Source: Lytechinus pictus (lineage: Eukaryota). From it: DNA of 64,000 bases. A program made the position numbers and the translations under genes. Position 1 is the stretch's first letter; the number at the start of each line of letters is the position of its first letter. Below are positions 1 through 64,000 of the stretch, one piece after another. The stretch is from positions 25,794,001 to 25,858,000 of the forward strand of contig NC_087245.1 in NCBI RefSeq assembly GCF_037042905.1, given 5' to 3'. The notes under the pieces are model-generated. The model did not search any database. It saw only the letters and a list, made by a program, of their open reading frames with translations, and had not been told where the DNA came from.

Positions 1-1138
1 TTCTACAGAGAAGCATCAGTCTAGGATGAATTTGGGTTATCAAGGTTGGTACGTAATTGTAAAATCGATTGCAACTGTCAACCTGAATTACTGCTATGTT
101 TACACCGTGTTTTCGTCTTTTATGCTTCCTACAGTGTGCAAAAGAATAATTAAATTTAGAAAGTTATCAATTAATCGATGAGGACATCAAATATCGATAT
201 TCAAATAGAACAGGATGTATCTTCTTCCCTGCGTGTTTGATCAAGATCAATATATACTCTGCTTATTAGATTACTCTCACGGCCGAAATGTAAAATCTAA
301 TTATTGCTCATTACGTCCAATGTTAATCATCTTATGTTACGATTACAGAGATAAGTGAGTGACCCAATTAGGTCTTTGGTCTGTGGCGCGCAAGCATCAT
401 ATAAATATATATTATAAATATACAAATATATATATATCAGGTTCAAGACAAATAACATGTTCGATCGAACGCCCTTTTTCTCTTTGTAAATCACTTGCCT
501 TTCAATATTTTCACATCCATTTAAATATAAATATATGTACATGTATATCATATCCGACAGATCAATATAAACAACACAACATAACATATTGATAAACAGT
601 AAATATATACCAACTGCTTTACGTTTCTAAATGTTATTATTGAAAGTATTTGAAAAAAAAGGGTTTGAAGAATAAAGGACATATATATTATTCCAAAGAT
701 TTAGCACATTATGAAATGAATACATAATAACATATAAATAAAACATAACACTATACCATGGCTCAAATACCATAGTAATACCAACAACATCTATAATAAT
801 TATACTAATAACTGTTATTTACCCAAGGTAGCCACTTAATCTATTTGCTGATTTTTAAACGGTCCCTGTATAACATAATACACTACTCAAAAAAAGTTAA
901 GGACCACTTTTTAAAACGTACATAAAGATTTTATACAAGGTGTTTTATTTCTGGAAATACCTCAGTACAACTGTCCTAAATGTCCTTAAACACGCTGTAA
1001 TCAATTTCACGCATGGGTGGTTTCAGTTGTTGCACAATGTCTCTCGCATCACTGCACATCCTGAAAAGTGGGCCCCGAGGGGTATCAGCTACCGACATGA
1101 AGTGGTAAAAACGAATATCTGAGTGTCTTTCAGGCAGT

Positions 1139-2119
1139 TCAGTAACGAGTGTGACCACCTCCTGCAGCAATAACGGCTTCACAGCGCTGTCTCATGGAGC
1201 TGATGAGGCGATTGATGTCTCTGACGTCCAGTGCATCCCATGCAGCCTCCAGAGCCACACCCAGCTGCTGCAGTCCAAGTGGATGGGCTTCGAGCTGCTC
1301 GAGACTCCTCCCCATCATGTCCCAGACGTGCTCTATCGGGTTTAAGTCCGGGGACCTCGCTGGCCACTCCATACGCTCAATCCCCTGGCCCTCAAGGAAC
1401 TCGGTCACCACCCTAGCTCGGTGGGCACGGGCATTGTCATCCATGAAAATGATGTTTTGTCCCACATTTTCTGCAAATGGCACCACTATAGGTTCAAGGA
1501 CCTCATCCCTGTACCTCACCCCTGTCATTGCTCCCCCTGGGACCACGTAGAGACGAGTACGGTTGGCGTAGGTGATGCCTCCCCACACCATGACGCTGCC
1601 TCCCCCATAACGGTCATGTTCTGCAATACAGGGGTCTGCAAATCTCTCTCCTGGTCGCCTCCAGACTCTCGAACGTCCATCATTGTGGTCAAGGGAAAAT
1701 CTGCTCTCATCTGTGAACAGAACTCTACGCCATTGCTGTCTGGTCCATCTGACATGCTCCCGGGCCCAGTTGAGACGAATTCTTCTGTGAGCAGGGGTGA
1801 GTGGGACACACTGAGCTGGCCGTCTGGCATGCATATTGGCTCTGTGAAGTCGGTTACGGATTGTTTGAGTGGAAACAATCACGCCAGTTGCTGCAGCGAA
1901 GTCATCGTTGAGGTGGCGTGCACTGTGAAAGCGGTTGCGGAGGCTGAGATTCGTCAAGTAGCGATCATCTCTAGGGGTTGTCGAAACTGGTCGGCCACTG
2001 CGGGGTCTCTCGGAGTATAGCCCTGTCTCTCGGTGTCTTTGATTTGCTCTGCTAATGACACTGTGTGACACGCCCATCATTCTGGCTACTCTTCGCTGAC
2101 TGAGGCCAGCTTCCAGCAT
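1139..2119 (-). CDS. Second Tc1 transposase copy lacking the native start; a 326-aa ORF can start at internal Met17
   Basis: Reverse complement of the + copy. Differs at two residues (SARHLNDDF vs SARRLNNDF). Homology stops at 2132, so about 12 N-terminal codons are missing. Confidence 0.8.
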   Translation of the reverse strand: MLEAGLSQRRVARMMGVSHSVISRANQRHRETGLYSERPRSGRPVSTTPRDDRYLTNLSLRNRFHSARHLNDDFAAATGVIVSTQTIRNRLHRANMHARRPAQCVPLTPAHRRIRLNWAREHVRWTRQQWRRVLFTDESRFSLDHNDGRSRVWRRPGERFADPCIAEHDRYGGGSVMVWGGITYANRTRLYVVPGGAMTGVRYRDEVLEPIVVPFAENVGQNIIFMDDNARAHRARVVTEFLEGQGIERMEWPARSPDLNPIEHVWDMMGRSLEQLEAHPLGLQQLGVALEAAWDALDVRDINRLISSMRQRCEAVIAAGGGHTRY

Positions 2120-2142
2120 CCCTAGGGCTCTGGCTGTGGATT

Positions 2143-2540
2143 CAAATGCATTTTCTGTCTTTAGTCTCTACAATCAACAAATTGCTGACAACAGCAATGC
2201 CAAGATACAGCTGTCCAGGATGCCATCAAACACAATGAAATCAATTTCACACATGCAGTTCTTTCATGTCTCTTGCATCATTGCAATGTGCCCGTACAAA
2301 AGTGGCTTCCAAAGCATTTTCTGTCTTTAGTCTCTACAATCAACAACTTGCTGACAATAGCAATGCCAAGATACAGCTGTCCAGAATGCCATCAAACACA
2401 ATGACATCAATTTCACACATGCAGTTCTTTCATGATGTCTCTGGCATCATTGCAGTGGGCCATAAGACAAGTGTCTTCCAAAGCATTTTCCGTCTTTAGT
2501 CTGTACAATCAACAACTTGCCTACAACAGCAATGCCAAGA
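2143..2540 (+). repeat. About 2.4 tandem copies of a ~167-bp unit forming the Tc1 spacer / 5' region
   Basis: GCATTTTCTGTCTTTAGTCTCTACAATCAACAA...AGCAATGCCAAGA recurs near 2148, 2314 and 2483. The third copy supplies the transposase ATG. Confidence 0.9.
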
Positions 2541-3560
2541 CACCACCTAAGTGAAACAGATGTAGACAGAGCCCTAGGGATGCTGGAAGCTGGCCTCAGT
2601 CAGCGAAGAGTAGCCAGAATGATGGGCGTGTCACACAGTGTCATTAGCAGAGCAAATCAAAGACACCGAGAGACAGGGCTATACTCCGAGAGACCCCGCA
2701 GTGGCCGACCAGTTTCGACAACCCCTAGAGATGATCGCTACTTGACGAATCTCAGCCTCCGCAACCGCTTTCACAGTGCACGCCGCCTCAACAATGACTT
2801 CGCTGCAGCAACTGGAGTGATTGTTTCCACTCAAACAATCCGTAACCGACTTCACAGAGCCAATATGCATGCCAGACGGCCAGCTCAGTGTGTCCCACTC
2901 ACCCCTGCTCACAGAAGAATTCGTCTCAACTGGGCCCGGGAGCATGTCAGATGGACCAGACAGCAATGGCGTAGAGTTCTGTTCACAGATGAGAGCAGAT
3001 TTTCCCTTGACCACAATGATGGACGTTCGAGAGTCTGGAGGCGACCAGGAGAGAGATTTGCAGACCCCTGTATTGCAGAACATGACCGTTATGGGGGAGG
3101 CAGCGTCATGGTGTGGGGAGGCATCACCTACGCCAACCGTACTCGTCTCTACGTGGTCCCAGGGGGAGCAATGACAGGAGTGAGGTACAGGGATGAGGTC
3201 CTTGAACCTATAGTGGTGCCATTTGCAGAAAATGTGGGACAAAACATCATTTTCATGGATGACAATGCCCGTGCCCACCGAGCTAGGGTGGTGACCGAGT
3301 TCCTTGAGGGCCAGGGGATTGAGCGTATGGAGTGGCCAGCGAGGTCCCCGGACTTAAACCCGATAGAGCACGTCTGGGACATGATGGGGAGGAGTCTCGA
3401 GCAGCTCGAAGCCCATCCACTTGGACTGCAGCAGCTGGGTGTGGCTCTGGAGGCTGCATGGGATGCACTGGACGTCAGAGACATCAATCGCCTCATCAGC
3501 TCCATGAGACAGCGCTGTGAAGCCGTTATTGCTGCAGGAGGTGGTCACACTCGTTACTGA
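2532..3560 (+). CDS. Tc1-family DD34E transposase, intact (342 aa from ATG 2532, MPRHHLSETD...)
   Basis: N-terminal HTH region with GRPVS (GRPR-like) linker. Catalytic motifs FTDESRF, FMDDNARAH and SPDLNPIEHVW, with 34 residues between the second D and E. C-terminus GGHTRY. No stops or frameshifts. Confidence 0.95.
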   Translation: MPRHHLSETDVDRALGMLEAGLSQRRVARMMGVSHSVISRANQRHRETGLYSERPRSGRPVSTTPRDDRYLTNLSLRNRFHSARRLNNDFAAATGVIVSTQTIRNRLHRANMHARRPAQCVPLTPAHRRIRLNWAREHVRWTRQQWRRVLFTDESRFSLDHNDGRSRVWRRPGERFADPCIAEHDRYGGGSVMVWGGITYANRTRLYVVPGGAMTGVRYRDEVLEPIVVPFAENVGQNIIFMDDNARAHRARVVTEFLEGQGIERMEWPARSPDLNPIEHVWDMMGRSLEQLEAHPLGLQQLGVALEAAWDALDVRDINRLISSMRQRCEAVIAAGGGHTRY

Positions 3561-3824
3561 ACTGCCTGAAAGACACTCAGACATTCGTTTTTACCACTTC
3601 ATGTCGGTAGCTGATACCCCTCGGGGCCCACTTTTCAGGATGTGCAGTGATGCGAGAGACATTGTGCAACAACTGAAACCACCCATGCGTGAAATTGATT
3701 ACAGCGTGTTTAAGGACATTTAGGACAGTTGTACTGAGGTATTTCCAGAAATAAAACACCTTGTATAAAATCTTTATGTACGTTTTAAAAAGTGGTCCTT
3801 AACTTTTTTTGAGTAGTGTATGTT

Positions 3825-3975
3825 ATTATTACCCTTCTCAAAAGTCGCGCGCCTGACAAGAAGACAGAAGGTCCCATTTTATAAGCCTTTAGTATGACTT
3901 GGCTTGGGATCGAACCCACGACCTCCCGTTCGCGTGGCAGACGGGCTCTCTGATACTGAGCCACCAGCATGCCCA
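3825..3975 (-). mobile_element. tRNA-derived SINE (head plus short body)
   Basis: Minus strand has A-box-like TGGCTCAGTATCAG and B-box GGTTCGATCCC, then non-tRNA body and a (TAA)n-like tail. Confidence 0.65.
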
Positions 3976-4032
3976 TGATAATACAAGACACAACAAAACA
4001 CATTAATTTCAATAAAAGGAAACTGGATTAAA

Positions 4033-6487
4033 AACAAGTGGAATGCCTCTGGCGGTCTCACCTGCATCACGCGATTCAATATAGCAGCAGTGCTGACTTT
4101 GAGAACTACTATAACTCGCACAAGATGTACAGTGATACTTGGTTACTCTTATGTCCACGTTTTATGAACTAGACCAATACACTCACAGAGATATCATGGT
4201 AATTCAACAAATACCCCCAACATGGCCAAAGTTCATTGACCTTACATGACCTTTGACCTTGAACATGTGACCTAAAACTCTCACAGGATGTTCAGTGATA
4301 CTTGATTACTCTTATGTCCAAGTTTCATGAATCAGATCCATAAACTTTCAAAGTTATGATGGTACATGTAATTCAACAAATACCCCCATTATGGCCAAAG
4401 TTCATCGACCTTTGACCTTGGTCATGTGACCTGAAATGCGCACAGGATGTTCAGTGATACTTGATTACTCTTATGTCAAAGTTTTATGAACTAGACCAAT
4501 ATACTTTCAAAGTTATGATGGTAATTCAACAAATACCCCCAATTTGGCCAAAGTTCATTGACCCTAAATGACATTTGACCTTAATCATGTGACCTGAAAC
4601 TTGCACAGGATGTTCAGTGATACTTGATTACTCTTATGTCCAAGTTTTATGAACTAGACCAATAAACTTTCAAAGTTATGATAGTAATTCAACAGATACC
4701 CCCAATTCGGCCAAAGTTCATTAACGCTGAATTACCTTTGACCTTGGTCATGTGACGTGAAACTCATGCAGGATATTCAGTAATACTTGATTAACCTTAT
4801 GTCCAAGTTTCATGAACTAGGTCTATATATTTTCTAAGTTAAGATGACATTTCAAAAACTTAACCTTAGGTTAAGCTTTTGATGCTGATTCCCTCAACAT
4901 GGTCTAAGTTCATTGACCCTAAATGACCTTTGACCTTAGTCCTGTGACATGAAACTCAGGCAGGATGTTTAGTAATACTTGATTAACCTTATGGCCAAGT
5001 TTCATGAACTAGGTTTATATACTTTTTAAGTTATGCTGTCATTTCAAAAACTTAACCTTCGGTTAAGTTTTGGTGTTGTTGCCGCCGCCGCCGCCGTCGG
5101 AAAAGCAACGCCTATACAGTGCGTATAAAAAAAACGGGACAGATTTGAAAAGTCTAAAAAAAATTGTTTCAAATTATGATCTCTATATTTTAGTGTCAAT
5201 AGGTGCTCTGAAGTCTTATCCTTCAAATGCCATTAAAATAATTTAGTTTCGTTCATGCTTGAGCGAACACGGAATGTTTTTGTCTGGGGTTAAAAAGGAG
5301 GCTTGCGTCAAAATGGCATAAAATTATGAATATGATGGTCGGACTTCTTGCGAATCAGCAGACTTCCTCTTAACCTTTTCATTATCTTTGCCATACTTTT
5401 CGAATTATGGGGTCAAAATTCATTTCCAAATCTACTTATTGGCTTGAATATTTCTGTTGTTGTTCCTTTTTAATATGTTCTCTTTTAGCTTTGAATATTC
5501 CTTCTTTAGGCAAGAACAATTTTTTTTTTACCGAAGTATGGGAGAGCGTGATTTTTTTTAAATCCTTTCATTGTGTGCTACAAAGGTTATGGTGCCTTTG
5601 AACAGTGGCATACTGATGGGTGGGGGCTCGGGGTCCCCTCCCCCCCCCCCCCCCAAATAAAAAATCATGACCAAGAAAAAAAAGTGGAAAGGAAAATAAC
5701 AGAAAACATAGAAACTGAAATATGATATAATTTTCTGAATATTATGTCAAAATCACAAAATTTGATATTTTAATAAAAAAGCGGAAATTTTTGCTTGCTC
5801 GCTTCTCAAATTTTTAATACATAATACCCGATCTGCCATATCTTGCTCCTCAATACTCCATTGCCATTGAAAGACATGAATCCTTTCCTGTTTGTCCTGT
5901 CAAGCACATAATTAAACTTGGTGAAGGATTCAATAACCCCTTGAAAATAGGATTCATGTCTTCAGGTACCATAACATTATTATTTTGTTTCACATAATAA
6001 AAGGATTTGAATAATTACAAATTCTCTCAATTAATAATGCAAATCTTCTTACTTGGGTTGACAAAAAGTCTTCTTTTCTTAATTATGAAGGAAAATTCAA
6101 AGGTAAAAGAAGTTTAAATGAAAAACAAAATAATTCAGGTAAATAAATAATTTGTAAATGAAATTTGACAGCATAATTCAAAATTATGGCAAAGATAATG
6201 AAAAGAATAAGAGGAAGTCTGCTGATTAACCAAAATTCTAATCATCAAATTTCTTATTTCTGCCATTTTGGCGCAAGCCTCTTTTTGAACCCCCGACAAA
6301 AACGTCCCGTGTTCGCTCAAGCATGAACAATTTTTTTTTTTTTAAATGGCATTTCAAAGATAAGATCTCAGTTAACATCAAAATATAGATAGTAATTTGA
6401 AACAATATTTTGTATAGACTTTTCAAAACTGTCCCGTTTTTTTTATACGCACTGTAGTCTCACTCTGCTATACAGGTGAGACAAAAA
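4033..6487 (-). mobile_element. Non-autonomous Helentron/HINE-like element with internal ~160-190-bp tandem repeats, interrupted by a MITE
   Basis: Subterminal inverted motif GTCTCACCTG (~4056) / CAGGTGAGAC (~6473-6482). End hairpin GTCTCAC..GTGAGAC. Minus-strand ends TTTTTG.. and ..CTTGTT. Six repeat units start near 4119, 4282, 4441, 4604, 4767 and 4959. Confidence 0.7.
5117..6454. mobile_element. Tc1/mariner-type non-autonomous element (MITE) nested in the HINE-like element
   Basis: TA|CAGTGCGTATAAAAAAAACGGGACAG ... CTGTCCCGTTTTTTTTATACGCACTG|TA, with imperfect TIRs of about 300 bp. Removing it restores CCTATAGTCTCAC. Confidence 0.9.
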
Positions 6488-8352
6488 CTGGATTAAAAAA
6501 TTTATGTTACTAACATATGACTTATGTGTCTTCCTGAGTGAATAAAAAGTAAGGCTTTCTTTGAGATCATCTAAAAAAAAATCCCAAACTGCGGGCCCTT
6601 CAAAATGATTGTTGTTCTTTTTATTTATTTATTTATTCACTTTTATTTAAAAACAGGGTCGTCCTTTCAGAGCCCAAAGGCCTGCTTTACAAAAGAGCCC
6701 TGTAGACATAGAAAGATTTACAAAATAAATGAAATACAATTAATATAAAGTAAAATACAATACACAATCAAAATTACATGACATATCAATGATATCACAT
6801 TAAATGAATCAAAACAAAAATTAAAAACCTAGATTAAAATCAAGACAGTTTAAAAGACGAACAAAATCATAGAAATAAAGGAAATTACTTTAAAAACGTG
6901 TGACTAAAATTAAACTAAGTAAAATTAATAAATAAGTTATAAAATTGACAATTTAAAAGACTTTGAAAATTATTGATATAAAATGGCATAAAGCAGGTAG
7001 CATACAAGGACAAATAATAGAACAAAAGGTAAAATGAATCAAACAAAAAAATACATAAAGTATCACAAATACATAAAACCAAAAAGAAAAAAAAAACGTC
7101 ACGATAACATCAAAACAAAAACAAAATAAATTAACATCATGGCAAAAGACATTTTAAAATAATCAAGTCAAAAGTCATTGTATTGGTGCTTCCTATGCTA
7201 TTTTTTGGAAGGAATACAATGAATAACATTGTCCCAGACATCTAAAGAGTACGTGGGCTGTGAAAAAAAAAATCGAACAAATCAATTGAAATCTTCAAGG
7301 GATGAATGTGTCAGAAGTATTATAACTTAAAAGGAGTATCATTTATTCATATTTATTTATATCAAGTTGAAAATCTTGTCTATGAATATACCTAGATGCA
7401 TGTTTGCTTTTTTTTACATACATACTAAGGTCATATACCTATTCCATCGCCTTGCATTCTACCTTTTATTTTTTTATTTTCATTCACATTTTGTTCTAAA
7501 CAATTATATATCGATATTGATTATGATCAATTATATGAAAATAAATTATTTCGGTAAGTTTAAGATGAAAAGTAGTTCATTAAACTCAATCTCGATGATT
7601 ACTCGATATGCCCAGTATGGTGTAATCACATTGTATATATAAACATGATGTTATGGTCATAAACGTTTTAGAACACTCTGACGCATCCCCCATCAAAAAA
7701 GAAAATTATAAAACGTTATTTTTCTCTACAACGGAAATCACACAGGTCTCTATGAGCATGATTGAATTAATGGTGGATCGAGACAAATGCACGGCTGTTT
7801 TTTCCTGTCCTTTTTTTAGCAAATTAATTATGAGCTTTGATTGTAATCACTAATTTAGGATTGTTACGGTCGGCACTATCATAATCCAAACTGGAAGGCC
7901 AGTGATGATACCGGTAGATTTAATTTGATTAGGTTGAATATCGCTTTCAAACAGAGTAATTCTGGTATATCAATATTGTTCTGAGTTTGATTGATCAGGA
8001 TAATGTAGGTATGCTTATTTTTTTTTCCAAAACCGTATACAAAAACGTAAAAATCTGATTGTGACTTTTTTTGCATGGTAAGCCCCCCACCCACCCCCAC
8101 TTTCAAAACTGTTCCGCGGCCCCTGAATATTAAGCACTTTATATAGAGCAAATATTCAAAGGGCATCACGAATGGTGCCACACTTTGCTGTTTCAACTGA
8201 CAAAAAATGAGGAATAATAAGATTTGAGAGAATAAGTTTCTGCCGATATCAATTCGCGTTATAAAAGGATTATATCCCTCCACATTTAGCTTGATTTTCT
8301 TACGAAAAATAATTGACTCGCCTTCCATCGTAAAAAAATGGAACTGCAATTG

Positions 8353-8920
8353 TTAAAGGTCAAGTCCACCCAAGGAAAAAATCGCTTTGAATCAATAGAG
8401 ATAAATCAAACAAGCAATGCGCTGAAAATTTCATCATATCGGATGTGAAATATAAAAAAAGTTATGACAAAATAGTTATATGCATAAATCAGTGATATTT
8501 AAATGAGAGAGTCGATGATGTCTTCACACGATATTTTTTGTGTATTTTTTTTTTGGTCTGAATTATAATATATATCATTTTTTTTTACAGATGTGCCAAT
8601 AAGGACCATCTTGAACATATTAAATTACCATTGTTAAAACAATGGTAATTCAACATGTACAGGGATGAATAAAACTTTGCTTCACATGACAATAAAGAGA
8701 AAATTCAAATATTAGATATTTGATATAATAAATTACAAAAGAAATAGTGAATGGTTGATGTCACCAGTCCCCTCACTTACAATCGACCAAGATTGTTTCG
8801 TCAAAACTTAAGCAAAACTTTGAAATATCATAAATTTCTTATTTTTCATGCGATTAAGTATCATGCTTGTTTGATTTTCTCCTTTTAGTAAAATCGAATT
8901 TGTGTTGGAGTAGACTTTAA
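8353..8920. mobile_element. TTAA-flanked non-autonomous DNA transposon (Kolobok-like)
   Basis: TTAA|AGGTCAAGTCCACCC ... GGAGTAGACT|TTAA. Homologous to copies at ~38370-38850 and 61905-62497. Confidence 0.65.
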
Positions 8921-9788
8921 TTCCTTTAAGCATAATAGGTGTTTCTAAACCCTACAATCATCCCGAGTGCTGGTATTGTGGTAACAACGTACTCATATAC
9001 AATTTAATTTATTAACTTATGAACTTATTTAGTGATGGTGCTTGTATTGACATTACTAAATATATTTTAACTTACTTTAACGATGAAAAATATTTCATTT
9101 AGCCTGTATGCATGAAAAGAGATCTCGACACCCCAATCAACAAAGCTAGAGGTTGAACTTTAAGATAAAAAAACTCTCTACGTTTGAGTAGGCGGTAATT
9201 GTTTAAACTTTGATTTAGTAGGTCCACGTGCAATAAACGTAATCTGAGTACTCGTGCAGTTGGCTGCTTCAATCTGCAAGCCATTCAATCGAAATATCCA
9301 ATCCTGTGCGTTATCATAGTGCAGTTGGCTTTTACGATATTGCAACTTAAGTTTTTTCCTCCTTATTTTTAAAGGATCTTTTGTATTCTTTTCTCCCATG
9401 AAACAAATCTGAACATAGTAAAACATTAAATTCATCATCATAAATTCAAAAGGTATCAAATTACACCGTCATTGCAAAACTTGGTTTTAACTGTACAGTG
9501 ATCGTAGATAACACATCCACACCTATGAAAATAAGTTATTGACAATTTTTTTCCAAAAAGGCCATGAATTAAGTTTAAGTCATATACTGGTTGTTCTCAA
9601 ACTACCTGATATCTATTTTTCGAACAAGATTAATTTAGTATTTTTTTCCAAGGGATATTCATTATTTTCTCTTACATTCATTAATGAAGTCATTGATGAT
9701 AACAATGTCACGTATAATCATTTTAAGTTGTATAAAGGAGTGTGGTATTCTAAACTTGTACGAACAGGTCTCATATATTAATGACATT

Positions 9789-9960
9789 CGCTGTTAAAAA
9801 TAATTGAAACAACGCTGTTTACTATGTGAATCGCACAGTAGTTGTTGAAACAGTTTAAAAGGTGTTTAAAATCTTAAACAACCATGCTTAAATTATTGTT
9901 TAAACAACTACAGTGCGATTCACATAGTGCACAGCGTTGTTTGAATTATTTTTAACAGTG
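9789..9960. mobile_element. Small hairpin MITE with CACTG-like ends
   Basis: CGCTGTTAAAAATAATT ... AATTATTTTTAACAGTG, with imperfect inverted arms of about 65 bp. Confidence 0.7.
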
Positions 9961-11180
9961 TTGGTAGAACGATCCGCATCGAAACGCTGAATTCTGCTTG
10001 GGTGTAGATGATTTTAGAGATCACAAGCTGATATCACAACTGCGTTTATATTGGATTCTTTATGCATTTATGCATTGGAAAAAACTATAATATTAATAGG
10101 TTATATATATATTTATATATTCCAAGTGTTCCCATTTGAAAAAAAAGGAAACAAGTGACATCATTTTATGTGATCTAAAAACATGGTGCCTTAATCTAGA
10201 CTTCTGTTGCTGATTATGTACTTTTTTGTATTTTATTTTCTTTCTGAAAGCCATTCGCCATTTTCCGTTTTTATAATATCTTGTTTTCTGGAACAAGATA
10301 TAATATGAATTGCGATGAATACATTTATCAGAAATTCATCATTTTACTCTGACAGATGACGATGGTTTCAGATTTATATTCCAAATTTTCAGTCTTTCTC
10401 GGATAACTAAACCCCTTAATGAAAAAAAAAATGATAATAATACCACTAAACTTGCTTGACGAACTATACTGACAAACACAAAGTGATTATATTCTGATCG
10501 CTTCTCAAAGTTGTTTGTGGCGTATTTTGATGAAAATATCAATAAACTGTAATGAAAATGGATTAATTGAATATTTCATTGAAGATGTGTTCTTGTAAAT
10601 TAAAATAAACACTTAACCTTTCTAATGCCAACAAAATATTCATTCAAGCATGGATAAGAAAATTTGGAGTAGAGACAGAAGTACATAGAACTGGCATCGG
10701 GGGTTTGGTTGTTTATGAACATGCATTACATATTACTTTTATAAAATAAATTAATTAATGAAATAGGAGAGAAGTGAAAGAAAAAAAAAGCGTTTGGTCT
10801 ATAACCTATGCGCAAACATAATGTTACATAAATTCGATCGTGAAGCTCAATAGGAAATACCCTAATGCCGCAAGTTATTCCTTTGTATATGCTTTTAACT
10901 TCTTCTTAATACAAGATATTGCCTGAGATTTCACAAAAATACATGGCATGTGTCATAAGATAGGCGGATTTCTCAGATGAAGCCAGAGGTAGTAATTAAG
11001 GTTAAGGTCTGATGTTCAGTACATATGGCATGTATTATATACGGCTCGATGAGGATGTGAGCACCTGAACTTATTAAATAAGCCTGGAGGTCAAAGACTG
11101 GACGTTCCTCATCTATACAAACAGACGTCATTGACTTCGATATCACTCCAAAACAAACACACAAACGCATGCAGAATATA

Positions 11181-11997
11181 CACCATGTGAGTAAAAAAGA
11201 AACGAAAAAAAAATCGACACCTCACAAAATTAATGCCCAATTTTAGGAAAAAATGTTTCATGAATACATTATAATTGTGTATGCCCAGAAAGAGTATCGT
11301 CTCCCAAATAAATTGATGCCATATTCATGTGGTAACGCTTGGATAATCAGGGGCCCGTCTTACAAAGAGTTGCGATTGATCCGATCAATCGCAACTATGG
11401 AAAGCCAGCAAAGTCAACATATACAATGCATGTTTGTTCAAAAAAAGTTCTAGATAAATTATGAATGTATATCCATAAATTCATTGATTTCTCGACAATT
11501 TGGTGTGATCTTTGTTAACAAAGGACATTTTGCAAATTTCCTGTAGAAAAAAATTGGATCAATCGTAACTCTTTGTAAGACGGGTCCCATGTGTTATTTT
11601 TTTTTTTTTTGCTTTTTTTTGTGCTGTGATGTAAAGTTCGATTTGCGCCAAAGCAAGGCATGACTGCAATGAATGAATCCAGATGCCACTGGTGTCATAA
11701 TCCTCCATGAGTTAGTAAACATATTTGCAAACCCTTTCAATGAAATTAATATGATAATGAAGTATGAAAAGTGATTTTAAAAAATTATGAAAGGTGTTTT
11801 GCAATGGATTTTAACCATGGATTATGATATCATTGGCAAATGCATGGATTCATTAATTAGAGCCATGCCTTACTTTGGCGGAAGTAAAAATTTACATCAC
11901 TGTAAAAAAAATTATTCTAATCATCCAAGCGTGAATACTTACCACATAAATCAAATTATTTGAGAGAAAATACTCTTTCCGGCGGCCTCACATGGTA
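11181..11997. mobile_element. Old TA-flanked MITE interrupted by a younger MITE
   Basis: TA|CACCATGTGAG ... CTCACATGGTA|TA. Degenerate internal inverted repeats at ~11625-11680 and ~11840-11900. Confidence 0.5.
11350..11588. mobile_element. MITE with GGGCCCGTCTTACAAAGAGTT TIRs (Harbinger-like)
   Basis: GGGGCCCGTCTTACAAAGAGTTGCGATTGATCC ... GGATCAATCGTAACTCTTTGTAAGACGGGTCCC. Related copy at ~63798-63944. Confidence 0.75.
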
Positions 11998-12289
11998 TAT
12001 GTATATTGCATTCTTTCGAAATCAATGTTAGCGTATGTGCTAGTTTTGAATGATGAAAATTGATACTTCACTGTTTTAGTTCCTATCTATGAGGCGCCGA
12101 ATGTACCAATATTATATAGAACAATTATTTGTTATATAATCATTATTTATTAAATAATAACTATTATTTATATATAATTTACATTTTATTTGTAAATAAC
12201 TACTATTATATAAAATATCATTTCTAATTATTTATATATAATTCCAAGTAATACTTCATTATTTGTAAATAATAATAGTTCGACATTCC

Positions 12290-12675
12290 ATTATTTATAA
12301 ATAATGATTATTTGTTTTTCATTATTTATAAATAATGATTATTTGTTTTTCATTATTTATAAATAATGATTATTTGTTTTTCATTATTTACAAATAATGA
12401 TTATTTGTTTTTCATTATTTATAAATAATGATTATTTGTTTTTCATTATTTATAAATAATGATTATTTGTTTTTCATTATTTACAAATAATGATTATTTG
12501 TTTTTCATTATTTATAAATAATGATTATTTGTTTTTCATTATTTATAAATAATGATAATTGGTTTTTCATTATTTATAAATAATGATTATTTGTTTTTCA
12601 TTATTTACAAATAATGATTATTTGTTTTTCATTATTTATAAATAATGATTATTTGTTTTTCATTATTTATAAATA
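12290..12675 (+). repeat. 31-bp AT-rich minisatellite (~12 units), left arm
   Basis: Unit TTATTTATAAATAATGATTATTTGTTTTTCA repeated head to tail. Confidence 0.9.
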
Positions 12676-15477
12676 ATTTGTTGAGTTTTCCATTATTTAT
12701 AAATAATGATTATTTGTTAAATAATGAAAACGTCTACTTCATTATTTATAAATAATTTTTTCGAGTGCACCATTATTCTCATTATTTATAAATAATCATT
12801 ATTTAATGTTCGAGTTTTCCATTATTTATAAATAAAGATTATTTGTTAAATAATGAAATATCTACTTCATTATTTATAAATAATAATTTTGTTTCAATAT
12901 CCCATTAATCATTATTTATAAACAATTTTTACAGTTTGCCATTATATACAAATAATCATTATTTATATACAAATAACCATTATTTATTAAATAATGCCAT
13001 TATTTATTAAATAATGCCATTATTTATTAAATAATGCCATTATTTATTAAATAATGGAAAACTCGCTATAACATGCAATTGTGGGACCGCCCATGATATG
13101 AATATTCATGATGCGATTTCCTTTTTCGTGATTTTTCTTCACAAATTTTTGTCCATTTCCTCTTCATAATGACATTTCTTGAAGCAATTTTCTAGGGATA
13201 TGGTCTGATTGTAATAATCTTCATTTTCTATATAACTTCGTCTTCGTAGAAATATCAAAAAGTGTAATTTTATACGATTTTTCCTACAGTTCACAATCCC
13301 CATAGGCGCGCGTGTACGGTAGGGACAACCGGTGAATCGACGGAGTGCTCTTCATCGAAATACTACGTTGGTTGGTCCCCGGAAGTGGCGGGCGGAATTT
13401 AGCCCGAATCCTCGATGGAAGTCGATCAAGTGCATATGAGCTGAGAGAGTGAAATATCAGTGTACTTGTACAGGCCCTTCTACTTTTTATAAATATTTCT
13501 TGTTGCTTTTTTTGTTAAGTTAATTTTTCCTGGTGTAGAGATAAGTTTCAGTTCTAATAATGCACTTCAAATACATTTTGGAGTGTCTGTTTGAGGCGTT
13601 TGGGGCGATTTCACCCTGGCCCCAAAATGCTCGCAACGACAATACGGGGGCATGATCATGATGACCCCTAAATTTTTAAAAACTTATTTTTCTATTGAAA
13701 ATTATCACAAAATTCACCAAAAGTGTGCACGAAAGCCTTCGTATTTCACTTTTAAAACTCCAAAAAGTGCCCAAATGACAAGCTTGGTCGCTTCGCTGTG
13801 TCGCTTTCAACTTGAGAAAGTTTACGCGTCTGCTTCCCCCCCCTCCTCCGAAAGAAATTATGTATACGGCCATGCTCTAAAGAGCCTGGCACATTGATTT
13901 ATGTATACTTCATTTTCATTATTTTTATCTCATTATCATCATGGCCTTACGCATAATTTTTTCCGGGGGGGGGGGAGCAGCTAGGACGCGCGTAAAGTTT
14001 CTCAAAAAAATCTTGAAAGCGAGACAGCGACGCGACCAAGCTCAAATGACAAGCTTGGTCGCTTCGCTTTTTCAAGATTTTTATGAGAAAGTTTACGCGC
14101 GTCCTGCTCCCCCCACCCCCCCCCCCCCCGGAAAAAATTATGCGTAAGGCCATGATGATAATGAGATAAAAATAATGAAAATGAAGTATACATAAATCAA
14201 TGTGCCAGGCTCTTTAGAGCATGGCCGTATACATAATTTCTTTCGGAGGAGGGGGGGGGGGGGAAGCAGACGCGTAAACTTTCTCAAGTTGAAAACGACA
14301 CAGCGAAGCGACCAAGCTTGTCATTTGGGCACTTTTTGGAGTTTTAAAAGTGAAATACGAAGGCTTTCGTGCACACTTTTGGTGAATTTTGTGATAATTT
14401 TCAATAGAAAAATAAGTTTTTAAAAATTTAGGGGTCATCATGCCCCCGTATTGTCGTTGCGAGCATTTTGGGGCCAGGGTGAAATCGCCCCAAACGCCTC
14501 AAACAGACACTCCAAAATGTATTTGAAGTGCATTATTAGAACTGAAACTTATCTCTACACCAGGAAAAATTAACTTAACAAAAAAAGCAACAAGAAATAT
14601 TTATAAAAAGTAGAAGGGCCTGTACAAGTACACTGATATTTCACTCTCTCAGCTCATATGCACTTGATCGACTTCCATCTAAGATTCGGGCTAAATTCCG
14701 CCCGCCACTTCCGGGGACCAACCAACGTAGTATTTCGATGAAGAGCACTCCGTCGATTCACCGGTTGTCCCTACCGTACACGCGCGCCTATGGGGATTGT
14801 GAACTGTAGGAAAAATCGTATAAAATTACACTTTTTGATATTTCTACGAAGACGAAGTTATATAGAAAATGAAGAATATTACAATCAGACCATATCCCTA
14901 GAAAATTGCTTCAAGAAATGTCATTATGAAGAGGAAATGGACAAAAATTTGTGAAGAAAAATCACGAAAAAGGAAATCGCATCATGAATATTCATATCAT
15001 GGGCGGTCCCACATTTGCATGTTATAGCGAGTTTTCCATTATTTAATAAATAATGGCATTATTTAATAAATAATGGCATTATTTAATAAATAATGGTTAT
15101 TTGTATATAAATAATGATTATTTGTATATAATGGCAAACTGTAAAAATTGTTTATAAATAATGATTAATGGGATATTGAAACAAAATTATTATTTATAAA
15201 TAATGAAGTAGATATTTCATTATTTAACAAATAATCTTTATTTATAAATAATGGAAAACTCGAACATTAAATAATGATTATTTATAAATAATGAGAATAA
15301 TGGTGCACTCGAAAAAATTATTTATAAATAATGGAAAACTCGAACATTAAATAATGATTATTTATAAATAATGAGAATAATGGTGCACTCGAAAAAATTA
15401 TTTATAAATAATGAAGTAGACGTTTTCATTATTTAACAAATAATCATTATTTATAAATAATGGAAAACTCAACAAAT

Positions 15478-15862
15478 TATTTATAAATAATGAAAAACAA
15501 ATAATCATTATTTATAAATAATGAAAAACAAATAATCATTATTTGTAAATAATGAAAAACAAATAATCATTATTTATAAATAATGAAAAACCAATTATCA
15601 TTATTTATAAATAATGAAAAACAAATAATCATTATTTATAAATAATGAAAAACAAATAATCATTATTTGTAAATAATGAAAAACAAATAATCATTATTTA
15701 TAAATAATGAAAAACAAATAATCATTATTTATAAATAATGAAAAACAAATAATCATTATTTGTAAATAATGAAAAACAAATAATCATTATTTATAAATAA
15801 TGAAAAACAAATAATCATTATTTATAAATAATGAAAAACAAATAATCATTATTTATAAATAA
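15478..15862 (-). repeat. 31-bp AT-rich minisatellite (~12 units), right arm
   Basis: Reverse complement of 12290..12675, with the same variant units in mirrored order. Confidence 0.9.
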
Positions 15863-18119
15863 TGGAATGTCGAACTATTATTATTTACAAATAATGAAGT
15901 ATTACTTGGAATTATATATAAATAATTAGAAATGATATTTTATATAATAGTAGTTATTTACAAATAAAATGTAAATTATATATAAATAATAGTTATTATT
16001 TAATAAATAATGATTATATAACAAATAATTGTTCTATATAATATTGGTACATTCGGCGCCTCATACCTATCGGGGTGCTTTACATCGACAAGTGAAATTG
16101 ACAACTAAATCGTCATTACGGAACCCGGAAAACCTGACCATAATACAAAAAAAGAAAGTTTCCATTGTATACAAAAAGGGCAAAACATTTCACTTAAAAG
16201 GTTTTGAGCAAAGAAAACATGAATCCTTAACTATCTAGACAACTATCAGGTAAGAATTTAATCGGTTGACCCATTCATGCCAGTGGTATACATAAACAAA
16301 TTTCCGACGTTCAGAAAGAGATTTCGAATAGCTAAAGTCATTCGGATGTTAAAAACTGATTCTCTCGTCAGTGCCAGTACACGTAGATTTACTTGAGCTA
16401 TTTGGTTGCTTATCAGATTTCAGTCATGCTTAAAATAAACGTGGATGATAAACCGCCTTGTGATGTGATCTGATATATAAATAGAATCCCAATCCATATG
16501 ACTGGACGCTAATTGTCATTGTCAAGACTAGAGGAAACAATTTGAATAAATCAAGTATCTTGTGAGAATACTATTCTCATAAAATATACGACTTTAATAC
16601 GGCCTCTATTTGAAGCACAATGAGGTTTTACACCCTTACATAAAGTAAAGTGACGGTTTGTACTATTCCATTTAAATGAAATTCTTTAAAACCAACTAAC
16701 GATATAATAAGGTTCATGCACTTCTGGAGAGTCAACTTACCGTTATGTGGTATATAACTATGAGAAAAAAGATGCCTAGAAATAAATTTACCTTCAAAAA
16801 TACAGTAATTTTCTGGCAACTTCTGCGCAACTTCTGTCCGTGAAATTTACAGTTTAGCGTATATCTTTGAGACCTTTAAGCTGGGTCTTTCGTAAATGAA
16901 ACGCTTTTTCACGGTAAATTGGGCCGAAAAATTATGGATTTCCCCTTGAAATTTGGTAATTATTAGTGTTTGTTAGTTGAATTTTGCAGACAATTTCTGA
17001 TGGGAAGATGTAAAAAAAAAAGGGGGGGGGGGTTAAAAACCGTACTAAAAGGTAAAACACCTATAGAATGAAAGCTATAATGAATCAGAAGACAACAGTT
17101 TCATACATTTTCACTGCCAAACAGCTATGTATTTTGCTTCATTTTCGATAATGGGCCTATCGCTTTTCAAAAACCTGAATTACATGCCGTCATTCAAAGT
17201 TGAGATTACATGCGTTTATATGAAGACATAAAAATGTGCTTTCAAAATTAGGAATGGGAAAGTTTAAGAACAATATGCACGAGAAGGACTGCATTTTGAA
17301 TATTTACTGCTTATTTTGATAAAACCCAAGCTCTTGAACTCGTTTTTGGCGAAGATTTACAAAAGATGACGTCATAGAATCCTTGCCGGTGAATAGCACA
17401 ATGATACCCATTTTCGATGTTTCCGATTTGTAACGTTTGTAAAACAAATACTCGGCAGGTAAGTTGTAAAAATGCACGAAACTATTTTTGTTGTGTTTTC
17501 CATTAGCTCTCCGTTGAAAATATAGTACCGTGATTGCCGGCGACATGCAAATCTTTATTTCTTTATCAAGGCTTTCACCTTAATGTCGATCCAATCCCAT
17601 CGATGTCAAAACGTAACTATGGTTGTCATTACTGGAGCAGCAACAGACATTCCAAAATATATAAATTACTGTTCATTTGTGTGAAAGAATATGATTCATC
17701 AACATCCAATTCAGTTTCACGAATAGATCAGACGTGTGGTCTCCAACGTCGAAGAATAGCAACAAACACTTTTAAAACTGCCTTTAGGTATCACTATTGG
17801 TACAAACTTAAGATATATCCAAATCTGAACACTTTGATCCCTACCAAAGGTTGGTTTTCAAAAGATACAAATTGAGTTATCTACAAAAACTCTCCGGACA
17901 CCCTGGCTCATCTTTAGCTTTCTTATTAAAGTTGTAAACGGATTCTAAAACAACCTCGGCTCACTTTTTTCTAAACTTGTAGTCCCACTCCTTTTTTTTT
18001 CTTTTAGGATATTTAGGAAATTATGTTCACTTAGGTATTCCTTGGCCCAACAATATTTTCTCGGTTTTCCTTTTTCCTATTAGGTAAACAATATATTTAT
18101 ATATATATGTATATATATA

Positions 18120-18947
18120 CAGTGCATCCCACAAAAAACGAAACCGAGATTTATCGATGATTTATCATAACTTAATCATAAATATAATAGACAAATGACC
18201 TACCATTGTAAAGCTTAGAATCTCCTCTTTCATCTGATATTTATACTCAGATTGTTTCTCATTCACGCATGAGTGAGCAAAAACAATTTGAAGAGGGGAT
18301 ACCAAAAAGTCATTTGGCGGGCTGTATCTGGGTTTCAAAAAGAAAACCACATTTCAAAAAAGTTCAATATCTGCTCTTTAATTTGATACCTCAATGACAG
18401 AAAATTGTCTAGAAATACCAAAGTTCTGGTTATTTGAAATAAGGCTTGAATTTCAACAATTTCATAAAATGAAGAGGTCTTACAGGCTAGCGTTCAAACT
18501 CACTCGACACTCCGTTTTTTTGACGATCAGCCATGCATTATTTTAAAGTTTGTTGTTAACCATGCGATAGCTTCTGTGGGAAACCGGTGAAAACACGTTT
18601 ATTTAATGAAATTATGGAAATACAAGGATTGTTTCGAGGGAACATAACTTTTTTACTTCTTGACCATTTTTTGTGATTAAGGTATCAAATTAAAGAGCAG
18701 ATATTGAACTTTTTAGGCATGTGATTTTCTTTTTGAAATTCAGATACCCCCGCCAAATGAGTTTTTGGTATCCTTTCTTCAAATTGTTTTTGCTCACTCA
18801 TGCGTGAATGAGGAATAATCTAAGTAATATCAGATGAAAGAGGAGATTCTAAGCTTTACATTGGTAGGTCATTTGTCCATTGTATTTGTGATTAAGTTAT
18901 GATAAATCATCACTTAATCTCGGTTTCGTTTTTTCTGGGACGCACTG
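18120..18947. mobile_element. Tc1/mariner-type MITE (~830 bp), copy 1
   Basis: TA|CAGTGCATCCCACAAAAAACGAAACCGAGATT ... AATCTCGGTTTCGTTTTTTCTGGGACGCACTG|TA, with TIRs of about 300 bp. Confidence 0.9.
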
Positions 18948-21900
18948 TATATATAGTGAGGCGATGAAAAACTTACTCTCTGCCTGTCTTGAAACTATCT
19001 TTTGTCCTACGAAAGAATCAAGGATACACATATACATAGAAAAGGCCAATTAACTAAACATGCTGGCAAATGGACAAGAGTTGATTAAAGAAACAGGCTG
19101 GTATTCCTATTTTCTATTCTCGGTCGAGGTTTCTGGTTTTTTTATGTAGTGATATATAGAGTTGAGTGCTTTCTTATCTTAATTTTGGTAATGTAATTTC
19201 CTATTGTTTCTTATTCAGTGTTTTTTGTATTCAGAAAATACTGAATACAGTTTGAGCCGGGTCTAAGTAATTGCATGAAGTTAGGCGCATTCTTTTCTGC
19301 TAATTTAAAGCCGTTTTCCATGTTTATTTCATGTTAACCTTAGACATACATGATCTATCATGCACGAACATCATTATTAAATAGCTGTTTTATGACTAAA
19401 CCGGCCTACCCTCCACGTTTCTTATCATTTGTAATGAATAAAATGTGAAATGATAAATAAAAATAAACAAATTTGTATCCTATTTAATGACTTATTACAC
19501 TAAAAAGCTTATGTTCAATTCAATTCTTTATTCCATTTCCATTCGAAACATAATACAAAGTAATATAAAGTAATATAAATCAAGTACAATTTTACAGCTT
19601 ATGTATAACATGACCAGGCCCTTTGGTTCTTGTTCTCAATATGTTTAAAAAATAGCGGTATGGTAATCCTACGCCAATTACGTGTGTAGGTTGTGATACC
19701 TTGATTGCAATGAGAAAGGGATGAACGATAAACAAGAAGTCTACACCACTTAATCTACTTATTTTCTTCCTCACCCCACCAAATACGATAATCAGTGATG
19801 TGGATTAGCGGAGGAGAGCCCCATGCGCTTCGTAAGGGTGGTACACGAGTACGATACATGCTAGATGGATAGCGGGCAGTATGAGAGACAAAGGTATAAG
19901 GAAATTAAGACCGCGTTTTACTTGACCCTACCAAAACAGGAAGGAAGTTGGCGGGTACTTGGTCTTCGATGTGGAGTTTGTGTGTGTGTGTTTATGTAGG
20001 GTGGGTGGGTGCATTTGGAGGGTTCGGTTTGGTGGTGAGTGGTTTTAATTCCCTTTTTATTCACTTTTTGATTGACCACTATTCGATTGCGGTATGATAG
20101 TAAGAGGTATGTTAGTTGTGTGTTGATTGGTTTGCGCGTAGCTTTGTCCACGGTACGGTTCTGCTGTGACAGAATACCGTTTAATGGCAATATACCACTG
20201 TCATAATGTGTAGTTGCGATAAGTTTCATTGCTGACACGATTGTGAGCTAAATGATTCACCTTAGTAAGAGATTTTAATTCTTATCAATTCCACAGGTCG
20301 AAAAACTTACAGGTTATCAAAAATGCATTGTTTAAGATGCGCAGCGGAACTGTGTACAGTTATTGTGAGATCATAATCAAAATAAGCTTTTAAAGCGCTT
20401 TATAAATAAAATTAACATCGATTGTAGTTTATGGGGCTGAAGAATAATCACGATGATAGTTGTTTCATAGGCAAATTGATTTAAAAGATTTTGTTTTAAG
20501 TATGACCTTTGCTAGACACATCATCAGACTCCTATTAATTCACCAGTCAGGTTAGCAGAATGTAAAACTATTGGCATATATACGTTGAAATATATGGATG
20601 AACGATATTCTATTTTCGCGCACTCAGAATACATTACAAACAGATTAGAAGATGATTGGTATTTCCGATTTATGATTAGCAATAATTATTGATTCCATTT
20701 CTATAAATTGATTTGATTTCCAAAGAAATATCCACGCTTAACGTATAAGGCAACAAGGTCCTTCAGCGCCCACGTGACGTCGGGTGTTGTTTTTGTTATT
20801 ACTTGATTTTTTGTTAAGGCGCTCTCATTAAAAAAATATATATCTGCGCCATTAACGTGAAACCTATTTTTATAAGTAGCAAATCACATTTTGAAGTATT
20901 TAGTAAACCCAAGCCACCAAATTTTCTTTCTTCCTGACAGAAGAGACAGAGATGATATCTAGCTTAGATATTAAACCAGTATCTTGTCAGTTTCAACCAT
21001 GTTTAGCACATTGTATAGGAAATCTGAATATCCATCAACTTACCGTAAATGAAATTACTATTCAGTTAACCTTGCACACCTTATCTTTATTGGTTGTATC
21101 AATAACACTATTGGAAATAACACAGTGTCCCTCAGTGTGTTCAGTGTGTTCCACACTGTGAATTCCACTTCACACTGTTAAATTTGAGCATTTCAACAGT
21201 GTGACTCACATATTCACACAGTCGACCATGTGAAGACGCTGTGTGAACAGTCACACTGTTGATGTGTGAAAACATCTTCACAATGTTGTATTTGAGCATT
21301 TCAACTTGTAAATATTGGTTTTACATAGTCCGCTATGTGAACACAACTGCGTCCTTTCCAGGAGGGAATTAATCACACTCGTAATACAATTTCAGTTAAG
21401 ATTAGATGAACAAGTTTTTTTTTTCTTCTTCCGGTAGACTAATTGGAGATCGGACACCGGATGAGATGAATGGTATCCCTACCGCCAAACATGTACATGA
21501 ATAAATGAACTTTAGTAAATTCGGATTAAACGTCAGATTAAATTGGGTTAGGATTTTATTTCATCAGCATAGAATGTGCCCCGGGATATATTGCGCTAAG
21601 CAATTTGGTTGAAAGGATACCTGGATGCTAACGATCGCTCAAAGTAATGCAATTGCACACCGCTCATACCGTCACAACGCACATGTAGCCAATGAATAAA
21701 TATATTGCTTTCTTATAACCACATTGTATGCGCAAGTTCGCAGAAAAAAACCCATCTCGTATTCTTGAACGAAAAACTTCACAGAATCAAAAGAAATTGT
21801 ATCTGTGAGAATCTCCCTAAAGATTTGTTTGCCTTTCTCGTTTCTTTTTCTTTTCTCCCTTTCTTTGGTATTGAACTCAATGCAAATGGAATACATATTC

Positions 21901-22835
21901 TAGATTATTTTCCAAATTTTTTTTTTATAGGCGTACATATTGAATTTTCACTGTATACATTTTCTTCTTGTTGTAATGCGATTTGATTTCTGGACGTGTT
22001 GAAATGATAGCGGTTAAGGGATTAAAGTGTGTCTAATTTTGTCTCCTTCCGCCATACAAAATGTTCATGGAGTTTCTATGAAACTTATTATGTGGTGTCA
22101 ATGCATCGATTGTCTGTGTTGTTGGGGGTTTACCCCTTTTGTCATGCAATGCATATTACGTTTTATAGTCCGTTCTTTATGAGTTATGTATTACTAGTTT
22201 TATTTGATTTTATTAGGCGAGAGTGTTTATTAATGTGTCAATATATTGCATTTCTAAAACATACGAAATACTTGTTGGGAAAGATTCGTACATCAAGAGA
22301 TTTCTAACTTGTACTCAAATCATATCTATGATCTGAAAAAAAAACAATCCATATAAAATAAGCATGAAATAATTAGATCTGCTTAGCAAAAAAAGTTTTG
22401 ACCATGTTAGTATTTTACTCTATTTTCTTATGTTCTGTCAGTAAATAACAATAATTGTTTTTTAATGTGAATCAATTTATAGAGAATCCGATTTGATCGT
22501 TTTTTTTTTTCAAATTCTACAGTATGACTTTGCCTGTAAATCATTCAATACTTCTTTGATCAGTGATTGTTATCTAGAACATGCGTTCATATAATCATGG
22601 TTTTATTAATATATGTAATTTGATTGAATCACTGTTCTCTAATCCATCCCCTCTTGGTAATGATGCCACAGTCACGCCACGAAACAGAATCCCGACCGTT
22701 CAGGGCCTTAATACTTTATTTACAATGGCATGCATTGGTGGGTTTTGGGGTCGGTTTCGTTAATGTGACTGTGGCATTGGTATGTTCTATTGATGTTCCC
22801 ATCAATAGAAAAAATTCAGAGTAGTGTTGTGTAAT

Positions 22836-22837
<2 letters not shown>

Positions 22838-22912
<75 letters not shown>
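22838..22912. repeat. (TA)n microsatellite
   Basis: About 37 TA units with one interruption. Confidence 0.95.
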
Positions 22913-22914
<2 letters not shown>

Positions 22915-23029
22915 CCTGTCTTTAAGATGGTTGAGTTATTAATTTTTGGCAGGTGTATTTCAGTTAGGCTGGAGCACTATTAACGTAAAACTAATGCATT
23001 AGTTGTAAAAGAAAAGGGGTTTCATCAAA

Positions 23030-23186
23030 GGGGAGAGTTTCATCAGAATTTTTCACGACAGGTTGTCTGGTCTGACAACTTTCTATGATTTTGATTGACT
23101 GAAAAGCACTGTTACTAAGGCAACTGACGGATAAAATGGGACTCGTCGGACAAAACATCCAACAATTTCTTTCATGAAACACTGCC
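23030..23186. mobile_element. Degenerate small MITE just upstream of the orexin promoter
   Basis: GGGGAGAGTTTCATCA ... TCATGAAACACTGCC, imperfect terminal inverted repeats. Confidence 0.4.
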
Positions 23187-23267
23187 TGGTGCATTGCATT
23201 CGTCGGTTAGTCTGCAGGCACAGACCCTGATTGAAACTTCAGGTGGGTCTCCACGCAAAGACTAGCA

Positions 23268-23306
23268 TATATAAAACCTGCTGCTTCAATTCGAGGGACT
23301 TCAGTA
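23268..23306 (+). promoter_or_regulatory. Putative core promoter (TATA box plus Inr-like motif) of the orexin-type gene
   Basis: TATATAAAA at 23268-23276 and TCAGTA about 33 bp downstream, ~230 bp before the ATG. Confidence 0.5.
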
Positions 23307-23530
23307 TACAAGGTATCATAGATTGCACTTTCAGATCCCTTAACTCGAATGAAGGGATAAACACAGCAGACTACCTTCAGTATATTCAGTATCTTCAGAA
23401 TTGAAGTATTGAGAGTATCTTCGTATCAAAGTATTTTATGGTTATTCATTTTTTTTCCCTCTCTCTCTGATTTTTCTTACATATCTCTTCTACGTTGACT
23501 GGATGTACCACCCTTTGCCGTCATTAGGAG

Positions 23531-23905
23531 ATGACTCGGGGCGTTCCCTCGCAGATTCCGCGGGTGCTGTTTGTAATTTCATTGGTGCTCCTCGTGTGCC
23601 TACCCGGGATCAGCCTCGCAGATAGGGCTTGTTGTCGTCGGACAGAAGGCTGCAACCTCCGAACCGACTGTACGTGTAAGATTCTCGAGATTAGGTGCAG
23701 AGACCCGACCATTGGCATCCAATATTATGGTAAAAGATCCCCAGTCAGGTCAGCACCGTCATATCATGATTCATTTACACCTATTCTACAGAGGATAGCA
23801 GAATTGGCATCACAACATCAGGATGATGAAAGGTGGAAAAGGAAAAGATGGTCTTCTTCAAATAGTCGGTACCCTTTTTATAATTACGACCTGAGGCCAT
23901 TTTGA
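23531..23905 (+). CDS. HCRT: Orexin/hypocretin-type neuropeptide precursor (echinoderm six-cysteine type), 124 aa
   Basis: Hydrophobic signal peptide (aa 1-30, ending ISLA), then DRACCRRTEGCNLRTDCTCKILEIRCRDPTIGIQYY and a GKR amidation/cleavage site. The ACC..CNLRxDCTC..C.DP..G pattern matches echinoderm orexin-type peptides as I recall them (e.g. Asterias rubens OX1). Confidence 0.88.
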   Translation: MTRGVPSQIPRVLFVISLVLLVCLPGISLADRACCRRTEGCNLRTDCTCKILEIRCRDPTIGIQYYGKRSPVRSAPSYHDSFTPILQRIAELASQHQDDERWKRKRWSSSNSRYPFYNYDLRPF

Positions 23906-26900
23906 CACTGGTATAGGCCTATGCTTTCATTTTCTTTGAATTATTTTCATTGTTGCTTTATACATTAGAAAACAAAATGTAAACTACAATTGAGATACTA
24001 TTTTCTGAATGAATATTTACTAGTCAATTATTATCTTTTGTGAAACGCCAAATTCTAGCAGACTTAGTGATTTACTTACGAATATTGAAGTGATCCGATG
24101 GTTGCTTTTGGTAATTCGAAAGATCTGTTGAATTGTAATAAGAGATCTTATCGAAGATCCAAGGTACTTATTGTCCATATCGAAAAGTACTGATATAGAA
24201 TCCTGTAAATGCAATTTGTCTGTGCTTGATTTTTTTTTCTCATTTTAAACTTAAATCATTAATTTCCTTTTAGAATAGAAGCTGCCTTGATGAATGTAAT
24301 TCACGTAGATGTACAACAAATCCCAATATTAGTTAGATATAAATGTTGTCATTTATCCTGTAGCATTAGAATGTCCTTTACATACGTTGATCTTCTTTCT
24401 ATTCATTAATGCCTATTATGTTCATTAATACATTGTGTTATCAAAGTATATAATTCCCTGAAGTATCACCGTTTCTTAATGAAAATCATCATTGCAGCAT
24501 TTCAATTCCAGCAACTTGACTTAACACCGATAATAATCTACAATTGTTGTTAAATTTTGTTGCGTTTTAAAATAGATATTTCACTTAATTATAGATCGGG
24601 TCTATAAACTGATGGTCAATCAATTACTATCAAGAAATAAATTTGCACACTTACAACTTTTTTTTTTCTTCAAAATAGTGCTAAATAATCAAATTCCAAT
24701 GATCAATTTGTGAATAAGAAAAATTGAATATTTTCTTTTACACCGATAGTTGTGATATCCCTATATTGAATGAAATATTGTTTTCTTTTGAGCGTCGATG
24801 TATCCTAAAATCAAAGATGCCTAGAAAAAAACCATGATAATATCATTACACGATAAACTGTTATTCCTACCCCTTGTCATACGATCTTCTTACAAATAAT
24901 TGTCAGTGTTTTATTCACTGATTTAGAAAGTATTTATTAGTGATCTTATCTTAAAGCAGCTTTAACTTTTTTTGCTACATTATAAATGTCATTCTAACAT
25001 TTACCGCAATGTTTCCCTTTTTTGTTTCCCTATTGGAGTTTATTACCTAAGTTTAAATACTTTTTATTTAACGAATACATGTTAAAAAAATTCAGGTAAA
25101 ATGAAGGCAAACTGTAAGGTAAAACGTAAGACGAACAAAGATCACTGTGAATCAGCTAATTTTTATTCGCGGATTGTAGAGGTCAGTCGACAAGATATAC
25201 AGACTGATTTATACGTTAACATTGATGTATAGGGAGAGTGCTAGATCACAGAAATATTCTTTTTGAGATTAAAAGTACAATAACATTATTGATTAGAATT
25301 TTAACTGATTTCGTCATTAAAACGACGGTATTGTGATTACTGGTATTTACCATAATTGAAAAATAAAAACTGAACTGGCGGTCACAATCGGCAAAGAAAT
25401 TATTTGTAAATATTTGGTTGGTTGTTGTCATGATTGTGCACTTAATTAGTAGTATACATATTTGGGCATTCAGGTATATTCTTATGCTACACTACACGAA
25501 TGAAATAGTCAACATGGTTAGCATTGATGCTCTAATTGCCACTATGCAAATGACAACCCACTTTGGCACTTTACGACGGTCAAGGTTAGTAAGCAACTTG
25601 CCCACAATTCGAATAAATCCCATTTGTTATCTTTAAAGCAAAACTGGCCACTTAAGGCGGTCATTTGTGACTGGTTGGTGATTCACGTTTGTCAGTAGTC
25701 TTTATCGGGGTTATCTCTTACACGCTGAAACCTGATTGAACATCCATTTAAGGAAGAAGATAACTCCCCAGGGGGGTATCACTCTTCCTTTCAACGAGAC
25801 GAAAAGTATTTGTGATAAAATCAAAGAATAGGTCAATTTAGATGGGTAAAAATCCCACGAAATATGTGTTGCGTGACATTGTGACCGCATTTGTGAAAGT
25901 ACAGAATCGATATACATCAATTATAGTCACATCGAGTTTGATGCTTTCAAACAAAAAAATAGTTTGTGATGTACTGAAAATAAAAAAAAACGACAACGGC
26001 ATGTACTTAATCCATTCAAGATCTGTAATGTCTCTTTCTGTTTTCGTAAAAAAATGTACATTGTCAATAAAATACAACAATGAGTTTGAACTATTGTATT
26101 TTCGTGCTATTACGTTTCAAGAAGTAGCCATATTGCTTGTGAGTAGGAAATTAAATTTAAACTTTCGATGACTATTTGTAACTATAACATCTCAGAGCTG
26201 TATAATTTAAAATTCAAGAATTCAGTTTAGCAGACTTACGCACTAAAACAAAAACATTAGGACGTAGTATTGGTATTTTGAAAATACAGTGTTATAAATT
26301 AAACATATATCATACAATGTATAACATGTGAGAACTGCTAGATATACGTCGTTGAATTCATGAAGGATATAATTTCTTTTTTTTTCTATAAGTAAAACAT
26401 GAAATATGTTTCACATAGATCCTTCAAAGGTGTGATATATTAAGAAACCAAAGTTTAATATTGTCACGAGGAATGTGCAGGTATAGAGTAAATCTGACTT
26501 ACAAACATAAATCTTACTTACAAAGATAAATATACATTATTAGCGGTCAGTGGTTTTCTTATGGAAATTTATTTTGAAAACACCTATTCTAGATCTATGA
26601 AATAGAAATTTGCTTATTCATTTTTAAACATAAATTTATTTTGCATTTGCACGGTTGTGGGTTATGTGATATATGGTTATTTAGGCAAGTGTTTGATTGG
26701 GTGTGCAAGCGTGTGTGGGTGGGTGTGTGAGTGTGAGCAAATGTACAAATATTATGTGCATCACTTCAATGACTAGCGGATACTTTGTTCTTTTTTCCGT
26801 ATCTGCATGAACAAGAAGAATACCTTAGCAGTATTGTATGTTTGGAACTATTTGGAATTCTTCTATATCAAATGTAGTGAAAATGTTCATTCATTTGTGT

Positions 26901-28413
26901 TGTATTCTATTTTGTTCTGGAGATATTGGATTTATATATACTTAAACAGAACATGTTTGAAGACATTTGGGGAAGAGTTTGTAGAGTAAATGCGTGCCTA
27001 ACAAGGACCTTGTAAATAAAATGTGATTTTTGCAAACGTTAATCCTCCAAATAGCATTAAATTATTTCAAATAAATTTCCGTCGCTTTTATTGTCTTTTG
27101 TATAACGAATGACCCATAGAAAACGCGCACACCATATATTGAAAAATGTGCCGAGAAAAAACACAAATCATACAACCTCAGGCGAATACTAATTACAACC
27201 ACCAGGAAACTAAACACCGGACATTATATCGTCCCATAAATATTCCTGAATATTGTAATATTGTAAGCCCCAGAAAAACTATCCCCTTTACCAACTGCCC
27301 CCGTGGAATTTTCTTCATACATAGCTTATTGATATCTCATTAAAATAAGGTTTCAAATAAAATGAATCATATCGGGGTCCTCGACAAAGTATATGTGACA
27401 GAGAAAGACAAAATGCCAGTATACCATATATTATTGATAATATAATATTATCATGATTATGACATACTCAAGATACAAGATTATATCGAATCTTATTCCC
27501 CGACTTGCTATATGGTGCAGGTTTTTTAAACAAGTTTATCATAACATAAATTCAATAGGTCCCTCATTTTTTAAGGCTTATGACGACATCATTAAAAAAT
27601 TATCAACTTGTAACTCCATTAATCTTTTAATCTTGGATCGTTCCGATCAACCACATCTATGAAAAGCCAACATCATCAACAGCTAAACTGCAAATGTGTT
27701 CAAAATGTTTTCTGAATATGAATAGACTTGCCAACATTTTAAAAGCAGACGACTGAAACAATAATTGCGAGGGAGCTGAGGGAAGGAGGACGAGTGGGTG
27801 TGGGAGGGAGTGTCTCTCCACCCACGGTATGGAGCATTTGCCTTTTTGGACTTTAATACAATTGTGCAATCTGGTGCATACCTTGATGGGAACTGTAGAT
27901 TAATGTATGGGATCGATCACAACTCTTTGTAGGACTGGGCACTGATCGACATTTCTGTTCCTTGCACATGTAAATACACAACATGCATCTACATGTACTC
28001 TCGGACATCCTCTTGTTATCATGCGTGCAAACAAGCTAAAAATCTGTAAGAATCGTCAGCAGTGAAGAACGCTGATAATGAAACAAGAGGAGTGCCTCTG
28101 CACAGCAAAAACTGTGGTGTTAACCTGTGTACATAGAGTACCACACCAATTATTTTACACGTTAAATTACGGTGTTAAATTGACAGTGTTCGTCTAACAC
28201 CTATAGGTGTTATTGCAACACATTTGGTTGTTACATTTACATTCTTTGGTGTTTCTGTTACACCTGTTTTTTTTTCAAGGACATTACTTATTAACTACTT
28301 TTCTTGAGTATCCCTGTCAGTGAAAGTATGTAAAACAATCCGTACAAATGAGTTTTTCTTCAAGTTTGTAAGGTATGATAGCAGAACGGGTGAAAAAACT
28401 CACAGCCAGGTAA

Positions 28414-29053
28414 AGCGATAATCTGACGATTAACTGCGCTGAGAAAATGAGTAGTATATGACTCTTGTATGTGAGTTTTGGGGTGTTGAGATCATGCATC
28501 CAAGTAATTTTACTCGGATCTCGCGTTAATTGCTTGCGCGCACACGTGATACCGGCCAAATGTGCAGAGCATGAAGACTTTTCTGGTAAGTTCTACATGG
28601 ACGATGTCACTTATTTGCCCTCCTCATAAATGACTCCAGCAATCGTAGCGGCACACTGGCCTTCACTCCCTTCTGGCCCCGGGGTAGCGGCGCAACAACA
28701 GGCTGGTGAGTGGTTACCCAAACCGAGAGGCGTGAGCCTCGGATGGATGAGAATGCACCCTGTTGTCACCATAAATAGCATTTATGTTTGCCCCATACAT
28801 GTAGGTCTAAGCTATTATTGTCAAGAAAAGTAATTATAGAAGAAAAGGGGGAAAATAAATAAAAAGACATGTAGAACTTACCAGAAAAGTCTTCATGCTC
28901 TGCACATTTGGCCGGTATCACGTGTGCGCGCAAGCAATTAACGCGAGATCCGAGTAAAATTACTTGGATGCATGATCTCAACACCCCAAAACTCACATAC
29001 AAGAGTCATATACTACTCATTTTCTCAGCGCAGTTAATCGTCAGATTATCGCT
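28414..29053. repeat. Inverted duplication with 186-bp arms (28414..28599, 28868..29053) and a 268-bp spacer
   Basis: No mismatches seen by eye. The six-frame track shows the same 49-aa string on opposite strands. Confidence 0.9.
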
Positions 29054-29344
29054 AAAACTAATCAAGTGTGTAATATGCTCACATACTCAAAAAGTCAGTA
29101 AATATACTTTAAACATACTCATTACACTGGGTTAAGTTACTCATTAGATTGAGTTATTCAAATTTACTCACTTGATGTGTCACTATAGTGTCAAATGAAA
29201 TATACTCGACAAGATGAGTTTTCAAAGTACCTTCATTGAGTGAAAGTACTCATCAAAGTATGTCGCTATAGTGTCAAAATTATTTTGACATTTGAGTACG
29301 ATTACTAACACATGCAAGTTTCTGTTTTTTGTGTGTAGAAAAAG

Positions 29345-29545
29345 TTAATTGATCCTAAATGACCTTTGACATTGGTCACGTGACTTAAAGCTCAGGCAGA
29401 ATGTTCATGAACTAGATCCATATACTTTCAAAGACATGATGATATTTCAAACACTTAACCTTGGCTGAGATTTTAATGTTGACTTCGTCGTCGAAAAAGC
29501 GGTGTCTGTAATCTCTCTCTACTATGCATGCCAGACAAAAAAACT
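29345..29545 (-). mobile_element. Degenerate fragment of the GACCTTTGACC HINE-like family
   Basis: Similar to 4915-5115 plus 6455-6487. Another fragment lies at ~44180-44335. Confidence 0.6.
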
Positions 29546-30140
29546 AATACATATTATAATTCCGCTGCTCTTTTAAAGTACAAGAGGCAACCACGCCATT
29601 ATTCTCCTTCTCTGTCCTGTTTCTAGACAGTTTATGGGCTTACGATTTTTGTGGTTAGCCATCTGGAGCCAAGTAACCATTACCCCATAATGAAAAGTTC
29701 TTTAACATCTCAAATTAATCATCTTAAAGTTAAACTCGAATTCACGATGTAAAGTGATCGAATCCTTTGAAAGAAATAATCATTTGAGAGGGTATGGCAC
29801 GAAAGTTCGATGTTATCATGGTGATTGAATATAAATAACTTTTTTTATATCAAGTATGATGTTTGCCATTTGATATGACGTAATAAATTGATTTCCTATT
29901 AGTGGAAATATCTCATTCCACGTATTGATAGCGTCCACTGCTCATGCTGCTAAAGGGTAAATCCCCGGTTACTATCATAACATTTCAGACGTATACTATA
30001 TTATACCATGGAGATATGATTATACAATATTCGGACCTATCAAATTGCAGGGGCACATTCAAATGAGACGTAGGGTTCAAAGGAAATGGTTTCACTTCCT
30101 ATCTGTAGAAGGAACGATCATGTTACACAGGTGCTCATTA

Positions 30141-30380
30141 CACTGTAAAAACGATGACGCTAAAACTGACACCAGTTGGTGTTTATAGAGGATCACACCT
30201 TGAGGTGTTAAAATTACACCCTAGAGATTGAACATAACACCAAAAAAGTGAATATGTAACAACCAAATGTGTTGTAATAACACCTATAGGTGTTAAACTA
30301 ACACCGTCAATTTAACAACGGAGTAAAAGAACTGGTGTAGTCCTCTATGTACACCGGTTAACACTACAGTTTTTGCTGTG
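30141..30380. mobile_element. CACTA/EnSpm-like MITE
   Basis: TA|CACTGTAAAAAC ... GTTTTTGCTGTG|TA with repeated ACACC motifs. Inverted partial copy at 28101-28270. Confidence 0.6.
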
Positions 30381-31960
30381 TATAAGGAGGTTCTATATTA
30401 GGAACAAGTCTTACGTCTTAGCCTCCTTGGTGTAAGCATCTTTACAATTTTTTCTGCACATGGACTCGAATTGCCTGCAAATGTCATTTCAAAGATAAAT
30501 ATACAACCATAATCTGACATAGCATCATACGTTACAGTATAATGTGATATACATTTTTATTACAATTTTTTATTTTTACCGAAATATGATATATTGATAT
30601 CTTTATGCTACATCTCCACAAACTCCTTTGAGCCTATAATTTTCACCCCTGAAATGTATCAGGATCAGACTGTGATTAAAAAGCTTATCGGTCATGAGTG
30701 GCCCTTGGTCCCGTTGAAAACCCCCTCACACGGCACTACTTAACCCCAATGAACACATGGAAATAAGTCAGTTACAATGGAAGTAAGTAGTCCAGTTATA
30801 CATAACACAAAACAAGAGTTAACGAGGTAGATCGTCAGAAAGGGGCGTCTGACATCCCTCGAACAGTTACCTAGACCATGCCTAGACCAAGGTCCAAATA
30901 TTGTTCAAAAGAATGTAGTTTCCGCATGGTAACAAATAATATGTTTTCTCTTATGAACCACCTATCTAGATCACACAAACAGCATCAGCTAAAACTGCAT
31001 GTCTTATGTAGGCCTTTACATGGAACACTATGATATTTTAAGTCATTTCCAAAGAAAATACATGGTAGAATTTATTCAACCTTTATGGCGACTTGCCCAT
31101 ATATCACCTTGTTCATGGTATTATATCATGGAACACAAATTCTCGTCCAACAAGACTTTAAAGAACGAAGCGAAAGACGGTTCAAATTTCGTTATCTTCC
31201 CGAACACAGATCCGCGGATGTTTGTTTTCAATCTCACTTACCATCCATTAGAAGTGTCGGAGGAGTGTAGCTTGAAAAGCTGACTAAACTTACATCACCT
31301 TTATATGGTAATTAAGAATCCATCCCACATTGACACACACACCCAGATTCCCTAATACGAGCGCACACGAATCTATTATTCGATTCTTTATAAAAGCAAA
31401 ATTAAATGCATGTCTAAATTCGATGGGCAGCACACATTGTATCCGCTATCCGATTTAAAACAATTAAAATGACAATTTCAACCTCTACTATTACTAAGAA
31501 TGAAAATTATTATAATTGATAATAAAAATGATTATAATCATAATATTGATAATAATGATAATATTTAATATAACTGATATTTATACATGAGTAGCGCTTT
31601 CGACCAACGTTTCCAAGCGCGGCTAAGTGGAAAAGAAACTAATATGAGAACCGATGCGTAATAATATATTAAATTTCTGATATTTATTCAATCGGTTAGA
31701 AAACATATGATACAGAATTGCGTTTATATAGCGCCTAATACATAATTTTTCAGAAATCTCTAAGCGCTCTACAATACATGCAACATTATTACATTATCAT
31801 AATTTTTGCAGTTACTGTTACGCGCTCAGCGTTCCAAGGAATAGAATCCCGCTAGGTACCCTTCCACCCCTCTGTTTACTGCAACTCGGCAGGACAGCGT
31901 TTTGCTGGTAAACGCCAAGCTGGTATATAACCAATTACCTAGTTAACATTTTACGTCTAG

Positions 31961-32347
31961 GTTAAAGGTAAAAGACAATAGTTGCAGCAAACATTCATTT
32001 CATGAGAAAGTCTTTTAAATCAAGGTTAATTGTCAAAATATTATCACACATCTCGATCTGGTAAATTGATGTAAACTTATCTTTGTAAAATCATGAAATC
32101 TTAGCTCAAAGTCGATAATTCTGATGATTACTAATACAGAAAAGCATATGTTGGACAGTGTATTGATATTGATATAATACCCGACATTTGATGGAATTCC
32201 GTGGTTATTTTTCTCATTTCTCAGCAATTCGCATTTTTTTCCAGAGCTATTTGGCACATACTTTTATGTATACAAACAAACACTTTGGTGGTAATTTCAT
32301 TGGGTTCTGTTCGAACTCATTTTGAGATCGTAACCACATCTGGCATC
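31961..32347. mobile_element. Degenerate TTAA-type (Kolobok-like) non-autonomous element
   Basis: Starts TTAAAGGTAAAAGACAATAGTTGCAG; the other end (ACCACATCTGGCATCT) is only a weak inverted match. Confidence 0.4.
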
Positions 32348-32369
32348 TAATCAGTCTTCAATAAGTCAT

Positions 32370-32506
32370 AGTGGCTGACTTATAGGCGGCAGTTATTACT
32401 CACGGGCCTTCTTATCAAAGTGGAGACACTGGCAGAGTAGGGATTCGAACTCTCAACTATGCGATTATGAGTCCAATGCTCTAACCACTGGACCACACGA
32501 CCCGCG
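32370..32506 (-). mobile_element. tRNA-derived SINE head
   Basis: Minus strand GGGTCGTGTGGTCCAGTGGTTAGAGC...GAGTTCGAATCCC (A and B boxes), followed by non-tRNA body. Confidence 0.65.
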
Positions 32507-34953
32507 GGTTGTGAAGCTCTTCTTTCACTTGTTGAAAAATAGGGGTGATCACCTGCCCACCTCCTGCTCCTCCCTGTGTAGCTTGAGGGTTTCGAAATTA
32601 CAAGTCAATTCCAAAAAGAAATCATTAAAAAAAAATGCTGGCTTGTAAAAGAGCAAATGATATAAGAAAAGAGAAATGTCTGTGTTACTTTGTATATTAA
32701 GTTCATGCCATCTACAAATAGTTTTACTTTGATCATTTATCAGTAGTTACTAGATAGACGGTATTACATGATTTATCTTTATCATTATTATTATTATTAT
32801 TTTATTATTATTTATCAGAAATGAAACACTAAAATCCAATATCTGAACGTTGCAAAAGCTAAGATAAAGGTCGCAGAAGCGAAGAAAAGTTAAAAGAGAA
32901 AAGAGAAATAGAGGATGAAGACATATAAGGTATTTCTCTGTCTCTTCTGAAAATTGAAAATATGGAATCTTTACGGCTCCAGTTGAATACTACATGGCGA
33001 GGAATCCATTTCTGTTCTTACTTAACGATGGACCTTGGGCGCAATACCCGTCTAGTCAAATAAATGAATGAATGCATTTCTTAAAAGAGGAAAGTAGTCA
33101 TAACAAATTCACTTTCCACGTGTGATTATCGACTTTGACACAGAGTGGAGCCCTAATGTCTATCCCATAAACATCTCACGATCATAAATGGCTGAACAAA
33201 ATTGATTGTATCGTAATGCTTTCCCAAAGGCAGTCTGGATCAAAGATACAATTGACAATTTAACATTTTCCAAGTAAAACTGGATGACATTATAAGATGA
33301 TTCACACCTCCCCTATCCATTATTTTTTAACGGTAGAGTTATGTCTATAAAGAATATTGCGACGGTTCTATTGAATATGATGTTTAAAAGATGTGCATTT
33401 GAATGAAATATTTAATTTGTGGTAAAGATTTAATAATGTTCAATCCATTCTAATAGGCAATAAAAAAACAGATGCTTTGGGTAACCGTAATATTAAGCAT
33501 TTCCTTCTAATGAATTAAATATTGATACCAATTCCAAATGTCATTACTGCCCAAGTGAGAGGAAGTGTACTCGTGGCTAGATAGTACATACCTATGTGTA
33601 TATCATTTAATAACTTTCTTAGTGTTCCATCATAAAATATGAAAATGGTATCATAAGAAAGCATGATTATTCCCCTTTACAATGATGTGTCATGTGTAAT
33701 GCTAATTTTATCATGGAATACATAATGTTGCAAAATTCATAGTTTCTATTAGTGAATATTATGTTTCGAAGATGGACTAAACTTAAATGATGTTGATGCA
33801 CTGATGCGTGGAAGTCCACACATGGTTTATTTTCAATTACGTAATGGAATGAATGTGTTTGGAATTGAAGCCTGTTGAAGCCTGTCATTTCAAAAAGTTT
33901 TAAGATGTTAAGTATAAAAAAATGAGAATGTTGGTTTTCATCTGATACACTCGATCACGCATGCAAAAAGTCCAAACGCATTTCCTCAACAACACAAACC
34001 ACTCTTTTCAGCCTTAATGTCACAACTGTTTTTTTTTGCAAAGCATTCACTGTCACCTGCATGGGTAACATTCTAAAGAAATTGAGACTCTGGTTAAAAT
34101 AGAAAACAATGCATTTTGCATCATTTCAATTCTGACTCTCCTCTATGTTCACGGTAACTGCACATTCCATGATTACATAATCAAAGCAGATGGCACATCC
34201 TTATACCATTTTTTTGTGCCAAAATTATGGAATAAACTGCCTGTAACACTAAGATCTGCTGACAAGTTAAAAACATATAAATCTCTGCTTAAAACACATT
34301 TATTTGCTCGTTGAATTTTTTTCTCCTTATATGATTTTTTGTGTAACTATTGGTTTAAATATTCATGTTAAGTTCTCTTTCGTAAGTTGGTTTTTTTTTG
34401 TTAGGGTTTAGCTTAGGCCTGGTGTTTTTAGAGCCCTTGTGAGTTATGAACCTGCCGGATTGCCTTCTGGGCAAGTTCCTCAAACTGCGGGTGAACAGGG
34501 CATTAAGATCAGGCACCAGTCCCCGTAGATATATTTTTAAGTGCTGTTTAATGTAATTTCATTATTATTATTATTTGTTATTTATTGTAAGGCGCTTTGA
34601 TCATATTTTTGATAAAGCGCTATATAAGTACCTGTTATATATGTATGTATGTATGTATGTATTCCCATATGATTATGGCACACACTAAGAAATTTATTAC
34701 CCATCAAACTTGTGTTGCAGATCTTTTTTTAGGGGATTATTTATTCAATATAATTAACATGAACTTGAAAAATAGCCAGCATTATTTGTCACGTTAAGAA
34801 TAAAAACCATTTAGAATTATTACTGGCTGTAGATGAAAAAAGGACCTTGACCTAAACGAAGCAATCAAGAAAATAGGAGAAATCGTAAATTTTTAGGGAG
34901 TATAAACCTGTTGTAGAGATGTGGGATTTTTTTCACGACCAAGAATAAAATTA

Positions 34954-36960
34954 AAACTAGATTTTAATTCGTCATGCGGACGAATTAGGTGGTCTGTCAT
35001 GATTTTTCATTCATTGTCGGCTAATGTTGTATAAAATGAATCCCGGGAATGAATCATTCAGATATGATTGATAATCTTGATCATAGACATCAAAGGAATA
35101 AATTTTGACCATTGCTAAATGTGATTATAAATGTAGTGATGACAATCGTGATGATTATAATGATGGTGGTGATAATGCAATATGTTAAATACGAAATAAA
35201 GTTAGGAGCACGTAAAATGCCGGCTTAAAAACTCTCCAAAAATCTCAGACGATTTTACCGAAATTTCACAATGTCAGTGGGTATTAATTTCACAGAATAC
35301 TTGAAAATTCATAGGTGATACTTTTTAAAAGCTAAAATATCTTAAATATTTTTGTTCAAATTTTCTGCTACATTTCAATAGATTTTAATGAGAAGTTTCA
35401 TAATGCTATAATTTCACAGCATTCACATCAAAACTCATCAGTGATGTATTTGATAAAAGAACCAGATTTTTTTTGTAAATGTTTGCCAAATTTCTGAAAA
35501 TTTTTAAACATTTCAAATAATATTTTCCGTCAAAAATTTTCAATATCCATTTATTAATTGTGTATGACTTTGACATTTACTTGAAAATTCTTTCTTGATG
35601 ATTTTTACTGAAAAAAGTCAGGTAAAAGATTCAAATACTGGCAATTTTCCCGCAAAATTTCGGGAACATGTGTAATTAACTAAATTGCACAATTTTTTCA
35701 TTTCACAGAAGGTACCTGAAAATTTGTTATATGTTATATTAAGTAAAAATGAACAAGCAGAAAAAAATCCAGGAATTTCCGCAAAATGTCCGGAATGAAA
35801 ATTTTCAACCCAATAGCGTTTAAATATTGCAGCGTTTACTAAAAAATACATAAATGATGTTTTACAATGTTAAAATTGCCCCTTAAAAAGTTCCGGAAAA
35901 ATTACAAAAATTGTCCTACATAAAAAAATTCAAGGCAAGTGGGCTTGAAATTTTCAGGAAGACTGTACAATTGGTTAATAAAACATTTCTCTAAAGAATT
36001 TCGCAAAAATTACGTCCAGAAAAAATTTGCAAAAATTTAAACACATCATAACACATTGATACTGTGGTCAAAAGTCAAAATTATTCCACGTTATTTGTAG
36101 AGAATTGTCTTCACTATATCATATCAAAATTTGGAAGAAAACTGACCAGTAATAACGAAGATACGGTCAAGTACGTTGACGTTTGTTGCGGAAATATGTA
36201 ATTTTCACTAATAACTTAAAATTGACGTAATTACAAAATCTCCAAATGAGATATTGAATATATAAAAGAGTGAGAAAAAATTTGGGGTCAACGGACTCCC
36301 TGAAGAGCTACAGTGAATTTTATATAGGCATATTTTTGCCCATTTACGCGCGCGTAATGCAAATTTGAATGGACGCGCATTCCCGTATTATTGGTCGTAA
36401 GAGGCTGAATGAGGTATCAAATTAATCAGAAGATAATGGACAATGGAAAGACATGAAAGAAATGATGACTCGAAGATGCATAACGATGGTAGGTGCAAGA
36501 ACGCGCACGCATACCTGTGCGCGCGCAAATTCTTGACATGCTCAAAATGACCAGAAACGTACCCAAACTTGACCATGGTCGATTTGGGGAAATTCAAAAT
36601 TTTGACGCGCGCGTACGTGCGCGTCGTGACCTTTGCATGACCTCTGATGATATGTCCTGATGACCTGTCACCTGAAATTGATATGATGCAAATATGGATG
36701 ATTTTTGATGATTAGTTGCGATGATATGATCAATCATTTAATTTTACAAAATGGCGCCTAGATGACGTCATCATGATTTGATAACCTTGAAAAGTTTCGA
36801 TTCCCATGTCCATAATGATGCCCATACATGACATGAAAATCAAGGAAATTGACATGCCCGATTTTGAGATAGAGGTGGACAAAGATTTGGCAATAAAAAT
36901 AAAGAAAATTCTGACGAATATAATAGGTGATCTGTCATCTTAATGACAGACCACCTAAAA
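34954..36960 (-). mobile_element. Second Helentron/HINE-like non-autonomous element (~2 kb)
   Basis: Subterminal IR TTAGGTGGTCTGTCAT (34986) / ATGACAGACCACCTAA (~36943). Partial IR TAGGTGATCTGTCAT forms an end hairpin. Stem-loop AATTCGTC-ATGCG-GACGAATT. Minus-strand 3' end CTAGTT. Confidence 0.7.
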
Positions 36961-39900
36961 ATGAGAAAAGAAAAAGAAAGGATGAAGGATACTTTTTGTT
37001 AAATGGTATTTCAAAATCCATTACAAAATTATATTTTAATTTACAAAAGGCCATAATTTACATTTGCTTGCTTTCCTCCCTCGCAAGATTTAAGTACTCC
37101 CACATACGCCACGTTGTGCCCCCTCAAATTTTTTGGTTCATTACGCAACTGACTAGACATAAACTAGCCAATTATCATCTTCATATGAATTATTAATCAG
37201 TAATACAATGATGCCGTATGGTAATCCCTTTCAAACCTTTTTCTTAAAAATGAAAATAAAAAGATTGTCATGTTGTTAATGATTATTTAAGCCTCACCTT
37301 CCAACGTTCACATTTCAGCGCTTGTAATCAAAATTATTTTAATTACAAGCGTTGGAATGTTAACGTTACCATCCAAGGATTCCAAACATTTGAAATATCG
37401 GTATTATTTACTTGACATAGAAATAATAAAACTATCTTTAAAACTTAAATAAACGTAATCGTATTCTTTACCATGAACACCAATGGCAACGATCTTTTCC
37501 ATTGAAGTCACTTCCAGTACAAAGAGAGCAGTTGCATTTATCTTTTATTCGAGTACTATAGCATCGTGTTGAAGTGCATGATTGCAGTTATTACATTGGA
37601 GTGGAAAAGAGAACCTGATGAGGGGAGTTCCATGATGTTCCTTCGGGCATGGTTCGGGCTGGCTAGAAGAAAAAACCTAAAAGCCCCTTTATTATCCCTC
37701 CATTCTCCCACAGACATGGTAGGAGAACATAAGTGTTATAAAAGCAAGTAGTCATAGGAAGCACCCTAGGGGAGTCTACCAATATTAATATAATCAAGTG
37801 GTAAATGGTAGTAGGCTAATAACCCACTCACATATGCCGTAACCACACCATCAGACGAACTAAGGAAGACATTTGACAGGTTTACACCTTAGCAGTATGC
37901 ACAATAATTAAAACTGGCACAGCTCATTTCCTTTTCTCATACCATTCCGTTTTACAAAACAGTCTCTGGTTAACATGGTTCAGATTGAAATCTTTCGAAG
38001 CACTAATAGGGAAGGCGTCCCGTTCTTGTTGATAATGGCCTCGTAGTGTGCCAATTAAATTGTACAATTATAGGGTCAGCGGATAATGCTTTCGATTGAT
38101 TAAGATGTATCTAAATTGTAAAGGGCAAAAACAAGAGGTGTATGTTCATTACGTGGCTCAAACATGGTCAAAAAATAAATATTACAAACATTTATTCTTA
38201 GACCATTCATGGAAACCTCGTAATAGATAAGGATGCCCGCGAACTTGGTAACCTTTCCAGGAAGCTTAAATTTGGATACAGTTGTTTTAATACATTGGAT
38301 GGGAAATTATTCACATCAGCAGATATATGTAATCTTCTTCTTACCAGCCAGATCTACTCCAAACAAGAAGTCCACTTGACCTAGAAGAGAAATTCGAGCA
38401 AACATGACACCGAAAATTTAATCAAAATTAGATGCGAGATAAGAAAGTGACGACATTTTAAAGTTTCAACCGTAATCACATATCACGTTGTATGCACACC
38501 CATTTCTCTATGCAAATAGCAGAGCCTATGACGTGACATGAGCACTCCTTGTTTTTCTATGCCTAACTTCGTAATATTAAATAATTTAATTGTTGTAGAT
38601 TTGGCGATTTAAAAAAAATGTTTCTCTCATTCCAACTTAATTACATTGATTATGAATTTCACGTTGGTGCCGAGTTAAACCAAGTTTCACATTTTTATTT
38701 AATCGGAAAAAGTTTTACTTGATAAGATGCAAATGATAAAGTAAGTCGGTGACATTCTTGTATTCCACCAATGAATTAATATCACTATTTTGTTTTTGTG
38801 ATTTTTAAATCGAAAATGAATAACCTACTTCACACCCGATTTTGATGAGATTATTATTATATATCTGACCCTGCTTAACAATATACCATGGAGCCGCTCC
38901 TGTATTTAAACGTCGTAAGATGTAAATAGTGGGAATACCAACATGGTAATGTACTTAGAATATCAAACATGAACGTTCCTGGTCATTACTTTTGTATTCA
39001 ATTGACCGAATCATCTTTATTGCCCTTAATCACCAATGTTGAAATGGCAAACGAATCGAGGGTTTTCAAATCATGGACTACTGTAGACGTTTTAATAATT
39101 CGTCTGCGATCAAAAGTCGATATTTGTAGGATTATACCGACTTCAGCCAAAATGACACAAGGCATCAGCTGAGACGTTTGGAGACAATGCCATACAGGGT
39201 GAAATAAAGTGAAACGATTAAAGTGTCATTTAAGAATATTTGTCTGCAACCTTGTAGTATAAGGGTACAAAGGATAAAGACATGAAACTAAACCAAATTT
39301 AAATCGATTTGGGAGGTATGAGAAATGATAGCAAACAGAAGGTAATACAAATATTTCTTAAATAAAAAAAACAGCAACAAATCTACGCCATAGATGTTGT
39401 ATATTGTACATGTATATGTAGATAACAAGATATAAGTCAGGAAAACTAAAACAGTAACAGCGTTTGATATCAAAGATGTTCACGTGAATCAAAACATCGA
39501 GTATAGTGTGTCGATACAAATATATATACTGCATTTTCCCATTGTTTTAATTTTCTGGAAAGATGTTGCAGCGTTAACAAATTATTTTAACACATGTTAC
39601 ATGCAGTTTACCATCTTCCTGAAATGATATTAATTTTAGGTTTGAATATGAACACAAATATTGTCAAAGGTCAAGGGTCGTTCAAACTGTGGGGGTGTTT
39701 TTTATGATAAAAAAACGCTGAAATAATTTAAGCTGGATTCAAACTAGGGATTGAGATACCATTTAAAAAGACATTTCCGACGGGTAGCCTTTATCTGAAC
39801 GGGGGTGTTTCTCTGAAACGTTACTCATCTTCCCATGTCTCTTCTAATGACTTGATACTGACATTTCAAATGCGAAAGTTAAATCGCATGCACATTCAGA

Positions 39901-39979
39901 CGCACTTATCGAATTTGGCTTGTCATACTCGAATCCTTCGTAAAAATCATTTAAGCTCTTGCAGGAGAGAAGTGTCTAA

Positions 39980-40440
39980 GGGCCTTTTCACACGCGAAAC
40001 TTGAATCATCATTGTATTGATTGCATTTCGTCTTTAGAATCATCGGACCTTTCACACGCTAACTCGAAAACTGTGATTTGAATTCGAATTCCCGAGCGAA
40101 GGCGGTATGTGTCCTTGGTTACTTGTCAATCAAAGCACTGCATCGATACGACGAGTGCATGACAATTGTATTATCTACGGAAGTGCTTGAAAGGAGAAAG
40201 TAAGCTCCGCCCCCAAAAGATGTTTGGGAGGACAAGGCTTTCACACGTAAAATTCGAACCGTAATTTGAGTGAAACCTTACTTGAATTCACCACCGGAGT
40301 AGAATTTGAATTCGTGATTGTGATTAGCTTTCGTGATTCTAGTTTGGTTTCACACGTGCTGAAATTCGTCATTGTCCTTATTTTTCACTGGAATCATCAT
40401 TCAAATTACGTTTTTTTTTTTTTTACCTTGAGAAAGGGCA
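39980..40440. mobile_element. Degenerate Harbinger-like MITE with repeated TTTCACACG motifs
   Basis: Starts GGGCCTTTTCACACG and ends ..GAGAAAGGGC, with four TTTCACACG copies. Confidence 0.4.
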
Positions 40441-41848
40441 GAAAGAAAGAGCTTTATAGACCCCCTCTCCGGCAACATTTACAAGGCTTTCAAGCTAATG
40501 GATACAGCATTTACTCATTTCAATTTCAATTGCTATTCTGCATAATTTATGTTAATTCATATTATGGTCTTTTTGTAGTAGGCGAACGTGCAGCGCCGCA
40601 TGTGCAAGGCACTTTCTGCGCACGGCCGACTGGGTACATGGCACTGCTCCGTTTAAAACCTTCTCTATTTGCTTGTGCGTTCGACGTAAATAGTGATTCA
40701 CTTACGTTTATAAAAACAAAAACAAAAAAACACGTAGCCGAATGCAGCTTTTCTGGGACATGTCCAAAATAGCTATCATGTGTTTTCTGTGTACTCCTGA
40801 GTGTTTGATTAAAAAGGGCGGACTATTCTACAAAATTCGCCATAGATCACACGGACGGAGGTGCATTGTGAGTTGCAACCCCCCCCCCCGGGGGGGGGGG
40901 GGCACTCGGTATACGTGGTGAGTATGTGCCGCGGAGGGGACGCCCACTTTAACAATCAGATTTCCGTTGCAAGGCATAGTATATTTATCTTACTGAAAAA
41001 AAAACAAAGAAAGCCGCTCCAAAGGATAGCATTTTCTTCTTATTTATCGAGAAAAACGAAGAAAAAAATTCGTTTCAAAACTTCGCATATTTTTCGTTAC
41101 GCCGTTCCGGCCGCACTGATCCGCTACAATGAGCTGTAATTTTGGTGAAAAGCGGACGCAGAGCGATGTCCGACCATCGCCTCTGCGCGAGCGCACCCGG
41201 CGCCCGTGTCGCCGGGCTAGCTGCATGCACGTATGCCCGTTCCATAGGGATGCATGCGCACTCACACGCAGGCGACCCGCTCCAAGGAACCCCGTTTTCA
41301 TAGTTCCGAAACCCGTTCCGAGGACCCTCCTTTTTGCAATACGCCCGCTCCAAAGCCCCCGTTCTTTGTCTCGCCCGCGGCACAAACCGACGCATCAGGT
41401 ACCGCCTCGATTTGCCTATTATACATTTGACGTAAGGAGCACGTAGAGGAGGTACGATGACCTAGGTATCACTTGCGTATTGATAACAGTACGTAACCAC
41501 ACGCAGCGTTTGTCCAAGATGCTCAAATGTCACCGTACGTTTTCTGCGTACTGCTGAGCATGTTGACTGTCTGATGAAATGGGAGTGACCGTGCGTGCGA
41601 CGTACGCATGGGTTTCCTCCCAATTTACCCCACCACCCCACGTGCGTACGGTGTTGCAAGATGAGTTGGAACAAAGCGACAATGGTCTTGAATTGATGAC
41701 GGCCTCTGAAAGGAGTTATCATCATTATTAATGTAGTTTTGTTTTGGGGTAGTTGTCTGAGGTTATTCATCCTTGAACAAAATCGTCTAGGGTTGTCATA
41801 GAGGGAATATATCATATAGTAAGTCCTAGCATTCCTGCGGGTATCTTA

Positions 41849-42268
41849 AGGCCACCGCACACCTTACGACCCGACCAGTCGCCGACTGGCTTGCGACTGA
41901 GTGAGGGGAGATGTGACGTCACAGCGCATGTCAGCTTCAGAGTCGCAGACCGGTCAGAGACAAGTCGCAAGGAAAATCGGAAGGATTTGACATGTCGAAT
42001 CCTTATGACTGGATCGCAAGCTCAATCCAAATTCCAGCCAATCAGACAGCAGAGTTGCACGACGCGTATATGATAAACAACGCGCATACGCAGTAGTAAA
42101 CGCATTCTCTTTGTTGTTATGCCAAAAAGCAAAAAGCGCATGCGTGAGTCGCAGATCGGATCGCAAGGTGTGCGGTGTCGAGGCTTATGACTGCCTTGCG
42201 ATTCATCTCCCCTCACTGAGTCGCAAGCCAGTCGGCGACCGGTCGGGTCGTAAGGTGTGCGGTGGCCT
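41849..42268. mobile_element. PIF/Harbinger MITE (420 bp)
   Basis: TTA|AGGCCACCGCACACCTTACGACCCGACC ... GGTCGGGTCGTAAGGTGTGCGGTGGCCT|TTA, with ~60-bp TIRs and a 3-bp TTA TSD. Confidence 0.9.
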
Positions 42269-45200
42269 TTAGATGTCCAGAGGGGGTGTGTTCTCACGAG
42301 CTGAAATGGTATCCATGTTTATCCAAAAACATCGATTAAAGGTTCGGATTTCCGAGCCAAGGCATCGATTACGTTTTTTGGAATGGTTATTTTTCAGTCT
42401 TACCGACTTTTTTTTAAAGAGAAATGGTTAATTTTTCGCTGGTCATTCGACGTTTATCTTTATATCGCGCGCCGGGCGATTATGCTCAAGTTCGAGCGTT
42501 CGCTCAAAGACTTGGTGTGGCGCGGTCCCGGGGCGCAGTACATAGGCCCTACATACAATTAATACACAGTATACATTTTTTTCTCGTGCGTGTTGGTAGC
42601 CCTGATGCCCCTATGGTGGCGCGGTCACCATTAAATGGGTACATTTGACATAATATTACGCTATTTATGATATTTAGGGTTATATTTTACATAATCATAC
42701 GCCATTTCGCGACACCAAGGATTACGCCATTTAGGGTCCAATTTTGAAGTGGTTGGACGAGCATGGGTACCTCTTCAGTCCTTTAGTGACAACCCCTCGC
42801 CCTCCCGGTTGTCCGGATGCAGTCGATATCATGTTCGAGACGAGGATGTTTGTATTCGTTTACTGTTAAACAAATGCAGACACAACTAAAAATATGTAAC
42901 TCGAAAACTTCTGTTTATAAATAGAAATTGTATATTCCACTTGATACTCCAAAGGCTACTTCATCCCATAACAAAACTTCAAGTATTTATAGACATTATA
43001 ATCTCTGTAAGTCTATTTTAGGAATTAAAACAAACATCCTCATATTTCCACAAATCTTATTTCTATTTTTGACAATTGGCAGACATGTGAGAATCCTTGA
43101 AACTTGTATCTAACATTTCACACAATAAAATGCATGTTTGACTTATACACGGTTTTAGGGTGGAAACTCTTTCATAAGTCGATTTGCCGCAGGCGATATT
43201 TGATATTTGCTCTCAAAATCTAGGATTTGTATTATGATTTTATTGCCAAAGTCACCACAATGACAACTGTTTAAACAATCTGATTTACGAATTATATTCT
43301 TCAGAGAACCCTATACGTAGTTTCGATTCTAATAGAAAGAGTGTTGGTAATTATTACAAATTATTAAAGATGATTAAGATCAGACCTCCTGCCTTGTTGC
43401 GTGCTTAAATTTGTAGATAAAGATATCGTGAATGCGAATGTAGATGAGAGTTGGGTGTTCTCTCCATAAAATATGACACCTGTCATGGTTCAGAAAGATT
43501 GCAGGTGTTTGATGTAAAGCCTGAATTTTATTGTAGTGAGTTGTGACAAACAACCTATGAATCGCCTTTCCATCCTTCAACCGCGATATTGTATCTAATT
43601 CTCTTCATTTTGTTTTGCGTTGTATCATAACGAAAATTTCATTACGAAAGGTTTTTACGTGCCGCATCATCACCTTGTTCGCTTGTAATCTATATTAATT
43701 GCTCGTCCTTTCCCGGAGAGTTTCCTGTTCAATCTGTCATTGAACCTTCTCTCTCTGTCAATAGTTACTACCGCATCAGCATATCTAATACGGCATGATA
43801 ATTTCATTTGGATATGTTTCCTTGTGCCCAATCGTACAATCAAACATATTTCACGCATTGCACGTAGTTATGGTTTCAAGGTGAACAGAAATTGGGGCAC
43901 TGAGTAACGAACACGATAAATGAAAAAAAAAGCGTTTCAGGAGATTAGGACATTAAATATCCAAGGATTGGTTATTACTAGTAACCAGAGCTTGATCGAT
44001 TTATTGTTAGAATATTGGATTTTTGTAATTTAATATTTATATATTTATGGAAATACATTTTCAAGTTTTCAACCGATATCTTGAATTTCTAAACGCGTAA
44101 ATCCATAGGTATTCAACGAGCAAAAATATTTGGATTAGTCCATTTTATCAAAGGGTGTTGGGTGTGTTGCCCCTTCTTAATGACCATTGACTTCGATGAT
44201 GTGACCTGGAACTCACGCAAAACGATAAGTAATGCTTGATTACCCTTATATCCAAAGTTTCGTGACTAGATTCATGAACTTTTAAAGTTACGATGTTATT
44301 CTAATAATGTTCCCAACATAGTCAAAGTTCAGTGGGAAATCACCCGTAAAAGTTGGCATTATTGTTTCGAGATTTTGGGCGAAAATTTAAAATATAATCA
44401 TTTTGTTATTTCACACATCAGATTTACATGAAATTGTCAGTGATTCCGGGTTGTTTGACTGATTTTAAATATTGACTGTCACCAACTTCCTGTGGGAGTT
44501 GCCCTAACATTGATATTAGTTGTTGTTTTTTTCCTATGCACGAAAATGAAAACGGAGTTTGCAATCATTTTATATCGTCGAATATTATAGGGTATTTACA
44601 TCAGTTGTAAAGGAAAAACACACTGTTTGATCTTTATTGAATATTGAGTCAGGCATGGAATTGTGTACAGACTGCACAGTATTATTTCAATCCATAATTG
44701 TTTCGATGCAATTAAAACCACAGTACATAGGGGTTTTTTGCCGGGGGACTATTTGGACCTGAATAAAACATGACAAAGGAAACGCTGCGAATTATTTTCT
44801 TTATTGTATCATCTTCCCTTCGGAAATCCTAGATTATCGACGTCAGTTGCCTACGGTTATTCCAGCGATCCTTTGACATGCTTGACAATCGATCTCAAAA
44901 TATTGATTAATATAATGAGCAGAAAAAGAGGACGATTTTTGTGACGCCAATCGATATTTGCACCCAGGAACTGCACGTAAATGTAAAAAAAAAACACGAT
45001 TTAATTAATTATTGTCGAGATACATTGCATAGTGTCACGAAATAGGTTTAGATTTAGAATTAATAAGATTACTTGTTCATTATTGTTTCATATCTTCGTT
45101 AGATCTATAATAATTTGAATTTATTTTAAGTATGTACAATACATAATTATGATACATAGTTACAATAAATTAGAATATAACCACAAGAGCGTGATACCTT

Positions 45201-46296
45201 TTTATGTAACATTCAGAACAACGTTAAATTATAGTTACAATACTGCCAAAAAATATGACACCTTAAGGAGGCGCTTATTATATTAAAAGTCAAATTACTG
45301 ACACATAAAAACAAACATTGTCTGCTTTTAGTCCTCGTTTCATCCTTGCTGAAGAAACTTTGTGAACGGTCCATTGTTTGGGCATGTTGGGGGCAGGGTG
45401 TGTATGTGCGGGTGTACGCGCGTTTGTGTGTTTTTGTGTAGATGTGTTTGACGTTGAGTATGTGAGAATGGGTATTGGAAATGTAATGCGTTTGAATGTG
45501 TGTGTATTGATGTTATGAAATGTATGTGCGCGTCTCAGGGAATGTATGTTTGTGTGTATGTGTGTTGGGTATGTGCGTATGTTGGCGGGGTGAATGTGTC
45601 GATGTGTACAAGAATGGGGATATGTATGGGGATACGTTTGGGTGGGTGGGATGGTTTCGTTGTTTAGTGAATAGGTGGGTGCGCGTCTTACACGATAATT
45701 ATTAGGGGTGTGTTTGTGTGAGAGTGTTTGTAGTAAGACAATTTATAAAGAACAGGGTGAATTGTTTTTTCCATGATTTATAGTTTGTTGAAATATACTT
45801 CGTGGATATTTTGAATTTACATTTGAACGAAAAGAAACAAAGTGCTGTAATGATGTATGTTGACTCTGACTAATAACCAAATGTTTGTATAAAACTCATT
45901 AAACGACAATTTTAAGTATCATGAGGAAAAGATACACCGTGAGAGATTTTATTTTGAACTTAATACATCACATTGATTACTTTTCAAAGATATTGCAATC
46001 TCTTCAAACTTTATAAAAAAAATCAGAGAACTGTATTAACTGTGGGATTTTCAACCTTTAAGATATGAATAGTTTCATTTGATGCAAACTTACATATTCA
46101 CATTTAATTTGGGTTAAAATCTATTGTAAATAATTGTTTTCAATCAAAATAAAAAAAAACTATTTCGGTTTTCTGACAATTCTTTTTTTGCGGTTTATGA
46201 TCACTCAAATGCTCCAGAATTAATATGTTAAATTTAGATAATAATAAGTTAATTAATGCGTCAACCATGTTTGTACTAGCGTTCATATCCGTTATA

Positions 46297-47119
46297 CAGT
46301 GCGTCCCAGAAAAAACGAAACCGAGATTTATCAATGATTTATCATAACTTAATCATAAATACAATAGACAAATGACCTACCATTATAAAGCTTAGAATCT
46401 CTTCTTTCATCTAAAATTACTTAGATTATTTCTCATTCACGCATGAGTGAGCAAAAACAATTTGAAGAGGGGATGCCAAAAAGTCATTTGGCGGGCTGTA
46501 TCTGGGTTTCAAAAAGAAAACCACATTAAAAAAAAAACAATATCTGCTCTTTAATTAGATACCTCAATTACCGAAAATGGTCAAGAAAAAAGAAAGTTCT
46601 GGTTGTTTGAAATAAGGCTTAAATTTCAATAATTTCATAAAATGAAGAGGTTTTACAGGCAAGCGTTCAAACTCACTCGACACTCCGTTTTGTTGACGAT
46701 CTGCCATGCATTAAGTCTTTTGTTAACCATGCGATAGCTTCTGTGGGAAACCGGTGAAAACACGTTTATTTAATGAAATTATGGAAATACAAGCATTGTT
46801 TCGAGGGAACTTAACTTCTTTACTTCTTGACCAATTTTTGTGATTAAGGTATCAAATAAAAGAGCAGATATTGAACTTCTTAGGCATGTGATTTTCCTTT
46901 TGAAAATCAGATACCCCTCGCCAAATTAGCTTTTGGTATCCTTTCTTCAAATTGTTTTTGCTCACTCATGTGTGAATGAGGAATAATCTAAGTAATATCA
47001 GATGAAAGAAGAGATTCTAAGCTTTACAATGGTAGGTCATTTGCCTACGGCATTTGTGATTAAGTTATGATAAATCATCGCTTAATCTCGGTTTCCGTTT
47101 TTCTGGGACGCATGCACTG
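46297..47119. mobile_element. Tc1/mariner-type MITE (~820 bp), copy 2 of the 18120..18947 family
   Basis: TA|CAGTGCGTCCCAGAAAAAACGAAACCGAG ... GCACTG|TA, colinear with copy 1. Confidence 0.9.
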
Positions 47120-48177
47120 TATATTCATAATCCGTTCGGCTCATTTAGTCACCATCAATAAAAAACCTAACTTCAATTTTGCACCATGGGGAATCAACCA
47201 TTATACTCTACAATAAATATTCTTTCAAGTTTCCAATCACTGATGTTCGTACCATAAAATCGATTCCTTCGTCACACATGTATAGAAATCAATTCAAAAA
47301 TCTTGACATTCAGGTTTTACCATCGACGAATGTCTGCACTTGTTACACATTCGAGTGAGAGAACATTGAAAGGAGGAATGTGTTGAAGTACAACTTCATA
47401 GCATTACTAGATCACAAAGAAATTATACATTATTTATATTACATAAACAGCTAAGGACCCTCCGGGAAGTCTCTAAGGATATCTGCCAAGTACTGAAAAG
47501 CAATGAAGACTGCCACGAGGAAGTATGCAGGTGTGGAGCTACCTCGAAAGGTCCATCGCATTTTCCATAACCTTGCCTGAAGGTGGTTGTATAATTCTAT
47601 TACCAGGCAACCACCGCAGACGCATATACCGGTTTCTTTTTTTTTATCCGAAAGATTTGTGTTTTGTTGATATGTTTAAGACAATATCTTCATACTGTTG
47701 TGAATATTAGCAGATAAGATATTTGTTGGCATTTCTATAGCTTGCATGGGACTAATTTACCCTTTGCTGAGCTTCCACCTTACATTCAAGGTGTGCCATT
47801 TTCCAACCCGTACGAAATGCAGTGTCTTATCCTGCGTTTAAAACACGGACAAAATTTAACTTTCGAAGAAGAAAAAAAAAATTCATATAATACATGTATT
47901 GACTGGCCTTGATGGGGACATCAAATATGCTCCCGCAACAGAATCATATTGGTCTGAGTCTTTAGACGAGGGCAATATGGTTCATTAAAGGGCAAGAAAG
48001 AAAGAAAAGAAGAGCCAGTTAATATTTTTATTACCTACAGCTGTATAATGTGTAATTTGAGCTTCTATTTGGAAGAATTTATATGCCTGTTGCTTACAAG
48101 TATAATTACTTCTGATGTCAGATTATTCACGAACCTGGCGAGGTAATCCTTGCTAAGCAATATCACTGTGACATATA

Positions 48178-48625
48178 CCGTGTTTACACGCTGCATCGGC
48201 TCGCGGTTCTAAACCGCGAGCCGATGCAGCGTGTAAACACGATCGGCTTTTTGTTGCGTGTAAACGCGATGAACTTGCATCGGCTCTCGGTGCAGAATCG
48301 GCAATTTTGCACCACCAAAGTAGTAGGTTCAGAACTGCGAGCCGATGCAGAATCGGCTTTTTTTCTACGTGTAAACAGAAAGCCGATTCTGCATCGGCAA
48401 TTGGCGCGCATTTGATTTACTTTATTATCATGACGTACTTGTAAGCGCACGGATCCAGCGTTGTCTTTATTAATTGTTACCGCGCAGTCGCGCATCATGC
48501 ATGGCGCGCACATACACTTAACGCGTAAAAATCTTGCGCTTGGGTTGATCGGCTGGGAATGCGTATGCACTGGCCGCGCCGCGCATTTTCTACAATCAAC
48601 GAATGTAGAGGGCAGCAACACTTTA
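48178..48625. mobile_element. Partial TA|CCGTGTTTACAC-family MITE, ending at the LINE tail
   Basis: Begins TACCGTGTTTACAC and shares GGCTCGCGGTTC/GAACCGCGAGCC motifs with 51438-52340. No right TIR before the LINE tail. Confidence 0.6.
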
Positions 48626-48630
48626 CAGTT

Positions 48631-51436
48631 TTCAATTCAATTCAATTCAATTCAATCATTTTATTTTCCACTTTCAATTTCATATTTACAATTTTTGATA
48701 CAATTGACATAGTAACATATAATCACATTTGAAGTACATACAAAAAAATTGATAACATTATAAAATTACAATAGACAATTATCAAATCGAAATATAAATA
48801 ATTGAAAGGGAGGGAGGGCCAACTGATAAGCAGAGCTTGTATAATGTAGGCCCCCCTAATGTTGTAATTACGTGTTTATAGCAACTGAATTGCTCTTTTG
48901 TAAAAACAAACAAACAAACAAACAAATAACAATATTTACATTATGTAATATATACATTATTATACAAATCATATGCATCATATTAAAAAATATTAAAAAA
49001 TATATGAATCACTCAAAGTGTATACAAATTATTAAAGGTTTCCTTCTTAGCACTGAAGGCTTAATTTGTAATTGATGAATTAAATATTTAGTAATAATTC
49101 AGGAGAAATGATTTAAGTCGTTTTTTGAACATTTGTATAGAATTGCTTTGTTTTATATCAATTGTAAAAGAATTCCATAGCTTAGGACCCATAAAAATAA
49201 ACGTTTTTTGAGCAAATGATGTTCTGTTCAGTGGTAAATGAAAAGAGTTTGCTTGGCGTGTGAAGTGACTATGAATCGAACTATTTTTAAAAAACATATC
49301 AATTAGAGGCATAGGTAGTTGTTTAGTATTAAGCTTGAACATAAACTGTCCAAGTTGAAAAGTGTACAGTTCTTTAATTTTCAGAATTTTATTTTTCAAG
49401 AATAGATTATTTGTATGTGCCCGGAAATCTGCATTATTTATTACACGAATAGCTCTTTTTTGCAATATAAATAGTCTATCGATCAGCCAAATTGTTGCAT
49501 TACCCCAAGCAATAAGTCCATAATTTAAGTAAGGGAGGATTAATGTAGAATACAAGGATAACATAATAGTGTGTGGTAAGAATTGTTTTAATTTACCAAG
49601 GATCCCAGTATTTCGAGCAATGATTTTGCAGACATTGTCCACGTGCGGTTTCCAGGAAAGCTTGTCATCTATGATTAGCCCAAGGAATCGAGTTGATCGG
49701 ACCCTTTGGATGACAGTACCATCAAAAATTACATCATTTGGTAAAGCTTCAAATTTATTACTAAACAGCATATAACTAGTTTTATCAAGGTTTAGTGATA
49801 ATTTGTTTGCTTTTATCCAATTTGCAACGTTTTTAAGTTCTTTATTTAACATTTGCGTCAATTGTTTTGGATCATGATGTGAGAAAAATATATTTGAATC
49901 ATCAGCAAAAAGAATGAATTGAAGTAACCTAGACGACTTTTCAATGTCATTTATATAAATTATAAACAAAAGTGGACCCAGAATACTGCCCTGCGGAACT
50001 CCGCAAAGGACAGGCTTGTGTTCAGAGAAATTGTCATTAAGTGAAACGAACTGGGAGCGCCCTTTAAGATAATTCCTAAACCATATCAATGGTTTTCCCC
50101 GAATGCCGTAATGAGAAAGTTTGAAAAGAAGGATGTCGTGATCAACAGTATCAAATGCTTTAGAAAAATCTATGAACATACCAACCGTATTAGAAGACTG
50201 GTCACTTTCTTTAGCTACCTTTTGAACTAAAGAAAGTATTGCATGAGTAGTGCTACTCTTTTCTCGGAAGCCATATTGAGTTTTAGAAAGAATATTGTGC
50301 TTATGAAAGAAATTTGTTGTACGAATGTGGACCAACTTTTCAAGGATTTTGGACAAAGTTGTTAGCAATGAAATGGGTCTATAATTATTTGTTAGCTCTC
50401 TATCACCCTTTTTGAAAACCGGAATTATTTTCGAAATTTTCATTGAATCTGGAATATGTCCAGATGATAAAGACAGATTGAATATAATGAACGAGAGGAT
50501 GAACAATATAATTCATAGTTTTTTGCAGAAGGTTGTTATCGATTCCATCAAATCCTGCACTCTTATTCAATTTCAGCCCATATATGATTTTGATTATTTC
50601 TTGTGGGTAGGTAGGAGAGAAAAATAAAGAACTTTCGTTTCTATCAGTCAGATAATTATGAAAAGAGTGATCTGTTGATGGTATATGGCTAGCGAGGTTA
50701 AAACCTACATTGGAAAAATAATTGTTAAAAATATTTGCCATTTGAATTGTATTCTCAATTATAGCATTATCATGCCTAAGCTTAGTAATCTTAGGATGCT
50801 TTGATCCATTGTGAAGGGTAGAATTTATTATCTTCCATGTTCGTCTTAGATCATTTTGACAGCGATTAAATTGGTCATGATAATAAACCTTTTTTGCTGT
50901 GCGGATGACACTTGTAAGTACATTCTTATAACTGGTATACTGAATCCTTGTTTGATCAGTACATTTAGACAAGTGTTTATAGTATAACCTATTTTTTCGA
51001 TTTATCGATCGCAGAATCGAATTCGTAATCCAAGGAAGTCTTGGCGACTTCTTATAATTTTTTGACTTATGTGTAGAATAAGGAATATTTCGATTTACGT
51101 GAGACATGAAAATGTCAATAAATTTATCATACGAATGATTAACATCTTCGTTATTAAATACATCATGCCAAGTTTCTTCCTCAAGGCTTAACTTCAAACG
51201 ATCAATGTTTTCGTCACTAAACACGCGTCTTTTTGTAAAATCACTGGGGGTATTATTTGGTTGAAATTTATCAGTGTAATGCATAAATATCGGAAAATGA
51301 TCGGATATATCTGACAGAACAATTCCAGCATTAAACTCTGACTGTATATTTGAAAAGAAGTTGTCAATGAGAGTTGCTGAAGTTCTGGTTATTCTAGTGG
51401 GTTTAGAAATGAGTGGCAGAAATGAGTGGATACATT
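48631..51436 (-). mobile_element. 5'-truncated non-LTR retrotransposon of the CR1/L2 group (Crack/Daphne-like)
   Basis: ORF2 region from the end of the endonuclease through RT, then ~450 bp of 3' UTR and a (TTGAA)n tail (TTCAA repeats at 48631-48656 on +). Confidence 0.9.
49088..51432 (-). pseudogene. LINE ORF2 (reverse transcriptase), split by one frameshift near 50487 and truncated at the 5' end
   Basis: Motifs PTRIT..SATLIDNFF, KSAGFDGI, NYRPISLL, QYGFR, FIDFSKAFDTVDH, GVPQGSILGPLLF, YIND, FADDS, FLGLIID and LWNSF, spread across ORFs 50403..51497 and 49088..50506. Confidence 0.9.
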
Positions 51437-51437
51437 T

Positions 51438-52340
51438 ACCGTGTTTACACTTAATCGGCAATTGGTTCTGAACCAAATGCCGATGCAGAATCGGCATTTG
51501 GATTGCGTTTACACGTTGTTACAGCTCGCCGTTCAGAACCCAGAGCCGATGCAAAAACCTGAAAGGGTACGCATACCTACAATATACGTCATAATAAAGA
51601 CAACGCTGGATCAGTGCGCTTACAATTACGTCACAATGGTAAAGTAATTGAAATGCGCACAAATTGCCGGTGCAGAATCGGCTTTCTGTTTACACGTAGT
51701 AAAAAAGCCGATTCTGCATCGGCTCGCGGTTCAGAACCTACTACTTTTACCGTGTTTACACTTAATCGGCATTTGAATCGGCTCGCAGTTCTGAACCGCG
51801 AGCCGATTCAGCATCGGCTTTTTCATAGCGTGTAAACGCGAGCAACTTGAATCGGCTCGCGGTTCAGAACCGGCAATTTGCACCACCAAAGTAGTAGGTT
51901 CTGAACCGCGAGCCGATGCAGAATCGGCTTTTTTACTACGTGTAAACAGAAAGCCGATTCTGCACCGGCAATTTGTGCGCATTTCAATTACTTTACCATT
52001 GTGACGTAATTGTAAGCGCAATGATCCAGCGTTGTCTTTATTATGACGTATATTGTAGGTATGCGTATCATTTCAGGTTTTTGCATCGGCTCGCGGTTCT
52101 GAACCGCGAGCTGTAACAACGTGTAAACGCAATCCAAATGCCGATTCTGCATCGGCATTTGGTTCAGAACAAATTGCCGATTAAGTGTAAACACGGTATA
52201 TGGTGGTGCAAATTGCCGGTTCTGAACCGCGAGCCGATTCAAGTTGCTCGCGTTTACACGCTATGAAAAAGCCGATGCTGAATCGGCTCGCGGTTCAGAA
52301 CCGCGAGCCGATTCAAATGCCGATTAAGTGTAAACACGGT
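51438..52340. mobile_element. MITE containing a complete inverted copy of the same family (inner copy 51749..52197)
   Basis: Four termini: ACCGTGTTTACACTTAATCGGCA at 51438 and 51749, and its reverse complement ending at 52197 and 52340. The outer halves rejoin to the sequence seen intact in the inner copy. Confidence 0.85.
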
Positions 52341-52644
52341 AAGTATTGCTTTTATGAAGGTCCACTCGATACGCGCATACAATTGAAGTACGCCACAATT
52401 TGGAAGGCATGCCAACGAAACCACGATCCGACACAATACATTCAGGGATTACTAGCAAAATAGAGATAAACTAAAAGATTCTGACAACACTATAGATTCA
52501 AATAATAGAAGAAAAAAATCCCAACAATTGAATAATAATGTACCTTATTACAAAAATATTTTTTAATCAAATTATTGTCTTAATCTTTTTTAATCTTCAG
52601 TAAGTAGGATGAATTCTGTCATCAAATAAAACAATTTCCTAATT

Positions 52645-53880
52645 CACCCCGATTTTTTTACCGCTCTTAAGCTCCGCCCCTCACTCAGAGAACCATTTTA
52701 GTAGTTTGTAGAGTTGATTTTTTTTTCTCATTTTCAACATTTTTGTTATAAAAGTTTTTACATCAAATATCATGTATAAAAATATGAGGCATTTATATAT
52801 GTATTTTTCCTGAAATATGAAGTGGACATAACTATGATTATCTGACGTAGCATATCAATTGTCATAACAAAGATCTGTGAGGTTGATACATTTTTCATCT
52901 AAATTTCGCTGCACCACATCAATGCGCCTACAATCCAGCGCCATGGTGGTTTGACCGAGCATGCATGCCCGGCAGGCGTCACGGTAGGTTTGGCCGGTTT
53001 ACCGCCACCGGATGGTGGTATCTGAAATTCTGCATGCATGCTTACATAAATTGGTGTAAAATTATAGCATGAAAATACTAACTGTGACATAGACCTTCGC
53101 CCCTTGATAGTTCATAAGTCGATACCCGTCAGAATATACATGGCTCGATACTAAACCGGATAATTTCGGTCTAATGTTAGGTCTAACGATAGACTAGATC
53201 TCGGTCAAGGGCTTGGCTTTGCTCGTGTAGTGGCCGTATTCGATCTCTGCCTGATGGATTGCAAAAAGCTGGGTCGGATTTGTGGATATTACATAATGTA
53301 TACATATTTTTTATGCTCCAATCTATAGATCTACCGTAAGTGAAAATTAGGATTCTTACCTTGAATATGTATCGTTGCTCAACTGCCTTAGTGCCACAAC
53401 AGTGACAGACCAAATGTATATCATTCGAGTCCACATCAAGCTTGGTCGATTCGCATCGAGTATGCGGCCAGCACTGTTGTTCGCGCAGTATACGCGCACA
53501 TACCCATATGTGACCGAGAAACTTTCGGCGCTGTCAGGACAGAAGATCAAGGTCTTGGCTCTGGTGTTGGCTGGTGTAGTTTTGATAGGGGCAGCGAAAT
53601 TAAGCAGAAGAACGGTAAATACAACGTCATCAGACTATGCATTTTTTTTTATATGCAAACTACAAAAATCATGATTACCTTTGTCTTACTTTTTTAGCAA
53701 AATACATTAAAATTCTTAAAATAATATTTAACGTTCTTTATTGAAGTCTCATTATCAATGAAAAGTAATAAAATTGAACAAATGAAAAAAAAAATCAACT
53801 ATACAATCTACCCCAATGGTTCTCTGAGTGAGGGGCGGAGCTCAGAGTGGTCACAAAATCTGAGCGGAGTGGACCTTCCT
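52645..53880. mobile_element. Probable non-autonomous TIR element, boundaries approximate
   Basis: GCTCCGCCCCTCACTCAGAGAACCATT (52671) is inverted at ~53815-53841, and the match extends imperfectly inward. Confidence 0.5.
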
Positions 53881-54981
53881 AATAGCAACACTGATGTGTG
53901 TTGCTGTCCTCTACGTTCGTTGTCTACAATGTTTCGCAAGTACTGAAATTAGCGATCAAAATTGTTTTTTACTGCAAAAGTGCACTAGCAGAAATAACAT
54001 AGTAACATTGCCGGGCCGTGACATTATTTTTCCCACCGCAGTTCTGGAAGCCAATATGAATATTCATGACTTGCGTCTTCGGAATAAGAGTACGCATGCG
54101 TGTGTGACTTGGGCGTTCGCGTGAGTGAATCAGCACCTTCCAATTACCGGTACCCTAATATTGGCCTTAGGCTTAGACCTATATCCAATTCTTAAACACT
54201 TATCAAATTGCCATTAATGACAGGAAAAAATGCTAGGTTATGTTATGGCTAGCCTAGGCTAGCGCATTAAGTCTCAAATCTGGACCTATATCGGCCTATG
54301 CCTGCGGCTGACTAATGCCATGGTTAACTTAGAATTGGTTAATTCCGAACTTTACGTTTATTTAAGTTAGACCAATGAGCTTGGTCGCCTTAATAGGTCT
54401 AGTCCGTATATAGAACTAGATCTAGTAACACAATTGCCTATTTGGAGCACGGGAAATTAAAAACTTACAAATTTGTAAAGAAAATGCAAATCGATCTATT
54501 ATATTTCCTTGATCAAGACGGGATCAAGATCGAGTAAACTCTGCGAGACAATTTACGTGCATGTTCTGCTCACTATGTTAGAATACGTTCCATGCTGATA
54601 CAGCGTAGATCAGATTCTATCAAGGTTTAGAGACTAGACTAGTTCTAAGATTATTTATTTAGCGGTTCTCCTAAATCATAGACGACGTGCACGTGAGTGA
54701 CGTCATTTTAACCGCTCAAGCCCAGCATGAAGATCAACCTTTCCCTTTTAAAACAAATTTTTCAGTGACTTTTCACAAAATTAATGTAAGTTGTACGATG
54801 CATTCTGTTTATCAGATTTGAAATTGCTTTCTGATCTCCAAAATATACATCGATATATATCCTAACTCGCGTAAAAAGGAATCAAAGCAAGTGAAAGGGC
54901 ACATGTGCACAAGTTGCACCTTCGCATCACCCGACCGGGTCGCTAGGCGATGGTGCGCCAGATCTTGCGGGTCGGGCAGCG

Positions 54982-55954
54982 TGTCATGACCCGCTGGTTA
55001 TCGCGCTGTTTCATGTGGACGTACGTACACATACAAGTCGAGTGAAATCTAAAGTATTCGCATCTGTAGTGAACAAGGGCAGACGACGACGTTGACTCGA
55101 ACGATCAGATGACTGCTACGTCGTTCACGTTCACTGCTCATAAAACTCTCTAATACTAGGGCTTGCTCTTTTGGTAGTCTGGTTGGTCTGGAAGCGGACG
55201 GTTCGGAGTCTGGAGCAGACGGCTGGTGGTCCGGAGCAGACTGGTTGGTCTGAAGCAGATGGTTGCTGGTCTGAAGCAGACGGTCGGAGGTCTGGAGCAG
55301 ACAACGGTGGAAACTACAAGTAGAGAAGAGCCAATGGGTATGGTCGTGAGAGCCTGACTGCAGAAGGACCCATACATTATAGTCAAATGATCAGCCGTAG
55401 TTTCCGATACTGAACAGATGTCAGTGGTTGCAGTACGGAAACAGACGTGGTTGCAGTGCTGAACAGACGTTGTTGCAGTACGGTATCAGACGTGGTCGTG
55501 GTACTGAACAGACGTGGCTGCAGTACGGAATTGGGCGTGGTTGCTGTACTGAACAGACCTGGTTGCAGTACTGAATCAGACGTGCATAGTTGCTGTATGG
55601 GTGTGGTCGTGAGAGCTTGACTACAGAGGAACCCATACCTATGGTCGAGAGATCTTAAACTACAGGAATCAGATGCATATGGTCGAGAAAGCTTACCTAC
55701 ACAAGCTAGATGCATATGATCGGGTGAGCTGTTGGAGCTGACATTAATGAGTGTAGCCAGTTGGAGCTTGCCTGGTGGTGGTACTGGCAGGATCGAGGCT
55801 TGTGCAAGTGTCAACTGCGTCAGTATATATCTGCCAAACGGATCCGCGAATAAAGTTTGGAAATCGACGTGGCAAGCACCCGCCGGCGGCAGGCATCCTG
55901 ACAAGAGCGAGCTGCCGGCGGACCACACCCTAGCCCGCCGCCGACTCCGTCACA
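54982..55954. mobile_element. Possible solo LTR with internal ~21-bp and ~36-bp tandem repeats
   Basis: TGTCATGA ... CGTCACA termini and GC-richer than the flanks. No TSD found. Confidence 0.35.
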
Positions 55955-55959
55955 ATATA

Positions 55960-56110
55960 TTTGCTGAGGTGCTGTCTACAACGTCCTGAGGTAGGGGATT
56001 CCATAACCTGGCAGTGGCAGGAAAGAAGGAATTTTTGGAACATTCTGTTTTTGCAAATGGAATCATGAGTTTTTAGAATGACCTCGGGGTTTGTGTTTCA
56101 GTTGTTCCTG
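55960..56110 (-). pseudogene. CR1/L2-type LINE ORF2 C-terminal fragment
   Basis: Minus strand translates KLMIPFAKTECSKNSFFPATARLWNPLPQDVV, matching the SFFP..WNxLP motif. Confidence 0.65.
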
Positions 56111-57134
56111 GACGTCTACAATATTATTAATGATGCGATACATTAGTAGGGTCTTGGCTTGGGCCATACGCTCTTGAAGGGTTTGCCACTGTAGTTGTCG
56201 AAGCATAGCAGAAATGCTGTTTGTAGTCTGGTAGTCGTGACAAACAAGGCGAGCCTAAGCTAGCCCTGTATAGCCTAGCCTAGTTTTTGTCTTGCCATTA
56301 ATGGCAGTTTGATAAGTGTTTAAGAATTGTATCTAGATATAGATCTAAGCCTATAAGGCCTATGTAACTAATGTAAGGGTACCGGTAATTTTGAGGGTGC
56401 TGATTCATTCGTGGCAACGTGAACGCTAACGACGACCACTGACAATTAGTGTCCACGCGCATGCGTACTCTTATTCCGAAGACGCAAGTTATGAATATTC
56501 ATATTGGCTTCCAGGACTGCGGTGGGAAAAATAATTTCGCTGCCTGGCAAACCCAGGATAAAATATTTCCACTAAACTGTCCTGCAACGCAAGTTGTAAG
56601 GCATGATAAATTTTTGAATTTTAGCAACCACATCGGGGACATTAGATCTGCGGTTCGTGTGCAACATCTCCGATTTTGGAGGATTTTTACTACCATCGGG
56701 ACCCAACATGATCGTCGTCGTAGAGCTAGAAAGTGCCTCTGAAATATGGAAGCAACAGTCAATCAGCGCGCCTTTAAATTAATTATATGTAGAAGTAACG
56801 TACATGTTACTTACATCGAAACTGTAAATTAAGTTTTATACTGCTGCCCTGCATTGACAGTAATGCGTAATGACCTGGCCCTATCTTAATCTTTATTATG
56901 TTTTGTATTGACCTTGTAAATTTATTTTCTTTGTTGTGATTTCAATAAAGTGATATCAAATAATTTTTTTTGCACTCTGTACAGGGAACCTATGCCCAAA
57001 AATAAATTATTGATTTTCCTATTTATACAAGGTTTTCATCAAAATATAAGTCCATAACGGATTCAAGTTTTCAAAATGAATAGAATCTGATAACATTACC
57101 ACCTCGGTATAATTTCCTAACAATGTAAGAATAA

Positions 57135-57527
57135 TTTGAAATCTTATCCCCCATTTCGGGGGAAAGTAAGGGATAATGCCCACGGGGCATATGTCCTTTA
57201 TATTTCGTGCGAGATGGCTTGTTGTTTGTGTTGGAGGAGCCAGCAAAAGAAGAAAAAAAATCCACATGTATTTCAGACGGACTTTGCAGCTGCGCAAATC
57301 AACGCTTGCAAAATGGTTTAGCTGGAGAAGTTAATATGACCATAGTAGGTCCATGAAATGACCCACGGATTTAATTGCCAGCGATCCAACAATGATCCAC
57401 GTACGGTGCAATATTGATTCGATGGACTGTAATAGTATATACCTAAGCCTTAATTCATTTTTGTTCTCCCTTTAATATGTACTCGATTTGTTTGAAGAAC
57501 CACTTTCTAATCCATGCCATAATACAC
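57135..57527. repeat. Interspersed repeat, copy 1 (direct copy at ~61438..61787)
   Basis: Shared ATCCCCCATTTC..GGGGAAAGTAA..ATAATGCCC ... CTAAGCCTTAATTCA ... ACCACTTT..ATCCATG.CATAAT. Confidence 0.7.
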
Positions 57528-57699
57528 CGCTTCTTATGAGTGGAGTCCCGGGCTGAAGTGGCGGAAATGCTGGGCTGAGCAGTCGTATGTGAAAGCTCGG
57601 GATTTTCTCGTGGTCCAACTTCGTTATGGCATGCATGCGTTGATATATATACGGACATGTCGCCGTTTAATACCATACATGTAGTATTAACAATATTTT

Positions 57700-57825
57700 T
57701 GCACACGAACCGCAAATCTAATCTCTCCGTTGTTGTGGATGGGAAAGCTCCGGTGGCGAGGATTTGAACCCACGACCCTCTCTTTGCAAGCCCAGAGCCA
57801 CAACCACTAGAACACGATGCGCCGA
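57700..57825 (-). mobile_element. tRNA-derived SINE head
   Basis: Minus strand GCGCATCGTGTTCTAGTGGTTGTGG...GGGTTCAAATCCTCG (A and B boxes). Confidence 0.6.
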
Positions 57826-58410
57826 TTTATTTCCTCTCTGATTCAGGTATATTATTCCAAGCTAATTAGAATGGAAATCGCTTGCAAGCTTTTACTTTGC
57901 TTCCTGTAAATGCAGAAGCAAATGCTTGTGTTAACAGCTGCACACAATAAGCCAGTTCGTAGTTCCTTTCTGCGCATGATCAAAATATTCTACGCATGAT
58001 CAGAGGAAGGTCAATTGTACTACAGTGACATGGTGGTTTAAAATCTAATGAGATAAGCACCAACTTTGAAGTCTTGATTATTCATATATTCTTTTGAATT
58101 GTGGTTTTCATTTACATCCGCAAAAACCAACAATGCGTCCACGAACGACTGGTATTTCACAGTTTGCCAAGTACATTGTGCAACATGTTATGATACGCAT
58201 TCAAAGTAGGAATGCAACAAATACCTTCATAAAGTATTCATTGGTGTGCTATTCTAGTCACCTGGTCTATTCAATTTCTTCATCCTGCTATGTAAGGCAA
58301 GCTTACGTAATATCTTGCTTTAAAATCTTCCTATAATAATGAAAGAAATGAAAGGTGATTTGATCAAAATTGTCCATGAAGTAACTACGAACTGGTCTAT
58401 TGCACAGAAT

Positions 58411-58576
58411 CAGCGGTGGATCCGAGCGGGAGTACAAGGGGCACACATCCCTTTTTATTTTTAGACTTGCCCATGGAACATACATGTAAATCTCAGAAGA
58501 CTGTCATCCGCGCCCCCTCTATTTCCAATTTGGCTATTTGCGCCCCATCTATTTCAGAACAGTGGATCCGCAACTG
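58411..58576. mobile_element. Small degenerate hAT-like MITE
   Basis: CAGCGGTGGATCC ... GGATCCGCAACTG termini. TSD not clear. Confidence 0.4.
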
Positions 58577-61437
58577 CAGAAGTAATGGACATTTCTTTGA
58601 TGTTTTTGGTTGCAATTGATTTTTTTATGGTTCAAGCTATCTTATCTGAGCTTGCGCTTTTGCTTTACCATGTGTCTTACGTCTAAGAATTATGTTCATA
58701 TTAAGAGGAACATCATAACTGAAGCTGTATAATGGCTGAATTTGTGTCGAGACGAAATCTGAAACCCCTCCATTTTGAGAAAAGAAAATTTATTTGAAGT
58801 TTATGCCTGAATGATTGATTTAGAAAATTGATTGATCCTCTTACAGCGCAGATGGCTTGCCATATAACAAGAAAAATAAACCACCATTTGGATATGTAAG
58901 CACGACATTCTTTATGTTGTTGATACCAATAACAAATGCTAACTCAAGCAAAACAAACTATCCGGGGACAAAATAGGAATGAAAAATTTAAATTTTCCCC
59001 CATTTTCATTGACTTTAGAAAGCCTTTTTCTTTCGGTTTTGACAATGACATTCACGTTTGCGCTAATTTAATCATAGGCTAAAATCGTGGATAAAGTTAC
59101 TTTTAATGGCTATTGCCTATTTCATGTGTACCGATTCAAGCAAAAGATTCGCGAGATGCTATTGTTCCACAAACAATTTTTTGTTTATTTAATGAATTTG
59201 GACCATAGCCATGAATCTAGGTCGAGCTATAAATTATACAACAACCTATCTACATATACGCTTTGTCAAATTGTGGGGCAAATAATACACCTGAGTGTAG
59301 ATGTACAAGCTGTGTAGCATTGCACGTGAAATATCACATCTCCTATAACTTTCTCATGAAAACTAATGACATGGATTATAAATCTATGAATATACAATAT
59401 GAAATACCAATTCTGCACTTAAGAATCGAAAATCGTTTATTTGGAAAATCGGCTTCCAGAATTTGTTATTCTCGTTTTTAAAGTCTCTTTTTGTATCTAT
59501 ATGTATGAACCGTAACCTACAAATAAAGTGGGAGATGTGTAAGACGTAATTGTGGTGAGAGAGCATTTAACTGCTAAGATTCCAAAATGCCAATTGTCCC
59601 ATTGACATTAATATCTTAGTTCAATGAAGATTCCTGAATGTTCATCTCTATTTTTATGGTACAAACGCATTCTTTGTTTTAAACGAGTGAATCTACATCT
59701 CGAAAAAGTACTTTCACGCGTAGTAGTTGAGCTGTATAGCTCGGCGCACAAACAAGTTCCGACTACAACGTGATTTTCTTAACAAAAAATGAGCATTTTA
59801 CATTGAATATAAAAAATGCGAGAAGTAAAATTGTGATATCTAAAGTGCGCCAAAACTACATAAATAAGAATTCTGCTTTGCTGCAAACCTTGTCATGCTT
59901 GTGGTCGGAATAAAAACCAAATGGGCTTCAATTCGCAGCCGATGATGACGTCTTTTCGATTTGCAATTGAGTTTGCTTTTATTGCTACAGGGAATGTCAA
60001 AATAGACTGGTATGTCAATTTGAGTATTCATACCGATTTTCAAAACTTTTCCATCGTTAAGATTATAGGTTGGAATGCTTATATCAAATTATATACAAAT
60101 TTCTCCAGTTTCTTCATTCATCAGTGGTGTTTGTACACTAAATTGCCCCTCATATACGTTCCAAATTAATAAATGAAAAAATGCAGCAGTATGAAAATGG
60201 ATATTCAAGTTATGTATTTCCGAATGATTTTTTTCTTCCAATATAGACGTAGGGAGAGTAGATAGAAGCATTTTCATTTCTTTGAAGAACTGTTTGGATC
60301 AGGATCCTATGTCGTATTATTTTACTTTCTTTGGGGCGTTCAAGGATATTGGCCAGCGTATGAATGGATCCTGAACCAGGGCTGCTCAGTCATGAAGGCA
60401 ATATCCGCATTACTTTTATGTCCCTTCACCGCCTACGTGCTTGTTAGTGACAAAGAGCTTCCAGATTTCACTATCCTTAACTCATTAACACACTCCAATC
60501 GCCATAGGGCTTGAGTTGGTTGGTTGTGCTGCACTCGGAAGCTGTGCATAGTTCTTAAATAGTGTCTTAGAAATGTTTGTTGCACATCCAAGCTCCACAT
60601 ACTTGGTTGTACCACCTCCATCTTATTCTGGATAATGGCAAGAGAAACCAGCGGATGTAGGGATGATGCCGTGAATATCTGTCGGTCCCGTATTACAATT
60701 TATGTATGAAGACTCCTCCGCCCTTGGAGAGATATTGTTATTTTTTTCCTGCAGGGTGTTCACGCACCTTCCTCACCTGTGTAGGAAGGGGGCCTGACGG
60801 TTATTTCGCCGACTACCCGACCATGAAACAGGTTGTACTGGATTACATGGTTCCAGCAACAAGCACGCTCTTGACCTGACATTCCCGATCTTTCGTTGGA
60901 GAATGCGAACGCTTATTTACGACGGTAGTTGATTTTGGAAGAGAATTTTGGGCCCGTCGTCATGGTCGCAAAACTCTGTCCTGCAATGCAAATTGTGTGA
61001 CATGAGTTTTTGTTTCGTTTCGCATCTGCAACGGAAACATTCAATATGCGTTTCGGGTGCAAAATTCTGGTTGCTACTATGGTAACAGCGATATATCCGA
61101 TTCAGGACGACTTTCCAGAGCCACATCTGGTTCCTCCCAGAGCTCGAGAGGATTGACGAGTGGATACCAGGCGCGACCACGCGTAAAAGGGGGACAGGGT
61201 GGGCAAGCACGTTACGTATAGGCCTTTGTAACGTATAAGGGTGTCAAAAACGATGTTTAAAATACTGGAAAAAATGTTATATTTCCAATACAATAGGGTT
61301 TCACAAGCAAAATACTTGATAAGAGATGCATTTATATAATCTGGAAAAGCCTTGCTTCCCTTGTTTAGGGTGCTTTTCGAAACCGCATGGTCGTGCCTGG
61401 TATCCACTCATCTATGGAAGTGGTCCCCCGGGAATGT

Positions 61438-61787
61438 GAATCTAATCCCCCATTTCTGGGGAAAGTAAAACATAATGCCCATTACATTGTGTGCTAGAGG
61501 CATATCGTTTGTGTAGGAGTAAACAAAAGGAAAAAAAACGCAAATTCGGCTGGTATTCAGACGTATATATGCTGTGTACATATGAACGCATGCGAAATGG
61601 TTTCAGCTGGAGAGGTCATCTGACCCATGGAATCAATTGCCAGTGATCCATCAATAATCCACATTAAATTCAATATCGATTCGATAGACTGTAATGATCT
61701 ATATCTAAGCCTTAATTCAGTAAGTTTTTCCTCACTCAATATGTACTCGATTTGTTTGGAAAACCACTTTCTTATCCATGTCATAAT
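61438..61787. repeat. Interspersed repeat, copy 2
   Basis: Diverged direct copy of 57135..57527. Confidence 0.7.
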
Positions 61788-61904
61788 CTATTGTGGGCCC
61801 TGCATTTCGAATATCTCCAGCCAGCTGTCATACTAGAGCAGGGGTTCTCAAACTACGGCCCGCGGGCCGGATCCGGCCCGTGGTGCTTCTCAATCCGGCC
61901 CGCG

Positions 61905-62497
61905 AGTCCACCCCAGAAAAATGTTGATTTGAATAAATAGAGAAAAATCAAACTAGCACAATTCATCTAAACTGGATGTAAAATAAGAAAGTTAAGATAT
62001 TTTAAAGTTTCGCTTATTTTCACAAAACAGTGATATGCACAACTCGGTGACATGCAAATGAGACAGTCAATGATGGCCCTCACTCACTTTTTCTTTTGTT
62101 GTTTATTGTTTGAATTCTACAAAATTTCATTTTTACAGATTTGACAATAAGGACTAACTTGACTGAACCATATAGTATTAAACAATGCTAATTCCACATG
62201 TTCATGGAGGAATTGATTGTTGTTTCACTTGACAATGAGGAGAAAATTAGGATATTTCATATTTCTTACAATGAAATACAAAAGAAATTGTAAGTGGATG
62301 ACGTCATTAGTCTCCTCATTTGCATACCGACCAGGATGTGCATATATAACTTTGTGTAAGTTTTGTGAATTTAAGCACAATTTTAAAATGCCATAACTCT
62401 CTTATTTTACATTCGATTTTGATGAAATTTTCAGCGTTGTGCTAGTTTGATTTTTCTCTAGTATTCAAATCAACTTTTTGTTGGATTTGTCCTTTAA
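61905..62497. mobile_element. Kolobok-like TTAA element nested in the hAT element
   Basis: AGTCCACCCCAGAAAAATGTTGATTTGAAT ... ATTTGTCCTTTAA, homologous to 8353-8920. The left tip is missing. Confidence 0.7.
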
Positions 62498-62851
62498 TCA
62501 CTTTTAAGTCACAATATAAAACATAGCTCAATATGATAACATTGGGCATCCATGTAGACCTAACCGTATAATAAAAGTTATGACAGTCAAATAAATTTGA
62601 CTTTTAAACAAAGTTTAGTGGAGTCTTTTCTGTCTGTTCTCGTGTCTGTTCCACTTTCTTATTAGATGAGCACGGCGCTACATTAAAAAAGTAGTTTCAC
62701 GTCAAACGTCTGATAACACGTTGGATTTGAAAACACATGCGCACACATTCTAACACGCGATCAATTTGGTTAAAACGTAAACTTAATTGCCGGTTCAGTT
62801 TTGCGGATCTGCTCAGGGGTACATAAGTCATCATTTAATTGTTAGGTCAAG

Positions 62852-62980
62852 ATGGCATCAAATTCTGCAAAGAAAAGAAAGGTGGATGCTGAAAATCGTG
62901 TTTTCCATGAAGAATGGACAGACAAGTATGCATTAATTTTACTGCAATCGAGCACAAGGCCAATGTGTTGGCCTATCTAA
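62852..62980 (+). pseudogene. N-terminal remnant of a Buster/SPIN-like hAT transposase
   Basis: MASNSAKKRKVDAENRVFHEEWTDKYALILLQSSTRPMCW resembles the KKRKVD.E.R.F..EW..KY...PMC start of GTF2IRD2/EPM2AIP1-like hAT transposases. Confidence 0.75.
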
Positions 62981-63797
62981 TTTGACTTCAAAAAATTGAT
63001 AGGCCTACTCCAATACAATATCTGTCTCAATTCCAGGTATGTGTTAAAATTGACATAGGTACAATCTACATTCCTTTTAACAAAGAACTACAATTTTGTT
63101 GTCATTACTATTGACTCTCGCTGTATTTTGAAATCTTTTCTAATTTTGCCTGTGTTCCATATGAAACTGTTATAAATGTTGGATTAAATTCTCCCAAAAT
63201 AAGTGCCAGATTGCACCAGCATGAGAGAGCATCTAGGACCCCAGCCGGAAGGGTCTTCGCGCTTCGCGCACAAAATTTTTTTTCTAAGTATCCACTTCAC
63301 CCTGGCCCTTTCAGGTTATTTCTAGTCTCAGCTGGCCCTTCAAAGAAAAAGTTTGAGAACCCCTGTACTAGAGGTTCGCCGCCGGCTCAGGGGGCATGCA
63401 TGAAAACGGGTGTCGCGTGAGAGAATTTTGCACACGAAAAGCAGATCTATAGGGCCTGTATCACAAAGCTTTGCAATGAATGTAGAACAGTTCATTATGA
63501 TTGATTCCATTGATTATAATGTACAATTACTCGTGAGAATCGAATGTACGTTTAATCGTTAATTTTTGTGTTAGGAGACCCTAATGTTACCGTTCCTGAG
63601 GTTTGCGAAAGGTGGCTATTATCTCTAATACACATTTGCTATCACCAGATTTGTTCATTCTTGTTTCATACCTATTTGATATGGCCTGATGTCTTTGTTC
63701 TTGCTACACAATCATCAGCTACCATCCGATCTCTCGGGTCTTGATGAGGAACTTTGCCATATCTATTTATCCTTGTTAAGAGACTTTTACTACCATT

Positions 63798-63944
63798 AGG
63801 GGCCCGTTGTAAAAAGAGTTGCAATCAATCGCAACTCTAAAAATCACGCGCAACCTGATTTTCAACCAATCAACAGCGCGCATTTGGGACTTGCGATTGA
63901 TTTTGGGGCTTTCGTTTAAACGCACCTCTTTCTGCAATGGGCCC
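63798..63944. mobile_element. Small MITE related to 11350..11588
   Basis: GGGGGCCCGTTGTAAAAAGAG ... CTCTTTCTGCAATGGGCCC. Confidence 0.6.
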
Positions 63945-64000
63945 AGACATGCTGTATTTGAAAAGGGGTTACCAACTGTAATTCATATCTGTATGATTAC

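Follow-up and report, generated by a model that had tools for sequence, protein, structure and literature searches.

The 64-kb window (the whole stretch of DNA analysed) contains a 3978-bp element at 12088-16065, with the ends TATGAGGCG..CGCCTCATA, which is very probably a non-autonomous DNA transposon copy of the foldback type. It lies between two copies of a 6-bp target-site duplication (TSD), CCTATC, at 12082-12087 and 16066-16071 (both + strand). When 13 registers were compared at the boundaries, register 0 proved to be the outermost with pairing ends and the sole one with a 6-bp duplication; the chance of this 6-mer occurring at the right place is ~1.5e-4. No TSD longer than 6 bp was found in these 13 registers, and alternative registers and longer TSDs were discarded on the same comparison. 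The register test thus bears out the bounds, the TAT..ATA ends and the CCTATC duplication given in the initial annotation. Three layers of symmetry are present in the element. The outer arms (12088-13939 and 14155-16065) align with 1821 matches, 5 substitutions and 4 gap events (an 80-bp duplication, one 20-bp unit, a 6-bp duplication and a poly-C length difference), giving a complementarity of 99.7% of aligned columns over 1.85 kb, and the central 581 nt pair far above chance (z -48.8 against 100 shuffles). The original description of a near-perfect 4-kb palindrome holds for these outer arms but not for the last ~66 bp before the loop, where 13977-14042 and 14052-14107 share 52 matches and are separated by 4 substitutions and 2 gaps (Fisher p 8e-5 against the outer arms, for a window picked post hoc). 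Because other foldbacks are common within the same window, the element is less exceptional than was first implied; it represents a tidy variant among the foldback transposons already known rather than a new kind of element, and the copy by itself is selfish DNA. The sea-urchin TU elements are presumably foldbacks close to it.

Each arm is composed of a terminal, an outer and an inner domain. In the left arm (+ strand), a terminal (flanking) domain of 167 bp and 16% GC, which holds the terminus (12088-12254), is followed by an outer domain (12255-13056) in which a 31-bp unit is present 15 times and a 20-bp unit 6 times, alongside 40/80-bp modules, and then by a non-repetitive inner domain of 38% GC (13057-13771). 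The right terminal domain (15899-16065, - strand) is the exact complement of its left counterpart, whilst the right outer domain (15037-15898, - strand) mirrors the rare variants of the 31-bp array unit for unit and carries one 80-bp module more and one 20-bp unit fewer. An 18-bp perfect palindrome recurs 20 times in the left outer domain, with up to 2 mismatches allowed, and 22 times in the right, and these arrayed palindromes are putative extra transposase binding sites. Both inner domains have private changes, comprising a 6-bp duplication at 13651 and a substitution at 13217 on the left and, on the right (14328-15036, - strand), 3 substitutions that neither the left arm nor an independent contig shares. 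A piece of the left inner domain, 13696-13740, is common to other, very abundant repeats and occurs in many short-read contigs with unlike loose ends. The first reading lacked the tandem-array outer domain and the duplicated, self-symmetric centre.

The centre consists of two opposed units. Unit U (13772-14042, + strand, 271 bp) comprises half a (13772-13874), a 65-bp asymmetric spacer and half b (13940-14042); it is without the last 9 nt of its bounding repeat and is ~69% self-complementary. Unit U' (14043-14327, - strand, 285 bp) is an inverted copy of U, ~73% self-complementary, with a perfect 26-bp inverted repeat at its bounds, the 5' copy of which is identical to 13772-13797. The central unit is a decayed palindrome of ~270-285 bp. 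The 9-nt hairpin loop at 14043-14051, flanked by an 11-bp stem (14032-14042 and 14052-14062) as initially quoted, corresponds to the first 9 nt of U'. Over all columns, half b is 82% identical to its counterpart b' and half a is 67% identical to b. Since the centre is interrupted, its hairpin is weaker than a perfect one (-34 kcal/mol in a 101-nt central window, versus -60 for the perfect control).

Contigs from four short-read runs of four studies (X1, X2, X3 and X14), out of 24 runs, were compared with the region 13057-14135 alone. Among the contigs listed, near-identical inner-arm contigs occur in all four runs, accompanied by many variants, those of X1, X2 and X14 showing 0-4 differing letters across 368-802 bp, and the element therefore probably belongs to a family, as had been proposed. 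Contig depth in X1 is ~90 in the arm and ~45 in the centre, which fits two arms per centre, depth not being equivalent to copy number; the X2 contigs leave most of the centre uncovered, a gap that is uninformative. The fold-back centre is probably real. Its junction (14042|14043) is crossed by at least two contigs, from X14 and X1, which place 24/48 and 54/26 letters on either side, respectively; none of the contigs listed has 31 letters on both, the threshold set for bridging. The X14 contig (record 16) corresponds to 14019-14090 with zero differences over 72 bp, which represent 72 of its own 117 letters, and departs from the reference thereafter. In X1, records 6, 7 and 8 overlap end to end across 13836-14068 (depths 50, 42 and 44); record 8 ends with the 26-bp motif and is therefore uninformative as to whether the units are inverted or head-to-tail.

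Long inverted repeats are difficult to assemble, and the palindrome could in principle be an artefact that merges into one sequence either a hairpin read or the two orientations of a single unit able to flip. The clustering of arm differences at the centre would suit this explanation, as would the fact that no reads of this locus turned up (for words spanning flank and arm the best run reached 0.38, and no run reached half). Nevertheless, an artefact is very unlikely, given the unique flanks with their clean TSD, the private changes of each arm relative to an X2 contig, the perfect extra 80-bp module of the right arm and the recovery of the junction in X1. The odd letters of the centre also recur unchanged in record 16 of X14, an independent run, on which ground they were rejected as polishing errors.

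Two contig joints fit family copies with variant, probably single-unit, centres. In X3 a contig passes from 13784 to 14035 with a change of strand, as expected if the end of a unit directly adjoined an arm, and a joint in X14 (13818 to 14110) makes a net skip of about one unit; each is found in one contig, with short sides of 32 and 21 letters. It is fairly probable that the centre arose by unit duplication. The starting form would have been an arm, one ~280-bp unit and a second arm, the unit being presumably an old, decayed palindrome around the 65-bp spacer that was later, on the order of events suggested here, duplicated in inverted orientation. Duplication could have come about through a template switch in the course of gap repair or, alternatively, through tandem duplication followed by a flip between the short inverted ends of the unit. 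On either route the new junction would become the axis of symmetry, leaving the 9-nt loop, and arm-to-arm copying would then keep the two sides nearly the same except in the last ~66 bp. At 13819 and 13954 both arms agree, whereas most contig depth carries another letter; these common letters and the mirrored 31-bp variants are as arm-to-arm copying predicts. Letters shared by the arms could also be subfamily letters. The difference of ~10% between b and b' is unexplained by a single recent copy event.

A second account of the centre regards the 215 bp at 13940-14154 as an older MITE-like palindrome captured mid-element, after which conversion extended the arms with no duplication of a unit. 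This segment has a matching 33-bp inverted repeat at its start and end, the divergence between its halves exceeds that between the arms, and the inner domain has a piece in common with other abundant repeats; X14 record 16, which departs after 14090, may likewise derive from a free-standing relative. However, a foreign insert would explain neither the homology of half b to half a nor the 26 bp with which both U' and U start. Contigs in X1, X3 and X14 that connect the 65-bp spacer with half b, together with the two joints that fit single-unit copies, also argue against capture, which is accordingly judged unlikely. Unit duplication is the preferred reading, and the whole scenario, a recent insertion of a trans-mobilised foldback whose centre was built by inverted unit duplication, is rated somewhat more probable than its negation. 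A comparable rearrangement is seen in a Tc1 element at 881-3818 of the window.

On the evidence of its ends, the element was probably mobilised in trans by IS3EU/GingerRoot. Complete IS3EU families always have TA..TA termini and mostly 6-bp TSDs in the available text of PMC10045372, and the TAT..ATA ends and 6-bp duplication, the latter seen in the one copy of one with flanks, agree with that description, in keeping with the IS3EU-like ends first assigned. IS3EU/GingerRoot, which occurs in marine animals, shares these termini and this TSD length with the element, but GingerRoot TIRs measure 100-150 bp in the portions available, in contrast to the ~1.9 kb of the element, which is also without a transposase gene (PMC10045372, PMC6839031, PMC12730594). 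Polinton/Maverick and Ginger2 elements also give 6-bp TSDs, but Polinton ends are AG..TC and Ginger ends TG..CA in the available text of PMC6839031, as opposed to TA..TA here. The terminus TATGAGG differs at base 5 from the fungal IS3EU end TAYGG of the description available; the texts consulted gave no termini of animal families. Under the Repbase rule, the first 11 bases should lie within 1 mismatch of a classified family (PMC4455052). The trans-acting transposase, which is most likely that of IS3EU/GingerRoot, would bind the element ends, probably helped by the arrayed 18-bp palindromes, and the element would be excised and then integrated through a 6-bp staggered cut.

Within the 64-kb window, related termini (up to 3 mismatches) were limited to the element's own two ends, with 2.4 expected by chance. 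The terminus gave no matches in viral contigs or prokaryote genomes, and the central junction none in viral contigs. A single terminus match in a metagenome contig was rejected as chance, because it extends over 20-25 bases only and lies inside an unrelated gene-dense contig. Ends of hAT elements are of the YA..TR type. Alternatively, an element of this foldback anatomy could owe its movement to a different transposase with 6-bp TSDs, such as hAT6, an option considered decidedly unlikely. Families of this kind within an animal hAT lineage give the 6-bp TSDs seen at the element (available text of PMC12730594), and its terminus is unlike the fungal TAYGG; set against this is the constancy of TA..TA termini with mostly 6-bp TSDs in complete IS3EU families, as far as the text of PMC10045372 extends.

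In the available text of PMC4079207, the foldbacks Drosophila FB and Tetris share with the element TIRs of kilobase length, divided into a flanking, a tandem outer and a unique inner domain, a non-coding middle with no ORF and unequal numbers of repeat units between arms. They differ in that most foldbacks are Mutator-type, with the TSD of Tetris at 8-9 bp; the element, with its 6-bp TSD and TA..TA ends, departs from the 8-9-bp TSDs of Mutator-type foldbacks such as FB and Tetris. Rather than by an unrelated spacer, the middle of the element is formed by two opposed copies of a self-symmetric unit, with a 9-nt loop. Galileo, of the P superfamily, resembles the element in that its TIRs grew through tandem repeats and through the copying of inner sequence in inverted orientation, and its non-autonomous copies include TIR-F1-F1-TIR forms; however, its TSDs are 7-8 bp and its TIRs reach at longest ~1.26 kb at 95% in the portions available, whereas the extension in the element consumed the whole spacer (PMC3573991, PMC4168063). 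Rearranged mariner MITEs, in which an inverted copy of one end has taken the place of the other end, are still mobile, and the origin of long-TIR mariner MITEs is termed elusive in the available text of PMC4161770; unlike the element, these MITEs are short, target TA and can be traced to a parent with coding sequence. The Tc1 element of the window is a closer match than the mariner MITEs, but in it the 3' part was duplicated.

Foldback structure has so far been described mostly in Mutator- and P-type elements, and no IS3EU-ended foldback was found in the literature searched, a search that most subscription papers and Repbase entries lie outside. A family with one-unit and two-unit members would allow a direct test of TIR growth until the spacer is gone, and would offer a natural setting in which to test how a small number of mismatches at the centre stabilises a long palindrome. 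A more speculative proposal, considered improbable as a whole, is that the family displays a stepwise route from a long-TIR element to a near-spacerless palindrome that still transposes, in which the self-symmetric central cassette flips and duplicates and so resets the symmetry axis, and a few mismatches retained at the side of the loop would defuse fork stalling. On this proposal, given the like conversion of the Tc1 in the window, the host would have a general repair bias by which palindromes of kilobase length are both generated and tolerated, perhaps supplying hairpin RNA to transposon silencing.

The element has no coding capacity, as initially stated, there being no stop-to-stop frame >100 aa within it. 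Of its 12 frames of at least 60 aa, 8 were scanned against Pfam, the other 4 being mirror copies, and none of the 8 gave a match at the curated cut-off; a sub-threshold match of one internal frame to DUF6165 (E 0.032) was rejected. Rfam returned no match for the element at the gathering score. An orexin-type ATG lies 7466 bp from the right end of the element, in agreement with the ~7.5 kb spacing to the orexin gene reported at the outset. This proximity, together with the strong folding predicted for a transcript across the element, might suggest that a host function preserves the palindrome, either as a source of hairpin RNA or as an element controlling the orexin-type gene. Such a role is highly improbable: the 0.3% divergence of the arms and the intact state of the TSD point to a young insertion, nothing found ties this gene to the element, no RNA family matches, and none of 17 runs with the sequence, in a search of DNA, is on record as RNA. 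By eye, the orexin-type ATG may follow a splice acceptor, and an upstream exon of this gene is therefore possible.

The element at 12088-16065 (3978 bp) is real, young, selfish DNA that works like a foldback element, and it has the structure by which such elements are recognised. It starts with TATGAGGCG and ends with CGCCTCATA, and CCTATC lies directly outside it on either side as a target-site duplication (TSD), a 6-bp match with a chance probability of ~1.5e-4. Of 13 boundary registers tried, 12088/16065 was the outermost with pairing ends and the sole one with a 6-bp duplication, which upholds the extent, TAT..ATA ends and CCTATC duplication proposed in the initial annotation. The window contains no N letters. 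Coding capacity, which that annotation had judged to be absent, is indeed lacking: the element holds 12 stop-to-stop frames of 60-100 aa, none longer, and a Pfam scan of eight of these returned no match at cut-off. An Rfam search on the element found nothing.

The TA..TA ends and 6-bp TSD agree with the available descriptions of the IS3EU/GingerRoot group (PMC10045372, PMC6839031), to which, judging by its termini, the element probably belongs. This membership is likely rather than shown because 6-bp TSDs are also made by hAT6, according to the accessible text of PMC12730594, and the defining transposase is putative. Polinton and Ginger2 were rejected, as the element's ends differ from those of both groups. 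Families can be assigned by terminus under the Repbase 11-base rule, as outlined in part of PMC4455052. A 20-base match to the element terminus at 835-854 of a metagenome contig (L001) is a chance one inside an unrelated prokaryote-like sequence. A literature search, with Repbase and most subscription papers outside its scope, found no foldback element with IS3EU-type ends.

Each arm opens with a terminal domain of 167 bp, followed by an AT-rich outer domain (a 31-bp unit x15, 40/80-bp modules and a 20-bp unit x5-6) and a unique inner domain of ~710 bp, the same flanking/outer/inner plan as that of foldback elements in the available text of PMC4079207. An 18-bp perfect palindrome occurs 42 times at <=2 mismatches (20 left, 22 right) and is confined, within the window, to the element; by inference from the available account of Galileo, a P-superfamily transposon (PMC3573991), these arrayed palindromes are putative transposase binding sites. 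Within the inner domain, 13696-13740 is matched, among the matches listed, by hundreds of unrelated contigs with unlike loose ends (summed depth >200,000 in run X3), and is apparently a piece common to very abundant repeat families.

The arms had been described as pairing almost to a 9-nt loop. This holds for the outer arms, whose alignment outside 13939/14155 gives 1821 matches with 5 substitutions and 4 gap events, but the final 66 bp ahead of the loop are interrupted (52 matches, 4 substitutions, 2 gaps; p 8e-5, for a window picked post hoc); the loop itself and its 11-bp stem were recovered at 14032-14062. Pairing is interrupted because the middle, on self-comparison, is one self-symmetric unit present as two opposed copies, U (13772-14042) and U' (14043-14327), each a decayed palindrome (69-73%) around a 65-bp spacer. 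A perfect 26-bp inverted repeat bounds U'; U opens with the same 26 bp, its far end lacks the last 9 nt, and the 'loop' is the opening 9 nt of U'. Three layers of symmetry, of different age, therefore result, between the halves a (13772-13874) and b (13940-14042) of U (67% of all columns), between b and its counterpart b' in U' (82% of all columns) and between the arms (99.7% of aligned columns). In 101-nt windows, predicted folding energy on the loop is -34 kcal/mol; a perfect control reaches -60, and the spacer within a unit gives -8. The concern about instability was fair, since inverted Alus in yeast and primate cells stall forks with a 12-bp but not a 52-bp spacer in the portion available of PMC7999016; the interrupted stem beside the loop should soften the predicted instability.

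The element was probably moved by cut-and-paste through a transposase acting in trans. Its near-spacerless palindrome may have arisen from an ancestor with a single central unit, in which the unit was duplicated in inverted orientation via template switching during gap repair; alternatively, the unit could have been duplicated in tandem and then flipped. Inner sequence copied inverted into the terminal inverted repeat (TIR) is described, in the text available, for Galileo (PMC3573991) and mariner (PMC4161770), and experimental palindromic duplications are centred on short inverted repeats with 3-12-bp spacers (PMC7999016, in part). The ~10% divergence of b vs b' would need an older junction or a donor that was a different family copy. 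The main rival, in which a 215-bp MITE-like palindrome was captured at the element centre, seems improbable. After inverted duplication of the unit, arm-to-arm conversion would have been ongoing.

Parts of 10800-14135 occur in 17 of 24 listed runs (seven studies), none reaching half of it (best 0.38). Short-read contigs of four runs from four studies (X1, X2, X3, X14) were compared over 13057-14135, and all four cover the inner domain, bearing out the earlier proposal of a family; the element is a gene-less, long-TIR copy with a clean TSD, of a family found in several data sets. Among the matches listed, inner-domain pieces of 368-802 bp from X1, X2 and X14 have 0-4 differing letters. Also among these, the right-arm letter at 13217 is read in all four runs, a 6-bp duplication at 13651 is missing in X1, X2, X14 and part of X3, and an X2 contig has three differences, none being one of the right arm's four substitutions; each arm therefore carries private changes. 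At 13819 and 13954 the arms share one letter and most contig depth, among the matches listed, has another, and within the 31-bp array each arm mirrors the rare variants of the other (748 bp at 100%). These patterns can be read as arm-to-arm copying, although subfamily letters would look alike.

Two contigs run over the junction 14042|14043, one from X14 (record 16; 14019-14090, 0 differences, 72/117 letters fitting) and one from X1 (record 8; 13989-14068, 4 differences, ending where the shared 26-mer ends); both are below the bridging threshold because neither has 31 letters on each side. An X3 joint, among the matches listed, links 13939 to 14071 in opposite orientations, with 79 letters on its shorter side, and must by our reading also run across this junction. 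Joints 13784->14035 in X3 (side 32), as a unit end joined to an arm, and 13818->14110 in X14 (side 21, net skip ~273) fit simpler copies.

Downstream, the ORF at 23531-23905 (+; 124 aa) has a signal-like N-terminus, a six-cysteine peptide, a Gly-Lys-Arg site and a weak Pfam orexin match under the cut-off (E 0.084). Starfish orexin-type peptides have six cysteines and a C-terminal glycine (PMC4772807, in part), and the ORF is predicted to encode an orexin-type neuropeptide precursor, which makes an echinoderm the probable host. A possible splice acceptor lies immediately ahead of its ATG, and a 5' non-coding exon may therefore sit farther upstream. Nothing ties the element to this gene.

An unrelated palindromic Tc1 occupies 881-3818, with TA on either side and both ends corresponding to the 3' end; its 1255-bp arms differ by 6 substitutions and 0 gaps. 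An intact transposase ORF of 342 aa starts at ATG 2532, its DD34E spacing counted by eye. This ORF and an inverted copy without the first ~10 codons face outward from a tandem centre (166 bp x2.4); transcription straight through both would give long dsRNA with transposase sequence. It is doubtful that a host-wide bias acts on transposons from several superfamilies, turning them into near-spacerless palindromes that are tolerated.

The window also has several MITE-like inverted repeats. They include two 92% alike copies of a ~840-bp long-TIR MITE with Tc1/mariner-like ends (18112-18955, 46293-47123), and nested or overlapping palindromic copies made of a short self-complementary motif (51433-52342, 48176-48472). 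A 640-bp element (28414-29053) has 186-bp inverted repeats, 100% complementary. LINE ORF2-like sequence at 49088-51518 (-) is split over two long frames, of 474 aa and 371 aa, and by eye resembles a reverse transcriptase; a tandem array of a 163/192-bp repeat (4113-5072) has a dispersed relative at ~29340-29480.
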